The position numbers and the translations under genes are program-made. Positions 1 through 64,000 of a DNA stretch of 64,000 nucleotides are shown here, piece after piece. This DNA comes from Bacillales bacterium UBA4682 (GTDB lineage: Bacteria; Bacillota_I; Bacilli_A; RFN20; CAG-288). The stretch spans positions 122,821 through 186,820 of the forward strand of contig DHKY01000004.1 of the NCBI GenBank assembly GCA_002404995.1. Reading direction: 5' to 3'. The notes below the pieces were generated by a model. It did no database searches and was not told the DNA's origin. It saw only the letters and a list, made by a program, of their open reading frames with translations. Positions within the stretch are counted from its first letter, which is position 1. Every line of letters begins with the position of its first letter.

Positions 1-583
1 ATTCAAGCCAAATACCACGAGCCGGAATAATATCAGAGCCGAAAACTTCGGAATATTCTTTCTTGATATCATTCTCGTTCTTCTTTGGCATGACTTCATC
101 ACGTTCACGGGAAACATAAGCACCCGGAGAACGGATCAACTGGCTGGCAACGCATTTTTCGGAGCCATTGACAATAAAGGTTCCAGAAGGAGTCATCCAC
201 GGGAATTTGCCCATGAAGATTTTCTCTTCCTGGATTGTTCCGTTCGGATGCTTCAGGCGAAGCGTAGTATGCAAGGCTGCAGAATATGTTAATGCAGAGA
301 CTTTGCACTCAAAATAGTCATGTTCAGGAGCAGACCATTCAGAATCAACGAAGCTTAGTTCAGCAACGTTTTCCGTATCTGTCTCATGACCATGAGAGTC
401 CTTGTTCGAGTAAATTGGGAAGACGTCCTGGAAAACTTCATTAACACCAGAATCTTTGAACCAGCGGAAAGACTCCAATTGGACGTCGCAAAGGTTCGGA
501 AGAGGAACGGCAGAGAAGGTTTTGGAGAGATCAATACGGCCGTTAGCCGTCTTCTTATACTTACTCAAATCGAATTGTTCCAT
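1..583 (-). CDS. rpoB: DNA-directed RNA polymerase beta subunit, N-terminal part (runs off window start)
   Basis: Minus-strand translation from ATG at 583 gives MEQFDLSKYKK...KIFMGKFPWMTPSGTFIVNGSEKCVASQLIRSPGAYV. This matches the conserved RpoB N-terminal GTFIINGAERV.VSQL.RSPG motif. GAGG SD lies 7 nt upstream. It follows rplL as in the canonical operon. It is absent from the ORF track only because it has no in-window stop. Confidence 0.9.
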   Translation of the reverse strand, partial: MEQFDLSKYKKTANGRIDLSKTFSAVPLPNLCDVQLESFRWFKDSGVNEVFQDVFPIYSNKDSHGHETDTENVAELSFVDSEWSAPEHDYFECKVSALTYSAALHTTLRLKHPNGTIQEEKIFMGKFPWMTPSGTFIVNGSEKCVASQLIRSPGAYVSRERDEVMPKKNENDIKKEYSEVFGSDIIPARGIWLE

Positions 584-625
584 ATGATTACCTCGTGTCT
601 TTCTTCCGCGCACAAACGGACATAA

Positions 626-733
626 GCTGTTATAAGGATTTGAATAAAGGACCGAAATGTGCTCTTTTTCGGTCTTCCTTAAAGACAACTAAGCCCACCC
701 CGCTTAAAAAGCAGGGTGGGTCAGTGATACGTA
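626..733 (-). promoter_or_regulatory. Two hairpins in the rplL-rpoB intergenic region (attenuator-like)
   Basis: Stem cccaccccgctt/aagcagggtggg (~702-730) and stem aggaccgaaa/tttcggtcttcct (~630-665) followed by a T-rich tract on the transcribed strand. An attenuator between rplL and rpoB is known in other bacteria. Confidence 0.35.
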
Positions 734-746
734 AGCGATAATCGGA

Positions 747-1118
747 CTACTTAACTTCGACTTCAGCGCCAGCGGCAACAAGCTGCTTCTTGATTTCTTC
801 AGCTTCAGCAGGAGAAATCTTCTCTTTGATGGCAACAGGAGCCTTGTCAACTAACTTCTTGGCATCCCTTAAGCCTAAGCCAGTGATAGCCTGGACAGCT
901 TTGATGACCGGAACCTTGGCAGAGCCAAAGCTCTTTAAGGTAACAGTGACTTCGCTCGGTCCTTCAGCGGCAGCAGCACCAGCAGCCGGAGCAGCGGCAA
1001 CAGCGGCAGCAGCCTTGACACCGAATTCAGTCTCAATAGCGGAAACCAGATCCCTGATTTCAGCCCTATTCATCTCCTTTAAACCGGCGATGACTTCTTC
1101 TTTAACTAATTTAGCCAT
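747..1118 (-). CDS. rplL: 50S ribosomal protein L7/L12
   Basis: MAKLVKEEVIAGLKEM...Ala-rich hinge...GLGLRDAKKLVDKAPVAIKEKISPAEAEEIKKQLVAAGAEVEVK. Classic L7/L12 NTD, hinge and CTD. Confidence 0.97.
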   Translation of the reverse strand: MAKLVKEEVIAGLKEMNRAEIRDLVSAIETEFGVKAAAAVAAAPAAGAAAAEGPSEVTVTLKSFGSAKVPVIKAVQAITGLGLRDAKKLVDKAPVAIKEKISPAEAEEIKKQLVAAGAEVEVK

Positions 1119-1175
1119 TGTGTTTTTTCCTCCAAATAATGGTTTTCACGTCCCGGAAATCGGAAATCCGTTTTA

Positions 1176-1688
1176 TTAGGCTTTTGCTTCTTCAGCGCCA
1201 CCGTTCTTCTCTGCCAGTGCCTTTAAGGTAAGGGCAAGCTGGGTAAGAGGAGAAGTGAGCGTAGAAAGAAGGATAGACCTGGCGTTGTTCTTGTTGCCAA
1301 TAGCAGCAAGTGCATTCAGCTTCTCTGCATCGCAGTAGCCACCGCCGATCCTTCCGCCTTTGATGGCGAAATTCTTTTTGTGGGATTCGGCGAACGACTT
1401 GATGACGGAAAGACCATCACCCTCCTCTTTGGAGACAATGAGTGCGTTCGGGCCCTTGAGAAGTCCGTCTAACTGAGAAAGTCCATCTTCATCGACAGCT
1501 TTCTTCAGTAACGAATTCTTGTGGACACTTAAACGGGCACCTGCCTTCTTGAGGTCAATGCGGAGCTGAGTGACATCGGCAACGCTTAAACCGGAATAAG
1601 AAACGATGACAACAGAATGGGAAACCTTTAAGGTTTCGTTAATCTTGCTGACAGTCTCTTTCTTCTCTGCTAAGATCTGCTGATTCAT
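1176..1688 (-). CDS. rplJ: 50S ribosomal protein L10
   Basis: True start MNQQILAEKKETVSKINE at 1688 with AAGGAGGTG SD. The track ORF begins at an upstream alternative start. Position before rplL. Confidence 0.95.
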   Translation of the reverse strand: MNQQILAEKKETVSKINETLKVSHSVVIVSYSGLSVADVTQLRIDLKKAGARLSVHKNSLLKKAVDEDGLSQLDGLLKGPNALIVSKEEGDGLSVIKSFAESHKKNFAIKGGRIGGGYCDAEKLNALAAIGNKNNARSILLSTLTSPLTQLALTLKALAEKNGGAEEAKA

Positions 1689-1849
1689 TCTTTCACCTCC
1701 TTTGTTTAGGTATGGTGTATTTTGACAATATACTTTGTGACTGTGGTTCTTCCTCACATATCCTGGGTAACGGATTAAGCCTACTGAAACGTGGGCAGTT
1801 ACTGTCTTAGGTATATTGAGACACCCGAATCAAACGGATAAATAGGAAA
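1689..1849 (-). promoter_or_regulatory. Putative L10 (rplJ) leader / autoregulatory 5'UTR
   Basis: About 160-nt untranslated gap between rplA stop and rplJ start. This is the position of the L10 leader in Firmicutes. Structure was not verified. Confidence 0.3.
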
Positions 1850-2524
1850 TTAGATAGCTAAGCGGATAGCCGGGCCATAGGTAGAAGAAATAGTAGCAGA
1901 GTTGATGTAAGTACCTTTGACGGCAGCCGGACGGGCTTTGGAAACGGCGTCAATGATAGACTGCAAGTTATCAGCCAAGTTCTGAGCGTCGAAAGAAGCC
2001 TTTCCGAAGTTGATGGCTAAGTTGCCATCTTTATCATTACGGTAGGAAATCTTGCCGTTTTTGATGGATTTGATTGCTTCGCCGATGTTCGGAGAGACAG
2101 TGCCAGACTTCGGGTTCGGCATTAAGCCCTTAGGACCTAAGACACGACCCCTACGGCCTAAGAAAGGCCTCCTGTTCGGAGTTGCAACGATAACATCGAA
2201 TTCAAACCAGTTCTCTTTCTGGATCTTCTCAAGCCTATCCTGCTGGCCAACATAGTCAGCACCTGCGGCCTTGGCCTCTTCGACCTTATCCGTGATAGCA
2301 AGGACACGGACAGTTTTGCCGTTTCCATGCGGAAGAACAATGGTTCCACGTAACTGCTGATCTGCCTGTTTCGGATCGATGTTGAGATTGAAACTGACAT
2401 CGATGGTTTCATCGAATTTGGCAGTAGCGGTCTTCTTAACTAATTCACAGGCTTCCTTGACAGAATACTTCTTGCCCTTTTCGATCAGAGCTAAGGAAGC
2501 AGCGTATTTCTTTGCTAATTTCAT
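1850..2524 (-). CDS. rplA: 50S ribosomal protein L1
   Basis: MKLAKKYAASLALIEKGKKYSVKEACELVK...GRRGRVLGPKGLMPNPKSGTV. Typical L1. Confidence 0.97.
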   Translation of the reverse strand: MKLAKKYAASLALIEKGKKYSVKEACELVKKTATAKFDETIDVSFNLNIDPKQADQQLRGTIVLPHGNGKTVRVLAITDKVEEAKAAGADYVGQQDRLEKIQKENWFEFDVIVATPNRRPFLGRRGRVLGPKGLMPNPKSGTVSPNIGEAIKSIKNGKISYRNDKDGNLAINFGKASFDAQNLADNLQSIIDAVSKARPAAVKGTYINSATISSTYGPAIRLAI

Positions 2525-2544
2525 GATGATGCTTTCTCCTTGCT

Positions 2545-2982
2545 TTAGTCGACAATGGCAATGCCCATAGAACGGGCAGAACCTTCGACACAGCGTTCAG
2601 CGGCTTCTAAGGAATCGACGTTAAGATCAGGCCTCTTGTATTCGGCAATCTTCTTGACGTCTTCACGTTTGACACGGCCGACAACATCTTTGCTGTTTCC
2701 GCCGTGATCCGGACCCTTACGGCCTTTTTCGATACCGGCTGCCTTTAATAAAAGGTAAGTAACCGGGGTGGTCTTGAAGGACCTGTCGAATGTACGGTCT
2801 TCATAGATTGTGAGAACGCAGGGAACAACCTCGCCTTTACGATCGGCAGTCTTAAGGTTGAACTGCTGGCAGAATTTACCACCGATACCAAAAGGACCAA
2901 GTTTCTGTCCTAATTTGGCCGGATTAGCTCCTCCGCCTTCGGCACGGATAATCATCACTCGCGTGACTTTCTTTGCTGGCAT
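2545..2982 (-). CDS. rplK: 50S ribosomal protein L11
   Basis: MPAKKVTRVMIIRAEGGGANPAKLGQKLGPFGIGGKF...PDHGGNSKDVVGRVK. Typical L11. Confidence 0.97.
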   Translation of the reverse strand: MPAKKVTRVMIIRAEGGGANPAKLGQKLGPFGIGGKFCQQFNLKTADRKGEVVPCVLTIYEDRTFDRSFKTTPVTYLLLKAAGIEKGRKGPDHGGNSKDVVGRVKREDVKKIAEYKRPDLNVDSLEAAERCVEGSARSMGIAIVD

Positions 2983-3283
2983 TGTTTTTTCCTCCTTTAC
3001 CAGTGTGGTACTAACAGTTAGTCACTGGACTTCCCACTTGTTTAAAGGCACACTAACACCAATAAGGCATAGTACGCCCTTAACCTTTGAGAATTATACT
3101 CATCTGTCAATGCAGTTGCAATAGAAATTTTAAATTTTGTTGTATCTCTTATCAGTTTATGCTATCTTAGTTTTTGCTTTAGTGCGCTAAAGCTCGACCT
3201 TTGCTCCGCTGGAAGCGTCACTCTTCTATGAGCTAGGGGACATCCTAATTATTTCCAGAACTAATTTAAAGGAGAACAAAAAC

Positions 3284-3733
3284 ATGAACAAGCAGTTAGT
3301 TCAGCAAGTCAATGCTACTCAGATCCGTAATGATATTCCGGATATCCGCACTGGTGACAAAGTCCGTGTCAGGGTTTCCATCCGTGAAAACAACAAGGAA
3401 CGTCAGCAGGCCTTCGAAGGCGTTGTTATCGCTATCCGTGGTGCCTCTTCCAGCAAGACCATTACTGTCCGTAAGGTCTCTGCCGGTGTCGGTGTCGAGC
3501 GTAATTTCTTAAGGAATAGCCCGGTCATCGCTTCCATCAAAGTCTTAGAACACAGCAAAGTCCGTCGTAAGAAGCTTTACTTCTTACGTTCTCTCTCTGG
3601 CAAAGCAGCCCGTCTTACCCGTGTTATCGATAAGAAGGATGCCAAGCTTGTCGAAGAGACCGTTGCCAAAGCAGAAGATACTCCTATTGCACAGGAAGTC
3701 AAAGCTGCTGAAGCCGATAAGAAGGCTGAATAA
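3284..3733 (+). CDS. rplS: 50S ribosomal protein L19 (with K/E/A-rich C-terminal extension)
   Basis: MNKQLVQQVNATQIRNDIPDIRTGDKVRVRVSIRENNKERQQAFEGVVIAIRG...VERNF. AAAGGAG SD 9 nt upstream. Confidence 0.95.
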   Translation: MNKQLVQQVNATQIRNDIPDIRTGDKVRVRVSIRENNKERQQAFEGVVIAIRGASSSKTITVRKVSAGVGVERNFLRNSPVIASIKVLEHSKVRRKKLYFLRSLSGKAARLTRVIDKKDAKLVEETVAKAEDTPIAQEVKAAEADKKAE

Positions 3734-3790
3734 TAATTCTTCCTTCAATTTGTTCTATCTTCTCTTCAAAAAAGGTAAAAAAGTGACACC

Positions 3791-3825
3791 AAGGGCCGCA
3801 CAAAGCGGTCCTTTTCTTTTTCTTG
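3791..3825 (+). terminator. Rho-independent terminator after rplS
   Basis: Stem gggccgc/gcggtcc (1 mismatch), loop acaaa, then ttttcttttt. Confidence 0.6.
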
Positions 3826-3870
3826 TTTTAGTCAGTAAAACAATAGATGCGTAATGTCAAGTAAAAGTAC

Positions 3871-3899
3871 TTGACAGAAGAAAACGTAACTACTATAAT
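3871..3899 (+). promoter_or_regulatory. Consensus sigma-A promoter of the rpsP-KH-rimM-trmD operon
   Basis: TTGACA (3871-3876), 17-nt spacer, TATAAT (3894-3899). rpsP ATG at 3930 with AAGGAGG SD. Confidence 0.75.
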
Positions 3900-3929
3900 T
3901 CTGTCTGTCCATTAAGGAGGATTATTTCA

Positions 3930-4220
3930 ATGGTTAAGATTCGTTTAGCTCGCCAGGGACGTGTTCATACCCCTAGCTATCGTATTGTTGTCTCTGATTC
4001 CCGTCGTACTCCTAGCTCTGCTGCTTTAGATCAGTTAGGAAGCTATGATTCTGTTTCCGGTGCTTTCACCCTTGATGAGGAAAAAGCACTCTATTGGCTC
4101 AACCAGGGCGCCATCGCTTCTGATTCTGTCCGCACCCTTTTAACCAAAAAGGGTATCTACAAGAAGTACACTGACGCCAAGATTGCTGCCAAGAAGGCTG
4201 CAAAATCCGAGGCTAAGTAA
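3930..4220 (+). CDS. rpsP: 30S ribosomal protein S16
   Basis: MVKIRLARQGRVHTPSYRIVVSDSRR... Typical S16. Confidence 0.97.
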   Translation: MVKIRLARQGRVHTPSYRIVVSDSRRTPSSAALDQLGSYDSVSGAFTLDEEKALYWLNQGAIASDSVRTLLTKKGIYKKYTDAKIAAKKAAKSEAK

Positions 4221-4222
4221 AC

Positions 4223-4519
4223 ATGGTCAACGGCACTAACCTCGATTTAACGGATGATATCCGTTCTCTTGTCGAGCCTTTGGTTAGCAAACCGGAAGTC
4301 ATCCAAATTAAACGCCTCGACAAAGAAGAAGACTTAGGACGCCGTGAACAGACCTATCTCATCCTCTGCGAAAAAGAGGATTTAGGAAAACTCATCGGAC
4401 GTCATGGTGTTATTTCCGATTCGCTTCGTACCATCCTTAACGTCTCAGTTAAGAACAGGCGTAAGAAAGTTCACCTTCGCTTCGATTCCTTCGATCACTA
4501 CAATAGCGATAAACGCTAA
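4223..4519 (+). CDS. KH-domain RNA-binding protein (YlqC/KhpA-like)
   Basis: 98 aa; GKLIGRHGVISDSLRTIL matches the KH GxxG core. Conserved position between rpsP and rimM. Confidence 0.85.
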   Translation: MVNGTNLDLTDDIRSLVEPLVSKPEVIQIKRLDKEEDLGRREQTYLILCEKEDLGKLIGRHGVISDSLRTILNVSVKNRRKKVHLRFDSFDHYNSDKR

Positions 4520-4535
4520 AATCATCTTGAAAAGG

Positions 4536-4560
4536 GGAGCGCATGCTACGCTCCCCATTT
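4536..4560 (+). terminator. Intra-operon hairpin between the KH gene and rimM (partial terminator/attenuator)
   Basis: Stem ggggagcg/cgctcccc, loop catgcta, followed by atttctttattt. Confidence 0.4.
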
Positions 4561-4585
4561 CTTTATTTATATGGGAGGATATAAA

Positions 4586-5083
4586 ATGGCAAGGAAGAAA
4601 ATCGGTCATATTGTTAATTTTTTCGGTTTAAAAGGTGAGCTGAAAGTCTCTGTGCTTTCCTCGACAGCCGAAGTACGTTTCGCAAAAGGAAAGAAGGTTT
4701 ATCTCACGGATCCAAGCGGGGAGAAAAAGACTTTTACGATCTCCTCAAGCCGTGCAAAGAATGAACGCATTTATATTATTGGTTTAGAAGGATATGATGA
4801 CATCAATGATATCCAGTCCTTCATCGGACAGGATATTTTCGCTAATGTTCGTGCTCCGAAGGGCACGTTCTTCTATGATGATTTGGTTGGCAGGAATGTT
4901 CTTTCTTTCAAGGGAGAGAAAGACTATGGCAAGGTCAGCCAGGTTACTCAGATGCCGGCTGCAGACTACCTAATTGTCGAAAGCAAATATGTTCCGTTCC
5001 AAAGGGAGATTTTCATTGATCATGTCGATAGCAAGGAAAAGAAAATCTACTTGACGGAAAAAGGCGAAGAACTGAGGAAATAA
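4586..5083 (+). CDS. rimM: 16S rRNA processing protein RimM
   Basis: MARKKIGHIVNFFGLKGELKV... with GGGAGG SD. The track ORF starts 15 nt earlier. PRC-barrel C-terminal part. Confidence 0.9.
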   Translation: MARKKIGHIVNFFGLKGELKVSVLSSTAEVRFAKGKKVYLTDPSGEKKTFTISSSRAKNERIYIIGLEGYDDINDIQSFIGQDIFANVRAPKGTFFYDDLVGRNVLSFKGEKDYGKVSQVTQMPAADYLIVESKYVPFQREIFIDHVDSKEKKIYLTEKGEELRK

Positions 5084-5865
5084 TGGTCATTAAAATCAGG
5101 ACTCTGTTTCCTGAATTCTACAACGAATTCAAGAAAACATCAGTAGTCGGGCGTGCCATTGAAAACGGCATTGCGGATTTTCAGACCATTGATTTGAAAA
5201 ACTATTCCAGGAAGAACCACCGAGTCGATGGTCATCCTATCGGCGGCGGAGCTGGAAGGATCAGGCGCAGGGAGCCTCTTGTGAACTGCTTAAGAGAAAA
5301 CACAACAAAAAACACCTATAAAATCATGAGGTCTCCTAAGGGACATCCTTATACACAGAAGGATGCATTACGTTTTTCGAAAAGGAACGAAATCTGTATC
5401 ATCTGTGGCCACTACGAGGGAATCGATGCTCGTTTCGAGGACTATGTCGATGAGCAGATTTCTGTGGGTGATTACGTCCTTTCTGGAGGCGAGATTCCGG
5501 CAAGGTTAATCAGTGACAGCATCATCCGCCTCTTAAAAGGAGCTATTGCGGATGATTCTACGAAAGAGGAATCCTTTACCAATACGATTCTTGAATATCC
5601 TCAATATACCTACCCCTTGGATTTCGAAGGAAAGAAGATTCCGGAGATTCTTTTCTGTGGGAACCATAAGATAATCGATGATTATCACCGGAAGCAAGCA
5701 AGGAAAGACACCTATAGGTACCGGAAAGACCTTTTTGATCAGAGGGTTTATACAAGAAGAGATGCTAAGCTTTGGGAAGAAATTCAAAGCGGAGAGGAGC
5801 TTTCCCCTGCTGAAAAGCAAGCAAGGGAGAACGGAAAAAAGTTCCTTCCTGAAAAAGGACGATAA
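5083..5865 (+). CDS. trmD: tRNA (guanine37-N1)-methyltransferase TrmD
   Basis: Start overlaps the rimM stop (TAATG). Contains ICIICGHYEGIDARFEDYVDEQISVGDYVLSGGEIPARLISDSIIRLL and LEYPQYTYPLDFEGKKIPEILFCGNHKII. Confidence 0.9.
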   Translation: MVIKIRTLFPEFYNEFKKTSVVGRAIENGIADFQTIDLKNYSRKNHRVDGHPIGGGAGRIRRREPLVNCLRENTTKNTYKIMRSPKGHPYTQKDALRFSKRNEICIICGHYEGIDARFEDYVDEQISVGDYVLSGGEIPARLISDSIIRLLKGAIADDSTKEESFTNTILEYPQYTYPLDFEGKKIPEILFCGNHKIIDDYHRKQARKDTYRYRKDLFDQRVYTRRDAKLWEEIQSGEELSPAEKQARENGKKFLPEKGR

Positions 5866-6415
5866 AAAGCTCTCAGCAAAATCCAGTATTATACCTATAG
5901 AGTTAAATATAGCGGTTTTTATGAGTCTAATCTTTCTTTCACAGATAAAGATTTCTTCGATTTAAAGGATTACAATGATTCTGTTTCCTATTTACAGAAC
6001 ATATATTCTTCATCCTATCTTTCAGAAGAAAACATTTCGGAATTCTTTTGCTGGACAGGAAAAATCAGAAATTGCAGAAAGCTGATAATCCTGAAGGGTT
6101 TAAGTACTGAGTCGCTGATTTAAACTTTATAATCACACAATCAACAATCTATAAAACAAAAGATTACAACAGCGATAGGATGTCTGGATACCAAGTGAAA
6201 TATTCTGACAATACATGGGTAGAGTTAAAATACGAATTCAGCAAGCGAAAAGAGGTTAATGGTTATCTATTCTACCTATATGGTCTCCTCGCCAATTCTT
6301 ATTAGCAATTAAAAGAAAATGAAGGAATCATTGGATTAAAGCCGACCAAAGACAGGCCGAATTCGCAGTCGAAACTCTCTTCAGACTGAAGCGACTGTTT
6401 TCCCAGCATTCTGTG

Positions 6416-6455
6416 AAAAGAAAAGACGTCTTTTCCTGAGACGTCTTTTTTCTTC
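6416..6455. terminator. Bidirectional rho-independent terminator (3' of ffh; also faces the trmD side)
   Basis: Stem aagacgtct/agacgtctt, loop tttcctg, with an A-run upstream and a T-run downstream. Confidence 0.65.
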
Positions 6456-6489
6456 TGTGCTGATACTGAATGCGTTTTTAGAAAGACGG

Positions 6490-7839
6490 CTACTTTCTCC
6501 GGCGGAACATACCGCCCATTCCACCGAAGCCGCCCATCCTACCCCTGTTCTTCCTCTGGCCTTTCCTTTGTTCAAAGGCAGTCAGAATAGCTGTGACTTC
6601 TTTAGGGGAAGTACCGGAGCCTTTCGCAATACGAAGTTTGCGATTGGATTTGATAATTTCCGGTTTCTTACGTTCCTGTCGGGTCCTGGAGTTGATAATG
6701 ACCTGAGTCTTCTTCCTCCTGGCTTCCGCCTGGTCCATCTGCTCATCCGAAACAGAAGGCCTGTTCGGAACCATAGACCTGATTCGCTTTAAAGATCCGA
6801 GTTTATTGATCTGCTTCCTCATTGAGAGCCTATCATTCCTATCGAACTGGCCCTGTGCCATTCGACGAGAAGTCTTTTCTGCCTGCTTCTCATCGATTTT
6901 TTCCTGCCTCTCTTCAACCAGGGAAACAATATCACCCCTGCCTAAGATACGATCCGCCCTGCGCTCCGGATGGAAGTTCTGTAAATCATCCATCTTCTCG
7001 CCGAGACCTGCATACTTGATTGGGAGACCAGTCAGTTTCTTAATAGAAAGAGCAGCGCCGCCACGGCTGTCGCCATCGAGCTTTGTCCTGACAAGACCTG
7101 TGATTTTAATCTGTTTTGAAAAAGCAAGGGCAACGTTCGTTGCATTCTGACCGACCAAGGCATCAACAGTCAGAAGGGTCTCATCAACTCGGACTTTGGC
7201 TTGAATCTGCTGAAGCTCTTTCCTTAACGGTTCATCGATTTCAAGTCGTCCAGCAGTATCAAGGATAAGAATATCGTAATGCTCATTGCATGCCTTCTGA
7301 TAAGCAGCTGTAGCAATATCCGGGGGAAGCGTTCCTGTCCGATCTGAATAAGTTTCTACTTGGGGATTGCATTTCAGGCCAAGGTTCGTAAGCTGGTCAA
7401 TAGCGGCCGGACGATAGATATCCAGGGCACCAAGAAGGACTTTCTTGTGGTTTTTCTTTTCAAAAAGCTGTGCTAGTTTCGCAGCGCTTGTAGTCTTACC
7501 GGTTCCTTGGAGGCCGACCATCCTGATAACTGTCGGCTTCCCATCAAGACGGAAGGCAATATCATTGTCACCAGAGCCGAGAAGCTTTGCCATTTTATCA
7601 TGGCAGATTTTGACTACCCTGTCTCCAGGAGAAACTTTTGTCAGGACTTTCTGTCCTATGCTCTCAGTTCTGACCTCGGCAATGAAGTCATTGACAACAT
7701 CATAGTTGACATCGGCTTCCAGTAACGCCTTGCGGACTTCCCCTAACCTATCATCCCTGTTCTTTTCTGTTAAAGTCGCCTGGCCGCGCCTTTTCTTTAA
7801 GATGCGTCCGAGACGATCGCTAAGTGCTTCAAATGCCAT
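6490..7839 (-). CDS. ffh: Signal recognition particle protein Ffh
   Basis: MAFEALSDRLGRILKK...GLQGTGKTTSAAKLA...DTAGRL...TKLDGDSRGGAALS, M-domain, Gly/Met-rich C-terminus. GGAG SD 9 nt from the ATG at 7839. Confidence 0.97.
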   Translation of the reverse strand: MAFEALSDRLGRILKKRRGQATLTEKNRDDRLGEVRKALLEADVNYDVVNDFIAEVRTESIGQKVLTKVSPGDRVVKICHDKMAKLLGSGDNDIAFRLDGKPTVIRMVGLQGTGKTTSAAKLAQLFEKKNHKKVLLGALDIYRPAAIDQLTNLGLKCNPQVETYSDRTGTLPPDIATAAYQKACNEHYDILILDTAGRLEIDEPLRKELQQIQAKVRVDETLLTVDALVGQNATNVALAFSKQIKITGLVRTKLDGDSRGGAALSIKKLTGLPIKYAGLGEKMDDLQNFHPERRADRILGRGDIVSLVEERQEKIDEKQAEKTSRRMAQGQFDRNDRLSMRKQINKLGSLKRIRSMVPNRPSVSDEQMDQAEARRKKTQVIINSRTRQERKKPEIIKSNRKLRIAKGSGTSPKEVTAILTAFEQRKGQRKNRGRMGGFGGMGGMFRRRK

Positions 7840-8176
7840 AATCAATTTCTCCTTCTATTTTCGAAATTACTTCTTCTTTCTTTTTTCCATCCGTAACTTT
7901 CTTCAGTTCCTCAAGTCCATTACGGATTCTATCGAGCTTAGTCAGAAAGCCAAGCTTTTCTTCCCTATTTTCAAGTTCTTTTTTTCCTTGATTCAAAGAA
8001 AGGAACACTGCATTCCGGGAGACTTTCTCAATTTGTGATATTTCCGATAAGGAATAATCATCAAGATAGAAATATTCCCTGCGACGATAGATGGTCTCCG
8101 TAAGCCTGTTTCCGTATATCCTGAACAAGGAGCAGAAGCGATCCTTCTGCTCCCTGATTCGCTCTTCTTTTACCAT
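7829..8176 (-). CDS. ylxM: YlxM/p13-like putative DNA-binding protein (UPF0122) of the SRP operon
   Basis: 115 aa immediately upstream of ffh and overlapping it (ylxM stop at 7829, 11 nt inside ffh). ...YYLDDYSLSEISQIEKVSRNAVFLSLNQGKKEL resembles a sigma region-4-like HTH. Confidence 0.8.
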   Translation of the reverse strand: MVKEERIREQKDRFCSLFRIYGNRLTETIYRRREYFYLDDYSLSEISQIEKVSRNAVFLSLNQGKKELENREEKLGFLTKLDRIRNGLEELKKVTDGKKKEEVISKIEGEIDYGI

Positions 8177-8421
8177 ACAAAGGTCAGCAGATTCCTGAGA
8201 AGGAAAATAATTCCCATAATCCTAAAAGAAGCATAGAAATTCTTATTCTTGAACCTTGCGCCTCTCTCCGGGAAATGGTTGATGACCGCATAAACAAAAG
8301 CAAGGGTCAAAGACGTCCTGATCTGAGCAAGGTAGGGATTCACAAGCAAAGAAGTCCAAGCACTGGAAATAACAAAGTTCAAAAGAGAAAGAATAACAAG
8401 CCAGATAAAAAATGTTGCCAT
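8170..8421 (-). CDS. Small hydrophobic membrane protein (83 aa), translationally coupled between ftsY and ylxM
   Basis: ATG overlaps the ftsY stop (TAATG). GAGGAAG SD. Its own stop overlaps the ylxM start by 7 nt. Two to three predicted TM helices. Confidence 0.55.
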   Translation of the reverse strand: MATFFIWLVILSLLNFVISSAWTSLLVNPYLAQIRTSLTLAFVYAVINHFPERGARFKNKNFYASFRIMGIIFLLRNLLTFVW

Positions 8422-9479
8422 TATTTTTCTTCCTCTCTTCCGATAAGAAGACCATAAAGATAACGATCCAAATCGAACTCCTCAAGGTCATTCCTCTTTT
8501 CACCTAAGCCAATGAACTTCACCGGTAAGGAAAGACGATCACGGATAGCCAGGATGATACCGCCCTTGGAAGTGCCATCCCTCTTAGTAATAACAATACC
8601 AGTCAACGGAACAGCTTCCTTGAAAATCCTTGCCTGATCAATGCCGTTTTGTCCAGTATTCGCATCCAGGACAAGGAGGGTCTCATGAGGAGCCTCAGGA
8701 ATTACTTTCTTCCTGACGCGGATCCTCTTGGATAGCTCATCCCTTAGTCCTTTTTTGTTCTGAAGACGACCCGCTGTATCAATGAACACCCTATCGTAAT
8801 TCTCATCCTTTGCCTTCTTCCTTGCATCATAGCAAAGAGAGGCCGGATCGGAATTCGGGCGGGAAAGAAGGTCAACACCGACCTTTTCAGCCCAGAAAGC
8901 AAGCTGTTCCACGGCACCGGCACGGAAGGTGTCTCCAGCCACAATCAGAACCTTTTTTCCTTTTTCTTTATACTTGTGGGCAAGCTTCGCCAGTGTCGTG
9001 GTTTTTCCGACACCATTCACACCGCACCTGAAAACAATAGTAGGTCCTTCCTTAGCCCTAGTGATTTCCGTAGAAAAACTTCCGCCTTTGTTCGCATAGG
9101 AAATAAACCTCTTATCAATCAAAAGGTCATTGAGAGCAGTAGCATCCGTAATCTGCTTTGCAGAAGCTTCCCTCTGCGTTTCTTTGATCAATTCCAGAGT
9201 AAGATCTACGCCGACATCCGCTTCAATCAGAATCCGCTCCAAAGAAGTGAAGTAATCCGCATTGACAATCTTATTGCTCGAAGCAAGCTTCTTCAGCTTC
9301 TCGGTAAAGCCGATACGGGAACGGTCAAGGCCAGCAACATATTTGGCATCGATTTCCTCTTCGGTTTCTTTTTTCGGTTCCTCTTTCTTTGGTTCTTTCT
9401 TTTGACTCGGAGCAGCTTCTGCCGGTTTTTCCTCTTTATGCTTTGAGAATTTCTGCTTTAGAAAATTAATGAGACCCAT
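8421..9479 (-). CDS. ftsY: Signal recognition particle receptor FtsY
   Basis: K/E-rich N-terminus, GVNGVGKTTTLAKLA, DTAGRLQ, TKRDGTSKGG. Confidence 0.97.
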   Translation of the reverse strand: MGLINFLKQKFSKHKEEKPAEAAPSQKKEPKKEEPKKETEEEIDAKYVAGLDRSRIGFTEKLKKLASSNKIVNADYFTSLERILIEADVGVDLTLELIKETQREASAKQITDATALNDLLIDKRFISYANKGGSFSTEITRAKEGPTIVFRCGVNGVGKTTTLAKLAHKYKEKGKKVLIVAGDTFRAGAVEQLAFWAEKVGVDLLSRPNSDPASLCYDARKKAKDENYDRVFIDTAGRLQNKKGLRDELSKRIRVRKKVIPEAPHETLLVLDANTGQNGIDQARIFKEAVPLTGIVITKRDGTSKGGIILAIRDRLSLPVKFIGLGEKRNDLEEFDLDRYLYGLLIGREEEK

Positions 9480-10170
9480 TTCCGTTACCTGCTTTCTTAT
9501 TCAATGCATCCTGTGCTGCATTGACTTCGGCTTCTTTCGTATTATGTCCTTCGCCACGGCCTAGGACAAGATCATGGCATCTTGCCTCAACAACAAAATG
9601 GCAGTTATTCGCATCTTCGATGTTCTTCTTCGAGATGACGATATACTGGATGATTTCGCCACCCCTGACTTCCTGTAGCCGGCTCTTTGCATCCCGGCGA
9701 TTAACTAAATCGATTGCCTGTCCAAGCCTGGGAGTGAAAATCTCTATGACCCTGTTCCGGACAAAGTCATAGCCTTGATCAAGATAAACGGCAGCAATAA
9801 AGGATTCAAAGACATCTTCATCAATGTGAACATGAAATCTCGTATTTGCCTTTTCTCCCTCACTATAACGGACAAGAGATGCAAATCCATAAACATCTTC
9901 AGATAATGCAGTAAGGGTTTTTCCTTCGACAAGAGCTGAACGAGCTTTGCTTAAGGTCCCAGAAGGAGAATTGGGAAAATGATGATACACCCTGTCTCCG
10001 ACAATCCTGTCAAGAAGCGAATCTCCTAAAAACTCAAGGCGATCATAGGACTTGCATTCTTTGTGTTCATTGGTATAGGAAGCATGCGTAAAAGCTTCCT
10101 CATAGAGGGAGACATCATTCGGAACAATATGAAAACGCTGGAAGACTTCCTCAAGCGTTACTTGAATCAT
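9466..10170 (-). CDS. rnc: Ribonuclease III
   Basis: YDRLEFLGDSLLD signature and dsRBD C-terminus. Confidence 0.95.
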   Translation of the reverse strand: MIQVTLEEVFQRFHIVPNDVSLYEEAFTHASYTNEHKECKSYDRLEFLGDSLLDRIVGDRVYHHFPNSPSGTLSKARSALVEGKTLTALSEDVYGFASLVRYSEGEKANTRFHVHIDEDVFESFIAAVYLDQGYDFVRNRVIEIFTPRLGQAIDLVNRRDAKSRLQEVRGGEIIQYIVISKKNIEDANNCHFVVEARCHDLVLGRGEGHNTKEAEVNAAQDALNKKAGNGNGSH

Positions 10171-11158
10171 CCTTGAACTCCTTCTGCCTCTTTTCCAATA
10201 AATGGCTATCGACCCTCTTCTTAGCTATTTTCCTTGCCTGGGAGAAGGTATAGGCATTTGCATTGCCATGGGACTTAACACAGATGCCGTTGACTCCTAA
10301 AAGGTAAGCTCCGCCATAGGCTTTATAATCAAGTGAAGACTTCCTAGCACCGATTTGCTTGCGAACAAGCAGATATCCGATTTTTGTCTTGAGACTGTGA
10401 GTAAAAGCATCCTTCCTCTTGATGCCCCTGAACTTTGCCCTTCCTTCAACCGACTTCAGGAATACATTTCCGACAAAGCCAGGAGTAACCAGAACATCCC
10501 GCTTGCCATCTAAGGCATAACGTGCTTCGACATTGCCTTGGTAGTTCAGCGATTTTTCGTTTTTCAGCCTTTCGCCGGCCTTAACGATCTCATCGGTTCC
10601 CTTTCCTTCTTCAACGCCATTAGAAAGAGTGAAAACCCGGGGAGAAGGCCTTTTCAGGACTTCCTTTGCATAAATGTTACCCATTTTCGCAAAGCCGATC
10701 AAGTCTTCCGGAACATTGGTATTGTTAGCTCCGACATCCCTTGTTACACATGGATGATTTTCAAGTGTTGGAAGGGGAACACAGAGGCCGGCACGGGACA
10801 CTCCTTGGATATTCCGGAGTAGCCTAGTGGCACCTGTAATGAATCCGCCAGTAGAACCAGCAGAAATCACGCAATCTGCTTCTTTGTTCTTGACTGCGGC
10901 AATTGCCTGATACCTAGAAGAGTTCTTCTTGCGAAGGAAATCAAGAGGCTTGATTTCCCTTGGAATGATATCGTTTGTGTTACGGATTTCCCTACGTGAG
11001 AAATTCGGATCGTCCTTCAGAAGGCTGGTGAGCTTTTCTCCGTCTCCGAAAAGAAGGACTTTGGCATCCTTGTCTTCTTTCAGATACGAAATAACCGCTT
11101 TAGACAACTCTTCCGGGCCTAAGTCAGAGCCCATCCTATCTAATGCAAATATGGCCAT
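10151..11158 (-). CDS. plsX: Phosphate acyltransferase PlsX
   Basis: MAIFALDRMGSDLGPEE..., VISAGSTGGF, LLGVNGICVKSHGNANA. Confidence 0.93.
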   Translation of the reverse strand: MAIFALDRMGSDLGPEELSKAVISYLKEDKDAKVLLFGDGEKLTSLLKDDPNFSRREIRNTNDIIPREIKPLDFLRKKNSSRYQAIAAVKNKEADCVISAGSTGGFITGATRLLRNIQGVSRAGLCVPLPTLENHPCVTRDVGANNTNVPEDLIGFAKMGNIYAKEVLKRPSPRVFTLSNGVEEGKGTDEIVKAGERLKNEKSLNYQGNVEARYALDGKRDVLVTPGFVGNVFLKSVEGRAKFRGIKRKDAFTHSLKTKIGYLLVRKQIGARKSSLDYKAYGGAYLLGVNGICVKSHGNANAYTFSQARKIAKKRVDSHLLEKRQKEFKDDSSNA

Positions 11159-11225
11159 AGTTCCTCCTCAAAGAAATCCTTTTATTATGATAGCAAATAT
11201 TCCCCTCTTAAAAAAGGCATTCAGC

Positions 11226-13205
11226 CTAGACAATCAGGAAATCTTTTGACCTATCTAAGCTATCGATATATTCTTTGTTTTCCTTGTCCTCCCTATGGGA
11301 AAGAATCTCCTTCGCATCCTCTTTGGCAAAAGAAAACCTCTTCTGGTCTTCAACAAAATTGCAGACCCTCAGTTCGCTTCTTCCAGACTGTCCGCTCCCG
11401 GAATAAGAACCAGTTCCACGCTGCTTGAGATCAAACTGGGAAATCTCTAGTCCATCCGAACAAGTCGTAAGAAAATCGAGCTTTTCCTTTGCCTCCTTAT
11501 TTTCACCATCGTAGACAAGTACACAGAGTCCGAACTTGCCGTCTCTTCCGACACGTCCTCTCAGCTGATGAAGAGAAGAAAGCCCGAAATAATTCGCATC
11601 ATAGACAACCAATAGGCCGGCAGAAGTCACATCGATGCCGACTTCAATCACAGTAGTGGAAACCAGAATTGGTTTCTTACCGCTTGCAAAAGCACAAATA
11701 ATCTCATTCTGACTTTCTTTCTTGATTCGTCCATGAAGAAGCTGGACCTTATCCACTCCAAAACGTTCTGTCCTTTCCTTGTAGACACTTTCCGCTGACG
11801 AAGTCTGTTTCTCGCCTTGGTCGATTTTTGGGCAGACAACAAAAACCTGTCGTTTGGCATCGATTGCCTTCTGAATCGAGGAAAAGACGATTGGATCATG
11901 GGAACTGACCGAAATGGTCTTCACGTTCCGCTTGCCATGCGGGAACTGATTCAAAGTCGAAACATCCAAATCCGCATTGATAATCTGGGACAAAGTTCTC
12001 GGAATCGGAGTGGCAGACCTCCTAAGCCTGTCATTGCTTTCGTCCTTTGCAAGAAGCTCTTCCCGCTGTTTGACACCGAACAGCTGTTGTTCATCAATAA
12101 TCGATAAACCCAAAAAGGCAAAAGAGACTTTTTCCGAAAGGACGCTGTTTGTCGATATCAGAAGATCAATCGTTCCCTTTTCGAGTCCTTCCAGGATTTT
12201 CTTCTTTTCCTTCGTCAACGATCCGCCGGAAAGGAAAGCAATCTTCCTTCCATAGGGAGAGAGGACATCCATGGCTTTTTCATAATGCTGCTTGCTTAAT
12301 TCAAATGTCGGTGCCATTAAAACACCCTGCTTCTTTCTAAGGAAATTGGCATAGAGTGCAGCAAAAGCGACTATCGTCTTTCCCGTCCCGACATCGCCTT
12401 GGAGAAGACGATACCTGATTTTTTCCTTTTCCCTATCGAGCACAATGTCATGAATAGCACTGATCTGGTCATGAGTCAGCTTATAAGGAAGAGAAGAGAC
12501 AAACTGGTTGATTTTCTCATGCGGTATTTTCAATCCATTTGTCTTCTTAATCTGATCTGCTCTTTTTTTCCTCCTTAAGGCTTTCACCGAATACTCAAGG
12601 GCTTCCTCATATTTAAATACGCGCAGGCCTGCTTTCAGCTCCTTGTCGGTCTTTGGAAGATGAACATAACGATAAGCATCATACTCAGGAACAAAGCGGT
12701 ATTTCCGTACAAGATAGGAAGGAATCTTCGACTGCCTGATCTTTCCCATCGGATAAGACAATACCTTCTTAAGATAAGAAGTAAAATACGAATTCGATAC
12801 TTTTCTCGGAAGAGCATAAATCGGACGGATTCCGGTCAGAACATAATAATTGTCCAAATCAAAAATATTCGAGGCCCTATAGACCTTTCTTGCCTCCGAA
12901 TAAGTTCCGATTACCCTGAGTTCTTTCCCAGAAGACAGCATTCCTAGATAAAAGGGCTGCTGGTAAAGAAGGAAATCAACATGATTTCCACCCCTGGTAT
13001 CCACCTTAAAACGAATCAAAGAAGCGCCTCTGGTATTGATGTTCTTCAGATGAGAAATACTCCCCTTGACAATGATTTTATCCCCTGCTTTAGGCTCTGC
13101 TGGAATCGGGGTTGGCACTAAGGATTCATATCGGGAAGGAAAGTGGCGGAGAATATCTTCGCTGTCTTTGGCATTCAAAAGGAAGAAAAGCTCGTTTTGA
13201 TTCAT
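11226..13205 (-). CDS. recG: ATP-dependent DNA helicase RecG
   Basis: 659 aa with wedge domain, LLQGDVGTGKT, DEQQLFGV, LHGRIKKESQ, RGRVGRDG. Confidence 0.93.
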   Translation of the reverse strand: MNQNELFFLLNAKDSEDILRHFPSRYESLVPTPIPAEPKAGDKIIVKGSISHLKNINTRGASLIRFKVDTRGGNHVDFLLYQQPFYLGMLSSGKELRVIGTYSEARKVYRASNIFDLDNYYVLTGIRPIYALPRKVSNSYFTSYLKKVLSYPMGKIRQSKIPSYLVRKYRFVPEYDAYRYVHLPKTDKELKAGLRVFKYEEALEYSVKALRRKKRADQIKKTNGLKIPHEKINQFVSSLPYKLTHDQISAIHDIVLDREKEKIRYRLLQGDVGTGKTIVAFAALYANFLRKKQGVLMAPTFELSKQHYEKAMDVLSPYGRKIAFLSGGSLTKEKKKILEGLEKGTIDLLISTNSVLSEKVSFAFLGLSIIDEQQLFGVKQREELLAKDESNDRLRRSATPIPRTLSQIINADLDVSTLNQFPHGKRNVKTISVSSHDPIVFSSIQKAIDAKRQVFVVCPKIDQGEKQTSSAESVYKERTERFGVDKVQLLHGRIKKESQNEIICAFASGKKPILVSTTVIEVGIDVTSAGLLVVYDANYFGLSSLHQLRGRVGRDGKFGLCVLVYDGENKEAKEKLDFLTTCSDGLEISQFDLKQRGTGSYSGSGQSGRSELRVCNFVEDQKRFSFAKEDAKEILSHREDKENKEYIDSLDRSKDFLIV

Positions 13206-13280
13206 AGAAACATTATATCAGACAAAAAACTGCTGAAAGAGAAAAGGTTCCTAGCCTTCTGGATAGGAACCCACTGTTTA

Positions 13281-15020
13281 TTATTCGATAGAAACAAAGA
13301 AGGAATAGACCGGTTGGCCGCCGTCGACAACCTGGATTTCGAAGTCATCCGCAAACTTCTCGTTCAGTTTATCTTCGACTTCCTTTCGTTCCTTCTCATC
13401 GACATCCTGACCGCAGATAACTGTAATCAAGGAGTCTTCTTCGCTCTTCCTCTTTTCAATCCTTTCAATCAAGGAATTGATCTTATGTTTATGGACACAG
13501 AGAATCTTCTTCTTGCTGATACCCATAAACTGGTCCTTCGTGACGGTAACACCATCAATTGTCGTATCCTTGACGGCATAAGTAATCTCGCCGGACTTAA
13601 CAGAAGCTGCGTTTTCAGTCCTAGTCTCAACGTTCTCATCCAAGGAAGCGTCTGCATTGAACATCCTGCAGGCAGTAAGACCCTCTGGAATCGACTTCGT
13701 CGGAATCACAGCGACATTGCATTCCTCTTTCCTTAGTTCCTTGGCCTGATTGGCAGCCCTGATGATATTTCCGTTATTCGGGAGAATGATGACATTATCG
13801 GCATTTACTGCTTTGATAGCATTGATGAAGTCTTCTGTTGCCGGATTCCTCGTCTGTCCACCGGAAACAACATAATCGACAGAAGATTCCTTGAACCTTT
13901 CCTCGATGCCTTTCCCAACAGCGACAGCAATAAGCGCATAAGGTTTCCGTTTGGCATTAACAGTCGCAGCCGCCTTTAAAGCGACCGAAACTTTTTCTTC
14001 CTGGTTTGAACCGGATGGATTCTCGGTTTTGAAGCTATCCCTTAGTTCCTCATGCTGCTCGGACCTATTATCGCATTTCCTAGTCTTGAATTCACCAAAC
14101 TGCTGAGCATAAGTGAAAATATTGCCAGGTTTCCTAGTATGGATATGGACTTTGACAAGATCATCGGATTTGATGAAGACAATCGAGTTTCCATGTGCTT
14201 CAAGAACTGCCTTGAAACGTTTTTCGTTGAAGGCCTTCTTATCTCCGAGTTTATCCTGAGGCGGAAGCCTTAGAAGGAACTGTGTACAATACCCGAATTC
14301 CTCATGCTGGAATTTGGCCTGCACAGAGCCGTGCGGAACTTCGATTGGCTTGCCGGTTGAATAAGAAGAGGTATTTTCCGTAACGGTCGCCCTCTCCTTC
14401 TCGACAATCTGATTGTGAAGGGCTTTGGCGAAGCCTTCAAAGACTTTGACCAAACCGGCTCCACCAGAATCAACAACGCCGACTTCCTTCAGAACCGGAA
14501 GAAGATCCGGAGTGTGGTTCAAAGCTTCAATGGATTTTTCGAGAATATAGTCGAAGCAGACATCCATCGGCCTATTCCGTTCTGCTTTGGTATTGAAAGC
14601 AGCGGAAACCTCACGGATAACAGTCAGAATCGTACCCTCGACAGGACGCCTGACAGCCTTATAAGCGACTTCTTTTGCCTTTAATAAAGCATCCGCAAGA
14701 TCTAAAGCATCGATTTCGTCTTTTCCTTCGACGCCTTGAGCAAAACCAGAGAAAATCTGACTTAAGATAACACCGGAATTGCCACGTGCACCCATCAAGA
14801 GGCCACGTGCAAAGTCCTTTGCAACACGTCCAATCGAAGAATCGTTCTTGTTGAAGACTTCTTTGACGCCGGAAGACCTAGTGAGGTTCCTGTTCGTACC
14901 GGTATCACCATCCGGAACTGGGAAAACGTTCAGAGCATCGACTTCCGGAGCATGGTTATATAAGTTATTTGAGCCAGAGATAATCCTCTGCTTGAATATG
15001 ACACCATCGATTTTGATCAT
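13281..15020 (-). CDS. yloV: DAK2-domain fusion protein YloV family
   Basis: 579 aa; N-terminal Dak2 (PDGDTGTN...GNSGVI) plus C-terminal DegV-like part. Sits next to the Asp23 gene as in B. subtilis yloU-yloV. Confidence 0.85.
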   Translation of the reverse strand: MIKIDGVIFKQRIISGSNNLYNHAPEVDALNVFPVPDGDTGTNRNLTRSSGVKEVFNKNDSSIGRVAKDFARGLLMGARGNSGVILSQIFSGFAQGVEGKDEIDALDLADALLKAKEVAYKAVRRPVEGTILTVIREVSAAFNTKAERNRPMDVCFDYILEKSIEALNHTPDLLPVLKEVGVVDSGGAGLVKVFEGFAKALHNQIVEKERATVTENTSSYSTGKPIEVPHGSVQAKFQHEEFGYCTQFLLRLPPQDKLGDKKAFNEKRFKAVLEAHGNSIVFIKSDDLVKVHIHTRKPGNIFTYAQQFGEFKTRKCDNRSEQHEELRDSFKTENPSGSNQEEKVSVALKAAATVNAKRKPYALIAVAVGKGIEERFKESSVDYVVSGGQTRNPATEDFINAIKAVNADNVIILPNNGNIIRAANQAKELRKEECNVAVIPTKSIPEGLTACRMFNADASLDENVETRTENAASVKSGEITYAVKDTTIDGVTVTKDQFMGISKKKILCVHKHKINSLIERIEKRKSEEDSLITVICGQDVDEKERKEVEDKLNEKFADDFEIQVVDGGQPVYSFFVSIE

Positions 15021-15045
15021 ACGATATCCTTTCTAAAACGAGTGT

Positions 15046-15399
15046 TTACCGGATTTCAAGGACAAAAACGTTGACTGTCTTGAACGGGATTGAGAAAGTC
15101 TTTTCCAAGGAATAGGATACCTGTTTCTGGATTTCGTAGACGACAGCATTGATTTTGACATTCTTGGAAAGAACGACGTACAAAGAAACTTCGTATCCGT
15201 CTTTGACTTTCTTAACGGAAACACCATCTGAAAAATCTTCTTTCTTCAGTAATTCCAGAAGAGGCTTTGCAAAATCTTTTTTATTGACAAGTCCGACAAC
15301 GCCATAAACCTGAGACACAATATTGCCCGCCAGTTCAGCAACGGCAGCCCTGGAAAACTGGATTTTTCCGATTTTATTCGATTTACTAATGTTTGTCAT
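15046..15399 (-). CDS. yloU: Asp23/Gls24 family (alkaline shock protein, YloU-like)
   Basis: MTNISKSNKIGKIQFSRAAVAELAGNIVSQVYGVVGL... The track ORF starts far upstream, but the homologous region begins at the ATG at 15399. Confidence 0.8.
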   Translation of the reverse strand: MTNISKSNKIGKIQFSRAAVAELAGNIVSQVYGVVGLVNKKDFAKPLLELLKKEDFSDGVSVKKVKDGYEVSLYVVLSKNVKINAVVYEIQKQVSYSLEKTFSIPFKTVNVFVLEIR

Positions 15400-15455
15400 G
15401 ATAATTCGTTCATTATTATATAAGATTCTCTCCCAAAGGTCAAAAACGCCCTTTT

Positions 15456-15935
15456 TCAAGCAAGAGGGAAAACAAAGACAGTAAGATAGCCAAAAAGCAG
15501 GCCAAGGGATAAAAAGAATGGTGCGATAGAAAGAAGATAATATGTGATATAGTCCGTTTTTTTCTTTCTGTCCTTCCAAAAAGATTCGAATTGTTCCCTA
15601 TAGTATTTCTTTAATTGCCGTTTCTTGCAGAAAAAGAAATAAAAAAGAAACAAAGCGAATCCAACCAAAAAACATGGAAAAAGAAACAGAGATGCAATGT
15701 GTTGATCCTTGTGATTTTGAGGAACGTTCAGACTAGCAATAATGCTTTCTATCAAAAAAAGGAAAAAAATAAGACTAGGCAATACAGGATTCGGCTTAGT
15801 CCTTTTCTCAAAAGAAGGCTTATCATCAAGGCGAAACATCTTTAATAAACGGATTTCATGAACAATGAATAAGACAAAGCAAAAAAGAGAAATTCCAATC
15901 AATATATAAAAAATAATTCCGAGTATTTCGTTCAT
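15456..15935 (-). CDS. Paralog 1 of a small multi-TM membrane protein family (putative immunity-like)
   Basis: 159 aa; N-terminal TM, KPSFEKRTKP motif, C-terminal TM ending ...FPLA. Paralogous to the ORFs at 15956-16435 and 16607-17077. Confidence 0.7.
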   Translation of the reverse strand: MNEILGIIFYILIGISLFCFVLFIVHEIRLLKMFRLDDKPSFEKRTKPNPVLPSLIFFLFLIESIIASLNVPQNHKDQHIASLFLFPCFLVGFALFLFYFFFCKKRQLKKYYREQFESFWKDRKKKTDYITYYLLSIAPFFLSLGLLFGYLTVFVFPLA

Positions 15936-15955
15936 TTCCTATTCCTTCCGATATA

Positions 15956-16435
15956 TTAAGCAAGAGGAATACAAAAACCAACTAGCCTGCCAAGGGCCAT
16001 GCCACCAGTTACAAAAGGTATTTCAAAGAACTTCCCACATCGTTCTCTCGGCGGAGATTCAGCATCTCTTTTCCTGTCTTCCGGATAGGTCTTCTTTAGC
16101 CACTTCTTCTTGAAAAAAGGAAAATAGACAAAGGCAGCCACAATTCCTAAAACAAGACCAATCAACCTGCCGTGAAGACATCCCTTTTCGTTCCAGAAAA
16201 CGTTCCTGTCTTTTAGCTGCCTATCTGTTGAAAAAACGCCAATAAGTTCAGCAACACTAAAAAGAATTCCAATAATAGAAGTCCATCCCGGCACATTCAG
16301 CCTTTTCTTGAATTCAGGCCTCTCTTCTCCGTTTTTGAATTTCTTGTAAAAAGAAAACTCGTTTTGAAGAAAAAACGCAAACGTCACAGAAGAGCAAATA
16401 ATGAAGATAATCAGCAATATTTCAATGGCTGGCAT
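15956..16435 (-). CDS. Paralog 2 of the small multi-TM membrane protein family
   Basis: 159 aa; RPEFKKRLNVPG, YPEDRKRD, ends ...CIPLA. Confidence 0.7.
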   Translation of the reverse strand: MPAIEILLIIFIICSSVTFAFFLQNEFSFYKKFKNGEERPEFKKRLNVPGWTSIIGILFSVAELIGVFSTDRQLKDRNVFWNEKGCLHGRLIGLVLGIVAAFVYFPFFKKKWLKKTYPEDRKRDAESPPRERCGKFFEIPFVTGGMALGRLVGFCIPLA

Positions 16436-16446
16436 ATGTCATAGAA

Positions 16447-16605
16447 TTCCTTATTGAACCACAGTATAGGTCAAATCGTAGCTGCTCCACCATAGTCCGA
16501 TTTTATCCTTAGAACAGTAGTGATACACAGCCTAAACCAATTCTTTTAACAAGAAGTTGTATAAAGTGTACCACTATCATTTTAATGATAATAATATTGT
16601 CACGT
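16447..16605 (-). pseudogene. Frameshifted orphan fragment homologous to the 3' end of the lipoprotein gene at 17090-18082
   Basis: Translations ...IIKMIVVHFIQLLVKRIGLGCVSLL (one frame) then YHYCSKDKIGLWWSSYDLTYTVVQ* (another frame). These match the lipoprotein C-terminus ITLFKYIIGHYLPCLTKGVIRMIGSLLYHYGSKNEIGLWWSNYNLLNYVLD*. DNA identity is visible too (gtagctgctccaccatagtccgattt vs gtagttactccaccataagccgattt). Confidence 0.7.
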
Positions 16606-16606
16606 T

Positions 16607-17077
16607 CTAAGCAAGAGGAATCCAAACACAAATCAATATTCCAAGGACCGCAAAGCCAATAGCGAAAGGGGCCACAAAGCCAAAACCAATGTTCTGTTTG
16701 CTCGATGCATGTCTGTTTTTTTCCATTTCCTCTGGATATAAAGTCTGAAGAGTAGTGTCCTTGAAGCCATAGTAATAAATAATACCGATAACTGCTCCTA
16801 CTGCCCTTCCAACCACTCCTCCAGTTAAGCAAACCCTAAAACGATTAGGTTCTCCCCCTAGAAAACAAACAGCAGCACCACAGAAAGCGGCAATGAAAGC
16901 TAGCAGGAATTCTATCAAAGTGATTATTCCTGCAGGATCTGTTGCCTTTTCGAAAGAAGGTTTCTCTTTGCTATTAACTGTTTTTCTGAAAAAATAAGCT
17001 TCTTCTCCGATAAAACACAAAAAAGACAAGAAAGAAAGAACCAATAAAACAACTGCAGCAATTTTTGCAATAAGCAT
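16607..17077 (-). CDS. Paralog 3 of the small multi-TM membrane protein family
   Basis: 156 aa; KPSFEKATDPAG, YPEEMEKN, ends ...WIPLA. GGAG SD 6 nt upstream. Confidence 0.7.
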   Translation of the reverse strand: MLIAKIAAVVLLVLSFLSFLCFIGEEAYFFRKTVNSKEKPSFEKATDPAGIITLIEFLLAFIAAFCGAAVCFLGGEPNRFRVCLTGGVVGRAVGAVIGIIYYYGFKDTTLQTLYPEEMEKNRHASSKQNIGFGFVAPFAIGFAVLGILICVWIPLA

Positions 17078-17089
17078 ACTATTCTCCTT

Positions 17090-18082
17090 TTAATCAAGCA
17101 CATAATTCAGGAGATTGTAGTTACTCCACCATAAGCCGATTTCATTTTTTGAACCATAATGGTATAACAAACTTCCAATCATCCTTATCACACCTTTTGT
17201 AAGGCATGGCAAATAATGTCCGATAATATATTTGAACAAGGTAATAATCCTTCCAACTACGGAAGTGCAATTCCAAGCCGACACAAAAGTATAAATAATA
17301 TCCGCCAGATCTTCCAACTTATCCATCAATTCTTGACTAAAATAAGTTGATATTTCCCCTAGAGAATCATCAGCAACAGCAATCAAGTCTGAAAAGAAGT
17401 CTGACTTACTAGAACGAAACAAATCACGAATATCCTTTAGCATACCGAAATTAACGAGACACCCCATGAATCCTAAAAATGTAGTAAAAGGATAATTAGC
17501 AGTAAACGAGACTTGGAACCATCCGTATTTCACATCAGACCAAGGCCAAATATTAGGTGAAAAGATATCCTGAGTTGTGATTCCCGATGAATAAGGCTGA
17601 AAGAAACCATTTTGGTCAATAATGCCATATTCCTGCTCTGTAAGTTCGTTCATTAAAGCCCTGTTATCTGAAACATATTTAAGTTTTCTGTAATTTAACT
17701 TATATTCTTCATTATCATCTTGATAAGAAACTCCGTATTGTTCTTCATAATCATCAGGACATAATTTTTCATCGTTTACTGGCCTTTCCTCGTAAACTGA
17801 ATTATCAAGCTCAATATGGCTACTATCAAATCCGACAAATTGGCTAATCGTATCAATGTCATCCTCACTCAGCTGATTGTTCATTTCTTCATGGTCTATT
17901 CCCAAAACAGCATTCTCATCCAGCTTTGGATCAAGCTGTGAGACTTCTATATCAAATTTTTCCTGATTTTCATCCGTTCCAGAAGAATCGGAGGTGTCAG
18001 TAGCACTATAAGGAGAAGGAGTAAAAGAGCACAGAAGAAGAGAAGCAAGTGGAGCCAGAATCAAGCGAAATAGTTTTTTCAT
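17090..18082 (-). CDS. Secreted (lipo)protein: acidic N-terminal region plus hydrophobic C-terminal domain (toxin-like)
   Basis: True start MKKLFRLILAPLASLLLCSF (signal peptide with a candidate lipobox Cys) at 18082 with GGAGG SD. D/E/S-rich spacer. The C-terminus ...GFMGCLVNFGML...IGLWWSNYNLLNYVLD is duplicated as an orphan fragment downstream. Confidence 0.6.
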   Translation of the reverse strand: MKKLFRLILAPLASLLLCSFTPSPYSATDTSDSSGTDENQEKFDIEVSQLDPKLDENAVLGIDHEEMNNQLSEDDIDTISQFVGFDSSHIELDNSVYEERPVNDEKLCPDDYEEQYGVSYQDDNEEYKLNYRKLKYVSDNRALMNELTEQEYGIIDQNGFFQPYSSGITTQDIFSPNIWPWSDVKYGWFQVSFTANYPFTTFLGFMGCLVNFGMLKDIRDLFRSSKSDFFSDLIAVADDSLGEISTYFSQELMDKLEDLADIIYTFVSAWNCTSVVGRIITLFKYIIGHYLPCLTKGVIRMIGSLLYHYGSKNEIGLWWSNYNLLNYVLD

Positions 18083-18437
18083 ACAACCTCCATTAAAAAA
18101 CAACCAGGATTCTAAAACAGATTTTAAGCCACAGCAACAAAACCTTTTTTCATGAAAAAACAAAAAGTTGAAGTAAAGGAATGAAAAGAATATAATCCTC
18201 AAATCAAAGAAACTAGAAGCAAAAAGATATAGGATTCTTTATAAGCCTCCGTATTTTGTCACCTAATCAACCGAATTTTATGACCCTTGCATTTGTTTCG
18301 AGGTGCAAACGCTTATTTCATGTTTTAAAATCCTCTGAAAGGTGCAATAAAATAAAAACAAAAGATAACCAAAGAAGAAAGCCATTAACATGAAACCGTT
18401 TTCTAAGATACAAAAAGAGAGCGTTTCCGCTCCCTTG

Positions 18438-19751
18438 CTATTGCTTGATTTTGTTCTTCGAACGCTTCAATGCAGCCCATTTCGGATTCGTGAAGATACC
18501 TTTGAAAATCGGGGCCGCCTGAAGAATCCTATAGAAAGGAACAAGGAACATCGAAGCGACAAGAACTTTCTTGTTCGTCACAAACAGACGTTTCTTGACG
18601 CTGAAGTAGGAATAAATCGGTTGAACGAAGAATGGAATGACTAATGCAACACAAAGGGCGATGACAATGAACCAGACAAACCACCTCAGATTATAGCTTC
18701 CGACTCCAGAAATGACCCTTGTATTTCCAAGTCCAGTATAAATCAGGGCATAAATATAGTAGAGAGGAATCCAGATAGCAGCAACTAGGCTAGCCGGAAC
18801 AATGGCAATATTACAGTATTGGTCAAGATACGACATTTTTGTCGAGAAGGGAACATCCTTCTTGAACAGGTTCTTGAAGAAAAGGCTAAGGCACTTGAAC
18901 CCAAGTGTGAAGTAAAGCCGGAAAAGACCATGTCCCATTCTGGCATTCCGCTTTGCCCTCTCGGATACAGAGGTCGGCTGATCTTCATAGACAACAGCCT
19001 GATCAATATATTCGACTTTCTTTCCGTCCTTAATCAGACGGTTCAGAGTAAACTCGATATCATCGCTAGAAGACATGGCATCCCAGTCCAGAGCATATTC
19101 AGCCTTGACCCTGCTTGCACAGCCGTTCCTCACGCAGCCAATATGCATTGCCGATCTTGCTTTGCAGGCCACCTGATCGTCCCGGATGTAATAAAGTCCG
19201 TTCCTGCAAGAGACGATATTCTCAGTAAAGTTCTTGCTGTTCTCAAAGGTACGTCCAAGTTCGACACCGCTATCAGCAGCATCATTGCAGGCCTTGAGAT
19301 AGTTCTTGTCAAGCTGATTGTCGGCATCGATGAAGCAGAAGTACTCGTACTTTCCTTCCCCTTCTTTCTTCAGTTCCTGCCTGCCATAGTACCTGCAATA
19401 AGACGCTTTCCGGTGTTTCGGATCATCATCGAAGATTTCAATGGCGCGTCCGCCATGCTGACGGACGATTTCCGCAGTATTGTCTGTGCAGTTGTGGCAG
19501 AAGACAATGACACGGAATTTGTCTTTTGGATAATCGAGTTTCCTGCAGGAATCCACGGCATCCGCAATCACATCTGCCTCATTCCGAGCACGGATAATGA
19601 TTGTAAAATCATGATATTTTTCTGCTTTCTTGTATTTCCGCGGTTTTAAGAACAGAAGACAGCCAAATAGAAGCTGAAAGAAGAAAGAGCCGAGAATGAA
19701 AATCAGCCTGACGATGTTTACCCAGAAGAGAACGTTGTTCAGAATATCCAT
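18438..19751 (-). CDS. Family-2 glycosyltransferase, membrane-bound
   Basis: 437 aa; N-terminal TM, FTIIIRARNEADVIADAVDS, DADNQLD (DxD), C-terminal TM helices. Confidence 0.8.
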   Translation of the reverse strand: MDILNNVLFWVNIVRLIFILGSFFFQLLFGCLLFLKPRKYKKAEKYHDFTIIIRARNEADVIADAVDSCRKLDYPKDKFRVIVFCHNCTDNTAEIVRQHGGRAIEIFDDDPKHRKASYCRYYGRQELKKEGEGKYEYFCFIDADNQLDKNYLKACNDAADSGVELGRTFENSKNFTENIVSCRNGLYYIRDDQVACKARSAMHIGCVRNGCASRVKAEYALDWDAMSSSDDIEFTLNRLIKDGKKVEYIDQAVVYEDQPTSVSERAKRNARMGHGLFRLYFTLGFKCLSLFFKNLFKKDVPFSTKMSYLDQYCNIAIVPASLVAAIWIPLYYIYALIYTGLGNTRVISGVGSYNLRWFVWFIVIALCVALVIPFFVQPIYSYFSVKKRLFVTNKKVLVASMFLVPFYRILQAAPIFKGIFTNPKWAALKRSKNKIKQ

Positions 19752-19756
19752 AGAAT

Positions 19757-20566
19757 TTATCTCCTTTTGTCCTGAATCGAATCCAGATGATCAAGCAGAA
19801 CCAAATCATGTCGTCGAACAAACTCCACAGCCTCGAATTCAGCAGCATCATCGCTAAGCTGATTCGGAGCATGGGCATCACAGCCAAGGATGCATGGTGC
19901 TCTGTATTTTCCAGCTAAGGAGAAAAATTCATCCGTCGGATACCTGTAACGGACTTTGTTTCCGATTTTTGTTCTTCCTTTCCGGATACCGCCCCTATTG
20001 ATTTCAAGAGGAACATTATAGGCAATGCTCGCCTCAATCAAAGAGCAGGATACCTTCTTGCAATCACTATCGAAATTCTCGATGGAAGCCAGGAAATAAT
20101 CCGGATGAGCAAAAATCGAGAACCTGCCTGTCGACCTTGCTTTGACGGCAAGGTCCCGGTATTCATAAAGCTGGGATGGACTAGTTATAGAGATGAAACG
20201 GGAAACAATATGGTGATGGTCATCCCTCGAGGCATGATTACCTAAAATCCTGTAATCAATGACACCACTGTCAAGAAGTTCCTTATAATAAGGAAAATAG
20301 CAAAGAAAAGCCTCGGCTTCAAAGCCAAGATAAATATCCAGACGGTCCTTATATTCCTTTTTCAGATGATTAATAGACTGACAATAGTCATCAAAAAGGG
20401 AGTAGTCGCCTCTCGTATAAGGTTGCGAAAAACCGGGTAGCCTGATGTGATCAGAGAAACCAAAGCGCCGGAACCCATGTCCTAAGGCTTCTAGAACATA
20501 GTCCTCATCTTCACCCGTTGCGTGTCCGCAACGTTTCGTATGGGTATGATAGTTAGCAGTCAGCAT
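19757..20566 (-). CDS. PHP-family phosphoesterase (histidinol-phosphatase-like)
   Basis: MLTANYHTHTKRCGHATGE...FSDH...AHPDY...GCDAH. Start at 20566. Confidence 0.75.
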   Translation of the reverse strand: MLTANYHTHTKRCGHATGEDEDYVLEALGHGFRRFGFSDHIRLPGFSQPYTRGDYSLFDDYCQSINHLKKEYKDRLDIYLGFEAEAFLCYFPYYKELLDSGVIDYRILGNHASRDDHHHIVSRFISITSPSQLYEYRDLAVKARSTGRFSIFAHPDYFLASIENFDSDCKKVSCSLIEASIAYNVPLEINRGGIRKGRTKIGNKVRYRYPTDEFFSLAGKYRAPCILGCDAHAPNQLSDDAAEFEAVEFVRRHDLVLLDHLDSIQDKRR

Positions 20567-20673
20567 AATAAAAGTCTTGTGTTTTATTTTAAACGAATTG
20601 AATCCTATGTTCAACCACGAATAAAATCCATAACAGAAAAAGGCAGCGCAGGGCTGCCTAATTCCACAGGTAA

Positions 20674-22215
20674 CTATTCTAATTCAATCGTTGACGGAGG
20701 TTTGGAAGTGAAATCGTAGAGGACACGGTTCACACCATGCACTTCATTCACAATGCGGTCGACAACTGTCTGAAGCAGGTCATAAGGAAGCGGATAGGGT
20801 TTTGCAGTCCTAAAATCATCCGTTTGGACCGCACGCAGGCAGATTGCATAATCATAAGTCCGACCATCTCCCCTGACGCCGACAGAACGCCTATTCGTTA
20901 AGGCAGCAAAATACTGGGAGATTTTCTTATCCAGTCCTGCTTTCTTGATTTCCTCACGATAGATCAGGTCGGCATCCTGGACAATCTTGACTTTATCCGG
21001 AGTGACTTCGCCGATGACACGGATTCCAAGGCCCGGTCCCGGGAAGGGCTGACGATAGACAATGCTCTCCGGAAGTCCGAGAAGAAGCCCGACTTCCCGG
21101 ACTTCATCTTTGAAGAGATTCTTCAACGGCTCGACAAGGCCTTTGAAGGACCTGTTCTTCGGCAGGCCGCCGACGTTATGATGGGATTTGATTTTTGCCG
21201 AGATTCCAAGTCCGGATTCAATACGATCGGGATAGATGGTTCCCTGAGCGAGATATTCGCAATCGGAAAGTTTCTTGGTTTCCTCTTCAAAGACTTCCAA
21301 GAAAGTAGCACCGATGATTTTACGTTTCTTCTCCGGCTCACTGACTCCTTTCAGACGTTCAAAGAAGAGAGCACTTGCATCCACCGGAATAAAGTTCAGA
21401 TCGAATTTTCCTTTTTCCCCGAAGGTCGCTTCAACTTCTTCCGGTTCGTTCTTACGCCTCAGTCCATGGTTGACAAAGACACAATATAGATTCTTTCCGA
21501 TTGCCTTGGAGAGAAGAGCAGCGGTAACCGCAGAATCCACACCACCGGAAAGTCCAAGAATCACCTTCTTATCCTTGACCTGTTCACGGATTTCCTTGAT
21601 GGTCTCATCAATGAAGTTCTCGCTCTTCCAATCAGGAACGCAGTGGCAGATCTGATAGACAAAGTTCTCGATGACTTTCTGTCCCTCGACAGAATGCGTG
21701 ACTTCCGGATGGAACTGCGTAGCATAGATATTCAAGGCTTCATTCTCGAAGGATGCATTCGGACAGGTTTTGCTTCTGGAAGTGGAAACGAATCCGTCCG
21801 GAAGCTTCGTGACTTGGTCCGTATGGGACATGAAAACAGAAGTCTGTTCATGAATTCCCTTCAGAAGGAAAGAAGGCTGAGTCAGCTCAATATCCGTTTT
21901 TCCATACTCGCTCTTGATAGCCGGTTCGACTTTTCCGTTAAGCAGATAAGCGATGAGCTGTGCACCGTAGCAGATGCCAAGGACCGGTTTTCCAAGAGAG
22001 AATACTTCTTTGGAGATTTTCGGGGATTCTTCCAAATAAACGGAATTCGGACCTCCGGTGAAAATGATTCCCTTAATAGAAGGATCCTTCAGCTTTTCTA
22101 AATCTATCGTATAGGGAAGAACCTCGGAATAGACATGACACTGGCGGACTCTTCTTGCAATCAGCTGATTGTACTGACCACCGAAATCAATCACGACAAT
22201 CTTGTTTGAAGCCAT
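20674..22215 (-). CDS. guaA: GMP synthase (glutamine-hydrolysing)
   Basis: KIVVIDFGGQYNQLIARRVR, GICYGAQL, LSGGVDSAV, C-terminal dimerisation ...YDFTSKPPSTIELE. Start MASNK at 22215. Confidence 0.97.
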   Translation of the reverse strand: MASNKIVVIDFGGQYNQLIARRVRQCHVYSEVLPYTIDLEKLKDPSIKGIIFTGGPNSVYLEESPKISKEVFSLGKPVLGICYGAQLIAYLLNGKVEPAIKSEYGKTDIELTQPSFLLKGIHEQTSVFMSHTDQVTKLPDGFVSTSRSKTCPNASFENEALNIYATQFHPEVTHSVEGQKVIENFVYQICHCVPDWKSENFIDETIKEIREQVKDKKVILGLSGGVDSAVTAALLSKAIGKNLYCVFVNHGLRRKNEPEEVEATFGEKGKFDLNFIPVDASALFFERLKGVSEPEKKRKIIGATFLEVFEEETKKLSDCEYLAQGTIYPDRIESGLGISAKIKSHHNVGGLPKNRSFKGLVEPLKNLFKDEVREVGLLLGLPESIVYRQPFPGPGLGIRVIGEVTPDKVKIVQDADLIYREEIKKAGLDKKISQYFAALTNRRSVGVRGDGRTYDYAICLRAVQTDDFRTAKPYPLPYDLLQTVVDRIVNEVHGVNRVLYDFTSKPPSTIELE

Positions 22216-22330
22216 TGTATTTTTCCTCACTTTTCTATTATACCGAAATAATCAGAAAGAAATTCCTAAATCCGTTTCCAAAAGACAAAAGTTCCCTTTT
22301 TCAGAATTTTCGCTTACAATAAAGAGGCAT

Positions 22331-23062
22331 ATGAATAAAGAAGAACTCATCGAACGAATCAAACAGATTACAGACCGGAAGCAGCTCTCTTTCTTTGTCG
22401 ACGGAGAACAGGCAAGGGACCGGTTCAACCACGACGAGAACGAAAAGAGCGAAGTCATCCTTGACCATGGTTCAAACAGGGCTTTCCTCTTATTCAAATG
22501 GATTTCCTACAGTGTCTTTGCAAAGGCCAAGGGAGCAAACAAGGCAAAGAATATTCTTCCCATCTATAGCCGCATCTTCGAGAAATACGGATTAGAAGAA
22601 AACACCACGGAAGAAGCCATCAAAACAGTCAAGGATTTCCTGATTGGAAATGGAACAGTCACAAACAGCATGCTTTGCGATTCTAGGTATCCGTTCTCAC
22701 TGCAGGAAGAAATCAGCCGTTACCCGGACGATGAAAAAGAAATCAGGAAAGCCTACAACAAGCAAAAAGAAATCATCTTCAATCAGGTCAATCTCTTCAC
22801 TCAGGCAAGGTTCCGGTGCTTCCTTCTTGACAAAGCCTTGGATCCGAACGATATCTGTCCGGACCTGGACAATTTCTCCTCCGGAATCGTCTATTGCCAT
22901 CATAAAAGGTTCATTCCAACCATCAATGGTTCTTATTCTCTCTCTTCTTTCAAAGAAGAAGCCATCAAAGGAATCAAGGAAGCCAGCGCCAGCTTCCCCT
23001 ACGAAAGGGTAGAAAAAATCATGCTCTTCTATCCAAGCGTTGGCCTATCCATCAGTTACTAA
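22331..23062 (+). CDS. Hypothetical cytoplasmic protein
   Basis: 244 aa ORF starting MNKEELIERIKQ. No motif recognised. Confidence 0.5.
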   Translation: MNKEELIERIKQITDRKQLSFFVDGEQARDRFNHDENEKSEVILDHGSNRAFLLFKWISYSVFAKAKGANKAKNILPIYSRIFEKYGLEENTTEEAIKTVKDFLIGNGTVTNSMLCDSRYPFSLQEEISRYPDDEKEIRKAYNKQKEIIFNQVNLFTQARFRCFLLDKALDPNDICPDLDNFSSGIVYCHHKRFIPTINGSYSLSSFKEEAIKGIKEASASFPYERVEKIMLFYPSVGLSISY

Positions 23063-23097
23063 CAGCCTGCGTGTTCCATGCAGGCTGTTTTGCTTTT
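23063..23097 (+). terminator. Rho-independent terminator
   Basis: Stem cagcctgc/gcaggctg, then ttttgctttt. Confidence 0.6.
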
Positions 23098-23144
23098 CCG
23101 TCGAGCAACTGCCATTTTCTTTAATTAGAAAGAAGAAGCAAAGC

Positions 23145-23176
23145 AAAAAAGCCTGGCGTTTCGCCAGGCTTTTTGA
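23145..23176. terminator. Bidirectional terminator
   Basis: aaaaaagcctggcg-tttc-gccaggcttttt. Confidence 0.65.
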
Positions 23177-24394
23177 TTATTTGTTATCGTCTTTCTTATC
23201 TTTTGTAAAGTCGAATACGCCACCGACAGGATCTTCATCCATAGTACTTTTTGGTTCCGGTTTTGGAGGATTATCCTTTGGCTGATAATCCGGTTTCCTG
23301 TTTTCCGAATTCGGTGCGAAGGGATTCGGCTGGTTGAAAGGAGAATAGAATTCATTGGATCCGCTTCCTTGATCGGCAGGGATAAAGCATCCGCGTCTTG
23401 CACTCTCTTCTCCATGGATATAGTTGGGATTGCAGTAGGTCTGGTAGATGGACACCTTCCTAGTCGGAGGAAGGGAAGAAAGAAGCTTATCCTGGCTTTC
23501 TTCAATGACGGAATAGGCATTGATAAGAATAAAGGCATTCAGGAACAGGAACAGGAAGAAGCCGACCATTGGAGTAATCCTCCTGATCAGAAGAACAAAA
23601 TTCGAGTTATTGGTTTCGATGTTGCTGACGCCGAAGATTGTCAATCCGTAGACTAAGGCATAAACAATCAGATAAGGCCAGTTCTTGGAAAAATATTTCT
23701 TCCTTCGGAAGCCTGCAGTGAAGGAGGCAAAGCTGCCTTTGGCAAGGTTTCTTGCCTGACCAGAAGAAATGTTCTTGTCAATATCCGGAAGGACAATGGT
23801 TGCGACATAGTGGTTCGAGAGATTCCTGTCAATATTGAAGAAGAGATAGAAAATCGGAAGGAAGAAAATCAATGCAGCAACGATAGAAAGAGGCTGGCAT
23901 AATCCACCCCTGTTCTGAGCAACGACCAAGGTCAGGTTCTGTGCATTGCCACCAGCAATTGCCTCCTGAATCGCTTGATAAGAAATCTTTGCAGCTGGGA
24001 AACAGTTCCTCAGCGGAACCATTAAGGAATACCTGAGGAAGTACCTCACCCTTCCTAAGACAAAGCTTCCAATCAGGGATAAGATGACACCGAAAATTCC
24101 AGCCTGGTTTTCCTGGAAGAAAGCACGATATCCATCTGCATAGCTGAATTTCGGATTGCCGATTCCAGATACAAGGCAACGGATTCTTTTTTCCACGGTA
24201 TAGAACATCGGGAGAATGAAGTAAAGGAAGAAAAAGGAAAGTCCCCTGGTATAAACGGAAGCAAACAGAAGTCCGCAGGCTAGAATGCAGGGAGGAAGCA
24301 AAAGCAACAAAGAAAAGAAGAGCTCTTTTTTCCTAGCTCGCTTCCGGCGTTTCTCGAATCGTTCTTCGAAATCCTTATCAATTTCTTTTTTCAT
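23177..24394 (-). CDS. Multi-pass membrane protein with Pro/Asn-rich disordered C-terminal tail; function unknown
   Basis: 405 aa with ~8 hydrophobic segments. Tail ...NQPNPFAPNSENRKPDYQPKDNPPKPEPK. Confidence 0.5.
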   Translation of the reverse strand: MKKEIDKDFEERFEKRRKRARKKELFFSLLLLLPPCILACGLLFASVYTRGLSFFFLYFILPMFYTVEKRIRCLVSGIGNPKFSYADGYRAFFQENQAGIFGVILSLIGSFVLGRVRYFLRYSLMVPLRNCFPAAKISYQAIQEAIAGGNAQNLTLVVAQNRGGLCQPLSIVAALIFFLPIFYLFFNIDRNLSNHYVATIVLPDIDKNISSGQARNLAKGSFASFTAGFRRKKYFSKNWPYLIVYALVYGLTIFGVSNIETNNSNFVLLIRRITPMVGFFLFLFLNAFILINAYSVIEESQDKLLSSLPPTRKVSIYQTYCNPNYIHGEESARRGCFIPADQGSGSNEFYSPFNQPNPFAPNSENRKPDYQPKDNPPKPEPKSTMDEDPVGGVFDFTKDKKDDNK

Positions 24395-24398
24395 TCGT

Positions 24399-25052
24399 TT
24401 ACGAATCCTTTCTTCGCTGTTTCCTCTTTTCCTTTGTCTGGTCCGAAATGTTCTTCAATTGCTTTGCAATCCGGTCCGTCTGTTCATGGCTGATCAGGGA
24501 AACTTCATCCGTCTCGGCAATTTTAATCGTCTTCTCTAAATCCTTATAGGGAAGGAACCAAGTACCTTGTTCTTTCCTTGCAATGCCTTTTGGAACATCC
24601 AGTGCATTGTTGTAGACAATAACCGAAACAAACCTTTTGTCTTCCGGAGAGCAGGAGCAGGCCTGTTCGAGCTTTTGGGTCTTTGCAATCAAGGGGGGAA
24701 GCGGATTCTTGACTTTGATATTCGTGTCTTCGTCTTTCTTCAAAAAGAGGTAGGGATCCTTGACGTTTCCGTACAATGCTCCGAATCCGACAAAAGTCTC
24801 GACAATATAGATATAGCGGTCACCAAAGAGAATATGACCGAAAGAAGTCGGGAAAGTATCCGAAAGAAGACTTGCCTTCACATCATGAAGAAGAAGAAAG
24901 TCATTTTCATCTGCAATATAGTTAAGCGTCTTCGCTACTTTCGAATCCAGTTTTTTCTTTTCCCGTGTTTTTTCAAAACAAATACGGAACAGCCTATATA
25001 GGGAAAAGACAAGGATTAACAGGGCAAGGACTAGCCTGAGCCATCCGATCAT
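24399..25052 (-). CDS. NERD-domain-like membrane-anchored protein
   Basis: N-terminal TM, GHILFGDRYIYIVETFVGFG...VKNPLPPLIAKTQKLEQ...FVSVIVYNNAL resembles the nuclease-related domain (NERD) core. Unverified. Confidence 0.45.
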   Translation of the reverse strand: MIGWLRLVLALLILVFSLYRLFRICFEKTREKKKLDSKVAKTLNYIADENDFLLLHDVKASLLSDTFPTSFGHILFGDRYIYIVETFVGFGALYGNVKDPYLFLKKDEDTNIKVKNPLPPLIAKTQKLEQACSCSPEDKRFVSVIVYNNALDVPKGIARKEQGTWFLPYKDLEKTIKIAETDEVSLISHEQTDRIAKQLKNISDQTKEKRKQRRKDS

Positions 25053-25053
25053 A

Positions 25054-25755
25054 TTATTCCTTAATGCAGTCTAAAGCGACTTCCCTCCTGTGGGTAAAGG
25101 ACTTGACTCTTTCTTCACTGGTGGTTTCCTGATGACTGACAAGGGAATCCGAAATTGTCAGAATAGCAAGTGCTTCCTTATGAAGCTGGGCAGCAGTCGA
25201 GAAAAGAGCATAGGCTTCCATTTCCACAGCAAGGATGCCCCTATCTGCCCATTTCTGCCAATCGTTGTCATTATAGAAATTGTCCGAAGACAAAACCTGG
25301 CCAACCTTGAAAGCATATTTGTGTTCCCGGCAGGACTTCACTGCCTCTTCCAGAACAGGATAAGAAGAAATGGCGGAATACGTGCCAGTCAAGCCATACT
25401 GATGCTGCCAAGCAGAATTCGTGCTTGCGCCCTGAGCGACAACGATATCGAAGAGGTTCAGATCCTTGACAGTCGCACCGGCCGTTCCGATACGGATAAT
25501 ACGCTCCACATCATAGTCATGGAATAATTCATAGGAATAGATGCCAATCGAGGGCCTTCCCATGCCAGAGCCCCTGACAGATACTTTCTTTCCTTTATAA
25601 TAGCCCGTATAGCCAAACCTGTTGCGGACAGTATTGACCTGCTTGACATCCGTCAGGAAAGTCTCCGCGATAAACTTGGCACGAAGAGGGTCTCCCGGCC
25701 TCAAAACAGTCTTTGCGAAATCGCCTTTATTTGCTTCATTGTGTGGTGTAGACAT
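25054..25755 (-). CDS. deoD: Purine nucleoside phosphorylase, DeoD type
   Basis: ...GSGMGRPSIGIYSYEL...RIGTAGA...LAVEMEAYALF. Confidence 0.93.
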   Translation of the reverse strand: MSTPHNEANKGDFAKTVLRPGDPLRAKFIAETFLTDVKQVNTVRNRFGYTGYYKGKKVSVRGSGMGRPSIGIYSYELFHDYDVERIIRIGTAGATVKDLNLFDIVVAQGASTNSAWQHQYGLTGTYSAISSYPVLEEAVKSCREHKYAFKVGQVLSSDNFYNDNDWQKWADRGILAVEMEAYALFSTAAQLHKEALAILTISDSLVSHQETTSEERVKSFTHRREVALDCIKE

Positions 25756-25817
25756 AACTTTTTCTCCTTTGTCTATATTATGTGGAATCCGGATAAGCTA
25801 AACTATCCGGTTAACCT

Positions 25818-26591
25818 CTACCTTAATGCGTTGTGGAGTACTTGAGAGAACTCATCGCTAGTCACACGATCCCTGACTCCGCCATGAGCAATACCGATAC
25901 GTCCTGTTTCTTCTGAGACGATGATGGTCACAGAATCGTTTACTTCCTGGGAAATACCAAGTGCAGCACGATGCCGTGCTCCAAATTTCCCTTCGATGAC
26001 TTTCGTTGACGGCGGATAATAGACCGCTGCAGCAACAATCTTATCTCCTCGGATAATAATGGCGCCATCATGAAGACGCGTTCCTTCATAAAAAATCGTC
26101 TCGATGATTTCCGGAGTGACAGGGCAATTGATGATAGTCCCGTTCTTCCTGTATTCGTTCCTTGGTGTTTTCTTTTCAAAGGTTATCAAGGCACCCGTTT
26201 TGCTTTGACTTAGCCAGCGAACGGCTTCCGTGACATTCTTGATGGTTTCTTCATCCGTGCAGCTTGTCTGCCTGGAAGTACTTGCGTTTCCTTTTTTCAG
26301 CGGTCGAATCAAATACTGGCGGATAATTCCAGTATTCTGGATCCTTGTGACCATGCAGATAAAGATCATCCTCAGCAGGACAAGCGAGAGGATACCCCTG
26401 TTCTGAAACAGGCAAGAAGCCGCAAAGCCAAGATCTAAGGCAGCAAACAGAATGAACACACGTGCTCTTTTGATTTTGTAGGCAACAAAGAAAGTAGAAA
26501 TAAAAATCAAGGCAACGGATATCGCATAGGCGATGATTTTCCCAGTGTTATCTAAGGCAATCAAATTATTCGTCAAGATCAATGTACTCAT
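25818..26591 (-). CDS. cdaA: Diadenylate cyclase CdaA (DisA_N domain)
   Basis: Three N-terminal TM helices, then GALITFEKK...LHDGAIIIRGDKIVAAAVYYP...GARHRAALGISQ...DSVTIIVSEETGRI. Confidence 0.9.
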   Translation of the reverse strand: MSTLILTNNLIALDNTGKIIAYAISVALIFISTFFVAYKIKRARVFILFAALDLGFAASCLFQNRGILSLVLLRMIFICMVTRIQNTGIIRQYLIRPLKKGNASTSRQTSCTDEETIKNVTEAVRWLSQSKTGALITFEKKTPRNEYRKNGTIINCPVTPEIIETIFYEGTRLHDGAIIIRGDKIVAAAVYYPPSTKVIEGKFGARHRAALGISQEVNDSVTIIVSEETGRIGIAHGGVRDRVTSDEFSQVLHNALR

Positions 26592-26662
26592 GAATTAAAC
26601 CTGCTTCGTTATTAGTATATCCAAGGAAAAAGAATAAAGAAAGAGAATTTCTGATTTCAGAT

Positions 26663-27346
26663 TCAGAGTCCCAAGAACCGAAGAATGCTTTCTTTCCTAG
26701 GGGTATAGTTTTCGATTGTCTCATCGACATAGGATGGTGTTTGAAAAGAGGGAAGACTGTTTTTGTCTTTTACTAGCACTATTTTTCCGGCTTTGGCCCG
26801 ATAGGCAGACAAAAGACCGGAAGCAGAGTCTTCAAAAATCACGCAGGAAAATGGCTCTAAATGGATTCGCTTGGCAGCGACTTCATAAATCTGAGGATCT
26901 GGTTTTCCTCTCTGAAAGCTTCCGTCGTCATAGACAATTGCTTCTCTTGGAAAATACTCAAATAAGGGAAATGTTTGCCTATACCAAGCCCTGTTTGTCT
27001 TTTCCGAAGATGTCGCAATTGCCCTTGGAATACGATTCTTTTTCAGCAGTTCCAGAAATTCAGTCAATCCTGGAGCAAAATGAAGAAAAGAAGGGTTATC
27101 GGAAGCAAGTTTACGATACCTGACTTCTTTTTCATTGGCAATCTCATTCCTTTTTTCCTCAGAAAGAGGGGAAGGGGAAAGATAGGAAAGAATCAGATTA
27201 TTCGGACGTCCTTGGACATTCTTGTCTAATTCCTCATCCGTCAGTTCCTTATGGAAATACTTAAGTGCAATCCTCTTCCATGCCTTGCAATGAAGAGGAG
27301 AGTCAAAGAACCTTGTTCCGTTGAAATCAAAAAGAACGCCTTTCAT
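26663..27346 (-). CDS. HAD-superfamily hydrolase (beta-phosphoglucomutase-like)
   Basis: MKGVLFDFNGT (DxDGT-like motif I), ...ATSS..., VIFEDSASGL. Confidence 0.8.
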   Translation of the reverse strand: MKGVLFDFNGTRFFDSPLHCKAWKRIALKYFHKELTDEELDKNVQGRPNNLILSYLSPSPLSEEKRNEIANEKEVRYRKLASDNPSFLHFAPGLTEFLELLKKNRIPRAIATSSEKTNRAWYRQTFPLFEYFPREAIVYDDGSFQRGKPDPQIYEVAAKRIHLEPFSCVIFEDSASGLLSAYRAKAGKIVLVKDKNSLPSFQTPSYVDETIENYTPRKESILRFLGL

Positions 27347-28311
27347 TTTTTCTCCTTCCTGTCAGGAAAACACTTGTCATAAGTGTTCTTCAGATCTTGG
27401 TAAGTGACATGGGTATAGATAGATGTCGTCCGGACTGACTCATGGCCCAAAAACTCTTGGATAACTCTTAAATCCGCACCATTATTCAAAAGCTCCGTTG
27501 CAAAAGAATGCCGAAGCCTATGAGGATGGACTTTTAAAGTGAAACCGGATTTCTCAGCAGCCGTTGAGACAAGATATTCGAGTCCTCTCTCTGTCAGCGG
27601 TTCGCCTCTTTGATTCAGGAAAAGAATTCCGGAATCCTCTTTTTTCCCAAGAAGCTGAGCACGAAGTTCAGTTTCGTATTTTTCAATTGCCGAAAGGCAA
27701 ATGGGAGAAAAAGGAACCCTGCGGTCTTTTTTTCCTTTTCCTCTGACATGGATCAGCCGTCTTTGCTTATCCCTATCGTTCCTTTTCCTGGAAATCAGCT
27801 CGCTGGCACGAAGTCCAGAGGCAAAAAGAAGCTCCAGGACTGCTTGATCTCTTAGCCTCCTTCGATCGGTACGTTTCCTATTGGAATCAAGAAAATCATT
27901 GATTTCCTTTTCCGAGAGGAACTCCGGCAGCTTCTTTGCCTTCTTTGGAGAGGAGATTGTTTCAAAAGGATTCTCCTTCCTTCCATGATAAACATGAAGA
28001 TAAAGATAAAAATGCCGAAGAGCAGACAGTTTTCTTTTGATGGACGAAGAGTCCCTGTTCTTCCTGCGCAAAGAAAGAAGATAAGTCTGGATCAGGTCTC
28101 GGTCCACTTCATCTTTTTTCTTTCCTTCATCCGAAAGGAAAAGCAGGAAACCGGCCACATCCTCGCCATAGCTCAATGCCGTTTTCTCTGAATAGCCTTT
28201 CAATCCAGTCAGATAGGAAAGAAATCCTTTGAACTCCTCATCCTTAACCTTGCTGATCCTGTTTCCGTTCTTTACCATAGTTCTACTAGTGATTGTATCA
28301 GAAAAAGACAC
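27343..28311 (-). CDS. xerC: Tyrosine recombinase XerC/CodV family
   Basis: C-terminal catalytic domain HPHRLRHSFATELLNNGADLRVIQEFLGHESVRTTSIYTHV. Sits in the conserved dprA-topA-xerC chromosomal context (chromosomal, not a phage integrase). Confidence 0.85.
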   Translation of the reverse strand: MSFSDTITSRTMVKNGNRISKVKDEEFKGFLSYLTGLKGYSEKTALSYGEDVAGFLLFLSDEGKKKDEVDRDLIQTYLLSLRRKNRDSSSIKRKLSALRHFYLYLHVYHGRKENPFETISSPKKAKKLPEFLSEKEINDFLDSNRKRTDRRRLRDQAVLELLFASGLRASELISRKRNDRDKQRRLIHVRGKGKKDRRVPFSPICLSAIEKYETELRAQLLGKKEDSGILFLNQRGEPLTERGLEYLVSTAAEKSGFTLKVHPHRLRHSFATELLNNGADLRVIQEFLGHESVRTTSIYTHVTYQDLKNTYDKCFPDRKEKK

Positions 28312-28317
28312 ACAGAG

Positions 28318-28352
28318 TAAAAAATCCCCTATCCATTCGGATAAGGGGGTTT
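28318..28352 (-). terminator. Terminator after topA
   Basis: Imperfect stem cccctatcc/ggataagggg followed by a T-run on the minus strand. Confidence 0.45.
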
Positions 28353-28353
28353 T

Positions 28354-30504
28354 CTACTTTTCTTCTTTATCGTCCTTCTGGTCTTTCGAAGGGACAATAT
28401 AACGGCACTTTGGATAGTTCGAACAGCCGATAAAGGTTTTGCCCCAGCGGCTCTTCTTTTCAATCAGATGTCCTTTATGGCAACGTGGGCAGATTGGAGC
28501 ATCAGCAGGAATCTCAACCGGTTTCTTCGGGCCCTTTTCGACAACCCGGCCTTTGCTGTCTTCCCTGTAGTCACATTCCGGATAACCAGAGCAGCCGATG
28601 AACTTTCCATAACGCCCTTTCCGATAAATCAAAGGCTTTCCGCACTTCGGGCAGACTCTTCCTTCCACGACCTTCGGTTCTTCTTTCTCTATATAAGTGC
28701 AGGCAGGATAATTCGAGCAGCCGATAAACTCTCCGTATTTTCCCTTCCGGTAGACAAGCGAGGAGCCGCACTTTGGACACACTCTTCCTTCCACAACCTT
28801 CGGTTGGAGCTTCTCCCTGTTCTGCTTAGCAGCATCGAAATACTTCGTGAATTCGGACCAGAAATCGGAAAGAAGCTTCAGACGATCGGTTTTGCCATCG
28901 GCAATATTATCCAAGGACGTTTCCCTGTTCGCAGTATAACTGACATCCCTGTACTTGGGGAAGTTATGAACCAGGGCATCTACTGTGATATCGCCCTGTT
29001 CTGTCGGAGTCAAAGAGCCTTTGACAGACTTGACATACTCGCGCTCAATCAAGGTTGAAATTGTCTTGGCGTAAGTAGAAGGACGTCCGATTCCGTTCTC
29101 CTGCCTAAGCTTAACGATTTTACCTTCGTTGTAACGGCTGGGAGCCTTAGTGAAGTGCTGTTCCTTATCCATCTTAGCCACAGTGAAAAGGTCGCCTTCT
29201 TTGATGGTATTGGGAATCTTGCTTTCCTTTTTCTTTTCTTCTTCAGTCTCTTCGTTATAGATTCTGGTATAGCCGTCAAAGAGAGTCTTAGTGTTACTGC
29301 AATTGAACCCGTATCCATCGCCTTCTAAGACAAGCGTAGTAAGAGCATCGACTTTCGGTGCCCTTAAAGAAGCAACAGCACGGTTATAAATCCTCAGATA
29401 GAGCTTATATTCATCCTCGGTAAGATAAGCATGCCTCTGCCCCGGGGTCAAGGAAAGATCTGTCGGACGGATTGCTTCATGGGCATCCTGGACGTTTTTG
29501 CTCGACTTCTGGACATGGCCACGGCCAAGATATTCCTTTCCGTAGTTTTTCTCAATCCTGTCATGGGCAGAATCAATGAATTCATCGGCAAGACGGATAG
29601 AATCGGTACGCATATAAGTGATAAGACCGGTTGCCTGTCCCTTGATTTCGACGCCTTCATAAAGATGCTGGGCAATAGACTGGGTATGATTGGCTGAGAA
29701 GTGGTAGCGGGTAAAAGCTTCCTGCTGCCTCGTAGAAGTGATAAAAGGAGGGCGGGGTTCTTTCTTGACATTGCTTGTCTTCAGGGAAGCGGCGGTATAG
29801 TCCTTTGGCAAGGAAGCAAGGATTTTCTTCACCTCTTCTTCGTTTTTGATTGATAAAGGCTTTCCCTGATAAGTAGCAAGGTTTGCCACGACCTCAGCAT
29901 CATCCTTGTCCTTAAAGGTTCCGGAAATCGTCCAGTATTCCTGCGGGACAAAATCCTTGATTTCCTTTTCCCGGTCAACCACAAACTTCAAGACGACCGA
30001 TTGGACACGGCCTCCGGAAGGAGATTTGATTTTCTTCTGTAAAAGATAGGATAAGCGGAATCCCCTGATTCGATCGATAATACGACGGGTTTCCTGGCTT
30101 TCCACAAGAGGCCTATCAATAGTACGGGGGTTCTGAAGCGCACGGAGAATAGCAGGTTTGGTGATTTCATGGAACTCCAACCGCTTTGTTGTCTTCACGT
30201 CAAGTCCGAGAACCTGGGCAAGATGCCAGGAAATGGCTTCTCCTTCACGGTCAGGGTCGGTTGCAAGATAAACATCGTCGGCCTTCTTGACATCTTCCTT
30301 GAGCTCCTTGACGATTGCCATCTTATCGCTCGGAATAACGTAGGTCGGCTTGAAATCGTGTTCGACATCAACGCCTAAGCCCCTATGTCCAGAGCTGGCT
30401 AAATCACGGATATGGCCTTTGGAGGCAACGACTTTATAGTCTTTCCCCAGGAACTGTCCGATTGTTTTGCTCTTATGCGGTGACTCAACAATTATTAATT
30501 TCAT
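28354..30504 (-). CDS. topA: DNA topoisomerase I with C-terminal zinc-ribbon repeats
   Basis: MKLIIVESPHKSKTIG..., TOPRIM, catalytic YxRTDS region, three CPKCG/CxxC ribbons. Start at 30504. Confidence 0.95.
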   Translation of the reverse strand: MKLIIVESPHKSKTIGQFLGKDYKVVASKGHIRDLASSGHRGLGVDVEHDFKPTYVIPSDKMAIVKELKEDVKKADDVYLATDPDREGEAISWHLAQVLGLDVKTTKRLEFHEITKPAILRALQNPRTIDRPLVESQETRRIIDRIRGFRLSYLLQKKIKSPSGGRVQSVVLKFVVDREKEIKDFVPQEYWTISGTFKDKDDAEVVANLATYQGKPLSIKNEEEVKKILASLPKDYTAASLKTSNVKKEPRPPFITSTRQQEAFTRYHFSANHTQSIAQHLYEGVEIKGQATGLITYMRTDSIRLADEFIDSAHDRIEKNYGKEYLGRGHVQKSSKNVQDAHEAIRPTDLSLTPGQRHAYLTEDEYKLYLRIYNRAVASLRAPKVDALTTLVLEGDGYGFNCSNTKTLFDGYTRIYNEETEEEKKKESKIPNTIKEGDLFTVAKMDKEQHFTKAPSRYNEGKIVKLRQENGIGRPSTYAKTISTLIEREYVKSVKGSLTPTEQGDITVDALVHNFPKYRDVSYTANRETSLDNIADGKTDRLKLLSDFWSEFTKYFDAAKQNREKLQPKVVEGRVCPKCGSSLVYRKGKYGEFIGCSNYPACTYIEKEEPKVVEGRVCPKCGKPLIYRKGRYGKFIGCSGYPECDYREDSKGRVVEKGPKKPVEIPADAPICPRCHKGHLIEKKSRWGKTFIGCSNYPKCRYIVPSKDQKDDKEEK

Positions 30505-30604
30505 ATTCTGATTTCTACCCCTGCTTTCAATGCGTTCCTTATTATTATGAGAGAAGGGGTGTTTGTCAAGCACGGATTTTCCCTTAGCTATGCTAAGAAA
30601 TTTT

Positions 30605-31417
30605 CTATTCCCTCTCCTTACGATAGCAGTCTTTGAGCTGATCTAAGATATCCTGACTTCTCAGTACTGCCTGTGCCCCTTCCTGGATAATGGTGTTGGT
30701 CAAATCATCCCCAGAGATATTGCACGGCAGTGCCCTAACCTCCTTATTCCTATCCAAAGCATAACGGACCGTTGCCTTGGTTCCAGAACGTCTGGCGGAA
30801 CCCCCGCCGATAAAAACCACCTCACTCCTTGCCGCCATCAGCCGGTTGCGGAAAAGAAAGTTATCCTGTTTCGGAGCAAGGCTGCCTGGGTATTCGCTGA
30901 TCACAAGTCCTTTTCCGCTTTTACAGTATTCGTAAATATCCTTGTTCTTCTCTGGATAGCAAAAATCGATTCCAGACCCTAGTACAGCAATGACCGGAGC
31001 ATTCTTTTTCCTTGCAGCACGCCTAAAGGCTTCATCAAGTCCTGCTGCCCTTCCGGAAACAATCGCGACCTTGCTTTTCCTGACCTCCTCGATTTCCTCA
31101 ATGAGCCGGGCACAGGTATCATGCTGATAGATTGTCGGCTTCCGGGTTCCAACACAGGTCAGACGATAACGAGTCTTCCTCAAAGAAAGATCCCCATAGT
31201 AATACCTCACCCTAGGAGGATACGGACAATTCGTAAAATATTCCGGGTACTCGCAGTCTCCGATCATCAGCCTATTTGCTTTCCTGTCAGAAAAAGCCTG
31301 GTCGATTTCCTCCTGAGGCCTTGCCTCTTTTTTCGTCCTTTTCTGATACCTCTCGTTCCAATTCCCTTTGCAGTGCTTTGAAAGAGCAGTCCTGATTTTT
31401 CTAGCTCGTAGATCCAT
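30605..31417 (-). CDS. dprA: DNA processing protein DprA/Smf
   Basis: ...VAIVSGRAAGLDEAFRRAA...APVIAVLGSGIDFCYPEKN...FLFRNRLMAA... Confidence 0.88.
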   Translation of the reverse strand: MDLRARKIRTALSKHCKGNWNERYQKRTKKEARPQEEIDQAFSDRKANRLMIGDCEYPEYFTNCPYPPRVRYYYGDLSLRKTRYRLTCVGTRKPTIYQHDTCARLIEEIEEVRKSKVAIVSGRAAGLDEAFRRAARKKNAPVIAVLGSGIDFCYPEKNKDIYEYCKSGKGLVISEYPGSLAPKQDNFLFRNRLMAARSEVVFIGGGSARRSGTKATVRYALDRNKEVRALPCNISGDDLTNTIIQEGAQAVLRSQDILDQLKDCYRKERE

Positions 31418-31470
31418 TTTTTCTCTCCTCTACCTTATATCGGCAGGGAAAGAGGAAAAATTCCAGAAAA

Positions 31471-32151
31471 TCAGAAAAGCTTCAATTGTTCGATACCTAA
31501 GAACCTGTCTTTGACCGGTTCAAACGAAAGACGATGAACGCCTTTGATATATCCGTAGTCTTCTATCGCCTTCAGATGCTGCTTAGTTCCATAACCCTTG
31601 TTCTTCTTGAACTGATAGAGCGGATATCGCTTATCAAGTTCAATCCTGTAATCATCACGGGTAACCTTAGCTAGAATCGAAGCAGCTGCCACATTCAAAG
31701 AGGTGGCATCTCCTTTTGGAATAGAAAGAAAAGGAATCTCAGTAGGAAGGTTCCTATAATCCGTAATCAGGAAATCCGGGACAATGATCTTTGAGATTTC
31801 CTTCAGGCACTCCCTCCTTCCATAACGGTCTGCTTCTAAGATATTCCTCTCATCAATTGTCTCGACCGGAATCAGTTTGACACAATAGCAGAGCGCTTTT
31901 TCCTTGATGATCTTATAAGCTTCCCGTCTCTGCTTATCCGTCAGTTTCTTGCTATCGTTAATCAGAGGACAATCAAAATCCTTTGGCAGAATAACACCCG
32001 CACAGCTCAATGGTCCGGCAAGAGGACCTCTGCCGGCTTCATCAAATCCGGCAATGTTTTCTGCCTGATGAATCCTTCTCTCCTGATTGTCAAAGACATG
32101 AAGAGGCGTCTCCCTATTATCTAGGACAGGCATGGCTTTCTTTCTAGTCAT
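31471..32151 (-). CDS. rnhB: Ribonuclease HII
   Basis: GFDEAGRGPLAGPL..., ...DDSKKL..., RNase H fold motifs. Confidence 0.9.
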   Translation of the reverse strand: MTRKKAMPVLDNRETPLHVFDNQERRIHQAENIAGFDEAGRGPLAGPLSCAGVILPKDFDCPLINDSKKLTDKQRREAYKIIKEKALCYCVKLIPVETIDERNILEADRYGRRECLKEISKIIVPDFLITDYRNLPTEIPFLSIPKGDATSLNVAAASILAKVTRDDYRIELDKRYPLYQFKKNKGYGTKQHLKAIEDYGYIKGVHRLSFEPVKDRFLGIEQLKLF

Positions 32152-32992
32152 CGAGAGACCTTCTTCCTAAAGTACCGACTTTGAATTCACTGAGAACCAG
32201 ACTTCTTGCCTTCCTCGTATCCGGTTCGCCTTTTAACAAAAGGAGTTTCCGTGCCAAGGCAATCTTGGTAAAAGTCTCCTCATGGGTTTCTTCAAAACTA
32301 ACGCCATAACGTTTCCTCAAGGCATCCGGATAATGGGACGAAAGAAAATCAAGAAGATAGTCACTTAAGGGGACAAGAGGAAGAATGTCCTGCTTCAAAG
32401 ATCCCAATAAAGCCAGCTTAGCCACGACTTCTTTATTCTGATAGTTTGGCTCGAGAATACCCGGAGAGTCAAAAATATAGACTTTTTCGGAGACATGGAT
32501 CAGGCTTTCATCTCTGGTCTTGCCTGGACGATTCTCAACCGCAGCTTTCTTCTTTCCAGCCAAAGAATTGATAAAGGTCGACTTACCGACATTTGGAATG
32601 CCTAAGACCCTGAATCGTTTGCTAGGAAGAGGGAAGCCGAGCTTCTTGTACTTCTTGTCATTTTTTGTCTCAACCTTTGAAAGATACCCGAGGAGTTCTT
32701 TCCCCGCTTTCGGGTTACGAAGATCATATGAGAATGGAGTAATCCCATTCTTTCTCCTCTGGTCCCTCTGCTTAGGAAAAACTGAAGGATCCGCAATGTC
32801 GGATTTTGAGAAGATATAAACCTTGACTTTGTCTGCAGTCCTCTGGTCCAGATAATCCGGAAAGGAGGAAAAAGGGGCTCTGGCATCGCCAATTTCGATG
32901 ACTCCATCACAAAGCTGAAGCTTCTCCCGCCTTGCTCGAAGAGCCTTTTGCCTATGCCCCGGAAACCAATGAATGTCGTTGATACTTGCCAT
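32144..32992 (-). CDS. rbgA: Ribosome biogenesis GTPase A (YlqF/RbgA), circularly permuted GTPase
   Basis: MASINDIHWFPGH..., G4-G1 order: IFSKSD...GIPNVGKSTFINSL...DSPG. Start at 32992. Confidence 0.9.
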   Translation of the reverse strand: MASINDIHWFPGHRQKALRARREKLQLCDGVIEIGDARAPFSSFPDYLDQRTADKVKVYIFSKSDIADPSVFPKQRDQRRKNGITPFSYDLRNPKAGKELLGYLSKVETKNDKKYKKLGFPLPSKRFRVLGIPNVGKSTFINSLAGKKKAAVENRPGKTRDESLIHVSEKVYIFDSPGILEPNYQNKEVVAKLALLGSLKQDILPLVPLSDYLLDFLSSHYPDALRKRYGVSFEETHEETFTKIALARKLLLLKGEPDTRKARSLVLSEFKVGTLGRRSLDD

Positions 32993-33143
32993 AACACAAT
33001 TTACCTGCAATTATTATACGCAAAAGCGATAAAACTTGTATTTTTTCACTTTACTTATAGAATTAATATGTTAAACTAAGACAGAAGGAAAAACCTTGTT
33101 TCACCATAAACAAGGCAAGGACCGAAAAGAGAGGGTTAGTAAA

Positions 33144-33446
33144 ATGAAGTTAAAAGAAAATCTCCGTTATCTCCGCAAACGTGCTGGAAGGACTCAGGAA
33201 CAGCTCGGAAAAAAGAGGCATGTCCATCAGTACAACATCTCCGACTATGAAATTGGACGTATCGAACCGAATATCAAGACTCTGAGGAAATACTCCGAAA
33301 TCTTCGATGTTTCCATCGATTATATCGTCGGAAACAAGCCGCATCGCAATAAGCTTCGCGGTGATGGAGTCGCTAAAGAAATCCCTGCAGCTGTTGTTCT
33401 CCCTGAAGACGAAGCAGCTGAAAAAGAATCCAAAGAAGAGAAGTAG
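33144..33446 (+). CDS. XRE-family helix-turn-helix transcriptional regulator
   Basis: MKLKENLRYLRKRAGRTQEQLGKK...DYEIGRIEPNIKTLRKYSEIFDVSIDYIV. GAGGG SD. Confidence 0.8.
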   Translation: MKLKENLRYLRKRAGRTQEQLGKKRHVHQYNISDYEIGRIEPNIKTLRKYSEIFDVSIDYIVGNKPHRNKLRGDGVAKEIPAAVVLPEDEAAEKESKEEK

Positions 33447-33489
33447 AAATACTTTTCCTGCTAGGATTACAAGCACAACAGAATATGAA

Positions 33490-33525
33490 AAGGCAGCCTA
33501 AAAAAGGTTGCCTTTTTTCTTTCTT
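33490..33525. terminator. Terminator (shared by the convergent genes)
   Basis: aaaaggcagcc-taaaaaa-ggttgccttttttcttt. Confidence 0.5.
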
Positions 33526-33674
33526 AAACGTTTACCCTCATTTTAGTAATGGCTAGAATACTTTGTATACATCTCAAAACTCAGTTCTTTTTAGGAAGCA
33601 AAGAAATCAAGGCACATAAAAAAGCACAGTCACAACCTAGCATTTTGAAAATGTAATTTTAGATTAGTAAGCGA

Positions 33675-34178
33675 CTACTCCCTCTTCCTATATTCTTTCA
33701 AGTAGTTCCTGGCTTGGTTTTGATTCCAATCAAGAGCGGCTGCCCTCTCATCAGAAAGCAGATTCAGAATGTGGTCCAATAAAACCCGGTCAAAGTCCGA
33801 AAAACTCTTCTTCTTGCTCTTTCTTTCTTCTCGATAGAGAAGAAGACTCTTCCCCGCACGAAGAAGCTCAACCGGGCTTTTTGAGTGGAGAACTCTTTCA
33901 AAATACATTTTCCGCTCCCGCGGAGTGCCGAAGCAGATTGTCTCCATCTCTGAATAAGATTTCCTAAGATTCTCGGCTTCTTCCTTGGTCCTGATATTCC
34001 GGATCAATTCATTTGCGTTTTCACTTGGAACATAGGAACGATAACAGCTGTCGCTTTCAAAGCAAGGCCGAAGAGAAAGATAACGTCCCCTTCCAGAACC
34101 GAAGTCTTTATCAAGAACCGACTCCACAACAAAAACCTTTCCGTTCTGATCAACTACCTTTTGTCCAATTGTAAACAT
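33675..34178 (-). CDS. CarD/CdnL/TRCF-RID-like small protein (putative RNAP-interacting regulator)
   Basis: MFTIGQKVVDQNGKVFVVESV... resembles the CarD_TRCF N-terminal domain. GGAGG SD. Start at 34178. Confidence 0.55.
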   Translation of the reverse strand: MFTIGQKVVDQNGKVFVVESVLDKDFGSGRGRYLSLRPCFESDSCYRSYVPSENANELIRNIRTKEEAENLRKSYSEMETICFGTPRERKMYFERVLHSKSPVELLRAGKSLLLYREERKSKKKSFSDFDRVLLDHILNLLSDERAAALDWNQNQARNYLKEYRKRE

Positions 34179-34325
34179 CCGTTTCCTCCTTGCTCTGCTA
34201 TTTGCAGAGGGTGAATTCACGGTCGAAAGACGATGCGAATAGAGATTTGCATTCTTCCTGGAATCAGTAATATTTTATCATTATTGGAAAAATATCGTAA
34301 GCATTCACTAACGTTAAGCAAAAAG

Positions 34326-34349
34326 AAAAACACGGCTTACGCCGTGTTT
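34326..34349 (-). terminator. Terminator 3' of tRNA-Ser
   Basis: aaacacggc-ttac-gccgtgttt with a T-run on the minus strand. Confidence 0.6.
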
Positions 34350-34353
34350 AGAA

Positions 34354-34443
34354 TGGCGGAGTGAGAGAGATTTGAACTCTCGCAGGGATTACTCCCTCTA
34401 AGTCCTTAGCAGGGACTCCTCTTAACCACTTGAGTATCACTCC
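34354..34443 (-). tRNA. tRNA-Ser (anticodon GCU), CCA encoded
   Basis: Minus strand GGAGTGATACTCAAGTGGTTAAGAGGAGTCCCTGCTAAGGACT...long variable arm...GGTTCAAATCTCTCTCACTCCGCCA. Anticodon loop CTGCTAA. Confidence 0.9.
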
Positions 34444-34557
34444 AATAGGTGCTAGATAATTATCCGATTTTCCTTAAGGATAGTCAAGGAAAAGGACAAA
34501 AAAGTTCTGCCTGCCAGTTTTAGCTGGCAGGCAGAGCATAAAATCAAATCGAAGAGA

Positions 34558-37452
34558 CTAGGCTTTCTTGTAGATGGCTAACGGATATTTATCGGAGTTG
34601 GCTTTTGCGCCCTGGATTTCTGCAGTTCCATTGTAGACAGTGCCATTAACATAGACACCATTAGAATTCTTGATGGAAAGAACACCCTTTTCATCATAGG
34701 AAACGGAGAAGAGAGAAGTCTTAGAATCTTTCTGATCAGCAAGTAAGGTGTTGTAATGTCCTGAGCTGACAGCAGAATTGAGATACTTTCCATTATCTGC
34801 ATGGAAGTAGTAGGAATCAGCAGCAGTTCCGGCTTCTAATGTAAGAACAGAAGCACCATTCAAATCGGTAATCTTGTTTTCGTTGGCTTCAACCTCTACG
34901 GCTTTCTGATAGTAATCTTTATTGAGTTTTTCAGCCACAAAGGCGTAGGTCTTACCGCTATTGGAGAAGGTAAGGAGGATTTCATCATTTGCCTTAATGT
35001 CAGCAGTGGAAGAGACCTTGGAATAAGTAACAGGATCAGCAACCGTGACAGCGATATCCTTGGAGAAGAGGACTTTGGCTTCTTTGCCGTCTTTGGCCGG
35101 AGCAGTTATCTTGGCATTAACTGTAGCAGAACCTGCCTTAACGCCAGTAAGCTTCAGCCTGGATTTACTATTACCAGCCGTATCTGCCTCAGAAGAGGTC
35201 TTTTCGGCTTTAACGATTTCCTCATTCGAAGAGGTGAAGGAGACCATGTTGACATAGTCGCTTCCTGTCAAACCGATAGAATCCGCATCCGAGACCGTGA
35301 ACTTATACTCAAGCTCAGAGTATGTACCAGTAGTGACCGTGACACCAGCGGAATAATAATCAGAATCGAACTTGACACGGGTCTGAGTGATTTCAGAAGC
35401 AGAAGTGATAAAGAACTTATTAGCCTGATAACCCCAATCGAATCCGATGAAGAAACCAGTAACCGTGTAACGGTTGCCGACCTCGATAGTCGGGATGGAA
35501 GTATAGGCAATATTCTTAGCATCTGATGCTTCAGCGCCATCTAAGGCAAGAACAAAGTTACCCTTGTTATCCGTAGTAACCGTTGTCTTCCAGGTATAGA
35601 GCTTGACTTCGGAAACAGGGGTAGCATCAGCAGCATTATCTTCGCTATTGTAGGCCTTGACATAGCTGTTGGCCTTTTCTTTTGTCCATTCATCGGCTTT
35701 GCCAATATTGACAACTGGCTTACCGGCTTCGTTTGAATCAAAGACATAGACCTGTTCAGCAGTAACCCGGTAGAACTCAGTCCTTCCTTTATAGATGTTG
35801 AGAGAAGCGATGATTTCGATATAATCGTTGCTCTTTAAGCTCGGAGCAGCTTTGGAATCGAATTCAGCATAGATGCTTCCGGTTTCATCCGAGAGGATGG
35901 CACCTTTGGAAGTGACAGAAGAGACAATAGCTTTGACACGGACATTGTCTTTATTCGTGTTGAGCTGATTGATCTTCTTGACCGCATGGGCAGCGACAAT
36001 AGTAACAGCGACTTCAGCAGTCGTCTCACCGACTGTAGCGGTAATCTTGACAGATCCGGCAGCAACTGCGGTAACAACACCATTGGCATCAACAGTGGCC
36101 TTCGTCTCATCAGAAGAAGCCCAAGTGACCGTATTGACATTCTTATCTTTATCAGCCTGAGATAAGATATAGGAAGCGGATAGCTTACGGGTATTGCCGA
36201 CATCGAAAGTCAAAGCAGAGGCAGAAGTACGGACAATGGTCTTAGGAGGAATGGTTTCCTCGACCTTAGTCCTGTAGAACTGGACATAGGTGCTATTCTT
36301 GCTTCCAAGCCAGAAGCCTTCGACACTATAGTAATTGCCAATAACAATATCGAAATCAGAATCATTGCTGGGTTCAAGAAGAATTTCAGAGCCATCAAGG
36401 TTAAAGCAGACATAGTTGCCGTTCTTGGAAGCCGTTGCAGACCATTTATAGGAACGCCTATATTCTTTGCTCTTAGAACCATCAGAAGCAGCATTAGCAA
36501 GATTAGAGGCACCATCCTTTGTCAGTTCAATCGGATCTTTTCCGAAAGGAGTCTCGACCTTATAGCCGATTTTCGTAATGGAGATCGTTCCACTGAATTC
36601 AAGGACCTTTGCATAAGCCACAACCTTACCAGTGACTTTGACAACATCACCAACGGCATAAGTAGTAGAGGTGTAGACTTCGATTGCAGCCGTTTCATCC
36701 GCGATAATGAAGAACTTGGCTGTCTTTGCGACAATTTCACCACGGACAGTGGCACTACTGACTGCCTTAGTAATCGTGTTAATAGCCTGTGGCTGAGCAA
36801 CACTCTTACTGACCTTGATAGAAATCTTGGCGCCTTCTTTATTATTGCTCTTCAGTTTAGCTTCGATGACGACCGTTCCTTCTGCAACACCTTTGACTAC
36901 GCCGTTCTCGACAGTAGCTTTCGTGGCATCCGAGGAAGTCCAATCATAGTCTGCGGCATTCTTGTCTTCGCCGTCGACTGCAATATTCCTTTCCTGGTTG
37001 ACACCAACTTCGGTATCTTCCGGAACTAAGGTAATCTTCTTTCCGACATAGAAGGAAACAGTATCGGATTTTCCACCGCCAGAAACAGTAATCATAACCT
37101 CACCAGCACCAACGGGAGAGACATACCTTCCGATGACTTTGGCAACGTTCTCATTCGAAGACTTAACGGTAACCTTCTTCTCATTAATTAAAGAAGCAAT
37201 GTTCCTTCCGTCATCGATTGCAATATCAAGCTTGATATTGTTGTCACCGACATAGAAATAATCAGCAAAAGCTTCCTTGTTGGCAATCTGAAGCGTAGAA
37301 AGCTTGAATGGAGCTTCCGTAGCAGGGGTTTCCGTTGCCGGAGCAGTCGGTTGTTCCGATGGCTTTACAGAATCCGAAGTGTTGTTGTTGCATGCTGCTA
37401 AAGAGACACCAGCAATCAAAGTAAGAAGACTTACCAGAATTTTCTTTTTCAT
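34558..37452 (-). CDS. Large surface lipoprotein with multiple bacterial Ig-like (Big_2) domains
   Basis: 964 aa. MKKKILVSLLTLIAGVSLAAC lipobox. Repeated ...ATVDANGVVTAVAAGSVKITA.../...ATVENGVVKGVAEGTVVIEA... Big_2 signatures. Confidence 0.8.
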   Translation of the reverse strand: MKKKILVSLLTLIAGVSLAACNNNTSDSVKPSEQPTAPATETPATEAPFKLSTLQIANKEAFADYFYVGDNNIKLDIAIDDGRNIASLINEKKVTVKSSNENVAKVIGRYVSPVGAGEVMITVSGGGKSDTVSFYVGKKITLVPEDTEVGVNQERNIAVDGEDKNAADYDWTSSDATKATVENGVVKGVAEGTVVIEAKLKSNNKEGAKISIKVSKSVAQPQAINTITKAVSSATVRGEIVAKTAKFFIIADETAAIEVYTSTTYAVGDVVKVTGKVVAYAKVLEFSGTISITKIGYKVETPFGKDPIELTKDGASNLANAASDGSKSKEYRRSYKWSATASKNGNYVCFNLDGSEILLEPSNDSDFDIVIGNYYSVEGFWLGSKNSTYVQFYRTKVEETIPPKTIVRTSASALTFDVGNTRKLSASYILSQADKDKNVNTVTWASSDETKATVDANGVVTAVAAGSVKITATVGETTAEVAVTIVAAHAVKKINQLNTNKDNVRVKAIVSSVTSKGAILSDETGSIYAEFDSKAAPSLKSNDYIEIIASLNIYKGRTEFYRVTAEQVYVFDSNEAGKPVVNIGKADEWTKEKANSYVKAYNSEDNAADATPVSEVKLYTWKTTVTTDNKGNFVLALDGAEASDAKNIAYTSIPTIEVGNRYTVTGFFIGFDWGYQANKFFITSASEITQTRVKFDSDYYSAGVTVTTGTYSELEYKFTVSDADSIGLTGSDYVNMVSFTSSNEEIVKAEKTSSEADTAGNSKSRLKLTGVKAGSATVNAKITAPAKDGKEAKVLFSKDIAVTVADPVTYSKVSSTADIKANDEILLTFSNSGKTYAFVAEKLNKDYYQKAVEVEANENKITDLNGASVLTLEAGTAADSYYFHADNGKYLNSAVSSGHYNTLLADQKDSKTSLFSVSYDEKGVLSIKNSNGVYVNGTVYNGTAEIQGAKANSDKYPLAIYKKA

Positions 37453-37502
37453 AATGAACCTCCCTTTCCTGTGTTGTTATTTCTGAAAAAGTAATGAATC
37501 AT

Positions 37503-37976
37503 CTACTGATGGAAAACGTCATCATTGATGTCTTTTAGAAGGTTTTCGTAGTTTTTCTTCTTACGGAGTCCGAGAACCGTAAGAACGATACCGGATAAAA
37601 GAAGAACAGCAGCTAGTCCGAAGCAAACCCTAGAGACAGAGAATTCCGGACATGTCGTAACCAATTTGAAGTTCTGAGCGGGCTTACGTGCAAGAAGGAA
37701 GAAGATAATTGCTAAGACTGCAAGAATTCCGCCGATAGAAGTGAAGGACCTGCCATAAGCGAACTGATTCCGGGCAATCTGGATCTCAGCATGTCCAGCC
37801 GCTGAGAGAGATTTCCTCTCAACGCTGTCAAGATGCTTATGAATCAAATGTCCGCAACGAGGGCAGACATAGCTAACTGAAGTGTTCTCATCGATATCTT
37901 CACTCCTAGCTAAGGAAATTCTCTTTTTTTCGAGTTTCTCCTCGTTAATCTTCTTTCCGCAGTGTGAGCAATACAT
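37503..37976 (-). CDS. Zinc-ribbon membrane protein
   Basis: CSHCG...CPRCGH plus two TM helices. Confidence 0.6.
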   Translation of the reverse strand: MYCSHCGKKINEEKLEKKRISLARSEDIDENTSVSYVCPRCGHLIHKHLDSVERKSLSAAGHAEIQIARNQFAYGRSFTSIGGILAVLAIIFFLLARKPAQNFKLVTTCPEFSVSRVCFGLAAVLLLSGIVLTVLGLRKKKNYENLLKDINDDVFHQ

Positions 37977-37979
37977 CGG

Positions 37980-39428
37980 TTATTTGACCTCCGTGAATTC
38001 TGTGTTGTTACGGCAGACAATCTGGTAGGAAATCTTGCTGGTGGATTTATGGTAGGAATAGATGCCTTTCAGATTGAAGGTCTTTCCGACAAACTGTTCC
38101 GGAGAGCTATAAGTCGAACCGCTCTCATTGGTGTAAACAAACGGAAGGTAGACAGAGAAGCCAAGCGAATTGCCGAGATTGTTTCGAACAGTGAGAGTCC
38201 AATTGCCACTATCATCCTTATAGGCGCTTTCAACCTGGACAGGATCCTCTACATCCACACGGGAATAGAGATATTCGAAGCTCTGGTTTTCCCTATCGCT
38301 TTGAATCTGGCTTGTCGTCTTTTCAAACGTGTGCGGATAATGCTCAATATCAGTAGGATCATTATTGTCCTCTGCACTGATAATCACCTTTGCATCATCT
38401 TCGCTTTTCGAAGTATACTTGAAGCTTCCGCCAGAGGCCTGGAAGCCGAAGGTTTCACTATCGGTTGCAACACCGCAAACCTGGAGATAAGCACCGGTCT
38501 TTGTGAATTTTGTCGGAATAGCAGACCTTCCAGTATAGAAGTTAAGACCAGCATATTCGCCGTAATCATATTTACCGCCATCCTCTTTAGAGAAATACTC
38601 GGTCAGATAGAGGGTATTGTTTGCATAAGAAGTAACCGTTGCGGTGAAACGGATATTCTTGCCAGCAAACGAATTTGTTCTTGACGGATCTTTGAGGCAA
38701 GCCTCAATTTCGCGCTTGATATCGAGCAAGGAGACATCCTCGTAAGCACCATAATTGAAGAGGGGATCCGGTTGGTCGGAGAACAGATTCAGCTTCAGAT
38801 TACGTGCCTGTTTCTCGGCATCGTAGAAAATCTTGGAAATCTCATCGCCGAGATTCGCGACATTCTTGACGTTAGACCAGCCTTCCTGGACAAGGAGAAG
38901 ATTCAGCATCTCCCTTTCATCCATCGCAGCATTCTTCTTGGAAGTGTTGATCCAGATACAGCAGACATAACGGCTGCCAGTGGAGTCCACCTGCGGAACA
39001 CCATCGGTCAAAGAGTCGGAAGAAATGACAATCGTGCCATTCTGATTGGCTTCTTTGAGCTTCTCAGTCGTGAAGTTGCTGGCACCTTTGCCATATGGCT
39101 GGATTTTTCCAGTCGATTCTGGAGTATCAATACCGAAGAAACGTGCTTTGATGACGGTGCTTTTATCCTGAAGATAGAAATGAGCCGTATCGCCATCAAT
39201 CGGAGTCTTGAGCGTTACCTGTTCGATACCATCGGTCAAGAAGTTCTTGTTCTTGTATTCACGCCTAAGAGGAACCTTGGCAGCATAATCGATTTTTTCT
39301 CCAGTCGGAGTATTTTCACTTGCCGAAGGAGTAGGATTTTCGCTCACTTGATCCGATGGTTTGTTTCCCTGGCAGGATGCCAAGGAGAGAAGCAAGGGAA
39401 GGAGAAGGATTAATTTAAGATTCTTCAT
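37980..39428 (-). CDS. Lipoprotein nuclease with SNase (thermonuclease) domain
   Basis: LLSLASC lipobox. ...DGDTAHFYL...ARFFGIDTPES... SNase catalytic signature. Confidence 0.75.
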   Translation of the reverse strand: MKNLKLILLLPLLLSLASCQGNKPSDQVSENPTPSASENTPTGEKIDYAAKVPLRREYKNKNFLTDGIEQVTLKTPIDGDTAHFYLQDKSTVIKARFFGIDTPESTGKIQPYGKGASNFTTEKLKEANQNGTIVISSDSLTDGVPQVDSTGSRYVCCIWINTSKKNAAMDEREMLNLLLVQEGWSNVKNVANLGDEISKIFYDAEKQARNLKLNLFSDQPDPLFNYGAYEDVSLLDIKREIEACLKDPSRTNSFAGKNIRFTATVTSYANNTLYLTEYFSKEDGGKYDYGEYAGLNFYTGRSAIPTKFTKTGAYLQVCGVATDSETFGFQASGGSFKYTSKSEDDAKVIISAEDNNDPTDIEHYPHTFEKTTSQIQSDRENQSFEYLYSRVDVEDPVQVESAYKDDSGNWTLTVRNNLGNSLGFSVYLPFVYTNESGSTYSSPEQFVGKTFNLKGIYSYHKSTSKISYQIVCRNNTEFTEVK

Positions 39429-39430
39429 AT

Positions 39431-40936
39431 CTACCTCGATAATTTAGTCTGGTTTTCCGCATCGGCGAAAGCACCATCAATGGTTTTCTTGCCCCTCAAT
39501 GCCTGAACCATCAAGCCTTTGACCTCTTCACGGGCCTTTGCAGAGCCTTTGAAGCAAGGGGTATTCAAATAGCTGCCGCTGATTTTGTCTTTGACAACTT
39601 TCTGAACTTCACCAAGTGTCTCGCCTTCGTTGCAGTATTCGATGAATTCTTCGGTCTGATAGCAGGACTCACGGACAGGAGAGTAGCCTTGAGAATAATA
39701 GAGGGCAAGATCAAGGTTGACTGTCGTAGAAGTCAGATATTTAAGGAACTTCCAGGCATACTTGACCTTCCTTCCGTCTTCATCGTCCTTGGTCTTAAGA
39801 AGAGTCAAAGTAACACCCTGGGTAATGTATTTCGGATTGTTGTTGGCATAAGGAACCTTAGCAACACCGACAGTGAAATTATCGCCAGAAGGAATCGTGT
39901 ATCCAGAACCTCCGGACGAACCGATATTGAAGAGGACTTCGCCTGTTTTGAAAAGATCCGATCCGTATTTGTTATCGTTCGTGCCTTTCGTGCAGAAGAC
40001 CTTATTGTCGTAGTCGGCTTTCAAATCTCGAACAAAGGCTTTTGCCTCAGGATTGTTGAATTCGATTTTGCCTTTTCCGTTCTCGATAGAGGTGTAAGGA
40101 ATATTCCGCTGATAGCATTGGGAAATGAAGAAGTTATCATCCGAGTCATAGCAGAAAGGATATTGGAGATTATCTCCAGCCTTTCCTTTATAGCTTCCGT
40201 TTTTGATGTTCTTTGCCACATAACGGCAGAAATTCCTGAACTCATCATAGGATAAGTCATCCCTGAAGGAGAGAAGCTGATCCGAATTCCTGCCAAGATG
40301 TTCATCCTCATTGTATTGGCTGAGAATGCTTGCCGTCAGCTCTTTATTGTAGAAGATAACCTCGGTGGACTTCAGAACCGGAAGAGAATACCTTCCTTCC
40401 CGGATATAATGCTGGCCCTCGTCATAGAAGGCGGGAAGGAAATCCGAGGCCTCGCCATCGCCGATATAGCTTTCCTTGCCAAAACCGATTTTCTCGTCCG
40501 TAGCAAGTTCTGCTAAATTGACGACATATTTTCCAGGGACAGACTCTGCAGCAATATAATCCGCAACATGATCTGGATAAGCGACGGCAATGGTCGGAAA
40601 GTCACCCGTGTTGAAGCCGCTCACAATCTTATTGTGGATATCGGCATAGGATCCTTGGTAGGCATCCTGACCGGCATTGATGGAAATATCAACACCTTCG
40701 TTTTCCTTTACGAGCTTTGCAAACTCATCGGCTTTATTCTGGAATTCATCCTGAAGTCCGGCACCGAAAGTATGCCACCTGTTGATCTGGATGGTTCCTT
40801 TTGAGGGCGTGGTCGTCTGACTGGTTCCGCTTCCGGAAGCAGCTCCGCTAGTAGCGGAGCTATTATTTCCAGAACAGGATACCCTTGAACCCAAAAGGAT
40901 GGGAAGAAGGGCAAGAATCTTGATTTTCTGTTTCAT
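39431..40936 (-). CDS. ABC transporter substrate-binding lipoprotein (family 1 solute-binding)
   Basis: 501 aa with signal peptide and a Cys. Directly upstream of the second SBP and the permease/ATPase genes. Confidence 0.7.
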   Translation of the reverse strand: MKQKIKILALLPILLGSRVSCSGNNSSATSGAASGSGTSQTTTPSKGTIQINRWHTFGAGLQDEFQNKADEFAKLVKENEGVDISINAGQDAYQGSYADIHNKIVSGFNTGDFPTIAVAYPDHVADYIAAESVPGKYVVNLAELATDEKIGFGKESYIGDGEASDFLPAFYDEGQHYIREGRYSLPVLKSTEVIFYNKELTASILSQYNEDEHLGRNSDQLLSFRDDLSYDEFRNFCRYVAKNIKNGSYKGKAGDNLQYPFCYDSDDNFFISQCYQRNIPYTSIENGKGKIEFNNPEAKAFVRDLKADYDNKVFCTKGTNDNKYGSDLFKTGEVLFNIGSSGGSGYTIPSGDNFTVGVAKVPYANNNPKYITQGVTLTLLKTKDDEDGRKVKYAWKFLKYLTSTTVNLDLALYYSQGYSPVRESCYQTEEFIEYCNEGETLGEVQKVVKDKISGSYLNTPCFKGSAKAREEVKGLMVQALRGKKTIDGAFADAENQTKLSR

Positions 40937-40971
40937 CGGAGTTTTCCTTTCAGGCAGAAAGACAGCCTAGA

Positions 40972-42516
40972 TTACTTAACTGCAAGTAAGCAAGCATTGT
41001 AAGCATCATCAAAGAGCTTGCTGAGTTCTTCCTGATATTCTTCGCCAGTCTTCGTGGAGTTGAGAGAGTTGGTAAGAACGCCGGAAACCTGTGTACGGGC
41101 AGTAGAAGAGCCTAAGAAGGCAGGGGAGACGAATAAGGAATTGAGGACCTTCTCATCCGTGGAATAAGTCCTGTTACGGGCTAAAAGCCTGTCTAAGGTA
41201 TTCAGGTCTTTTCCACGGGTAGTGGCAGCTTCCTGATAATCTTCGCTCTCAGTAACGGACTTACGGATGCCCATATAACCAGAGTTGATTGCCCAGTCTA
41301 AGCAGTTCTCTTTATTCGTGATGGTCTTATATAAGAGCCAAGATGCAAGCTTACGGTTCTCATCGTCATGGTCAAGGATGGTCAGAGACGGACCCTGGTT
41401 GATAATGGCAAGGTCTTTTCCTTCGGCATGCGGAATCGGGGCAACGCCGACATCCCTCGGATTGGAGGAAGAGAACTGATATTTGTAACCACCGGTAGAA
41501 CCGACGGAGAAAAGCGTATTCTGAGTGTTGAAATAAGCGTTGGTGTAGTTGTCTCCGGCAATACCCTTAGTAATCAAATATCCCTTCTCTTTGTATTCGT
41601 GGAACTTGGTAAGAAGGGCCATCCTCTTGGTCTTGTTCTCGCCTTCTCCGAAATCGAAGTGTCCTTTGCCGTCCGCACCGATGGAAGTATAGCCAATGCC
41701 ATACTGCTTTGCTAAGGTGATGAAGAGGTTATCATCAGAGTCATAAGCAAAGACAGCGTGATAGGTGTCATCGCTCTTTAAGATCTTCTTGTCATCCGGA
41801 AGCTGAGAATTGTATTTGATTAAGGCCGGGCAGAGCTTATTGAAAAGTTCTTCCCAGGTAAGATTATTGAAATAAGCTTCATCAAGGGATTTTCCACCAT
41901 TGATAGAAGAATCGATGGAATGAAGATCAAGTCCGACTAAGACGCCCTTGTTGTAATACCTGGCTTCAGTGGATTTGCAATACGGAACAGAATAGGTTCC
42001 TTCAACAGCGTAGGCACTTCCCTCTTCTAAGAAGGCAGGATAGATGTCATCCTTATCTTCTTTTGTCCATCCATAGGTGGCGTTGTTGATATAGGGATCA
42101 AGATTGACAGCTTTGCCGTAGTTGATGTACTCAGCAACATGGTCTGGATAGCACTGGACCCTGTCCGGATAATCGCCAGTAGCAAGCTTAGTGACGACAG
42201 CACTCTTTAATTCGTTGTAACCCATACCGGTCTGGATGGTATTGGTAACCGTGACATTCGGTTCAAGCTTCCTGAATTCATCGATATAGCTCTGAAGCTG
42301 GGCCTGGTTGTTCTGTCCAGTGATGGACCATAATTCGATAGTGGTCTTTTCCTTAATCTGCGGAACATACTCGCCGCTCGTATTGGAATTCTGGACATCA
42401 GAAGCAGTAGGAGCCGGTTCTGCACTCGGTTTCACTTCTCCGGAATCGGAAGAACCATTGTTGCATCCAGTAAGAATCAAAGGCAGTAAGAACAGAACAG
42501 ATAATTTCTTTTTCAT
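40972..42516 (-). CDS. ABC transporter substrate-binding lipoprotein (second SBP)
   Basis: LILTGC lipobox. 514 aa. Confidence 0.7.
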   Translation of the reverse strand: MKKKLSVLFLLPLILTGCNNGSSDSGEVKPSAEPAPTASDVQNSNTSGEYVPQIKEKTTIELWSITGQNNQAQLQSYIDEFRKLEPNVTVTNTIQTGMGYNELKSAVVTKLATGDYPDRVQCYPDHVAEYINYGKAVNLDPYINNATYGWTKEDKDDIYPAFLEEGSAYAVEGTYSVPYCKSTEARYYNKGVLVGLDLHSIDSSINGGKSLDEAYFNNLTWEELFNKLCPALIKYNSQLPDDKKILKSDDTYHAVFAYDSDDNLFITLAKQYGIGYTSIGADGKGHFDFGEGENKTKRMALLTKFHEYKEKGYLITKGIAGDNYTNAYFNTQNTLFSVGSTGGYKYQFSSSNPRDVGVAPIPHAEGKDLAIINQGPSLTILDHDDENRKLASWLLYKTITNKENCLDWAINSGYMGIRKSVTESEDYQEAATTRGKDLNTLDRLLARNRTYSTDEKVLNSLFVSPAFLGSSTARTQVSGVLTNSLNSTKTGEEYQEELSKLFDDAYNACLLAVK

Positions 42517-42564
42517 CAGATCAATCCTCCTTTTAATTTATATTGTTTGATCTTGAAGACAGAT

Positions 42565-43545
42565 TTAGCCTTTAATACCAGCACGGCCAACACCGCGCCT
42601 GATATATTTACGGAAAACGACGAAGAGAAGGAACAGAGGAACCGTAACGAATACCGTAGCAGCCATCTGGTATCCATAGCTCGTCCTTCCGGTATCGACA
42701 TCGGTGAACGCCGATCCTCGGAGACCATTGGATATCAAGCGGAAATCAGATTTCGAAGTGACAAGGTTCGGCCAGACATAGGAGTTCCAGGTACCCATGA
42801 ACTTAAGAATCGTAATGGAGATAATGGTAGGAAGTGCAAGAGGGACCCTGACTTTCCATAAGAACGACCAATCGGATTTGCCATCGACTTTGGCAGAGAG
42901 ATAAAGCTCATTCGGAATCTGTTTGAAGTTCTGACGAAGCAAATAGATGTAGAAGACCGAGATCCAGAACGGAACAATCATGGCTAGATAAGCATCCATT
43001 CTTGTCTGTCCGGTTCCCGTCCAGCCAAAGGAAGCGACCGTGATATAGTTGGAAATGACCATCCTCTCGCCAGGAATCATCCTAGTCCTTAGGAATACCC
43101 TGAAGACAGCGTCCCGTCCTTTGAAGTTCAGTCGTGCAAAGGCAAAGGCGCCGAGGATTGTCGTAATCAAAGTACCCAGGGTAGAGAAGACGGCGACAAC
43201 GAGCGTATTGACCAGGTATTTGGAGAAATCGAATTTGTCTAAGGCATAGACATAGTTCGACCACCTGATGATTGTCGGATAGAAGGTCTGCTTGGATGCG
43301 ATGACTTCGCTGTTGGACTTCAGCGAGGTGATGATCCTCCAGTAGAACGGGAAGATCCTCAGCAAGGCTAAGAAACCGATAATGATGTATAGAAGCGTAA
43401 TCGAAGCGATATGTCCGATTTTCTGACGACGGCGGATTGTCTCGACAGTTGCGCCGGATTCCTCTAGGGAGAGCTCGATTTCCGGTTTGACTTTGGATTT
43501 CTCGAAGTTTGGATAAGAAGTCTTTTCAATTGCAGTGTTTTCCAT
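42565..43545 (-). CDS. ABC transporter permease (MalG-like)
   Basis: 6 TM, EAA-like loop ...DAYLAMIVPF... Confidence 0.85.
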   Translation of the reverse strand: MENTAIEKTSYPNFEKSKVKPEIELSLEESGATVETIRRRQKIGHIASITLLYIIIGFLALLRIFPFYWRIITSLKSNSEVIASKQTFYPTIIRWSNYVYALDKFDFSKYLVNTLVVAVFSTLGTLITTILGAFAFARLNFKGRDAVFRVFLRTRMIPGERMVISNYITVASFGWTGTGQTRMDAYLAMIVPFWISVFYIYLLRQNFKQIPNELYLSAKVDGKSDWSFLWKVRVPLALPTIISITILKFMGTWNSYVWPNLVTSKSDFRLISNGLRGSAFTDVDTGRTSYGYQMAATVFVTVPLFLLFVVFRKYIRRGVGRAGIKG

Positions 43546-43559
43546 GATTCAAGACCTCC

Positions 43560-44624
43560 TTAGTAGTGGACCTTCTTCTTACTGACCGCAAGCTGCAAGA
43601 CAGTAAAGACAAGAATGATGACGAAGAGGAAGACAGCAGCGGCTGCTGCATAGGTTACATGGTCGCCGATGTTGTTGTAGATGTAGTAGACGATGGTGTA
43701 CCTGTTATAGCTTCCGCTCGTGGTTCCCGGCCCGTTGAACAAACCGACGATGGCAGTGTATTCCTTGAAGGCACCGATGAAGGAGGTGACGATGATGTAG
43801 AGAATCTGCGGAGACCTTAACGGAACCGTAATCTTCCAAAGAATCTTGGCGGAGCTTGCACCATCGACTTTGGCAGCGTTGTAATACTGCTTATCGATGT
43901 TCTGAAGTCCGGAGAGGAAGATCAGAATCTTAAACGGAAGGGAAGACCAGATGATATAGAAGCAAAGAGGAAGCATGGCGTGAAGACGATCCGCGCCGTA
44001 AATCCAGTTTGTTTCCGTATGGAAGATATAGTTGATGATACCGTTCTTATCGAAGATGACCGCGAAGACCCTACCGATTGCAATAGCGTTGGTGACATAA
44101 GGAAGGAAGAAGACGGTCTGAAGGAATTTCTTGAAGAAGGGCAGAGCATTCAAACCGACACTGATCAATAAGGCAATCAAGGTCGCAAGCGGAACCGTGA
44201 CTAAGACAATAATGAAGGTGTTTGGAATAGCATAGCGGGAGAAATTGACTTCCTGTCCGCCGTTTTCGAGTTTCCTTCCGAAGATAGCACCGAAGTTCTC
44301 CCAAGTGAATCCTTTGTTCGTGCCATCAATCTGGTTGTAGTCTTTCCTAAAGGAAATGGCAATCGTATTAATCAAAGGATAGAGAAGGAAGATGACAAGC
44401 AAGACGATAACCGGAGCAAGATAGAGCCAGCCTTTCCAGTTGTTCTGGCTGGCAACATCTTCGATTCCGGTCACCTTATACGGCTTCTGGTTTTTCTTTT
44501 TTGGCTTGACTAAGCGGATAACGGTATTGTTTCCTTCCTGATAGCCTTCCGAATAATCCGGACGGGCATCGAAGAAATCGTTATGCGCAGTCAGGCTCTT
44601 TTCCTGGCGGAGCGTATCAGGCAT
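43560..44624 (-). CDS. ABC transporter permease (MalF-like)
   Basis: Start ATG at 44624 overlaps the ATPase stop (ATGCCTGA) with GGGAG SD. The track start at 44672 is less likely. ...GASSAKILWKITVP... Confidence 0.8.
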   Translation of the reverse strand: MPDTLRQEKSLTAHNDFFDARPDYSEGYQEGNNTVIRLVKPKKKNQKPYKVTGIEDVASQNNWKGWLYLAPVIVLLVIFLLYPLINTIAISFRKDYNQIDGTNKGFTWENFGAIFGRKLENGGQEVNFSRYAIPNTFIIVLVTVPLATLIALLISVGLNALPFFKKFLQTVFFLPYVTNAIAIGRVFAVIFDKNGIINYIFHTETNWIYGADRLHAMLPLCFYIIWSSLPFKILIFLSGLQNIDKQYYNAAKVDGASSAKILWKITVPLRSPQILYIIVTSFIGAFKEYTAIVGLFNGPGTTSGSYNRYTIVYYIYNNIGDHVTYAAAAAVFLFVIILVFTVLQLAVSKKKVHY

Positions 44625-46593
44625 TTTCGCTCTCCCATTCCCTAGGAATCCGTTCCTCGGTTGTCTTATCAAAGATGAAACACTTGTTCGGTTTCACCTT
44701 GAAGAAGCAATCCTGATTGACTTTGGCTTCGCTTGGAACAATAGCTTTGAAGGTTTCCTTCGTACAGCTTGGATTCTTAGCCACAACGAATAAGTCACGT
44801 CCTAAGACCTGCCTCATCTCCATCTTAGCGGAGAAGCCAAGTCCTTCTTTGTTTTCTAAGGAAATCCTTCCTTCCGGACGGATAGCAATCGTGACATCCT
44901 GATCCTTGACTTCGTTCTTGAAGGAAAGAATCTTTTCGTCTCCGATATAAACGCCGTGGTCATGGACCTTGCCAGAAAAGACGTTGATCGGCGGATTTCC
45001 TAAGAACTGAGCAACAAACAGGTTGACTGGAGAATTATAGACATCCTGCGGAGCACCGATCTGCTGTTCTTCGCCGTTTTTCCTGACAACGATCCTATCG
45101 CAGATGGACCTTGCCTCTTCCTGGTCATGGGTAACGAAGACCATGGTGATTCCGGTTTCGCGCTGGATACGCTTGATTTCCTCACGGGTCTGGAGACGTA
45201 AACGGGCATCCAAGTTGGAGAGCGGCTCATCGAGAAGAAGCCTCTTCGGTTTCTTGACCAGAGCACGGGCAATGGCAACACGCTGCTGCTGACCGCCGGA
45301 GAGCTGACTCGGCTTACGGTCTAAGTATTCGTCGACCTGGACAAGCTTTGCCGTCTCATAGACAATCTCTGCACGTTCGGATTTCGTAAGAGAACGATGG
45401 GTGATTGCTGTCTTCCTTTCGGTCTTGACATCATTCAAGCCAAGAGAAGAGGTCAGGAATTCGACTCCTTCCTTGCTTTGTTCTTCCGTGGTATGGACAA
45501 GAATGAGGAAGATATAAAGCTGTTCATCCTGATAGTAAAGCTTCAGATCCGAGAAACGGAACCCTTTCTGGCGAAGGGACTTCTTAATCGAAGAAGTGAA
45601 TTTCTGGTCATTGACAGAGGTGATTGAGAAACTAGTGCTAGCAAAAGCAACGGCCGAGGAAATCTTGTCTTCCCTTTCCTTGCGCTTAGAAGAAAGCCTA
45701 TTGGTAATACGGGCGATGAGCTCGTATCCGCTCTTGGCTTTCCTGATGGAGACAGCCTCGACATGTCCGTAGTCTTTTCCGATATTGCGGATTGCCTTGA
45801 TTGTGTCATCCCTCTTATCGGTAGTGAAATCACGGGGAAGCTTGCCTAAGAAGTTCAAAGAAATCTTCTCAAGTTCAAGCCTCTGGGTAACCTTGGCGCG
45901 GATTTTGGTATCATACAGGGCTTCGCTAGACTGGACTTCTTTCTCATCCGTCTTTGTCCTAGGAATGACTTCGCAGACATGGGATGTGAAGAGCTCTTTC
46001 AGCTCACGTGCGACATTCTTCAGATGGAAGTTCAGAACGAGTTCTTTACCTTCATAATCCGAAGAAACATTCTTGTCTTTCCTCTTTGAAACATCGTTTC
46101 CATCCAGATTCCTTTCCAGGACGAAATTCTTCTTGGTGAAGCCGATACGTTTGGCAAGAGAGAAGAAAGACTCCCGGATACCTTCGACATGGTCTTTCTT
46201 TGTCCTCTTATAGGAATAAGACAAATCAAAATCGAAGAAGGTAACAAGCGGAACCTCGACCTTCAGATTCGTAAGCGGGAATTCGATATTTTTGAAGATG
46301 GTCCTATGCGGATAAAGAGCATAGTTCTGGAAAACCAAACCGATACCGCGCTTTTCCGGAGACAAGTTCGTGACTTCCTGGTCACCGAACCAGACTTCAC
46401 CGGAAGTCGGCTTCTGCAATCCGGAAATCCTGTATAAGGTCGTAGACTTACCACAGCCGGAAGGACCAAGGAGTCCTACAAGCTTTCCATCCGGAACAAC
46501 GAAATCGAGGTTATTCACGGCAATCGTATCGTGAATGTTCTTTTTCGCATTTCCGGCAAAGATTTTCGTCAGATTCTTGAGTTTGATTTCCAT
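44617..46593 (-). CDS. ABC transporter ATP-binding protein (MalK/UgpC-like) with ~300-aa insertion in the helical subdomain
   Basis: Walker A GPSGCGKST, Q-loop VFQNYALYPH, then ~300 K/E-rich residues before LSGGQQQRVAIARAL, Walker B LLLDEPLSNLD, H-loop VTHDQ, C-terminal TOBE-like domain. Confidence 0.85.
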   Translation of the reverse strand: MEIKLKNLTKIFAGNAKKNIHDTIAVNNLDFVVPDGKLVGLLGPSGCGKSTTLYRISGLQKPTSGEVWFGDQEVTNLSPEKRGIGLVFQNYALYPHRTIFKNIEFPLTNLKVEVPLVTFFDFDLSYSYKRTKKDHVEGIRESFFSLAKRIGFTKKNFVLERNLDGNDVSKRKDKNVSSDYEGKELVLNFHLKNVARELKELFTSHVCEVIPRTKTDEKEVQSSEALYDTKIRAKVTQRLELEKISLNFLGKLPRDFTTDKRDDTIKAIRNIGKDYGHVEAVSIRKAKSGYELIARITNRLSSKRKEREDKISSAVAFASTSFSITSVNDQKFTSSIKKSLRQKGFRFSDLKLYYQDEQLYIFLILVHTTEEQSKEGVEFLTSSLGLNDVKTERKTAITHRSLTKSERAEIVYETAKLVQVDEYLDRKPSQLSGGQQQRVAIARALVKKPKRLLLDEPLSNLDARLRLQTREEIKRIQRETGITMVFVTHDQEEARSICDRIVVRKNGEEQQIGAPQDVYNSPVNLFVAQFLGNPPINVFSGKVHDHGVYIGDEKILSFKNEVKDQDVTIAIRPEGRISLENKEGLGFSAKMEMRQVLGRDLFVVAKNPSCTKETFKAIVPSEAKVNQDCFFKVKPNKCFIFDKTTEERIPREWESENA

Positions 46594-46603
46594 AATCTAT
46601 CTC

Positions 46604-48112
46604 CTATTTCGTTCCGTCATCGCTTGACCTGTCGTCCAGTTTCAGTCTTTCCTTCTCCTTTCGCTGCTTCCAATTCTTGAAGGCAGTGATACCGGATTTG
46701 ATGAAGAATCCGATAGCGAAGATAGAAAGGATAGAAAGAACAACAATGAAGTTATCGACAGGGTTATAAACCGTCATCGTATTATTGAACTGGTTTCCAC
46801 GAAGTATGATGAAGAAGATATCGAAGAGGAAGACGCCGAGAGAAGCAGAGATGAGGATGGAGCGAAGGAGGAAGCGTTTGTTATTGACGCGTCGGAATTC
46901 ATCATTGCGGAACTTTTTCTTCTCATAGAAGAAGAGTCCTGTAGCAAGTCCGCCGAAGACGACAAGATAGAGAACAATAGACAGGATCGTAATCCTAGTG
47001 AAGTTATGTTCCTTGATGTCGTTCCTCTCATGTTTCAGAGGATTGCCGGAATAGAAGGTAAGACGTCCGATACGGGCCTTGTACTCGGTAGATGTAATAT
47101 CCTTTTCCGAAGAAGTATAGCGGAGTTTCCTCGAGAAGCCGATGTGAGCCAAAGAGAAGTACTCGATTTCCCCCTCTGGAAGATCCTTGAACAGGATGCA
47201 GTATTTCTGCTTTCCGTTCTTAAGAAGCATCGTAGAGCCAAGCGAACCTTCCCTTGCGCTCCGTTCCACAGTCTCGCCGTTCTTTAACGTAATCTGGAAC
47301 ACCGCGTCTTTCAATGAAGGAATGGTATCGTAGAAGTAGACTTCTCCACTCTCAATCTTTGATTTCCATTTCTTATAAGCAGAGGCTTTCAGCTCTCCGT
47401 ACCGGCTTTCCCTGTCGTTCGTAATTGTCAGGGAAAATGCGGCATATTTTCCAAATGTGGAGATTTCCTCGATGGAACCATAAAGGTTTTCGCTCAATTC
47501 CACATTGTTTTTAGCAGCGCCTTCAATCGTAGTTTTCTGTCCATCGTAGTAGTATTTCTTGTCCAGGACAGGAACAAAGCCTTTGCTTTGACGTTCCGCA
47601 AGATAAATATTGAAGTATTTCAAAGTCGAGCGATTGATCGTCTCCCCTTCTTTCTTAGGAAGATCAATATCAATCCTCAAGGTGCGGGCACCGATATTGT
47701 ATCCAATACCATCGTAAGGGTTGTTTTCAGAAACTTTGCGGCAGCTCGTTTCACGCCTTTCCGTACTCTTTCCGTCTTCTAAGACAACCTGGTACTGGAC
47801 AACCAAAGGAAGATACCTATCGCCTTCGCCATAGTATCCGAAAATGAAATCCAGAGAGGACGTGTTGGTTTCGAACTCAACATGGTAAGACTGAGAAGAA
47901 GCAGTCGAACTCGAAATCGTCCTGTAGGATACCAGTGTCGAATCGATAGTATCTGCTCTTTCCCTCCCTGCATTCGAGTGGAGGTTTTCCGTCACTGTAT
48001 TCAGGAGAGGTCCTTTCACAGAACTTTTTGTCCGGTTAGGAACAGTAAACGACACTAACGAAAAAGCCAATGGCAGAACCAATGTGGATAGTAAAACGTC
48101 TTTTGCTTTCAT
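46604..48112 (-). CDS. Secreted/membrane-anchored hypothetical protein (signal peptide, large ecto-domain, 3 C-terminal TM)
   Basis: 502 aa with AGGAG SD. First gene behind its own promoter, ahead of the ABC genes. Confidence 0.55.
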   Translation of the reverse strand: MKAKDVLLSTLVLPLAFSLVSFTVPNRTKSSVKGPLLNTVTENLHSNAGRERADTIDSTLVSYRTISSSTASSQSYHVEFETNTSSLDFIFGYYGEGDRYLPLVVQYQVVLEDGKSTERRETSCRKVSENNPYDGIGYNIGARTLRIDIDLPKKEGETINRSTLKYFNIYLAERQSKGFVPVLDKKYYYDGQKTTIEGAAKNNVELSENLYGSIEEISTFGKYAAFSLTITNDRESRYGELKASAYKKWKSKIESGEVYFYDTIPSLKDAVFQITLKNGETVERSAREGSLGSTMLLKNGKQKYCILFKDLPEGEIEYFSLAHIGFSRKLRYTSSEKDITSTEYKARIGRLTFYSGNPLKHERNDIKEHNFTRITILSIVLYLVVFGGLATGLFFYEKKKFRNDEFRRVNNKRFLLRSILISASLGVFLFDIFFIILRGNQFNNTMTVYNPVDNFIVVLSILSIFAIGFFIKSGITAFKNWKQRKEKERLKLDDRSSDDGTK

Positions 48113-48164
48113 CGAATGTATCTCCTAACTTGATTTTTATTGAAAGAAGGTCTCATCTCTAGTT

Positions 48165-48193
48165 AATTATAGCCCAAAATATCGCCTGTCTCA
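48165..48193 (-). promoter_or_regulatory. Sigma-A promoter for the 46604-48112 / ABC operon
   Basis: Minus strand TTGAGA, 17-nt spacer, TATAAT. Confidence 0.6.
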
Positions 48194-48207
48194 ACGCTAA
48201 AAACGAT

Positions 48208-49269
48208 TTATTCATCGAGTCTATCCGGTGCAACAAACGAAGCAGAAACTTTCTTTCCGGAGGAATGAGCCCTGGTAGCTTCCGCAAGCGAATAGTAAAT
48301 TGGTTCAATAGAATCATCGATTTCGTAAAGTCCGAGCCTGTATTCGCCGAAATCCTGTCGGTTCTTTGTGAAGGCAAGCCTGGAGATGTCGATGATCAAA
48401 GGAAGGCCAAAGGTAAGAAAGGAAAGAGAGATGATTGCAAACCTGCGGATAAATCCATAGGCAAGATATCTCCCCGTCCGGACATGAAGAAGCGAATGTT
48501 CTGTCAGTCCGATTTTGTAAATCAGCCTGCCGATTGTCTTTCTGCTCCGCTTCCTGATAAGACAAGGAAGCCTGTAAGTCAGAAACGAAGCAAGGACCAC
48601 TGCGATAGGAAGCTCAAGTGCAATCCTGTAGATGCTCTCTGAGTGAATGTCCTTCTGGTACTGAGGAAAATAGTTGTAAAGGATTTTATTGGCTTCGACA
48701 TCGAAATAGTCTTCATAGACTTTGTTATAGTCCGCCCATTTGGCCTGGCATTCCTTGTTTTCGGAAATCTGATTGTCCGATAGAACAAACCTTGGAATAT
48801 CGTTGAAATTGGCTTTTAGAAGATAGGAGTCAAATCCCGTCTTAATTTCATTGTATTCATTCTCAGAGAGCTTTTCCTTGCAATAGGAGAAAAACGTGTA
48901 GAGTCCTTCCTGATAGGACTTCTTTTTCCCAAATTCCGTGACATCGGAATTGTCTTTATAATAAGAGACAAGATCAATGTCCTTCCCGTTTCTGGTCCTA
49001 TAAACACCGCTATCCGTCTTATGAAGATGGATTCTTTCTTCCCTGTTTTTATAGCTCGGAGTAGTCTGGACAATCGAACGGGCAGTAAAGAAAAAGAGGA
49101 CGCCTAAAGCAACACAGATAAATAAATCAATGATTCTAGCCATGACCCGCTTAGTCCTATCTGCGCGGTGGTATTTGATGTTGACCTTCGGAGTCTCTTG
49201 TTGAATCGGTTTTGGATTCCTGTTATCCATTTTATTGCTTGCTCCTTGGTAATTGTTCATAGTCGGCAC
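48208..49269 (-). CDS. RDD-family-like membrane protein, paralog B (start likely ATG at 49230)
   Basis: RVMARIIDLFICVALGVLFF and ...IRKRSRKTIGRLIYKIGL... An ATG at 49230 sits 1 nt after the upstream gene's stop with AAGGAG upstream. An alternative start at 49269 overlaps the upstream gene. Confidence 0.6.
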   Translation of the reverse strand: MPTMNNYQGASNKMDNRNPKPIQQETPKVNIKYHRADRTKRVMARIIDLFICVALGVLFFFTARSIVQTTPSYKNREERIHLHKTDSGVYRTRNGKDIDLVSYYKDNSDVTEFGKKKSYQEGLYTFFSYCKEKLSENEYNEIKTGFDSYLLKANFNDIPRFVLSDNQISENKECQAKWADYNKVYEDYFDVEANKILYNYFPQYQKDIHSESIYRIALELPIAVVLASFLTYRLPCLIRKRSRKTIGRLIYKIGLTEHSLLHVRTGRYLAYGFIRRFAIISLSFLTFGLPLIIDISRLAFTKNRQDFGEYRLGLYEIDDSIEPIYYSLAEATRAHSSGKKVSASFVAPDRLDE

Positions 49270-50308
49270 TGGATATCAGCACGGATGAGGACAGCCAATC
49301 GGAGAAGGAACGGTTGAGGGAATTAATCAGAAGGAAAACCAGAGAGACGAGATCTAAGGCAAGTCCAGAGAGACTGACAGATAAAGTAGGGAAAGAGAAA
49401 AGCTGGGTGAAAGGAATATAGAAGCAAGGAAGGAAAATCAGATAAGGCAGCGTAAAGAGCCTATTGAGGATAAAGCTGTAGCATCGTTTTCCGCGTGAAA
49501 GAGTTCGGAATCCATTCACATTGATTCGGTCGGTCTTCCTCGCCATCCTGCCAAGTGTCTTTCCCCGCTTATGGATCATGGGAACAAGGAGGAAGCAGAT
49601 AACAGAAGAAAGAAGAAAAGAAAGAATCGAGCAGATTACGACTGAATAATTGAAATTCTTCTGGCCCTGTTTCCTTTTTCCGTCTGCACTTTGGAAAGCA
49701 GTGAAAAAGGGGCCTTGGTTTTCTTCGCTTTCCCTATCCTTCAGCCTGTTTCCGTACCTCCTGGCAAAAAAGCTGTTCTTGAAGTAGGTGAGATCCGTCT
49801 TGCCTTTCTCGGTCAGTTCGTCCTTTTCGTCTAAGAGCGGAAGGAATTCCTCTCGGTATTTCTCTTTCCTTTTCCTTTTATCCCCATCTGGTTCGAAGAA
49901 CACGTTCGAACTGGTGTGATTATAGATATCCTGCAAGCCTTCCATCGTTATCTTCTTGATACCAATATAGTAGTTCTTGAAATAATCGTTGCTTCCGTCA
50001 CTCAGTTGCCCTTTCAGGAAAAGAAGCGAAGAGTATTCCCTAATCAAAGAAGTATCATCGTTCTCCATCTCATCCGTCTTCGAAAGAAGGCCAGAGGAAA
50101 AAAGAAGATTCCTCTTCTCATCCTGTCCTTCTTTTTCAATCCGCTGTGCTTCCTTGACTGCTGGAACCATCTTGCTGATTGGATAACAGCAGAGAGAGAA
50201 AAGAGAAAGTCCTACAATAAAGGCAATAAAGAAATCGGCAAGAAAAACAAGAATACGGCGGCATTTTCCAAGCGGTGAAAGATCAATATAGTTTGTAGTT
50301 TTTTCCAT
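49232..50308 (-). CDS. RDD-family-like membrane protein, paralog A
   Basis: GKCRRILVFLADFFIAFIVG, long K/E-rich loop, ...IHKRGKTLGRMARKTDRINVNG..., C-terminal TMs. Its ATG abuts the stop of the SIR2-like gene (TAAATG). Confidence 0.6.
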   Translation of the reverse strand: MEKTTNYIDLSPLGKCRRILVFLADFFIAFIVGLSLFSLCCYPISKMVPAVKEAQRIEKEGQDEKRNLLFSSGLLSKTDEMENDDTSLIREYSSLLFLKGQLSDGSNDYFKNYYIGIKKITMEGLQDIYNHTSSNVFFEPDGDKRKRKEKYREEFLPLLDEKDELTEKGKTDLTYFKNSFFARRYGNRLKDRESEENQGPFFTAFQSADGKRKQGQKNFNYSVVICSILSFLLSSVICFLLVPMIHKRGKTLGRMARKTDRINVNGFRTLSRGKRCYSFILNRLFTLPYLIFLPCFYIPFTQLFSFPTLSVSLSGLALDLVSLVFLLINSLNRSFSDWLSSSVLISSADYEQLPRSKQ

Positions 50309-51613
50309 TTAAAGTTTCGAGAGATAGACTCCAATCTCACTATAATCATCAACCCAGATCACAATCAAATCAAAAGTAAAGAAATAGCTCGTCAGGTTCC
50401 GGTAAACCGAGGTAGAATACCCGTTTTCCTTCTTCAGGAAAATGAAATTGAATTTCAGGTAGTTCCGTGCAAGTTCCAGAATTCGTTTCCTGTCGGGATC
50501 CGTAAGAGAAATACCGATAAACAGACAGGCATTGAATTTAAAATCATGAAGTTGCTTCGCGATATTCCAGGAATAAGGATTATTGTACAGATAATAGTAA
50601 TCCGATTCCGTGAAGACAAGAGAATCCGTGTACCGCTTTTCTTTGCTTTTCCCGTACGGAAGCAATCCATGCACGTGATAAATATCGACCTTGGCTTCTT
50701 TATCCACAAACGAGTTCTCATCGTAGACAACCGTATAGCGAACATCCTTTTTCTTCAGCAGATATTCGAGATTCGTGTCATAGTTATAGGTAATAACACT
50801 CGTCTGCCGGTGCTTGGAAAGATATTCGTAGCAATGATAAAGAGTCGATTCCTCATTATCAAAAGTGAATTCATTGTCATAAGAATAGAGTTCATTATCA
50901 AGACAACGATAAAAGTCAAATCCGGAAGTCTTCCTGATCCTAGGAGAAGTAAAGAGTTCTTCGCCTACATAATGATGAATCTGGTCCGCGAACCGGGAAT
51001 CCCCTTGATAGAAATCCGTATTCAAGGATTCCATGAGCGAATTCCAGCTTTTTCCACCATAGTCTTCATTGATTCCGGCGCCGATAACAAGATCCACATG
51101 CAGTTTGCAGGTATAAAGCTTCCTAAGCCAGAGAATGAACGTTTCAGCAGAATCGTTCTTACCATGGAAATTATTATCCGAATCAAGGTGATAAAGAATA
51201 TCATCCGTAATCGATTCTTTTTTCTGACGGAAGCGAAGGGAAACCTTCTCTCCCTCCCTATAACCCGTTGCAAAGAACTCACGGCCATCGAAATAGATGT
51301 TCCTGGAAGCCTCTGGTTCATAAAACTCGCCTTCCCGCACAGAAGGAACTTTTACAATATTCCTATTGCCCATGACATCTAGTTTCCTGTAGTTGAAGCG
51401 TGCCCTGGTATCGTAGATATGAATCACGTATTTATGAACATGATCCTTCTTCGAATAGACAATCGCTTTAAAATTGCAGGTCGGGTCAAAGGAAAAACCA
51501 AAGGATCGAAGAATCACATGATCAAAAGGGACATTCTTAAAATAAAACCTGAACAGAGAAAGAAGAAGTCCCTTTTTTCGATAGATATAATAATCCCGTT
51601 CCTGTTTTTCCAT
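50309..51613 (-). CDS. SIR2_2-family (SIR2-like) protein with uncharacterised ~170-aa N-terminal domain
   Basis: Motifs read from the translation: LHVDLVIGAGINEDYGGKSWNSL, SVITYNYDTNLEYLL, DIYHVHGLLPYG, ACLFIGISLTDPDRKRILE. This is the canonical GAG..., TxNYD, HxHG, GxSxxD order of SIR2_2 (PF13289-like). Confidence 0.65.
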   Translation of the reverse strand: MEKQERDYYIYRKKGLLLSLFRFYFKNVPFDHVILRSFGFSFDPTCNFKAIVYSKKDHVHKYVIHIYDTRARFNYRKLDVMGNRNIVKVPSVREGEFYEPEASRNIYFDGREFFATGYREGEKVSLRFRQKKESITDDILYHLDSDNNFHGKNDSAETFILWLRKLYTCKLHVDLVIGAGINEDYGGKSWNSLMESLNTDFYQGDSRFADQIHHYVGEELFTSPRIRKTSGFDFYRCLDNELYSYDNEFTFDNEESTLYHCYEYLSKHRQTSVITYNYDTNLEYLLKKKDVRYTVVYDENSFVDKEAKVDIYHVHGLLPYGKSKEKRYTDSLVFTESDYYYLYNNPYSWNIAKQLHDFKFNACLFIGISLTDPDRKRILELARNYLKFNFIFLKKENGYSTSVYRNLTSYFFTFDLIVIWVDDYSEIGVYLSKL

Positions 51614-51670
51614 AAAATACCTGTCTGATTAATATACCATAATCTAGCGTTTTTTTGAGTAAAAGCACCT

Positions 51671-51712
51671 TTTTTAATAAAAAAGAGACTATGGTTTCCC
51701 ATAGTCTCTATT
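51671..51712 (-). terminator. Rho-independent terminator of tuf
   Basis: agagactatgg-tttc-ccatagtctct followed by TTTTTTATT on the minus strand. Confidence 0.7.
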
Positions 51713-51734
51713 GAATCGTTAGAGAGAAAACGAA

Positions 51735-52925
51735 CTAGTCGATGATCTCAGTGACGGTGCCGGCACCAACGGTGTGGCCGCCTTCACGGATAGAGAACTT
51801 CGTGTTGTTTTCGATAGCGATCGGGTGGATAAGCTCGACGGTTAACTCAACGTTATCGCCAGGCCTGACCATCTGGACATCAGCAGGAAGAGTGACGGTT
51901 CCAGTGACATCGGTGGTACGGAAGTAGAACTGAGGACGATAGTTGTTGGTGAAAGCAGTATGACGTCCGCCTTCTTCTTTCTTTAAGACGTAAACCTTGC
52001 CTTTGAACTTCTTGTGCGGAGTGACAGAGCCCGGTTTGCAGATAACCTGACCACGGACAATCTGATCACGATCGACACCACGGAGTAAAGCACCGATGTT
52101 GTCGCCGGCTTCAGCGAAGTCAAGGATCTTGCGGAACCTCTCAAGAGAGGTAACAACGCATTTACGGGTATCTAAGATACCGACGATTTCGACTTCATCG
52201 TTCGGATGTAACCTACCACGTTCGACACGGCCAGTAGCAACAGTACCACGGCCAGTGATGGTCCTGACATCCTCAACAGCCCTTAAGAACGGTTTTTCGT
52301 TATCACGGACCGGAAGCGGGATGTACTTGTCGCAGGCATTCCTTAATTCCCTGATGGACTCTTCAGCTTTGACATCGCCATTTAAGGCCTGTAAAGCAGA
52401 TCCACGGATGACCGGAAGTTCTTCTCCCGGATATCCATACTTGGAAAGAAGATCACGGACATCCATTTCGACTAAGTCGATTAATTCCGGATCATCAACC
52501 TGATCGCACTTGTTAAGGAAGACAACGATGTAAGGAACACCGACCTGACGGGCAAGTAAAACGTGCTCGCGGGTCTGCGGCCTGACACCATCGGTAGCAG
52601 CGACGACAAGGATAGCACCATCCATCTGAGCAGCACCAGTGATCCTGTTCTTGATGTAGTCGGCGTGGCCAGGGCAGTCAACGTGGGTGTAGTGACGGGA
52701 TTCAGTATCGTATTCGACGTGAGCAGCATTGATGGTGACACCACGGGCTTTCTCTTCCGGAGCAGCATCAATCTGATCATAGTTCAGAGCTTTGGATAAG
52801 CCCTTCTTTGCAAGAACGTGGGTGATAGCGGCGGTTAAAGTGGTCTTGCCGTGGTCGACGTGGCCGATCGTGCCGATGTTAACGTTCGGACGGGAACGGT
52901 CGAACTTCTGTTTAGCTTCAGCCAT
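51735..52925 (-). CDS. tuf: Elongation factor Tu
   Basis: [35 protein letters not shown]... Confidence 0.99.
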
Positions 52926-52999
52926 TATAAATTTCCTCCAAATAGATTCTTAATGACTATACACTTTTTCTACTATATTTTCAAGAATGCAGAGTGCAA

Positions 53000-55129
53000 T
53001 TAACTGCGTTTCTTGATGATTTCGTCCTGGACAGAACGAGGGACCTGCTGATAGTGATCAAAGGTCATTGTATAGATACCACGGCCCTGAGTCCTGGAAC
53101 GAAGGTCGGAGATGTAGCCGAACCTGTTGGCTAACGGAATGAAGGCAGTGATAACCTGGGCATTGGCCTTCTGGACCATGCCATCGACCTGACCACGACG
53201 AGAGGCAACATCGCCCATGACGGTACCGACATAGTCAAGCGGAGTAGTGATATCTGCTTTGACAATCGGTTCAAGGATGACCGGAGAGCACTTCTGTGCT
53301 GCAACACGGAGAGCCTGAGCAGAAGCAAGCTTATAAGCAGCTTCGCTGGAGTCGACATCATGGTAAGAACCATCGAACAGCGTTGCCTTGACATCAATGA
53401 CAGGATAGCCAGCGACCATACCTTTTTCGAAGGCTTCCTTCAAACCATCGAGAGACGGTTTGATGAATTCCTTAGGAATGGCACCACCGGTGATAGCTTC
53501 ATCGATTTCAATACCCTTTCCAGGGTTCGGTTCCATCTTGAAGACAACATGACCATACTGACCATGACCGCCAGACTGCTTGATGTACTTACCTTCGCAG
53601 TTGGCTTCCTGGGTGATGGTCTCACGATAAGCGACCTGAGGTGCACCGACGCGGGTTTCGATTCCGAAGTCGTTCTTCAGACGGGTAACGTTGACATCGA
53701 GCTGAAGTTCGCCGACGCCAGCGATGATACCCTGTCCGGTTTCGCTATCGGTATAGTAATGGAAGGTCGGATCTTCTTCAGTGAACTTAATCAGAGTAGC
53801 GGACCTCTTATCCTGATCAGCACGTTTGACAGGCTCGATAGCCTCGGAGATAACCGGTTCAGCGAACTGGATGGCTTCGAGAGAGACCTGCGGATCGTTC
53901 TCGCCGACAAGAGTATCACCAGTACGGGTGTTAGCGAAGCCGACAGCGGCTGCGATTTCACCGGCACGGGCTTCGGTGATGTTCTCGTGAGAATCAGCGT
54001 TGACTAATTCAAGACGGGAGACACGTTCCTTGGTTCCCTTGCGAACATTGTAGACATAAGAACCGGATTTGACAGTTCCAGAGTAAACACGGAAGAAGCA
54101 AAGGGTTCCAAACTGGTCAGTCGTAAGCTTGAAGGCAAGAGCAACGAACGGTCCGTTCGGATCGGGGTTGAACTTGACTTCTTCGCCGTTCTTGCCGGTA
54201 GCAACCGGGGCAGGAACATCGAGCGGGGACGGGAGATAATCCCGGACTGCATCGAGAACGTACTGAACGCCCTTGTTCTTATAAGCAGAGCCAGGCCTGC
54301 AGGGGAAGATTTCACGGGCAATCGTTTCCTTGCGGATAGCGGCCTTGATTTCTTCAACAGATGGCTCTTCTTCCCTGAGGACTTTTTCCCTGATAGCATC
54401 ATCGAAGTTGGCGAGCTGCTCAATCATGGTCTGATGATAAAGCTTGGCTTTTTCGACATCTTCAGCATATTCAGCAGGAACTTCCTCGAGCGGAACAATC
54501 TTCGGCTGCCTGGATTCAGACTTCTTAGCATCAAGATCCCATAACCAGGCTTTCCTTTCGACCAAGTCGATTAAGCCGAGTAAACGGGTTTCGAGTCCAA
54601 CCGGATAAGCGATGGCGACACCATTTGCACCAACACGTTCCTTGACAGAGGCAACAGACCTTTCATAGTCTGCACCAGTGGCATCGAGCTTATTGACGAA
54701 AACAATACGCGGAACATCATACTTATCAGCCTGACGCCAGACGGTTTCCGTCTGCGGTTCAACACCGTTCTTTCCATCGAGGACGCAGACAGCGCCATCG
54801 AGAACACGGAGAGAACGTTCGACTTCAGCGGTAAAGTCGACATGGCCAGGAGTATCAATTAAGTTGATACGATAGCCTTTCCAGATACAGGTCGTAGCAG
54901 CAGAGTAAATCGTGATACCACGTTTCTGTTCCTGTTCATTGAAGTCCATGGCGGAAGCACCATCATGGGTTTCGCCGATTTTATGGGTTTTTCCTGTGAA
55001 GAAGAGAATACGTTCACTCGTCGTAGTCTTACCAGCATCAATATGGGCCCTGATGCCGATGTTACGGACATGGTCGAGGGCGACCGATTCGTATACGGAT
55101 ACCCTCGCCTGATCGTTATCCATTGCCAT
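53000..55129 (-). CDS. fusA: Elongation factor G
   Basis: ...[20 protein letters not shown]..., 709 aa. Confidence 0.98.
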
Positions 55130-55170
55130 TGTGGATGATTTTCCTTTTCTACTGGGCTAGCCCGAACGGG

Positions 55171-55644
55171 TTACCAGCGATAGTGGGCATAAGCCTTGTT
55201 GGCTTCAGCCGTCTTATGCCTATCTTCTTTACGTTTGACTGCACCACCAGTGCCATTTGCAGCATCGATGATTTCAGCGGCTAATTTGTCAGTCCTGGTC
55301 TTTTCAGAACGAAGACGGGCAAAAGTAACTAACCAGCGGAGGCCTAAGGTAACACGACGCTCCGGAGAGACTTCGACCGGAACCTGGTAGTTAGAGGCAC
55401 CGACACGGCGGGCTTTGAGCTCGACTTCAGGCCTGATGTTGCCTAAAGCGATCTCGAAGACATCCCTAGCCGGTTTGCCGGTCTTGGCTTCGACTTTCTT
55501 GAAAGCGCCGTAGAGGATATCCTGGGCAACGCCTTTCTTTCCATCGACCCTGATACGATTGATCAGACGAGTAACTAACTTGCTCTGGTAAATCGGATCC
55601 GGTAAGACATCACGTTTTTCAACAGAACCGTTTTTTCTTGGCAT
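55171..55644 (-). CDS. rpsG: 30S ribosomal protein S7
   Basis: [30 protein letters not shown]... Confidence 0.98.
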
Positions 55645-55664
55645 GATTGCTTATCTCCTTACTT

Positions 55665-56090
55665 CTACTTCTTCTCAATGCTTCCGTCTTTCTTAGTACC
55701 GTATAAGGAACGTCCCTGTTTACGGTTCTCGACGCCGAAGCATTCCCTAGCGCCACGAACGATATGATAACGGACACCAGGTAAATCGCGGACACGGCCG
55801 CCACGGATCAGAACGACTTTGTGTTCCTGAAGGTTATGTCCTTCGCCGCCGATGTAGGCAGTGACTTCATAGCCATTGGATAAACGGACACGGGCGTACT
55901 TACGAGAAGCAGAGTTCGGCTTCTTCGGAGTCCTCGTTCCGACACGGGTGCAAACACCCTTCTTCTGCGGAGACGGAATATCACGCTCCGTTTTGTTGAG
56001 AGAGTCCCAACGTTTTCCAAGAGCCGGAGCCTTCGATTTGTAAACAGGCTGCTTGCGCTCTTGACGAACCAACTGATTAATAGTAGGCAT
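55665..56090 (-). CDS. rpsL: 30S ribosomal protein S12
   Basis: [13 protein letters not shown]...[30 protein letters not shown]... Confidence 0.98.
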
Positions 56091-56205
56091 TCTTTTCCTC
56101 CCGGAATTTAATAAAATCTTCCTATTATCTTGTCCTCATACCCGGGCGTTTCCAGCTCTCCCCATAAAAAGAGCGGGCTAAGGCCCGAATAAGCTAACGT
56201 GGAAA

Positions 56206-56234
56206 ATTATAGTAGATAGTTCTCGGCTTGTCAA
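56206..56234 (-). promoter_or_regulatory. Perfect consensus sigma-A promoter of the str operon (rpsL-rpsG-fusA-tuf)
   Basis: Minus strand TTGACA (56234-56229), 17-nt spacer, TATAAT (56211-56206). About 115-nt leader to rpsL. Confidence 0.75.
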
Positions 56235-56317
56235 AACATTTCGAAAGAATTTTAAACGCCCGGATGCGATACAATAGAAATGAGCCACTTCTCCGGGCGT
56301 TTTCTGTGAGTAAAAAA

Positions 56318-56350
56318 GAAAATCGGCTGCCATGGCAGCCGATTGATGTT
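56318..56350. terminator. Terminator after the BI-1-family gene (hairpin aatcggctgcc-atg-gcagccgatt)
   Basis: Perfect 11-bp stem flanked by A/T runs. Confidence 0.55.
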
Positions 56351-57141
56351 TATTTCTTTTTTCCAGAGGAGGAGACGAGAATCAATAAGACACGGAGGAA
56401 GAGCCAGATGAAGTCAACATAGAGCTGATATGCGCAGTAGATGGACCTATTCTTAACCGAGGAGAAGGCTTTGCTTTCCGCTACTTTCTTCACATTGGAC
56501 CTATCGATTGCAATCACGATCAACCTCAGGAGAAGCCTTCCGATTTCAATCCCCCAGTAAAGCGCGTTGACCTGAAGGAAAACATTAAGAAGGGAAAGAA
56601 CCATGAGAGAGACAGCCAATGAGCTGACGATTACAAGAAGCATCGGGATTTTCTTTGACACATGGTCGGCGATAAGTCCGAAGGCTAAGAACCTAGCAGC
56701 AGTAATAAGGAAAGAAAGGGAAAGAAGCCAGATATAAGTATAAGGAGAATCGCTCCTTACCCTCACATCCCTAAAGACAAAGGAGAGAAGGACACCCATC
56801 GCAGCTGCATAGGTAACATAACCACCTATCCTTAAGCCGGATTTATCAGAGAATGTCTTTACGCCAACAATGATCCTTGCAGGAAGCATGACAACAGCCG
56901 AACCAATCCTAGCAATTATCGCAAGAAAAGAAAAGAAGTCTGGACTCCTCCGTCCTGAAACAAGCAAATAAACAAACAAATCAGATAGTCCAATGGCAAG
57001 AACACCCGTTATACCGATTCCTAGGGATAGCCATTTCAGAACTTTCCCCATTGAGAAAGCAATCGTTTTCTTTACGGTCTTTTCGCCAGTGGCGGATTCA
57101 AACACGACGCCCGTATTATTCGAATTTTGAGGAGCAATCAT
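56350..57141 (-). CDS. Bax-inhibitor-1/YccA-family membrane protein
   Basis: Seven hydrophobic segments. True start MIAPQNSNNTGVV at 57141 with AAGGAG SD. Family assignment is by overall topology and length only. Confidence 0.55.
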   Translation of the reverse strand: MIAPQNSNNTGVVFESATGEKTVKKTIAFSMGKVLKWLSLGIGITGVLAIGLSDLFVYLLVSGRRSPDFFSFLAIIARIGSAVVMLPARIIVGVKTFSDKSGLRIGGYVTYAAAMGVLLSFVFRDVRVRSDSPYTYIWLLSLSFLITAARFLAFGLIADHVSKKIPMLLVIVSSLAVSLMVLSLLNVFLQVNALYWGIEIGRLLLRLIVIAIDRSNVKKVAESKAFSSVKNRSIYCAYQLYVDFIWLFLRVLLILVSSSGKKK

Positions 57142-57376
57142 TTTTACTCTCCTTTCCGAGGAAAACCTCTTGCATTGAATATTATTGAAAAAGCAAAGGA
57201 TTTTCAAGACATGGGCCAAAAAATATTATCTATTTTTCAAACAGATAGTCCTCTTTTAGAAGGCGGAGAAAAGATAGAGCAATGGGATTCCTGTTTTTGT
57301 TCTTGGATTTATTTTTGTATTGTGAGATATTTAGGAAACTTTTATAATATTTTCAAATTGAAAAGAGGTTCAATCC

Positions 57377-60277
57377 ATGAAAAAGAAGATTAGTTTAATA
57401 AGGTTATCTAGGTTAGGCTTGCTCCTGTCTGGATGCAAGACAAGCACCGATAGTGCAAGTGCTGCTCCTAGTGTCACTCCGAGTGTTGCCCCTAGTGAGA
57501 CCCCGAGCAGTTCAAAGCCTTCTGTCAGTGAAACAACAAGCACCGAGCCGGCAGAAGTCCGTCCCGATTATTATTTAACGGGAAACATCGATCTTGGCAG
57601 CGACAAACAAAAGAAATTCGCCTATGACCAGGCGACGGATACTTATTCTTTGGAGGGGATTTCCTTAAAGAGAGGAGATTCTTTTGCCATCGATTGCACG
57701 AAAGAAGATAAGAACATCGGATTCGATAGTTTATCCTCTGCTGCCGGCTTTGAAAAAGGAAACGGGAACTTCATCAATGTTCTGAACGAAGGAATCTATA
57801 CTCTTTCCATTAAAAGCGGGGGTCTGGAGAGGAACAAGACCGACTCGAACTATAAAGAAGTCAAGCTTGTCTATTCCGATGGCAAGGAAAGCCTTGCTTT
57901 CGGAAAGCAGAGTGATTTTACCTTTGCCTTGAAGAACGTTGCTCTCCGTTATCAGCAGAAGTTCTCTATCCTTCTTGATGGCGATACTCTTGATTACGAT
58001 GACCTTGCGGTCAACGATACCTACTATTCCGCTTTCCGGGCGGCTGACCATAGCATTGAATCCGTGAAAAAAGGATTTTTTGATCTCACCATTGACTTTT
58101 CCAAGGAAAAACCGGTAGTCATCACTTCCGATGATAGGAAAGAACCGAATTCCATTCCTAAAAACGTAAGCGAATACGAAGAGCTCACCGATAGACTCGG
58201 CAAGGCCTTTGCACAGAAGGGAACAAGTTACACCGCTTATTCCGAAGAGAAAGACATTGCCAGCGGAAAGGTAACTGCCTATGATGCCACGGAAACCCTT
58301 GATACCAACCAGCATTATCTGAAGAAGGAAGCCTACACCTTTGATGTCGATCAGACAAAAGAAGGAGCAGTATCGAAGGACAAGGCTAAACAGAACGCAG
58401 CCATTACTCAGGAAGAAGCCATCGATACGGGAAGCAACTTCTATGTCATTTCCGATAAAGATGGAAAAGGAAGCGTAAACAAGACGAATAGCGCAATCAT
58501 CCGTGATGATGTTCCGGAAACCGATCCGGACGCCGATATTGAGGAAAAGTTCAAACGGAAATACATTACTTCCGCAGAAGCAAAAGCCAATGTAGTTGAT
58601 TTCACCGGGGAAGCAAACCATGTCAGCTCAATCTTCGACTATAGGCTCAGTTCTTCCCATATCACAGGCAGTTCTGCTTTCTCCGAAAAAGAAATCCGGA
58701 ACAATCTGAAAATCGAAGGCAGTTATGACAGCGATTTAGGCGATGTCATCAATCTAAAGTTCTCCAACAATGAATTCAATAACGGATATACGCAGACCTA
58801 TGTCAGGAACACTCTGGATATCACAATCGATGAAGAGGGCAATCCGACAAAGGGAACCTACACCTGCAAGAAGTACGAAGGAAGAGATATCATCAGCACC
58901 GACAAAAAGCCAAATCCGGAAAAGAACCTCGATGACTATCTGACTAAAGAGACGACCTATACCTTTACGAGGGCCTTCGGCAGCCGTCAGAATGTCACCG
59001 ACTTCAAGCTGGATCCCACCAAATATCTCATTTCTTCCTTAGACCCGACACCGGATTTGACAATCTCCTGCAACATTTCAGATTTCGGTGTAGACGAATG
59101 TGGATTCATTGTTGACCCTGTTTCTGCCTGTGACTTGTCCAATTTCTTTGTCCGTTCCTTCGATTCCGACTACTTCAAACGCAACGTCGGAGACGGAAAT
59201 ATTTCCGGAAAAGGAAAGATAGGCAAAACAACCGTCACGATTGCAAACTCCTACAACCTCATTGAGAAAGTCGTTGATGTCACTCTTGACTATGAACCCT
59301 ACAAATATGCAAGCCAGCTTGGCGAATTCTATATCATCGATGGTTCCAAGAAAACCGCAGCTTCCAGCTCTACCTTCTACACTGGCGTAACCTATGACTT
59401 AGAAATCCAGCCTAGCCAGGGCTATGATCCAAGAATGGACATCGTCAGCAGCAGTGATGCTGTTACTATTACGGACCTCAGCAGCGATGAAGAAAGGAAG
59501 AATAATGGAAAGGCAGCCTTCAAGCTGACTGTCAATCGTCTTCCGAAGGACGGAGAATCCGTAAAGCTTACTGCCACATCCAAAGCTGACCCGAGCTTCA
59601 AGAAGGAAGTCTCCCTCACCATCAGGGAACCTTGGACAAGGAAGGCAGCTGCCGGGCAGTATTCATTAACGAGTTCCTATGTTTCTAATTATGCCTATGA
59701 CATTGTTCTAAACGATAACGGAACCGGAAGCTTCACTTACAAAGACGTACAGTACAGTTTCACCTTCGATGTCTCCGCAGAGGGAAAAGTTGCGCTGAAG
59801 ACAAGTGACAATGTCACCGAATTCAGCGGAACACTCTCCAAGAAGGCAATCAACAACAAGTATAGTGGCGAAAGCTACACTTTGAACGCATTCAAGGCAG
59901 ACAGCATCAAAGTTTCCGGCAACACAAGCTCCATTGCTTCCTATTCTTCTTATTATCAGACCAGTCCACTATTCAACACCTCCTATAAGATTACGGATGA
60001 GACCGGAAAGACCTATACTTATTCGAAGTTTGAGCTAGAGACTGGATACTGCTACTCTGGAACGATTTACTTCACCGATGGAACAACTACAAGTAAGTTC
60101 AAGTTCAAAGGCTGTGATCCTTCTAGCAGCAGTTACTATAGCAGCAGTGTATCTGCAACAAGGTACTATTCCGATGCAAGTAGCAGCTCCTACACAACCT
60201 ATTCTGGATCTGTCTCCTGCTCTGGCACAACCTACACAATCACCTTCGGAAGCAAAGTCTTCACCTTCGCTCTTTAA
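57377..60277 (+). CDS. Large surface lipoprotein (966 aa), function unknown
   Basis: MKKKISLIRLSRLGLLLSGC lipobox, S/T/P-rich linker, long beta-rich body. Confidence 0.75.
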   Translation: MKKKISLIRLSRLGLLLSGCKTSTDSASAAPSVTPSVAPSETPSSSKPSVSETTSTEPAEVRPDYYLTGNIDLGSDKQKKFAYDQATDTYSLEGISLKRGDSFAIDCTKEDKNIGFDSLSSAAGFEKGNGNFINVLNEGIYTLSIKSGGLERNKTDSNYKEVKLVYSDGKESLAFGKQSDFTFALKNVALRYQQKFSILLDGDTLDYDDLAVNDTYYSAFRAADHSIESVKKGFFDLTIDFSKEKPVVITSDDRKEPNSIPKNVSEYEELTDRLGKAFAQKGTSYTAYSEEKDIASGKVTAYDATETLDTNQHYLKKEAYTFDVDQTKEGAVSKDKAKQNAAITQEEAIDTGSNFYVISDKDGKGSVNKTNSAIIRDDVPETDPDADIEEKFKRKYITSAEAKANVVDFTGEANHVSSIFDYRLSSSHITGSSAFSEKEIRNNLKIEGSYDSDLGDVINLKFSNNEFNNGYTQTYVRNTLDITIDEEGNPTKGTYTCKKYEGRDIISTDKKPNPEKNLDDYLTKETTYTFTRAFGSRQNVTDFKLDPTKYLISSLDPTPDLTISCNISDFGVDECGFIVDPVSACDLSNFFVRSFDSDYFKRNVGDGNISGKGKIGKTTVTIANSYNLIEKVVDVTLDYEPYKYASQLGEFYIIDGSKKTAASSSTFYTGVTYDLEIQPSQGYDPRMDIVSSSDAVTITDLSSDEERKNNGKAAFKLTVNRLPKDGESVKLTATSKADPSFKKEVSLTIREPWTRKAAAGQYSLTSSYVSNYAYDIVLNDNGTGSFTYKDVQYSFTFDVSAEGKVALKTSDNVTEFSGTLSKKAINNKYSGESYTLNAFKADSIKVSGNTSSIASYSSYYQTSPLFNTSYKITDETGKTYTYSKFELETGYCYSGTIYFTDGTTTSKFKFKGCDPSSSSYYSSSVSATRYYSDASSSSYTTYSGSVSCSGTTYTITFGSKVFTFAL

Positions 60278-60284
60278 AAACAAG

Positions 60285-60320
60285 CAAAAAAAGCCTCTGA
60301 CCGCGGTCAGAGGCTTTTAA
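60285..60320. terminator. Bidirectional terminator
   Basis: Perfect palindrome agcctctgaccg|cggtcagaggct flanked by A7 and T4. Confidence 0.7.
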
Positions 60321-60340
60321 AATGCAACCTGTTTTTTGAA

Positions 60341-62011
60341 TCAGTCTGCGTCTTCCAGGCTTGCTAAATAGTTATCCATCAAGGTAGAAGAAGTGGTCCC
60401 GATGTTGACAAAGTCATACTTATAGTAGTCATAGAAATAGGCGTTCTGAAGAGTAAAAAGTCCGCCGATACTGAAGGAAGCACTATCTTCCTTCGCGTTC
60501 AGGGCAAACCTAAGACCAACCGGAGTAGCACTGAGAAGCTGGATAATGTCGGAGAAAAGAAGGTTGGTAATCGAAGCGGCTTTGTCGGATTTTGAAGCAT
60601 ACTGATTGCCTTTATCGGTCGTATCATTCGTAACCGCATCAAAGCAATAGAACTCATCTTTTAGTACATTCAGATAATAGGTCGGGCTTGTCTGATACTG
60701 GTACCAATGAGCATAAGGATTTCCAGAGGAATCCATCTGCCGCTTTCCTAAAACGACTTTCCCGTTTTCGATAGTGAACGCATAAGAGCCATCTAGCAGG
60801 TTCTTTTTTCCCTGGATATCCACAAACCCATGACTGACAAGTGGATCATCCTGATAGCTTTCCTTGGTTTCTTCTATATAATCGTCTTCATAATAATTGA
60901 AGATATATTTGTCGGTATAGTATCGGTATCCGATGTGAATGGTTTTGTTCTCTGTCTTGTCGACATAGTTTCCGAAATCGTTCCTGTAGTTATACCCTTG
61001 GCAGATCTGATAAAGACGGTTCCTATCTGGATAGACTTCTGGATAGGAAGGAACATTTCCAGTTAGATAGTCGGAGATTGCCTGGCTATAGTTTTCTTGG
61101 TTCTTCACTGAAAATTTCATTTCAATGGAAGACGATTCGCTGTCAGAGAATACGAAAGTTGCCGTGAAAGAAGAGTCATCGTGAACAAGGAACTTGAGTT
61201 CCTTGTTTTTTGCCTGAAGCTCTGAGACACTGTCTTTATCTTTGTAGAACTGGACTGCCCTTTGGAAATAAGCATCGATTAAGGCTGTTCCTGCCGTTGT
61301 GGTGCTATCGAATTCATAAGTATTGTCTTGACTGATTACAGTCGGATAATAAGAAGAAGCAGTAAGTCCCGTAAAGGATCCCGATAAGGTAATGGTCTGG
61401 TCACGAAGATAGAGAGGATCCTTGATCTTTCCGCTTTCAAAGCTATAAGAAAACAGTTTTCCTTTCCCATCCTTAGCCATTCCATAAGGCTGAACAAGTT
61501 CTAAGGCAGAGGAGACATAGTCAAACTCGTTTTGATAGACATCCAGTGAGAAGGAAAGAGGATTCTTAAACCTAGTTCCAGAGGAAGACACGGAAAGAGC
61601 ATAGCCTTTCTTTGTCCTACGCTGGACAAGAGAAGAGAGAGCATAGCTTTCGGTCACCTTGATTTCAAAAGACGCGGTTACTCCTTCATAGGAAGCTCTA
61701 ATAGTAGTTGTTCCAAGCGATAGGCCTTTGACCATTCCTTTGGAGGAAACCTCTGCAATGGTCTTATCCTTTGATGTCCATTGTGGCTGGACGCTCTTTC
61801 CTCCATAGGAAGCACTTAAGGTTACATATTCACGGATTCCGACATGATCTGTTCCGCTGATTTTCAGTTCTTTGACTGCTTGAAAGGATTCTGGCTCTGT
61901 AACCTGTTTTGAATCAGATGCGGGGACAGAACTATCAGCGGATGGTTTTCCGCAGGCAGAAAGAAACGTACAGGCAAGAAGAAAGAAAATGGTTTTTCCA
62001 GTATGCTTCAT
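60341..62011 (-). CDS. Surface lipoprotein with N-terminal Big_2-like domain
   Basis: FFLLACTFLSAC lipobox. ...ASYEGVTASFEIKV... Ig-like motif. Confidence 0.7.
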   Translation of the reverse strand: MKHTGKTIFFLLACTFLSACGKPSADSSVPASDSKQVTEPESFQAVKELKISGTDHVGIREYVTLSASYGGKSVQPQWTSKDKTIAEVSSKGMVKGLSLGTTTIRASYEGVTASFEIKVTESYALSSLVQRRTKKGYALSVSSSGTRFKNPLSFSLDVYQNEFDYVSSALELVQPYGMAKDGKGKLFSYSFESGKIKDPLYLRDQTITLSGSFTGLTASSYYPTVISQDNTYEFDSTTTAGTALIDAYFQRAVQFYKDKDSVSELQAKNKELKFLVHDDSSFTATFVFSDSESSSIEMKFSVKNQENYSQAISDYLTGNVPSYPEVYPDRNRLYQICQGYNYRNDFGNYVDKTENKTIHIGYRYYTDKYIFNYYEDDYIEETKESYQDDPLVSHGFVDIQGKKNLLDGSYAFTIENGKVVLGKRQMDSSGNPYAHWYQYQTSPTYYLNVLKDEFYCFDAVTNDTTDKGNQYASKSDKAASITNLLFSDIIQLLSATPVGLRFALNAKEDSASFSIGGLFTLQNAYFYDYYKYDFVNIGTTSSTLMDNYLASLEDAD

Positions 62012-63744
62012 TATGCAGAAGTCGTCCTAGAATCGGTCTCGTAATCTTCGACAGTCTTGCCAAAAAGCCTAGTTCCGTTCGTGAATTTGTCTCCGACAGT
62101 CGTATCGGCATTGACAAAGGAAGCAGCTTCGAAATAAAGCTTGACGGTTCCTTCCGTAGCATAGGTGGTACGGAAGGCTACTGATCCGATGCTTTTCACA
62201 GATTTTGGAAGATAGACATAGAGAAGGGAACTGCATCCGAAGAAAGCTTCCTCTCCGATACTAGAAACCTTCGATGTCAGCTTAATACGAGGCAAAGCTT
62301 CGCAGGACTTGAAAGCAATTTTATCGATTGTTTCCAGTGTCTCCGGAAGATTGACTTCAGTAAGAGAAGTGCACTCAAGGAAAGCAGCATCCGGAATTTC
62401 CTTGATAGAAGTCTTCGACAAGTCAATTGCCTTCAAAGACTGCATTCCCGTAAAGGCGTGAGAACCAAGAGAGGAGATGGTAGCAGGAAGAGAAAGAGTC
62501 GAAAGGGCACGGTCGTATGCAAAGAGAGACTCCGGTATTTCCGTTACGCCTTCCGGAATATTCACCGAAGTAAGACTGGTGCAGTTGCTAAAGGCGCTCT
62601 TACCGATTTTCTTGACAGAACTTGGCAAAGTAAGGGCCTTAAGAGCAACACAGGATGAAAAGGCATTTTCGCCGATTTCATCCACACCATCTGGAATATT
62701 GAAGGAAGTAAGCTTGCTGCAGTTCCTGACAAATTCATCCGGAATCTTCGTATATTTGCCCTTGACAGTAACATTCGTGAGAGAAGAGTCCTTATAAAGC
62801 ATTCCAGAGGAAAACTCCGTTAAGGATGCCGGAAGGGTGATTCGTGTCAATGCAGTGTTTTCAGAAAGACATTTATCTCCAACAGTAGTAAGTTTCGTAG
62901 CATTCTCAAGACGGATGCTTGTCAAGCTGAACCTCGCCGCAAGACTACGATAGCCAATGGTAGTCAAATTGCTGTCAGACGGAATTCCAATCGCCGTCAG
63001 TGTGCTATTTCCATAGAAAGCATAATCAGCGATTTCGCTAACCGAGGAAGGCAAATCAAAGGAAGTAAAGTTCCTGCCAGCCGGATAGAAATACAATGTC
63101 TGCCTATTATAAGAATAGAGGACATTGCTGGCAGTGCGGAAATTCTTTCCGCCATTAACCTTTACTTTCTTAATTCCAGAGCACAGATGGAAAACACCAG
63201 AGCCTAAAGTAGTCAGAGTAGAAGGAAGGATAATAGAAGTCAGACTAGGGCAGTACTGGAAGGCACCATCATCAATTTCCTCCACACCTTCCGGAAGATT
63301 CAGTTCTTCAAGCTTGCCATCGGTTTCTAAGCCAAGGAAAGCCTCCTTCCCGATCTTTTTAATAGAGCTTGGAATCTTCAGACTATCAATGGTCGCATAA
63401 CGGAACGCACCTTCGCCGATTTCCTGTACCGGAAGTCCCTGATAAACAGAAGGAATGACAATATCGTACTCAACCGAAAGATAATCACTGACAATATAGT
63501 AGGAATTCGTCGAATCCGGTGTAAACACAAGTCCACCAGTTGCATCCTCTTCCGGAATGAAAACCTCATCCTTCAAAGAAGCGGAACCGGAAGATGGAGT
63601 CTCAGAAACCGATTCCGAGGGGGTTTCTGTGACAGAAGCCGGAGACGAAACGGGTTGTCCAGACACGTTCCCGTTTCCACAAGCAAACAAAGAAAGAGAG
63701 AGAAGGGATAAAGCAGCAAGACTGAATTTGTTCTTTTTCATCAT
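62011..63744 (-). CDS. Leucine-rich-repeat surface lipoprotein (BspA-type LRR)
   Basis: LSLFAC lipobox. Repeated ~23-aa units ...IPxSVxxIGxxAFxxCxxLtxv.LP.... AAGGAG SD. Confidence 0.8.
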   Translation of the reverse strand: MMKKNKFSLAALSLLSLSLFACGNGNVSGQPVSSPASVTETPSESVSETPSSGSASLKDEVFIPEEDATGGLVFTPDSTNSYYIVSDYLSVEYDIVIPSVYQGLPVQEIGEGAFRYATIDSLKIPSSIKKIGKEAFLGLETDGKLEELNLPEGVEEIDDGAFQYCPSLTSIILPSTLTTLGSGVFHLCSGIKKVKVNGGKNFRTASNVLYSYNRQTLYFYPAGRNFTSFDLPSSVSEIADYAFYGNSTLTAIGIPSDSNLTTIGYRSLAARFSLTSIRLENATKLTTVGDKCLSENTALTRITLPASLTEFSSGMLYKDSSLTNVTVKGKYTKIPDEFVRNCSKLTSFNIPDGVDEIGENAFSSCVALKALTLPSSVKKIGKSAFSNCTSLTSVNIPEGVTEIPESLFAYDRALSTLSLPATISSLGSHAFTGMQSLKAIDLSKTSIKEIPDAAFLECTSLTEVNLPETLETIDKIAFKSCEALPRIKLTSKVSSIGEEAFFGCSSLLYVYLPKSVKSIGSVAFRTTYATEGTVKLYFEAASFVNADTTVGDKFTNGTRLFGKTVEDYETDSRTTSA

Positions 63745-63757
63745 AGTTCTCCTTTAA

Positions 63758-64000
63758 TTAATGCTGAACGCAGTAAGCCGGAATCGTAGTCGTCCCAAGA
63801 TCCTTGAATGTAACCTTGAATATCTGAGTTGCACTGATCTGCGTGCCGGCATCATCAATCGTGAAGTTTGCAGTACGCACATTCGTAAAGCAATCGAGCG
63901 TTCCATCGGCTTTCAGATTGACTTTGAACTCACCAGAATAGACCGGCTCCTCTACGTATTCATCAAAAGGCAGCAGAGTCCGGATGACCCTCGATTTCAG
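63758..64000 (-). CDS. C-terminal part of an upstream gene (partial, runs off window end)
   Basis: Reads ...VEEPVYSGEFKVNLKADGTLDCFTNVRTANFTIDDAGTQISATQIFKVTFKDLGTTTIPAYCVQH*. Stop codon at 63758-63760. Confidence 0.6.
   Translation of the reverse strand: MKSRVIRTLLPFDEYVEEPVYSGEFKVNLKADGTLDCFTNVRTANFTIDDAGTQISATQIFKVTFKDLGTTTIPAYCVQH

Follow-up and report, generated by a model that had tools for sequence, protein, structure and literature searches.

Polymorphic toxins are defined by an N-terminal secretion or trafficking module and a variable C-terminal toxin part, with the immunity gene immediately downstream and with standalone C-terminal cassettes and extra immunity genes (Zhang et al., 2012, PMC3482391). 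The closest described system to the locus considered here is the S8-peptidase-associated polymorphic toxin system (S8-PTS), comprising an S8 peptidase, a signal-peptide toxin, and an immunity protein (Li, Tan and Zhang, 2022, PMC9424270). The BetaH domain of S8-PTS is acidic, has approximately 120 amino acids, and ends in a dibasic site, its seven-stranded sheet enclosing a C-terminal helix; the described toxins act in the cytoplasm, as nucleases among others, and have soluble immunity proteins, and the main text of the S8-PTS report mentions neither a membrane-active toxin nor a transmembrane (TM) immunity protein (PMC9424270). A further system relevant for comparison is TspA of Staphylococcus aureus, whose C-terminal domain depolarizes membranes from outside; arrays of non-identical immunity genes are known for tsaI and esaG (PMC7456083, PMC9484751).

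The locus lies in a 64-kb stretch of DNA (hereafter, the window). As the preliminary description stated, a secreted protein is followed by three same-strand paralogs; all ORFs are present on the minus strand, and the large protein has 330 amino acids. The features of the locus are as follows.

18083–18437, minus strand: upstream non-coding region of the cassette (pattern scan and sequence)
17090–18082, minus strand: large protein, candidate toxin precursor (ORF, 330 aa and stop)
16607–17077, minus strand: p1, candidate cognate immunity protein, 156 aa, four TM segments (ORF)
16451–16531, minus strand: decayed 3′ end of a second large-protein gene (tblastn and DNA-level comparison)
15956–16435, minus strand: p2, candidate immunity gene of the lost second toxin gene, 159 aa, four TM segments (ORF)
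15957–15998, strand not given: conserved block at the 3′ end of p2 (direct repeat)
15456–15935, minus strand: p3, candidate orphan immunity gene, 159 aa, four TM segments (ORF)

We read this locus, with moderate confidence and judging from comparison of sequences, as encoding a polymorphic toxin of an undescribed family, exported via Sec and probably directed at membranes, together with immunity proteins residing in the membrane. The earlier idea of a toxin with a diversified immunity family is thus kept on the strength of linkage, C-terminal polymorphism in one genome, diverged arrays, and decay, all of which come from comparative genomics; its comparison to the CDI/Rhs/LXG systems holds for layout only, the lipoprotein anchor is doubtful, and the orphan toxin cassette is given up.

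Upstream of the large gene, a GGAGG ribosome-binding site is found at 18087–18091. A promoter-like site at 18234–18262 and a terminator-like hairpin of the preceding glycosyltransferase gene at 18415–18436 are consensus matches only, their frequency being not above that in shuffled sequence. The large protein starts with a hydrophobic signal at residues 4–22 (signal sequence, approximately amino acids 1–22) with the conserved LLLC-SFT motif; this N-terminal hydrophobic segment, preceded by Lys residues, is conserved throughout the family according to the alignment and hydropathy, and corresponds to the N-terminal secretion module expected of a polymorphic toxin. The following N-domain (approximately amino acids 25–161, about 140 residues) is strongly acidic with the net charge of −30, and the C-terminal domain (approximately amino acids 162–330, about 169 residues) is helical and moderately hydrophobic, ending with a conserved EIGLWWSNY beta-hairpin; according to hydropathy, hydrophobic helices beyond the signal are confined to this C-terminal half. 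The AlphaFold2 (AF2) model based on 17 sequences has the overall pLDDT of 61.5, with 76–90 at residues 70–165 and low values elsewhere, including 45–50 at the presumed toxic helices (residues 210–300); a two-sequence alignment yielded an unusable model (pLDDT 34). In the former model the N-domain is mostly helical, with two small hairpins.

The preliminary description took this protein for a lipoprotein. The lipobox consensus at the signal end of signal peptidase II substrates is L-[ASTVI]-[GAS]-C. In the large protein the corresponding sequence is L-L-L-C; the C-SFT motif is retained in close members of the family, and distant members have AxA-type signal peptides with AxA-like sites in place of Cys. 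Lipid anchoring thus appears doubtful because Leu at position −1 is atypical, Cys is absent in the related cassette L014, and the distant members are of the AxA type.

Scans of the large and small proteins against Pfam, NCBIfam, PHROG, and PADLOC produced only noise; at E ≤ 1, Pfam yielded nothing beyond noise, and 17 family members likewise had no match. The PDB sequence search with the 17-sequence profile gave no match below E = 4, the fold search gave none for the large protein, and nothing was found in the window with Rfam. Since no known domain is present, the family is undescribed, in agreement with the earlier suggestion that it may be new.

The paralogy of the three small membrane proteins, also noted earlier, is real but, to judge by sequence divergence, old: pairwise identities are 26–34%, each protein has four hydrophobic segments of at least 19 residues, p1 and p2 match with E = 2e-14 in tblastn, and p3, the most divergent of the three, matches the profile built without it with hhalign probability 95.9% (E = 5.5e-9). 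The (K/R)PxF(E/K)K motif and the C-terminal (I/F)PLA are present in all three paralogs, as reported, and YPE(E/D), said to be shared as well, is limited to p1 and p2, p3 having YREQ. The start codon of p1 is 12 nt past the stop of the large gene. The 3′ ends of p1 and p2 share a block, the copy at the end of p1 (16608–16649) being 76% identical to that in p2, and a shorter version is found at the end of p3.

The p3 gene ends 44 nt before a gene of the Asp23 family, and one database entry, P0035, fuses a p1-like remnant to Asp23, so one could suppose that the small proteins have a housekeeping role as partners of the adjacent Asp23/YloU–YloV operon, anchoring Asp23-family proteins to the membrane, and are next to an exported protein by chance. 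We find this hardly credible, as the idea fails on genomic context: the L014 and L015 loci have no Asp23 gene, yet their large gene is followed by homologs of the small proteins (p1 matches them with hhalign probability 97.8%, E = 1e-12), and in most relatives the small gene next to Asp23 is a truncated and frameshifted pseudogene. Moreover, a strong promoter-like site (11 of 12 matches) belonging to the Asp23 gene itself lies past the p3 stop. The contexts of the other cassettes likewise contradict this housekeeping idea.

The reported orphan copy of the 3′ end of the large gene is also real and is located between p1 and p2. It comprises 26 codons and a stop, reading AVYHYCSKDKIGLWWSSYDLTYTVVQ followed by the stop, with the intact large protein ending in LLYHYGSKNEIGLWWSNYNLLNYVLD and the stop. 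The two are 68% identical over 19 amino acids (tblastn, E = 3e-4) and 78% identical over 41 nt, the DNA score being 37 as compared to 18.6 ± 2.5 (maximum 32) in 300 shuffles. The orphan stop is 15 nt before the p2 start codon, similar to the 12 nt between the large gene and p1. An in-frame stop and a frameshift precede the orphan, and therefore it is a decayed pseudogene remnant, not the standalone C-terminal cassette it was taken for.

In this uncultured gut bacterium AGG is read as Met, and several arginines of the earlier translation are in fact methionines: four positions have to be corrected in the large protein, two in p1, seven in p2, and two in p3, several of these positions falling within hydrophobic helices. 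Database translations of the genes of the locus are wrong at two to seven residues each, in several instances within membrane helices, and synthetic constructs must therefore have AGG recoded to ATG. Of the four AGG codons in the large gene, three align with columns that are Met or hydrophobic in homologs using the standard code, and the locus has therefore long been evolving in the AGG=Met lineage; hence, its low GC content (35–39%) need not mean recent import, and recent horizontal transfer is not retained as its cause. Elsewhere in the window, the GC peak at 52–56 kb is not due to rRNA, the region being the str operon.

The family of the large protein is small, with only 27 clusters found by exhaustive HMMER search; the word-indexed search had returned one non-self homolog, and the first profile scan of genome contigs with the large-protein alignment gave no match. 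The 17-sequence alignment was too diverse for locus scans. In all ten cassettes with available downstream sequence (the window, L001, L014, L015, two in L012, L013, L020, L021, and L022), one to four genes of multi-TM proteins (at least 155 amino acids) come directly after the large gene, with the spacing of 3–76 nt or a short overlap. The flanks vary, including GT2/Asp23, TetR-like, PAP2-like, the GerA operon, PFK, and TrkAH/GH31. The large and small genes thus form an obligately linked cassette in unrelated genomic contexts. The small protein of the L001 cassette is 37% identical to p2.

C-terminal polymorphism is observed in one genome only, where three paralogs from one sample (L012 and L013) are 95–100% identical over the first 153 amino acids, as is approximately 155 nt of upstream DNA, and only 36–42% identical over the remaining 155–167 amino acids; the small proteins behind them differ for each paralog, with identities of 24–46%. 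Homology of these small proteins (types A and B) to p1–p3 could not be demonstrated, hhalign probabilities being just 22–38%. A variable C-terminus, which the preliminary description proposed to look for in other genomes, is seen in L012/L013, but not on comparison of the window with its closest homolog P0002, the N-terminal and C-terminal halves being 52% and 54% identical, respectively. The C-terminal halves are homologous throughout the family, in contrast to classical polymorphic toxins, where unrelated domains replace one another.

A conserved signal and N-terminus combined with a variable C-terminus would also fit antigenic variation, and the large protein could be an adhesin or antigen on the cell surface, variable like the surface lipoproteins of Mollicutes, that plays no role in antagonism and has a dedicated partner in the membrane. 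The four-TM proteins would then anchor, assemble, or export it, pressure from the host or from phages would account for the C-terminal diversity, and the orphan would serve as a donor in recombination or be a leftover. The Mollicutes-like, gut-associated lineage, the existence of a partial 3′ copy, and the absence of a recognized toxin domain are all compatible with this explanation. We nevertheless consider it unlikely, as the variable half is hydrophobic and helical rather than hydrophilic or repetitive, two to four diverged paralogs per cassette are needless for a single anchor, the locus is deleted in most relatives, the orphan is just 26 disrupted codons, and neither tandem-repeat nor invertible-promoter features were seen.

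Most Enterosoma relatives show two clean deletions here, one removing the large gene and 17 codons of p1, and the other, with the junction in the repeated 3′-end block of p1 and p2, removing the orphan, p2, and p3. What is left of p1 is truncated and, depending on the strain, carries frameshifts or internal deletions. With no more than this decaying remnant in most of these genomes, the locus is accessory and dispensable. Being accessory, patchy, rapidly diversifying, and membrane-located, it might be an anti-phage or superinfection-exclusion module, in which a surface protein with membrane partners blocks adsorption or DNA entry, or triggers abortive membrane collapse. The integrase gene 7 kb upstream in L012 could be taken to point the same way. 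Yet neither PADLOC nor PHROG had a match, no homolog was found in viral contigs, phage genomes, or plasmids, and most cassettes are not adjacent to defense or prophage genes, making such a function very improbable.

A signal-bearing S8 peptidase is encoded after the small gene in three cassettes from differing contexts (L001, L014, and L015); in L001 its gene occupies the position that p3 has in the window. Its motifs DSG, HGS, and SGSS (D/H/S) were read by eye in the ORF translations, and its best NCBIfam matches, below the curated cut-offs, are mycosin, PatA, and QhpE, which are dedicated maturation proteases. A tblastn search of the 64-kb window (E ≤ 1) gave no S8 homolog. In the SdpC/SdpI system of Bacillus, an exported precursor is combined with a processing protease and polytopic membrane immunity. 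The cassettes would match this logic, and one could envisage, also by reference to holin-like systems, a module for self-directed or developmental lysis, or “cannibalism,” where an exported, protease-processed membrane-active factor hits siblings or the producer under stress or sporulation, the membrane proteins serving as immunity proteins or signal transducers. Indeed, a distant subfamily adjoins the GerA germination operon in two samples. However, these represent a single species, the other contexts are unrelated, the cassette has no linked regulator, and the C-terminal polymorphism with matched diverged small proteins suggests discrimination between strains and not a fixed developmental signal; overall, we regard this explanation as improbable.

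Under the preferred reading, that of an antibacterial polymorphic toxin, the 330-aa protein would be exported via the Sec pathway by its N-terminal signal, the acidic N-terminal half (approximately 140 amino acids) serving as a carrier or pro-domain, and the C-terminal half (approximately 165 amino acids), with its long, moderately hydrophobic helices and the Trp/Tyr-rich beta-hairpin, being the active module. This module may enter the cytoplasmic membrane of neighbors from outside, leading to the loss of membrane potential or to pore formation. In related cassettes, to judge from S8-PTS, cleavage of the precursor by the adjacent S8 subtilase, itself bearing a signal, probably releases or activates the C-terminal module. 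p1 would protect the producer within its own membrane, p2 would be the partner of the second toxin gene, of which 26 codons are left, and p2 and p3 are likely diverged immunity genes retained against other toxin variants.

If this reading is true, both a toxin module and a membrane immunity family are new to bacterial competition, S8-associated toxin systems extend from nuclease-type to membrane-targeting toxins, and a candidate competition factor is available for the first time in gut Bacilli that are uncultured and genome-reduced (Enterosoma and relatives); still, systems of this kind are already well known, and the addition is incremental. More tentatively, the cassettes could represent a new class of Sec-exported antibacterials with a novel membrane-inserting fold, release by a dedicated S8 peptidase of the lipoprotein type, and variant-specific neutralization by four-TM proteins, that is, the first membrane-targeting branch of S8-PTS; such a class would be carried by genome-reduced gut Bacilli, including the AGG=Met lineage.

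The systems named in the preliminary description, CDI (CdiBAI), Rhs/WapA, and LXG, resemble the locus in layout only (toxin, immunity, extra immunity, and a leftover 3′ fragment). The defining delivery domains, TPS/FHA repeats, VENN, YD repeats, and LXG, are absent from the large protein of just 330 amino acids, and none of the ORFs next to the cassette stood out as a CdiB or type VII secretion gene; the locus belongs to none of these systems. With regard to the general definition of polymorphic toxins, p2 and p3 may stand for the extra immunity genes, and the only toxin fragment is the disrupted 26-codon remnant.

Pore-forming colicins A, E1, Ia, and N are modular, with a C-terminal helical membrane-inserting domain, and their immunity proteins are small integral-membrane proteins with three or four TM segments, specific to the toxin variant. 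A modular carrier with a helical C-terminal part and small membrane partners is a similar arrangement, but neither sequence nor fold similarity to the colicin pore domain was found in the large protein, the hosts are of the Gram-positive type, export is likely via Sec instead of release by a lysis protein, and the candidate immunity genes share the strand of the toxin gene.

TspA/TsaI is closer in that a polytopic membrane protein, immunity in the case of TsaI and candidate immunity here, is encoded directly downstream, further non-identical paralogs follow it, those of the locus (26–34% identity) being comparable to the tsaI and esaG arrays, and the C-terminal domain acts, or here may act, on membranes from outside; TspA is polymorphic between strains. 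In contrast, TspA is secreted by the type VII system and has an LXG-like N-terminus, whereas the large protein has a Sec signal with no LXG/WXG genes nearby, and TsaI is a DUF443 protein with five predicted TM segments, as opposed to the four of p1–p3, which have no Pfam match.

S8-PTS, omitted from the preliminary description, shares with the studied family the Sec signal-peptide precursor with a strongly acidic N-terminal domain, the immunity gene (here, a candidate) directly downstream, and, in the related cassettes, an operonic signal-bearing S8 peptidase without a prodomain, as well as few loci per genome with a distinct toxin–immunity pair in each. In S8-PTS the peptidase gene is sometimes downstream of the immunity gene (PMC9424270), the same place as in L001, L014, and L015. 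The differences are the lack of the S8 gene in the window, the N-domain being modeled as mostly helical, without fold matches to ColN-RBD or TipC, and thus differing from BetaH, the hydrophobic C-terminal module with four-TM partners, and the hosts, gut RFN20/Enterosoma-like and clostridial-type bacteria as compared to Bacillales and Actinobacteria. The cassette, while a member of neither system, probably works like S8-PTS and TspA/TsaI.

The putative toxin–immunity cassette is confined to the minus strand, where one large gene is followed by three small ones and by an orphan fragment lying among them:

17090-18082, minus strand: large gene, a 330-aa ORF (candidate toxin precursor), with GGAGG 5 nt ahead of its ATG
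16607-17077, minus strand: p1, 156 aa, beginning 12 nt past the large gene
16451-16531, minus strand: orphan fragment of 26 codons and a stop, corresponding to the final 26 residues of the large protein, within the 171-nt spacer separating p1 from p2
15956-16435, minus strand: p2, 159 aa
15456-15935, minus strand: p3, 159 aa, 20 nt past p2

Upstream of the cassette are a family-2 glycosyltransferase gene with a terminator-like hairpin, a PHP-domain gene, and guaA; downstream, an Asp23-family gene starts 44 nt past p3 from its own strong promoter-like site and is followed by yloV and recG.

This confirms what the preliminary description had read from the sequence. The three small proteins are true paralogs, as p1 and p2 match each other in tblastn (E 2e-14), and p3 is recognised by a profile from which it was excluded (hhalign probability 95.9%, E 5.5e-9). 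The paralogy is old (26–34% identity), and each protein has four hydrophobic segments. The shared motifs listed for them are present, except that YPE is absent from p3, which has YREQ instead. p1 and p2 share a 42-nt block at their 3' ends (16608-16649 and 15957-15998, 76% identity).

The orphan, described earlier as a copy of the large gene's 3' end, is indeed a homologous fragment, with 68% identity to the large protein over 19 aligned amino acids (tblastn, E 3e-4) and 78% identity over 41 nt at the DNA level (score 37 versus 18.6 ± 2.5 in shuffles). However, it has an in-frame stop and a frameshift upstream, and hence is what remains of a second large gene, unusable as a cassette. It precedes p2 in the same way as the intact large gene precedes p1.

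Reading these genes correctly depends on the genetic code. Codon counts over long ORFs give AGG at 22–29 and ATG at approximately 8 per 1000 codons in the window and its close relatives, versus 2–7 and 19–29, respectively, in the standard-code loci. In guaA (20674-22230, minus strand), with only two ATG in 518 codons, five out of six AGG codons fall inside the alignment to the E. coli GMP synthase: three pair with Met, among them that of VGVMGDG, one with Leu, and one with Val. AGG serves as a Met codon throughout the window, recG (11226-13205, minus strand) being another example. [quoted passage not shown] Therefore, public table-11 translations from this lineage are wrong at every AGG. The preliminary and database translations have Arg for Met four times in the large protein, twice in p1, seven times in p2, and twice in p3, several of these positions being within hydrophobic helices (e.g., GGVVG-M-AVGAVIG in p1).

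The GC content of the locus is 35–39% versus approximately 44–46% in the flanks. In the large gene, three out of four AGG codons occupy Met or hydrophobic columns of the standard-code homologs, one of these columns being otherwise Met-conserved, and the fourth falls on a conserved Arg column; one p1 codon alternates between ATG and AGG among close relatives. Since AGG is so placed and so alternates, the locus has long evolved inside the lineage, and a recent import is not required to explain its low GC. Elsewhere in the window, a GC peak of about 50% (51735-55644, minus strand) is the str operon (rpsG, fusA, tuf), rRNA having been rejected as its source. No RNA families were found in the window by Rfam, and its single tRNA is Ser-GCU (34354-34443). 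A 434-aa ORF with a SIR2_2 domain, possibly a defence-type SIR2 protein, adjoins tuf (50309-51613, minus strand), and a 966-aa ORF (57377-60277, plus strand) has no Pfam match at E ≤ 1e-5.

None of the four cassette proteins matches Pfam, NCBIfam, PHROG, PADLOC, or PDB sequences. A word-indexed search of 5.8 billion proteins yielded one non-self homolog of the large protein (P0002, 52% identity), and 27 family clusters emerged when 1.84 billion cluster representatives were searched exhaustively with an HMMER profile. The members, mostly of 310–345 aa, are conserved end to end and share a signal sequence, an acidic region, and a (Y/F)VxDNIxLMNxL...GYGxID..G motif, while the helical C-terminal half carries HY(L/V)PGL and (E/V)IG(L/I)WWSxY. 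The lipoprotein anchoring proposed initially is doubtful, given Leu at position -1, absence of the Cys in the homologous locus L014, and AxA-type signals in distant members. In the AF2 model (17 sequences), residues 70–165 are predicted at pLDDT 76–90 as mainly helical, with a long helix 125–149 and a pair of small hairpins; the hairpin 181–195 has moderate confidence, the four long helices within 197–307 have low values (45–50), and the terminal hairpin 309–328 reaches about 60–66. No colicin-type pore domain is detectable in the large protein.

In all ten cassettes with available downstream sequence (the window, the syntenic L001, L014, L015, two in L012, L013, L020, L021, and L022), one to four genes for multi-TM proteins of at least 155 aa come immediately after the large gene. 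Of these partners, those in L014 and L015 are homologs of p1–p3 (hhalign probability 97.8%, E 1e-12), and that in L022 resembles them by eye. The two alternating partner types of L012 and L013, loci of a distant subfamily, match p1–p3 in size and four-TM layout, with homology not demonstrable by hhalign (probability 22–38%). The ten cassettes are spread over at least six unrelated neighbourhoods. That the small proteins are housekeeping partners of Asp23, whose gene adjoins p3 in the window, is contradicted by this genomic context. In two samples, probably of the same species, a cassette of the distant subfamily sits after a GerA-type spore germination operon (L012 4006-7790, L019 712-1125); farther upstream, L012 has an integrase and an LRR protein.

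Three of these loci have, after the small gene, an S8 peptidase of about 280 aa, which closes the cassette:

L001, 10573-11424: S8 subtilase
L015, 7337-8311: S8 subtilase
L014, 5008-5943: S8 subtilase

All three carry a hydrophobic N-terminal signal of their own that ends in a lipobox-like sequence with Cys (such as LLSSC or LTSC), as well as the catalytic motifs DSG, HGS, and SGSS, found by eye in the ORF translations. Their best NCBIfam matches, all below the cut-off, are the dedicated maturation proteases mycosin, PatA, and QhpE. The 64-kb window contains no S8 homolog, and p3 occupies the equivalent position.

In one sample, ERZ808294, the large proteins differ in a modular way. Its three paralogs are 95–100% identical over the first 153 residues and only 36–42% beyond; at the DNA level, identity is 93% across 650–680 nt, including about 155 nt upstream. 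The small proteins behind each paralog form a separate, diverged set. The identity break lies just past a conserved GxI..DYEF motif, at the equivalent of about residue 161 of the window protein, and sets the module boundary. A surface protein that varies and is paired with a membrane partner could also diversify in this manner, but fits fewer of the observations than a toxin precursor does.

The locus is collapsed in the majority of Enterosoma-like relatives. Two segments of the window are absent from L004: 18411-17027, with the large gene and 17 codons of p1, and 16610-15468, with the orphan, p2, and p3. The junction of the latter deletion (L004 6373-6380) lies within the shared 3'-end block, an indication that paralog ends recombine, as described for the esaG and tipC immunity arrays. 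The collapsed relatives keep a p1-like stump, present in hundreds of database sequences, that is 5'-truncated and, variously, has a frameshift in an A7 run or an internal deletion. The run corresponds to 16716-16722 inside p1, and the frameshift or small internal deletions recur in many related strains (L004, L006–L011), where the stump, devoid of the first TM segment, is the sole trace of the cassette between the glycosyltransferase and Asp23 genes. Thus, the cassette is accessory and decays upon loss of the large gene. No homologs were found in viral contigs, phage genomes, or plasmids. Phage exclusion, as well as a developmental or cannibalism module, accounts for fewer of the observations than a toxin–immunity cassette.

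Taking all this into account, the interpretation with the best support is that the locus encodes the precursor of a polymorphic toxin exported by Sec, together with membrane-embedded immunity proteins. The comparison demonstrates the gene layout, the paralogy, the linkage, the modular polymorphism, and the dispensability of the locus, whereas export, cleavage, membrane action, and protection are inferred. The acidic N-terminal half would be a carrier or pro-domain, and the hydrophobic helical C-terminal half would act on the membrane of a neighbour cell from outside, p1 protecting the producer. The second toxin gene, now lost, would have had p2 as its partner, and p3 would be a further orphan immunity gene; release or activation of the toxin would fall to the S8 peptidase in the relatives. 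The toxin–immunity proposal of the preliminary description is partly supported, by comparative evidence stronger than that originally offered. The cassette is not a CDI, Rhs, or LXG system, since the large protein has none of their delivery domains.

By analogy, the cassette would work most like two known systems. The S8-peptidase-associated polymorphic toxin system (S8-PTS; Li, Tan and Zhang) combines a toxin bearing a signal peptide and an acidic N-domain with an immunity gene and an S8 peptidase encoded in the same operon (PMC9424270). The toxin domains described in the main text of that paper are of nuclease type or otherwise act in the cytoplasm, and neither a membrane-active toxin nor an immunity protein with TM segments is mentioned there (PMC9424270). 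The window cassette is not an S8-PTS as defined, because it is devoid of the peptidase and its N-domain is not modelled as BetaH, the acidic N-domain of S8-PTS toxins. In the second system, TspA/TsaI, the gene of a membrane-depolarising toxin precedes a series of non-identical genes for polytopic immunity proteins (PMC7456083, PMC9484751).

What the first reader, a model, noticed from the sequence alone, without database searches (positions are those of the whole stretch)
44617..46593. ABC ATPase with a ~300-residue insertion between the Q-loop and the signature motif
Normal MalK/UgpC-type ATPases have ~35 residues between VFQNYALYPH... and LSGGQ. Here about 300 K/E/R-rich residues (FPLTNLKVEVPL ... 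ETAKLVQVDEYLDRKPSQLSGGQQQR) are inserted into the helical subdomain. All catalytic motifs and the C-terminal TOBE domain are intact. The insertion could be a regulatory or partner-binding module. The frame stays open throughout, so it is not a pseudogene.
Basis: seen in the sequence. Interest (0 to 1): 0.55.

Follow-up and report, generated by a model that had tools for sequence, protein, structure and literature searches.

The report
Three-domain insert in ABC importer ATPase
A sugar-type ABC importer ATPase from an uncultured gut Bacillus carries a real, conserved, well-folded 290-residue insert of three ferredoxin-like domains in the part of the motor that talks to the membrane subunits; nothing like it has been named, and its job is unknown.

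Summary
ORF 44617-46593 (-) encodes a 658-aa MalK/UgpC/MsmX-type ATPase. All catalytic motifs and the C-terminal MalK-like domain are present. About 290 residues (aa 110-399) are inserted exactly between positions 102 and 103 of solved homologues, after the first helix of the helical subdomain.

It is not an artefact, a fusion or a pseudogene. At least 99 species-level genomes of uncultured gut and rumen Bacilli carry it at the same residue, as intact 631-657 aa ORFs in conserved synteny. dN/dS of the insert is 0.05-0.15.

AlphaFold models the insert confidently (pLDDT 89.6) as three beta-alpha-beta-beta-alpha-beta (ferredoxin-like) modules. The middle module is nested inside the third and is absent from 541-551 aa short forms. 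No Pfam, NCBIfam or PDB sequence matches it, and no protein outside this ATPase family does either. Fold matches are weak and generic: tandem ACT and other ferredoxin-fold proteins.

The locus matches the Mycoplasma surface-nuclease/ABC-transporter operon thought to import nucleic-acid precursors.

"K/E/R-rich" is partly an artefact: the organism reads AGG as Met, a known recoding, so 10 insert "Arg" are Met.

Function is inferred, not shown: most likely an allosteric or docking module on the coupling subdomain.

The parts
44617..46593 (-). ABC importer ATPase gene, 658 aa plus stop, CUT1/MalK-UgpC-MsmX type, carrying the insert
   Evidence: ORF. Pfam ABC_tran 1.7e-33 in two stretches. PDB homologues E=1e-82 in two blocks. 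NCBIfam UgpC subfamily 4.9e-96, below the curated cutoff.
46267..46593 (-). N-terminal part of the NBD (aa 1-109): Walker A, Q-loop and the first helix of the helical subdomain, ending in the invariant KNxEFPLTN
   Evidence: Pairwise identity across 78 family members is 0.90.
45397..46266 (-). The insert (aa 110-399), about 290 residues
   Evidence: Unaligned to any PDB ATPase. AF2 insert-only model has pLDDT 89.6 and pTM 0.73. No Pfam or PDB sequence match. dN/dS 0.05-0.15. GC 0.451 and GC3 0.552, the same as the flanks.
45922..46245 (-). Module D1 (aa ~117-224): beta-alpha-beta-beta-alpha-beta, present in all family members
   Evidence: Secondary structure. DCA pairs b1-b4 and b1-b3 fit a 4-1-3-2 sheet. 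Alignment A1.
46045..46104 (-). Low-confidence loop inside D1 (aa 164-183), extra in this genome. It is the same loop that carries a ~55-aa K/E-rich extra segment in P0021 and P0022.
   Evidence: pLDDT below 50. Alignment A1 columns 168-211.
45883..45921 (-). Strand b5 with the conserved SxALFDxxxRA motif (aa 225-237). It is inferred to be the first strand of module D3, separated from the rest of D3 by D2.
   Evidence: D228 and R232 are invariant. DCA b5-b10 and b5-b11 pairs. In short forms b5 directly precedes helix a5.
45607..45876 (-). Module D2 (aa ~240-329): beta-alpha-beta-beta-alpha-beta, present only in long forms (~614-657 aa) and absent from 541-551 aa forms
   Evidence: Alignment A1. 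AF2. Pairwise identity 0.33.
45400..45606 (-). Rest of module D3 (aa ~330-398): alpha-beta-beta-alpha-beta, plus the return strand with invariant H399 and R400
45004..45396 (-). C-terminal part of the NBD (aa 400-530): second and third helices of the helical subdomain, LSGGQ, Walker B, D-loop, H-switch
   Evidence: Pairwise identity 0.88.
44620..45003 (-). C-terminal MalK-like (TOBE/OB) domain, aa 531-658
   Evidence: PDB alignment to 2it1 and 2yyz through residues 648-649. Foldseek of the full model hits MalK-type chains. Pfam OB_MalK is only E=0.15.
43560..44672 (-). Permease 1 (BPD_transp_1, UgpA/MalF-like). The listed TTG start overlaps the end of the ATPase gene, so the true start is uncertain.
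   Evidence: Syntenic in 78 of 80 loci.
42565..43545 (-). Permease 2 (BPD_transp_1, UgpE/MalG-like)
   Evidence: Syntenic in 74 of 80 loci.
40972..42516 (-). Substrate-binding lipoprotein 1 (SBP_bac_8), with a weak match to the Mycoplasma P68 lipoprotein family
   Evidence: Pfam 1.9e-21. NCBIfam lipo_P68 2.1e-9, far below the cutoff.
39431..40936 (-). Substrate-binding protein 2 (SBP_bac_8)
37980..39428 (-). Staphylococcal-nuclease homologue, 482 aa, at the end of the transporter gene row
   Evidence: Pfam SNase 8.2e-11. It occupies the same position in L081, L082, L084 and L085.
46604..48112 (-). Conserved upstream membrane protein of unknown family, 502 aa, with an N-terminal hydrophobic segment and three C-terminal hydrophobic segments
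   Evidence: No Pfam or NCBIfam family. A homologue lies immediately upstream of the ATPase in 80 of 80 loci.
48208..50308 (-). Two RDD-family membrane proteins (353 and 358 aa) upstream of the 502-aa protein
   Evidence: Pfam RDD 7.7e-7 and 1.5e-4. Syntenic in 57 and 50 of 80 loci. Two to four RDD genes occur in L081-L085.

Best explanation
SHOWN. The gene encodes a working-looking CUT1-type (MalK/UgpC/MsmX-like) ATPase of a binding-protein-dependent ABC importer. A lineage-specific accessory module of about 290 residues is spliced into the variable region of its helical subdomain. The splice point lies between the first helix (FPLTN) and the second helix (TKSERAEIV...), three to four residues before the position equivalent to E. 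coli MalK K106. The module is an ordered structure of three ferredoxin-like beta-alpha-beta-beta-alpha-beta units. D1 comes first, and D2 is nested after the first strand of D3. Short forms of the family have only D1 and D3. The module is under strong purifying selection and is fixed at the same residue throughout a large clade of uncultured gut and rumen Bacilli. It always sits in the gene row RDD proteins / unknown membrane protein / ATPase / two permeases / two to three binding lipoproteins / surface SNase-type nuclease. That row is the counterpart of the Mycoplasma nuclease-ABC operon proposed to import nucleic-acid breakdown products.

INFERRED (mechanism). The helical subdomain must rotate against the RecA-like subdomain for the NBD dimer to close, and it forms the cleft that holds the permease coupling helices. 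A rigid 33-kDa wing anchored there, one per ATPase and two per transporter, is therefore best placed to act as an allosteric brake or switch. Binding of a cytoplasmic ligand or protein to the ferredoxin/ACT-like modules would restrict or license subdomain rotation, and so ATPase-transport coupling. The logic is that of the C-terminal regulatory domains of MetN (ferredoxin-like), ModC and MalK, implemented at a different site. The most conserved insert residues are E113, D228, R232, D349, K351, Y353, H399 and R400. They lie on the connecting strands and neighbouring D3 strands and probably form the fixed interface with the NBD. The more variable D1 and D2 would be the sensing or docking surfaces.
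For: Insertion point and intact motifs. Conservation: 99 species-level genomes, with the 80 fetched loci all placing the insert at residue 110, almost all as 631-657 aa ORFs. The top 120 database hits to an insert-less query are all 541-644 aa. Purifying selection: dN/dS 0.05-0.15 in 10 independent close pairs, against 0.015-0.16 for the rest of the protein. Fold: AF2 pLDDT 89.6 and pTM 0.73, with a repeated beta-alpha-beta-beta-alpha-beta pattern. Foldseek best hits are tandem ferredoxin-fold and ACT proteins: 4hhu, 1u8s, 4go5, 2pc6 and 5it4, E about 1e-4 to 3e-3. Nested topology: short forms lack exactly D2, and DCA pairs b5 with b10 and b11. Junction and D3-strand residues are invariant while D1 and D2 are 33-45% identical. 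Role of the helical subdomain in rotation and EAA-loop coupling: PMC6906923. Precedent for ferredoxin-like regulatory domains on type I importer ATPases: PMC4245157. Operon context and the Mycoplasma parallel; PMC3585158 and PMC9740415.
Against: No ligand, partner or regulatory effect is shown. The ferredoxin-like fold is among the commonest folds. Foldseek TM-scores are low (0.2-0.35), and no ACT, NIL or other Pfam profile matches, so 'ACT-like sensor' is an analogy, not a classification. The protein already has a MalK-type C-terminal regulatory domain, so a second regulatory module is not obviously needed. The position of MalK K106 at the EAA interface is recalled from the cross-linking literature, not tested here.
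Confidence: 0.4

Rival explanations
1. Docking platform. The insert is a structural adaptor that ties the ATPase to the other conserved products of the locus, namely the 502-aa membrane protein and the two to four RDD membrane proteins, or to cytoplasmic salvage enzymes. This would build a larger uptake complex rather than sense a ligand.
For: A homologue of the 502-aa protein lies immediately upstream of the ATPase in 80 of 80 loci, and RDD genes precede it in most. The order is the same in short, 614-aa and long forms. The insert emerges beside the membrane-facing coupling interface (PMC6906923). D1 and D2 evolve at rates similar to the partner proteins.
Against: Synteny could simply reflect a conserved operon next to the str operon. 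No co-variation or interaction was tested. The RDD and 502-aa proteins have no known link to ABC transporters. Their copy number varies from two to four while the insert architecture stays the same.
Confidence: 0.22
2. Structural expansion segment. The insert is a lineage-specific add-on that became structurally entrenched, for example by stabilising the NBD or its folding in a fast-evolving reduced genome, without a separate regulatory or binding function.
For: It has no homologue outside this ATPase family among 1.84 billion representative proteins. The modules show no recognisable ligand motifs. Net charge is about zero and varies between species. Module number varies (D1+D3 or D1+D2+D3), and extra loops are tolerated.
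Against: dN/dS of 0.05-0.15 across about 290 residues, and invariant polar residues kept through at least 99 species, are more than entrenchment of a passive spacer usually gives. Building three independently folding domains is costly in a reduced genome.
Confidence: 0.18
3. Cytoplasmic substrate-handling domain. The ferredoxin/RRM-like modules bind the imported nucleotides or oligonucleotides on the inside, for trans-inhibition by product or hand-off to salvage enzymes.
For: The locus carries an SNase-type nuclease and mirrors the Mycoplasma nuclease-ABC operon proposed to import nucleic-acid precursors. Foldseek also lists tandem RRM proteins such as 4p6q and 1up1. MetN's ferredoxin-like domain binds its own substrate.
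Against: The substrate of the transporter is unknown, since the SBPs are generic sugar-type SBP_bac_8. The insert has no consistent positive charge, with a mean of +1.2 and s.d. 4.2. No RRM or nucleotide-binding profile matches.
Confidence: 0.1
4. Artefact. The insert results from mis-assembly, a missed stop or frameshift joining two genes, or a decaying pseudogene.
For: Some database entries of the family are truncated or frameshifted. P0002 is 472 aa on a 103-kb contig with an out-of-frame tail, and P0009 is 414 aa.
Against: The single ORF has both halves of one NBD split at adjacent residues of the canonical fold. The architecture is identical in 80 independent species-level assemblies. GC and GC3 match the flanks. 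Selection is strongly purifying. AGG(Met) codons occur throughout the insert.
Confidence: 0.01

Closest known systems
MalK / MsmX / UgpC / SugC (CUT1-family ABC importer ATPases; PDB 2yyz, 2it1, 7cad, 6yir, 1q12)
   Same: The NBD has all motifs, and the C-terminal MalK-like beta domain is present. The gene lies in an operon with two BPD_transp_1 permeases and SBP_bac_8 binding proteins. Identity to solved chains over the aligned parts is about 35-42% (Foldseek %id).
   Different: None of the 577 PDB sequences matched has anything at the insertion point. Here about 290 ordered residues are inserted between chain residues 102 and 103. The NBD of this family is unusually conserved, at about 90% pairwise identity across genera.
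C-terminal regulatory domains of type I importer ATPases: MetN C2/NIL (ferredoxin-like, binds methionine), ModC and MalK RD (PMC4245157)
   Same: These are accessory domains on the ATPase that hold the NBDs apart or together in response to a ligand or protein. MetN's domain has the same general beta-alpha-beta-beta-alpha-beta fold class.
   Different: Those domains are appended at the C-terminus and act at the dimer base. This module is inserted inside the helical subdomain, has three units, has no sequence match to NIL or ACT profiles, and coexists with a MalK-type C-terminal domain.
ACT-domain tandem regulators (aspartokinase beta 4go5/3s1t, AHAS small subunit 2pc6/2f1f, GcvR-like 1u8s, SerB2 5it4)
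   Same: They are the best natural Foldseek matches and share tandem beta-alpha-beta-beta-alpha-beta units.
   Different: E-values are only 1e-4 to 3e-3, TM-scores 0.2-0.35 and identity 8-13%. No ACT Pfam hit is found. The nested D2-in-D3 arrangement is not the ACT tandem arrangement.
Mycoplasma SNase-associated ABC transporter (M. agalactiae MAG_5030-5070, M. pneumoniae Mpn133-136, M. genitalium MG185-189, M. hyopneumoniae Mhp379 locus)
   Same: Same gene set: a surface SNase-type nuclease, P80/P68-type binding lipoprotein(s), one ATPase and two sugar-type permeases. Mpn134 S392 was modelled at the MalK homodimer interface (PMC3293634). That implies roughly 230 extra residues ahead of the D-loop or signature region, so a large insertion is probably present there too. 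From memory, MG187 and MPN134 are about 585 aa.
   Different: An HMM profile of the insert found no Mycoplasma protein. Homology of the inserts is therefore undetected at sequence level and could not be tested by structure here. Gene order also differs: nuclease and lipoprotein lie upstream in Mycoplasma and downstream here.
Soluble ABC ATPases with insertions between the N-terminal lobe and the signature motif: Rad50/SMC coiled coils, UvrA insertion and UvrB-binding domains, the ABC-F (EttA) arm, the eEF3 chromodomain (from memory)
   Same: The region between the Q-loop and the signature motif (helical or signature subdomain) is the place where ABC ATPases have repeatedly accepted partner-binding insertions.
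   Different: Those are non-transport ABC proteins whose inserts have other folds. I know of no described type I importer NBD with a multi-domain insert at this site, and four literature searches found none.

Membership tests
ABC transporter NBD (Pfam ABC_tran), CUT1 MalK/UgpC/MsmX type | Walker A, Q-loop, LSGGQ signature, Walker B with catalytic Glu, D-loop and H-switch, in canonical order | tested here: met
   Positions 43-50, 87-89, 431-435, 452-456, 459-462 and 487-490. Pfam 1.7e-33. PDB homologues at 1e-82.
ABC transporter NBD (Pfam ABC_tran), CUT1 MalK/UgpC/MsmX type | C-terminal MalK-like (TOBE/OB) regulatory domain | tested here: met
   Aligned to 2it1 and 2yyz through residues 648-649. 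Foldseek of the full model hits MalK-type chains. The Pfam OB_MalK hit alone is sub-threshold at E=0.15.
ABC transporter NBD (Pfam ABC_tran), CUT1 MalK/UgpC/MsmX type | Contiguous helical subdomain of about 50 residues between the Q-loop and the signature | tested here: not met
   The gap is 341 residues here, and every PDB and NCBIfam alignment splits into two stretches. NCBIfam UgpC scores 321.9 bits against a cutoff of 432, so it is not an equivalog of any named ATPase.
ABC transporter NBD (Pfam ABC_tran), CUT1 MalK/UgpC/MsmX type | Operon with two BPD_transp_1 permeases and an extracellular solute-binding protein | tested here: met
   Conserved in the related loci.
ACT / NIL-type ferredoxin-like regulatory domains | Beta-alpha-beta-beta-alpha-beta fold | tested here: met
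   AF2 secondary-structure order. Foldseek top hits are ferredoxin-fold and ACT tandems. DCA b1-b4 and b1-b3 pairing supports it. This rests on a predicted structure only.
ACT / NIL-type ferredoxin-like regulatory domains | Sequence-profile membership (Pfam ACT, ACT_4-7, NIL) | tested here: not met
   No such family at E<=1 for the whole protein, nor among the 25 families listed (of 30 hit) for the 20 insert sequences.
ACT / NIL-type ferredoxin-like regulatory domains | Binds a small-molecule effector that changes the activity of the attached enzyme | not testable with these tools
   Needs biochemistry.
Mycoplasma-type nuclease-associated ABC importer locus | SNase-homologue surface nuclease in one gene row with a sugar-type ABC transporter and P80/P68-like binding lipoprotein | tested here: met
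   SNase 8.2e-11 at 37980-39428, and two SBP_bac_8 proteins, one with a weak lipo_P68 match. The row is the same in L081, L082, L084 and L085.
Mycoplasma-type nuclease-associated ABC importer locus | The ATPase insert is homologous to the extra residues of Mpn134, MG187 and MAG_5050 | tested here: inconclusive
   The profile search found no member outside the Bacilli family. The Mpn134 S392 numbering implies extra residues in the same half of the protein. Mycoplasma sequences and structures could not be fetched with these tools.
[quoted passage not shown] | AGG codons sit at positions where relatives have Met or hydrophobic residues, not Arg, and AGG outnumbers ATG | tested here: met
   In the ATPase, AGG columns in 75 relatives read M 383, V 190, I 186, L 133 and F 101, with R absent from the ten commonest residues. 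CGN columns read R 1171. In window ORFs of at least 300 aa, AGG is 2.2% of codons and ATG 0.84%. The paper is cited.
[quoted passage not shown] | tRNA(CCU) with methionine identity elements | not tested
   The only tRNA in the window is tRNA-Ser(GCU).

The most novel reading that the evidence does not exclude
The insert is a previously unrecognised kind of built-in regulator of ABC importers: a sensor or docking module placed inside the coupling (helical) subdomain instead of at the C-terminus. It may also be the ancient hallmark of the nuclease-linked nucleic-acid-precursor importer shared by RFN20 Bacilli and Mollicutes, including the ~585-aa MG187 and MPN134 of the minimal-genome mycoplasmas. 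If so, it would give a mechanistic handle on a near-essential, uncharacterised transporter of minimal cells.
Probability: 0.2. Interest if true: 0.7.

Novelty: new variant of a known kind. Interest (0 to 1): 0.5.

Why it matters
Accessory domains of ABC importer ATPases are known only as C-terminal appendages (MalK, ModC, MetN). A conserved, ordered, three-domain module inside the helical subdomain would be a new place and possibly a new way to control an ABC motor. That subdomain rotates during the ATPase cycle and grips the permease coupling helices.

The module is abundant. It occurs in at least 99 species-level genomes. The 120 best-scoring 90%-identity protein clusters, out of 8000 scored with an insert-less query, are all insert-length (541-644 aa). 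It has no Pfam or NCBIfam model and is annotated only as 'sugar ABC transporter ATP-binding protein'.

The locus appears to be the Bacilli counterpart of the Mycoplasma nuclease-ABC operon believed to feed nucleotide salvage. That system matters for host-dependent, genome-reduced bacteria, and its ATPase has never been examined.

In practice, gene callers using the standard code mistranslate 19 residues of this protein, because AGG is Met.

Tried and rejected
The table-11 translation was used instead, so 10 insert residues are R rather than M in the model.

2. The full-length AF2 model gave a confident insert but pLDDT of about 25 for aa 1-110. The orientation of the insert relative to the NBD could therefore not be read. 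A Foldseek search with that model returned only MalK-type ATPases.

4. Internal duplication was tested with hhalign of D1, D2 and D3 family profiles. Nothing was significant; the best was P=0.006 for D1-D2. The three modules are not detectably paralogous.

5. A search for homologues of the insert outside the ATPase, using an HMM against 1.84 billion representatives, returned 16 hits. All were fragments or chimeric calls of the same family.

6. The third protein search, with an insert-less query, was meant to reach outgroups such as Mycoplasma. The 120 rows shown were all family members, so the outgroup question stays open.

7. Rfam found no riboswitch or leader anywhere in the window that could hint at the substrate.

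8. Four literature searches found no description of such an insertion.

9. Electrostatic nucleic-acid or membrane binding was considered and judged unlikely, because the insert's net charge is about zero and not conserved.

10. Recent horizontal insertion was rejected, because GC and GC3 equal the flanks and AGG(Met) codons occur throughout.

Full report
OBSERVATION. The ORF at 44617..46593 on the minus strand is a single 658-codon frame with an ATG start. Pfam finds ABC_tran (E=1.7e-33) split into two stretches and nothing over the middle of the protein. phmmer against all PDB sequences gives 577 ABC ATPases. The best are archaeal and bacterial MalK-type proteins (2it1 E=3e-82, 2yyz E=8e-81, SugC, MsmX, MalK), and every one aligns in two blocks. 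For 2yyz, query 13-109 matches chain 6-102 and query 400-648 matches chain 103-357. About 290 residues are therefore inserted between two adjacent residues of the canonical fold. The site lies just after the first helix of the helical subdomain (NIEFPLTN) and just before the second (TKSERAEIVYETAKLV). Walker A, Q-loop, LSGGQ, Walker B, D-loop and H-switch are all present, and the C-terminal MalK-like domain aligns to the end.

A CORRECTION TO THE TRANSLATION. The gene has 19 AGG, 4 ATG, 0 AGA and 0 CGA codons. AGG sits where relatives invariably have Met: TLYMISGL, YPHMTI, EEAMS and VVMK. Across 75 relatives, the columns under the window's AGG codons read M 383, V 190, I 186, L 133 and F 101, with Arg not among the ten commonest residues. 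CGN columns read R 1171. In all window ORFs of at least 300 aa, AGG is 2.2% of codons and ATG 0.84%. [quoted passage not shown] Ten apparent Arg residues in the insert are therefore Met, mostly at hydrophobic positions. The insert is K/E/S/L-rich with 4% Arg and a net charge near zero. It is not 'K/E/R-rich'.

NOT AN ARTEFACT. A profile of the insert alone, back-translated and scanned over one genome per GTDB species, found 99 genomes encoding it. The 80 best were fetched. All are MAGs of uncultured gut or rumen Bacilli, including Ca. Enterosoma, Scatoplasma, Enteromonas, Alloenteromonas and 'Clostridium sp. CAG:288'. Some bins carry evidently wrong names. In all 80 loci the insert begins at residue 110. 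In all but a few fragmentary or aberrant loci (for example L027, 433 aa) the ORF is 631-657 aa. An insert-less query against the 5.8-billion-protein set returned 120 top hits that are all 541-644 aa, so the family is large. GC and GC3 of the insert equal those of the flanks. Nei-Gojobori dN/dS for the insert is 0.05-0.15 in ten independent close species pairs, against 0.015-0.16 for the rest of the protein. Pairwise identity across the family is 0.90 and 0.88 for the two NBD parts and 0.52 for the C-terminal domain. It is 0.45, 0.33 and 0.42 for the three insert segments. The insert evolves faster than an exceptionally conserved NBD but is clearly constrained.

ANATOMY OF THE INSERT. Alignment shows a modular build. 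Segment A (aa ~110-237) and segment C (~330-399) occur in every member. Segment B (~240-329) occurs only in the long forms and is missing from the 541-551 aa forms. A 614-aa class also exists. AlphaFold2 on the insert alone, with a 20-sequence MSA, gives pLDDT 89.6 and pTM 0.73. The same region scores 80-90 in the full-length model. The order of elements is b0, b1-a1-b2-b3-a2-b4, b5, b6-a3-b7-b8-a4-b9, a5-b10-b11-a6-b12, b13. That gives two complete beta-alpha-beta-beta-alpha-beta units (D1 and D2). A third unit (D3) has its first strand, b5 with the conserved SxALFDxxxRA motif, lying before D2 in the sequence. In short forms b5 is followed directly by a5, so D2 reads as a domain nested inside D3.

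A mean-field DCA on 173 long-form inserts is noisy (Meff 94). Even so, it puts b1-b4 and b1-b3 (D1, sheet order 4-1-3-2) and b5-b10/b5-b11 among its top pairs, which agrees with this topology. Profile-profile comparison finds no significant similarity between D1, D2 and D3. A disordered 20-residue loop (aa 164-183) between b2 and b3 of D1 is peculiar to this genome. The same loop carries a ~55-residue K/E-rich extra segment in P0021 and P0022.

GENOMIC CONTEXT. On the minus strand the row is as follows:
- rpsL, rpsG, fusA and tuf (56090 to 51735)
- a 434-aa ORF
- two RDD-family membrane proteins
- a 502-aa membrane protein of no known family
- the ATPase
- two BPD_transp_1 permeases
- two SBP_bac_8 lipoproteins, one with a weak match to the Mycoplasma P68 lipoprotein family
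- a 482-aa staphylococcal-nuclease homologue
- a 157-aa zinc-ribbon/TM protein
- a 964-aa Big_2 protein

The 502-aa protein is immediately upstream of the ATPase in 80 of 80 related loci. The permeases follow in 78 and 74 loci, an SBP in 70, and the RDD genes precede in 57 and 50; the missing cases may reflect limited contig or flank length, which was not checked locus by locus. Longer contigs carrying a short-form (548 aa), a 614-aa and a long-form (642 aa) ATPase all show the whole row from the str operon to the SNase and beyond. This gene set is that of the Mycoplasma locus in which a surface SNase-type nuclease (MAG_5040, Mpn133, Mhp379, MHO_0730) and a P80/P68-type lipoprotein accompany a 'sugar-type' ABC transporter. 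That locus is proposed to import nucleic-acid precursors (PMC3585158, PMC9740415). A paper that modelled Mpn134 on MalK places its S392 at the homodimer interface (PMC3293634). The equivalent MalK serines are S135 and S162 by my own count of the sequence, so Mpn134 has about 230-257 extra residues ahead of that point. This agrees with my recollection that MG187 and MPN134 are about 585 aa. A large insertion is therefore probably present in the mycoplasma orthologues too. The insert profile does not detect them, and I could not fetch them to test the position or fold.

HOW IT MOST LIKELY WORKS. Shown: the insert is a folded, selected, three-module structure. It is attached at invariant junctions (KNxEFPLTNLxVEVPL and A.xHRxLTKEER) within the helical subdomain. 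According to the maltose-transporter literature, this subdomain rotates against the RecA-like subdomain on ATP binding. With the RecA-like subdomain it forms the cleft that holds the EAA coupling helices, and it is the most variable part of ABC NBDs (PMC6906923). Inferred: the insertion point corresponds to MalK L102/A103, three or four residues before K106, which I recall as a residue that cross-links to the EAA loops. Each transporter would then carry two 33-kDa wings next to the NBD-TMD interface. The invariant polar residues cluster on the connecting strands and neighbouring D3 strands. They are E113 on b0, D228 and R232 on b5, D349, K351 and Y353 on b10, and H399 and R400 on b13, with DCA linking 229-352 and 114-348. 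I read this cluster as the fixed interface with the equally invariant NBD, and the faster-evolving D1 and D2 as the outward-facing surfaces.

The best-supported mechanism is an allosteric or docking module that couples a cytoplasmic signal or partner to helical-subdomain movement. This is analogous in logic to the C-terminal regulatory domains of MetN (ferredoxin-like), ModC and MalK (PMC4245157). I put this at about 0.4. Three alternatives remain:
- a platform for the co-conserved membrane proteins, 0.22;
- an entrenched structural expansion without separate function, 0.18;
- an internal nucleotide or oligonucleotide binding site, 0.1.

None can be separated with the tools available. An artefact, fusion or pseudogene is excluded.

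NOVELTY AND VERDICT. The ATPase belongs to a known kind, and the recoding and the nuclease-ABC locus type are already described. The insert itself has no model in Pfam or NCBIfam and no solved relative. It is annotated only as part of a 'sugar ABC transporter ATP-binding protein'. Four full-text searches found no description of it. Domain insertions in this region are familiar in soluble ABC proteins such as Rad50/SMC, UvrA, the ABC-F arm and the eEF3 chromodomain (from memory), but not in type I importers. I rate it a new variant of a known kind with moderate interest (0.5). The feature is real, widespread and structurally unusual, and it offers a clear experimental question, but there is no functional evidence yet. 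It may also have been sitting unremarked in mycoplasma genomes since the 1990s.

Noticed in passing
whole window, e.g. ATPase codons 55, 97, 495 and 504; tuf 51735-52925 ([17 protein letters not shown]): AGG is read as Met, not Arg. AGG makes up 2.2% of codons and ATG 0.84% in long ORFs, and AGG aligns to M/V/I/L/F in relatives, with R not among the ten commonest residues. This matches the known AGG-to-Met clade of RFN20/CAG-288 Bacilli (PMC8629427). Standard-code translations of every gene in this window are wrong at these positions. The tuf example is read from the table-11 translation only; its codons were not checked.
   Followed up: yes
window 34558-56090 (minus strand); L081, L082, L084, L085: A long, strongly conserved gene row: str operon (rpsL-rpsG-fusA-tuf), two to four RDD membrane proteins, an unknown 420-700 aa membrane protein, the ATPase, two permeases, two to three SBPs, an SNase homologue, a ~158-aa zinc-ribbon/TM protein and a Big_2 surface protein. 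It looks like the Bacilli counterpart of the Mycoplasma nuclease/ABC nucleotide-salvage locus.
   Followed up: partly
window 46604-48112 (-): A 502-aa protein with an N-terminal hydrophobic segment, a large middle region, three C-terminal hydrophobic segments and a charged tail. It has no Pfam or NCBIfam family, yet a homologue lies directly upstream of the insert-bearing ATPase in 80 of 80 related loci.
   Followed up: partly
window 50309-51613 (-): A 434-aa ORF sits between tuf and the RDD genes. The same slot holds unrelated genes in other genomes (Zip plus an unknown gene in L084; CMD/cupin plus flavodoxin in L085), so it is a variable slot. Its identity was not examined.
   Followed up: no
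P0002, P0009, P0058 and others: Many database entries for this ATPase family are truncated at 414-513 aa even on long contigs. P0002 ends in an out-of-frame tail after LSNLD. These are probably frameshift errors in assemblies. Length alone would make the family look heterogeneous.
   Followed up: partly
P0021 and P0022, alignment A1 columns ~168-211; window aa 164-183 (46045-46104): The b2-b3 loop of module D1 is a hot spot for further insertion. It holds a 20-aa disordered loop here and a ~55-aa K/E-rich, coiled-coil-like segment in P0021 and P0022.
   Followed up: no
window 44617-44672: The permease-1 ORF as listed starts at a TTG that overlaps the last 56 nt of the ATPase gene. An in-frame ATG 16 codons downstream (MPDTLRQ...) is a more likely start. 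Both permeases have N-terminal cytoplasmic extensions of about 40-75 aa relative to UgpA and UgpE.
   Followed up: no
whole window: No Rfam family reaches its gathering score anywhere in the 64 kb, and the only tRNA is tRNA-Ser(GCU) at 34354-34443.
   Followed up: yes
family alignment: The NBD of this ATPase family is about 90% identical between genera whose permeases are 55-75% identical and whose SBPs are 30-65% identical. That is unusually tight conservation for an importer ATPase.
   Followed up: no

Follow-up and report, generated by a model that had tools for sequence, protein, structure and literature searches.

A SIR2-like gene located near tuf in Bacillales bacterium UBA4682 belongs to the chromosome of an order-level lineage, in which it is inherited vertically and under strong constraint. 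Defense-class SIR2 NADases are seen as sporadic and mobile genes with fast turnover. This gene instead acts like a core gene in a gut lineage that is uncultured and genome reduced, where more than 100 species carry it. This means either fixation of an abortive-infection-type effector at an unusually deep phylogenetic level or exaptation of the fold for a housekeeping reaction. The reading that we prefer, with a probability of roughly 40%, is that the protein is a switch of immune ancestry, fixed in the lineage, that depletes NAD+ or arrests growth, is gated by its N-terminal domain, and possibly receives a signal relayed by two RDD-family membrane proteins.

The window, the whole stretch of 64,000 nucleotides that was analyzed, contains the SIR2-like gene and the genes for RDD proteins A and B tightly packed on the minus strand (Table 1), the co-directional arrangement described in the first-pass annotation. 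The TAA of the SIR2-like gene abuts the ATG of RDD protein A (CTT TAA ATG GAA), also as that annotation had read it. Its lengths of 434 and 358 aa stood, but its 353 aa for protein B did not. The latter length comes from the mechanical open reading frame, which starts with GTG at 49269; the ATG at 49230, which gives 340 aa, is the better start. This ATG is 1 nt past the TAA of protein A, has AAGGAG 11 nt upstream, and is the start used by public gene calls on identical contigs.

Table 1. Features of the SIR2-like locus and its flanks (window coordinates)
Feature	Coordinates	Strand	Basis
Intrinsic terminator of tuf	51684..51709	-	11-bp stem, 5 GC pairs, T-run
Extended -10-like element TGGTATATT	51631..51639	-	18 nt upstream of SIR2-like ATG; consensus match only
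SIR2-like protein gene, 434 aa	50309..51613	-	ORF; Pfam SIR2_2 5e-15; >200 full-length homologues; AF2 model
N-terminal domain, aa 1 to about 170	51104..51613	-	Family-specific by sequence
SIR2 (Rossmann-type) domain, aa ~171-434	50309..51103	-	Foldseek; invariant columns; hhalign
RDD-family membrane protein A, 358 aa	49232..50308	-	Pfam RDD; hydropathy; orthologous A-series in 68 loci
RDD-family membrane protein B, 340 aa, ATG at 49230	48208..49230	-	Pfam RDD; start choice; B-series orthologues
Near-consensus sigma-70-type promoter TTGAGA-17-TATAAT	48166..48194	-	11/12 matches; consensus match only
502-aa membrane protein gene (context)	46604..48112	-	Hydropathy; synteny
CUT1-type sugar ABC importer (context)	39431..46593	-	Pfam ABC_tran, BPD_transp_1 x2, SBP_bac_8 x2

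The tuf terminator separates the str-operon genes from the SIR2-like gene. The extended -10-like element, which has no good -35, is probably the promoter of the SIR2-like gene, judging from its consensus match and position. The same element (TATGGTATAGTAAT) is present in locus L005, and -10-like boxes are found 20 to 35 nt before the SIR2-like ATG in most of the species loci. Comparison of these loci revealed no regulator box in the promoter, which is plain. No terminator was found in a search of the flank following the trio. The sigma-70-type promoter is positioned between the trio and the next gene, and precedes the 502-aa gene and the ABC genes. Thus, both the terminator upstream and the separately promoted ABC locus downstream that had been noted previously were found in the sequence. 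The 502-aa gene is directly before the ABC ATPase gene and shares synteny with the trio in many species. Its fast-evolving product has, from hydropathy, a signal anchor, an external part of ~345 aa, and three C-terminal transmembrane segments (TMs), and profile searches yielded no family match. In the one Enterosoma species examined in depth, which does not have this gene, the RDD pair abuts the ABC genes. The importer comprises an ATPase with a large internal insert, two permeases, and two lipoprotein binding proteins.

The assignment of the 434-aa protein to SIR2_2 was upheld by both profile and structure. SIR2_2 (PF13289) matched aa 272 to 384 with 56.3 bits, compared with a curated cutoff of 24.5, and the same precomputed annotation is present on homologues. 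A Foldseek search with the AF2 model (pLDDT, 79; pTM, 0.80) retrieved BcThsA, KomC/HAM-SIR2, DSR2, FAM118B, and SIR2-HerA with E values of 6e-11 to 7e-8 and a probability of 1.00. The protein is a predicted soluble two-domain enzyme in which the C-terminal portion is a SIR2 domain of the ThsA/DSR2/KomC class. The motifs GAGIN (aa 178 to 182), ITYNYDTNLE (Asn277), HVHG (His315), and GISLTDPDMKR are invariant, as is the loop ESDYYYLYNNPYSW (aa 335 to 349), although this loop is of low confidence. Invariance of GAGIN, N277, H315, and the loop was scored across 45 sequences. By these motifs the protein keeps the glycine-rich NAD loop and the catalytic-type Asn277 and His315, which we take, from motif position, to be the equivalents of N112 and H152 of ThsA. 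We infer that the protein is an NAD+ hydrolase.

The remaining ~170 aa at the N terminus had been described as unrecognizable, and searches bore this out: there was no Pfam, NCBIfam, or PADLOC match, and no sequence relatives were found outside the SIR2-like family. This region is a compact alpha/beta domain that is unique to the family, made up of a long helix, a six- or seven-stranded beta region, and two helices. The domain is well conserved, with columns averaging 62% identity and many polar residues invariant. There is a weak signal for a restriction-endonuclease-like fold. A candidate PD-(D/E)xK motif (D109...E120-x-K) has an invariant E120 and a D109 that is at least 90% conserved, with the candidate Lys shifted or absent in some members (EGEK, EGVK, EGAA).

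The best structural match to the C-terminal ~280 to 300 aa was ThsA, the SIR2-SLOG NADase of Thoeris (PDB 8bto, 6lhx, and 8wc0; Foldseek, 6e-11). ThsA has the same motif order (G-A-G, T-x-N-Y-D, H-G) and was the top match (4.7e-7) in PADLOC, which returned only weak ThsA/SIR2 matches. However, sequence similarity to ThsA is negligible (E = 0.44), and the SIR2-like protein has no C-terminal SLOG/Macro domain; it ends with SIR2, and its extra domain is N-terminal and unrelated. There is no TIR (ThsB) gene nearby, the neighbors being tuf, the two RDD genes, and the genes for the 502-aa protein and the ABC importer. Furthermore, ThsA is sporadic, whereas the SIR2-like gene is lineage-fixed. DSR1 and DSR2 follow the same modular logic of a sensor-like extra domain plus SIR2, but they are proteins of about 1,000 aa with large C-terminal sensors. 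KomC/HAM-SIR2 of Kongming (PDB 9xvc, 8zsi, and 8zsf) and SIR2-HerA (8wld) are of the same SIR2 structural class, with TM-scores normalized to target length of up to 0.70; 8zsi was the only SIR2 chain found by sequence (E = 0.34). Kongming and SIR2-HerA are multigene systems with HAM1/deaminase or HerA partners, whereas no such partner is present at the SIR2-like locus. More generally, no sensor domain of DSR1/DSR2, SIR2-HerA, SPARSA, or Avs5 and no HerA, pAgo, or STAND partner was found in the protein or its neighbors.

Outside the family, the SIR2 domain is closest to an uncharacterized 504-aa SIR2 protein from a Klebsiella plasmid (WP_032434307.1). The two proteins have the whole SIR2 domain in common (aa 165 to 434; hhalign, 99.3%; E = 1e-20). 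G178-A-G-I-N182, N277 (TYNYD), and H315 (HVHG) align with the same motifs of the Klebsiella protein, and VITYN[YF]D, YHVHG[LF]LP, and SLTDP..RLL are shared. The Klebsiella protein follows the same modular logic as DSR1 and DSR2 and has an N-terminal extension of ~180 aa, but the two N-terminal domains do not align and are unrelated. Its gene is found among antirestriction, RadC, YeeU, DUF932, and WYL genes. The DSR and Klebsiella SIR2 genes are in mobile or defense contexts, in contrast to the core chromosomal gene described here. The plasmid defense-type neighborhood of this nearest relative favors the interpretation of the SIR2-like protein as a switch of immune ancestry.

One uncultured Bacilli lineage has full-length homologues of the SIR2-like protein, with about 52 to 94% identity and in a syntenic position, in at least 116 species genomes. 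This order-level lineage is the RFN20 small-genome gut Bacilli, including UBA7642, CAG-288, Enterosoma, and Onthovivens types, and the family amounts to approximately one 50% cluster among 1.84e9 representatives. Divergence of the SIR2-like protein tracked that of tuf plus fusA (Spearman, 0.87; Mantel r, 0.81; 0/999). Its mean p-distance was 0.30, versus 0.37 for the ABC ATPase, and its evolutionary rate was 0.30, versus about 0.67 for the RDD pair. In a comparison with the closest relative (L003), one that does not include tuf and fusA among the genes compared, the dN of the SIR2-like gene (0.043) was the lowest in the cluster, versus 0.06 to 0.22 for its neighbors. Synteny of the locus holds in dozens of species, and the fusA-tuf-...-ABC region is syntenic as a whole across species. 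Within one Enterosoma species an identical SIR2-like protein was found in 224 assembly blocks, with the same gene order in all 10 contexts shown, of 24 contigs read. No relatives were found on viral contigs, and matches in phage and plasmid records were partial and limited to the SIR2 core. The patchiness, association with mobile elements, and host-incongruent phylogeny by which mobile islands are recognized were not observed for the SIR2-like gene.

The preferred interpretation is that the SIR2-like gene would descend from modular proteins of mobile or defense contexts that combine a variable N-terminal domain with SIR2. The gene would be driven by its own short-leader promoter after the tuf terminator, and the N-terminal domain would keep SIR2 in an inactive state. 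Release would follow a conserved intracellular cue, which the RDD pair may relay from the membrane, and the freed SIR2 domain would assemble and hydrolyze NAD+. The outcome would be depletion of NAD+ or arrest of growth. The order-level vertical retention and near-transporter conservation fit a housekeeping gene at least equally well, and the lack of a known sensor partner (TIR, HerA, pAgo, or STAND) nearby also speaks against such a switch.

It is quite possible, though at less than even odds, that the protein is a housekeeping NAD-dependent enzyme with no role in immunity. Its routine task could, for example, be to ADP-ribosylate or deacylate a conserved substrate, either protein or nucleic acid, or to turn over NAD in a regulated way. 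The SIR2 domain would in that case have been exapted and the N-terminal domain would be a substrate-binding module. Defense genes usually turn over fast and are patchy. Vertical inheritance across the order-level clade, the p-distance below that of the ABC ATPase, and the lowest dN in the L003 comparison, which excluded tuf and fusA, would all suit a housekeeping role. So would the plain promoter, the identity of the protein across hundreds of assemblies of one species, its retention where RDD genes are not adjacent, and an N-terminal domain that is well conserved, unlike phage-sensing domains. However, we know of no SIR2_2 housekeeping function in bacteria. All of the characterized members of the structural class that were retrieved are NADase effectors or NAD-processing filament formers, the nearest relative is in a mobile/defense context, and no candidate substrate gene is consistently linked. 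On the housekeeping side, a precedent for a defense-type sirtuin that became a vertically inherited, lineage-wide gene is provided by vertebrate FAM118A and FAM118B (PDB 9r0p), which have the SIR2_2-class fold (PMC12700824), but these proteins are eukaryotic and have neither an N-terminal domain of this kind nor membrane partners.

The two membrane proteins exceeded the curated cutoff for RDD (PF06271; 24.1 bits) with 29.6 bits for protein A and 35.1 bits for protein B, and the same precomputed annotation is recorded on their homologues; all three proteins of the trio therefore pass Pfam cutoffs. Hydropathy placed TM1 of protein A at aa 19 to 37 and TM2 to TM4 at aa 223 to 331, with a putative extracytoplasmic loop at about aa 38 to 222 and a basic cytoplasmic loop with KRGKTLGMM. 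Protein B has TM1 at aa 29 to 47, a loop at about aa 48 to 200, and TM2 and TM3 at aa 205 to 282, and carries KRSRKTIGM. The pair is predicted to have an N-in topology, in which the large external loop evolves fast and the basic cytoplasmic loop is conserved. Proteins A and B belong to the same PF06271 family as Bacillus subtilis SppI/YteJ and the Halobacillus andaensis RDD protein and keep the RDD TM1 Asp and the G-(K/Q)-T-(L/I)-G-M cytoplasmic motif. A canonical RDD protein has about 130 to 200 aa and short loops, whereas A and B have a TM1-TM2 loop of 150 to 185 aa and occur as pairs. The TM1 Asp (D35 of the 340-aa protein) is invariant, and the cytoplasmic motif shows conservation at R228, T232, and G234. 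Both proteins in the window have an Arg before TM1, but this residue varies within the B series. RDD proteins are known to inhibit the SppA protease (PMC7568657) and to act in Na+/H+ antiport (PMC5996927), and Aravind and colleagues describe the role of the domain as unknown (PMC12419801). No SppA-like gene is adjacent to the RDD pair at this locus.

The first-pass annotation had considered the membrane proteins to be paralogues. Pairwise BLASTP of A versus B gave only E = 0.013, but alignment of A- and B-series profiles from 68 species pairs (99.9% probability; E = 2e-34; 14% identity) argues that the paralogy is real and ancient. In the species loci the RDD genes always occur as A plus B series, and the two proteins probably form a heterodimer.

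The RDD pair is adjacent to the SIR2-like gene in 61 of 76 informative species, mostly without intergenic space. RDD-A directly follows the SIR2 stop in 54 species, with essentially no spacer, and the first TM1 codon lies a median of 53 nt from the SIR2 stop (no more than 120 nt in 49 of 51). Because this tight coupling is conserved in other genomes, the possibility that the genes are never co-localized elsewhere, named in the first-pass annotation as a refutation, can be set aside. In 15 of the 76 species the SIR2-like gene is kept without adjacent RDD genes and has malQ/rimO-like or psuG/psuK-like genes as neighbors, or ABC genes directly after it. Therefore, the trio is not an obligate unit, and the RDD pair is dispensable or the linkage is at least not required. 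These RDD-less species count against the switch as well.

It is possible, though less likely than not, that the SIR2-like gene has no functional tie to the RDD pair and that their adjacency and tight spacing reflect the compact, slowly rearranging genomes of the lineage. A surface/transport set would then be formed by the RDD pair, 502-aa protein, and ABC importer, with the SIR2-like gene a mere neighbor. Such independence would be consistent with the 15 RDD-less species, the strong difference in evolutionary rates, and the synteny of the whole region. It would also be consistent with loci in which the RDD pair is with the ABC genes on the opposite strand (L026 and L029) and with RDD pairs that are apart from the SIR2-like gene or expanded (a second pair in L045, L047, L049, and L055; five RDD copies in L068 and L076). 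However, it is countered by the direct abutment in 54 species and by eight loci (L046, L050, L052, L054, L057, L061, L062, and L065) in which the ABC genes are upstream and the RDD pair still follows the SIR2-like gene. When the region is rearranged, the RDD pair often stays with the SIR2-like gene. It also weighs against the switch that, in streamlined genomes, unrelated genes can likewise have tight spacing and long-lived synteny.

A bolder proposal, which we regard as improbable, is that a heterodimeric RDD module, its external loops fast evolving and its cytoplasmic face conserved, serves as the input device of a cytoplasmic defense-class SIR2 NADase and that this unit has been fixed as a core set in an order of small-genome gut Bacilli. 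If true, the RDD domain, widespread but enigmatic, would gain its first functional partner, and this would be the first bacterial immune-type SIR2 known to be retained vertically so deep, a prokaryotic parallel to FAM118 and SARM1-like fixed NADases. The frequent translational coupling of SIR2 to an RDD heteropair offers a concrete, testable handle on the RDD domain.

A recently acquired accessory defense island between tuf and the ABC locus, the "small accessory insertion" of the first-pass annotation, is extremely improbable and was refuted by the tests of synteny and phylogenetic congruence: the SIR2 class is typical of defense systems, the G+C content of the trio (0.40 to 0.44) is slightly below that of tuf and fusA, and its Arg codon usage differs from theirs, but these compositional differences extend to the 502-aa gene and the ABC genes and are compatible with low expression, neither an integrase nor repeats or mobile genes were found near the trio, and the gene is among the slowest evolving in its cluster.

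Codon analysis indicated that AGG is a Met codon in the source genome, a recoding already known for RFN20/UBA7642 but missed in the first-pass annotation. With this reading, 36 residues of the trio given as "Arg" are in fact Met, and translation with table 11 is wrong at 10, 13, and 13 positions in the SIR2-like protein, RDD protein A, and RDD protein B, respectively. Standard-code annotation thus mistranslates these proteins, which is a practical hazard. Three of the affected positions are inside motifs quoted in the first-pass annotation, for which the right forms are FIGISLTDPDMKRILE, KRGKTLGMMAMKTDRI, and KRSRKTIGMLIYKIGL. The Arg residues before TM1 that were cited there are genuine because their codons are not AGG.

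The window uses AGG for methionine, not arginine, throughout. AGG coincides with methionines conserved universally in the products of tuf, fusA, rpsL, and the ABC ATPase gene (KN[M]ITGAAQM, [M]PQTREH, VE[M]FRK, NIGI[M]AHIDAGK, and YPH[M]T, for example), AGA is almost unused in the window, and residues read as R with translation table 11 are M or L in the homologues of other species, as in TDPDMKR. The window thereby agrees with the published AGG-to-Met clade, GTDB UBA7642/CAG-288/RFN20 (PMC8629427). Because AGG falls on conserved Met positions and the homologues have M or L, 10, 13, and 13 table-11 arginines of the SIR2-like, RDD-A, and RDD-B proteins, respectively, are Met. Such false arginines are present in all table-11 translations of the window and in the public protein records of these genomes, and AGG-corrected sequences were used throughout for family searches. 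The family calls of the first-pass annotation stood, and three of the motif strings that it quoted did not, because their AGG residues are Met.

Open reading frames were found at exactly the places at which three co-directional minus-strand genes had been described, and the ATG of the RDD-A gene directly follows the TAA of the SIR2-like gene, as had been claimed. The third gene had been given as 353 aa, the length of the mechanical open reading frame with a GTG start. The ATG at 49230, which has AAGGAG 11 nt upstream and is also the start in public gene calls on identical contigs, corrects this to 340 aa. The tuf terminator and the separate promoter ahead of the ABC locus were both present. 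No terminator was found 3' of the trio, and no Rfam element was found across window positions 46000 to 53000. Upstream of the SIR2-like gene at 74 loci there was no regulator box, just -10-like elements and terminator T-runs.

Coordinates of features of the SIR2-RDD locus, its neighbors, and the Klebsiella relative (window positions unless stated)
Feature	Position	Strand	Remark
SIR2-like gene	50309-51613	-	434 aa; stop TAA
Invariant loop, aa 335-349, ESDYYYLYNNPYSWN	~50567-50611	-	invariant across family
RDD-A gene	49232-50308	-	358 aa
RDD-B gene	ATG at 49230	-	340 aa; start 1 nt past preceding stop
tuf terminator	51709-51684	-	strong; between tuf and SIR2-like gene
Promoter	48194-48166	-	near-consensus match; between trio and 502-aa gene
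tuf	51735-52925	-	AGG at conserved Met positions
fusA	53000-55129	-	AGG at conserved Met positions
ABC ATPase gene	44617-46593	-	658 aa; AGG at conserved Met positions
502-aa protein gene	46604-48112	-	
482-aa lipoprotein gene	37980-39428	-	downstream of ABC binding proteins
964-aa lipoprotein gene	34558-37452	-	downstream of ABC binding proteins
L083 SIR2 protein gene	490535-492049 of NZ_CP129856.1		Klebsiella pneumoniae plasmid

The score of the corrected 434-aa protein with Pfam SIR2_2 was 56 bits (cut-off, 24.5), which confirmed the family that had been proposed for it. PADLOC gave weak ThsA and generic SIR2 matches alone, and NCBIfam and PHROGs yielded nothing further. The AlphaFold2 model, for which the uncorrected table-11 translation was the first row of the alignment, had a pLDDT of 79 and a pTM of 0.80. 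Foldseek searches with this model retrieved BcThsA (6e-11), followed by KomC/HAM-SIR2, DSR2, human FAM118B, and SIR2-HerA, so that the protein came out as SIR2 fold and residues ~171 to 434 are, as modeled, of the defence-type SIR2 class. The likeness to ThsA rests on fold rather than on residue alignment, as no solved chain has more than negligible sequence similarity: PDB sequence searches with the whole protein and with the SIR2 domain gave best E values of 0.44 and 0.34, plus chance hemagglutinin matches. GAGIN, the catalytic-type residues N277 (TYNYD) and H315 (HVHG), and the loop of residues 335 to 349 were kept in 45/45 aligned homologues. This loop is the sole part of the model with a pLDDT below 50; it is probably mobile, belonging to the active site or binding a partner. 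A hydrophobic stretch at residues 15 to 25 was considered as a transmembrane anchor and rejected, as it is too short and is modeled as a packed helix.

The N-domain, residues 1 to about 170, had been described as unrecognizable, and it matched nothing in Pfam, NCBIfam, PADLOC, or PHROG; Foldseek comparison with the PDB gave nothing significant. When 1.84 billion representatives were scanned exhaustively with an HMMER profile, 11 matches came back: members of the family, fragments of these, and one outsider, and thus no relatives beyond the family. The outsider, P0129, is a DUF3011 repeat protein and was dismissed as a chance match. Mean column identity within the N-domain is 62%, a conservation comparable to that of many enzymes, and K13, K49, H60, K61, D79, N85, N105, and E120 are invariant.

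Beyond the lineage, the SIR2 domain has its nearest relative in an uncharacterized protein of 504 aa encoded on a Klebsiella plasmid (WP_032434307.1, called 'SIR2 family protein'). It aligns across the whole SIR2 domain (hhalign, 99.3%, E=1e-20) with distinctive motifs in common, and its segment EEGYHHIYSDSYHWSN resembles the family loop. Its N-region of ~180 aa did not align with the window N-domain. A shared SIR2 domain with unrelated N-regions places the window protein in a modular class of variable N-domain plus SIR2. Elsewhere the genes of this class have the look of mobile defence genes; in RFN20 one of them, with an N-domain of its own, became fixed. The Klebsiella gene is surrounded by antirestriction, RadC, YeeU, DUF932, and WYL genes. 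It also adjoins genes for a 1424-aa hypothetical protein and a DEAD/DEAH helicase, with weak PADLOC matches to ThsA and LmuA-SIR2, and this locus may be an undescribed defence system.

Both membrane proteins exceeded the Pfam RDD cut-off of 24.1 bits (29.6 for RDD-A and 35.1 for RDD-B), as expected from the first-pass annotation; neither had a PADLOC match. Hydropathy and the positive-inside rule predict for both an N terminus inside the cell, a TM1 with the family Asp, an external loop of 150 to 185 aa, TM2, a basic cytoplasmic loop with G-(K/Q)-T-(L/I)-G-M, and then one or two TMs. The claimed paralogy, marginal in pairwise comparison (E=0.013), held when the proteins were treated as two orthologous series from 68 species pairs, which aligned profile to profile with 99.9% probability (E=2e-34). 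The sequences thus point to an ancient duplication kept as an A+B pair, and this maintenance suggests that RDD-A and RDD-B form a heterodimer. An outside-lineage RDD profile search, its reach limited by the word index, gave 15 matches, all family members. RDD literature is of no direct help: one RDD protein is a claimed Na+/H+ antiporter (PMC5996927), the RDD-related SppI inhibits SppA (PMC7568657), and a third source regards the RDD role as unknown and describes an intramembrane site that faces the cytoplasm (PMC12419801).

At 76 informative species loci, with adjacency scored within 2.8 kb, RDD genes were directly downstream of the SIR2 gene on the same strand in 54, downstream and inverted in 5, divergent upstream in 2, and absent in 15. 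Other genomes therefore also have RDD genes adjacent to the SIR2 gene (61/76 loci). At same-strand loci the distance from the SIR2 stop to the first TM1 codon had a median of 53 nt and was at most 120 nt in 49/51, which leaves practically no intergenic space and makes junctions of the translational-coupling type frequent. At loci such as L046 and L054, where the ABC genes lie upstream, the SIR2 gene still has the RDD pair behind it; at L026 and L029 the pair travels with the ABC genes, not the SIR2 gene. The 15 unlinked SIR2 genes retain all invariant SIR2 residues and adjoin malQ/rimO-like or psuG/psuK-like genes or directly precede ABC genes. With these unlinked loci and a pair that can move with the ABC genes, the linkage is frequent and intimate, and it is not obligate. 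Literature searches for SIR2 with RDD found no relevant study, surfacing plant epigenetics papers alone.

Some genomes carry extra RDD pairs or tandem expansions. At loci L068 and L076 (9300-14850) the SIR2 gene is followed by five tandem RDD-like copies, and a second, inverted A/B pair lies 6 to 8 kb upstream at L045, L047, L049, and L055 (250-2460). These expansions suggest a diversifying surface-protein family.

Full-length (~434 aa) homologues of the SIR2-like protein form more than 200 clusters at 90% identity, and such a homologue, 52 to 92% identical, is present in at least 116 species-level genomes. Reliably named carriers are uncultured Bacilli (for example, Enterosoma, Onthovivens, 'Enteromonas', CAG:288, and UBA bins), the closest relatives being in the metagenome-assembled genomes HGM10888 and UBA784. 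The order SIR2-RDD-RDD-(502-aa)-ABC is widespread, often with fusA-tuf immediately upstream. Across 21 taxa, SIR2 distances followed tuf plus fusA distances (Spearman 0.87; Mantel r 0.81, 0/999), which shows vertical inheritance. The SIR2 gene is also strongly constrained. Mean p-distances were 0.12 for tuf, 0.17 for fusA, 0.30 for SIR2, 0.37 for the ABC ATPase, and about 0.67 for the RDD and 502-aa proteins. Against the closest relative, L003, dN was 0.043 for SIR2 and 0.06 to 0.22 for its neighbors (tuf and fusA being outside this comparison); dN is reported rather than dN/dS, as saturation of synonymous sites already affects comparisons with the closest relatives. In one well-sampled Enterosoma species, 224 indexed assembly blocks contain an identical 435-aa SIR2 protein, and the order pgk-tpi-...-rpsL-rpsG-fusA-tuf-SIR2-RDD-RDD-ABC occurs in 10/10 contexts listed from 24 contigs, with slightly variable neighboring proteins. 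No relative was found on 2.9 million viral contigs, and phage and plasmid records gave only partial SIR2-core matches. The modest G+C dip and distinct Arg codon usage of the trio also occur in neighboring low-expression genes and thus do not support a foreign origin.

The characterized members of the class retrieved here are NADase effectors or NAD-processing filament formers, from which we infer that the SIR2-like enzyme would cleave NAD+; the N-domain would gate this cleavage, and the RDD pair would be the membrane partner. We tentatively read the system as a lineage-fixed NAD+-depletion switch of immune ancestry (probability about 0.4), and rank this slightly ahead of an exapted housekeeping NAD-dependent enzyme, a serious contender for which the evolutionary behavior of the SIR2 gene argues strongly. 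A precedent for a defence-type sirtuin turned vertically inherited lineage gene is FAM118A/B (PMC12700824). That the SIR2 gene has simply had the RDD genes beside it for a long time, with no functional tie, is plausible, if less likely than not; the 15 unlinked loci speak for this view and the 53-nt median spacing speaks against it. An accessory insertion forming a new defence island, as first proposed, has the wrong evolutionary premise, given the species range, synteny, Mantel correlation, and lack of viral-contig relatives. The SIR2-like gene encodes a SIR2 of the defence class whose N-domain is private to the family; it is core to a recoded, genome-reduced gut lineage and usually joined to an RDD heteropair.

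Exact-sequence lookups of the window SIR2 and 502-aa proteins returned the same few contigs alone, and the window EF-Tu had no exact match in the records. Contigs with the locus are also filed under labels that include Alistipes onderdonkii, Bacteroides uniformis, Roseburia hominis, Parasutterella, and Slackia (L007, L012, L014, L028, L039, L054, L079, L080, and further 'cleanbin' records). Where fusA and tuf are on these contigs they are 84 to 91% identical to those of the window; the bins are evidently mislabeled or contaminated.

The 502-aa protein combines a signal anchor with an external region of ~345 aa and three TMs at its C terminus; it matched nothing in Pfam, NCBIfam, or PADLOC, and it is fast evolving, with a near-consensus promoter in front of its gene. 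An insert of ~290 aa splits the ABC domain of the ATPase into two Pfam stretches; the Enterosoma orthologue has 522 aa. Among the species loci, the long ATPase form co-occurs with the 502-aa gene directly upstream, and loci without that gene match just ATPase residues ~400 to 650. Possibly the 502-aa protein serves the ABC importer as an accessory subunit. The 482-aa lipoprotein has a staphylococcal-nuclease (SNase) domain and the 964-aa lipoprotein has Big_2 and OB-fold domains; by analogy with Mollicutes-type scavenging, the two resemble a nuclease and a nucleic-acid binder paired at the cell surface.
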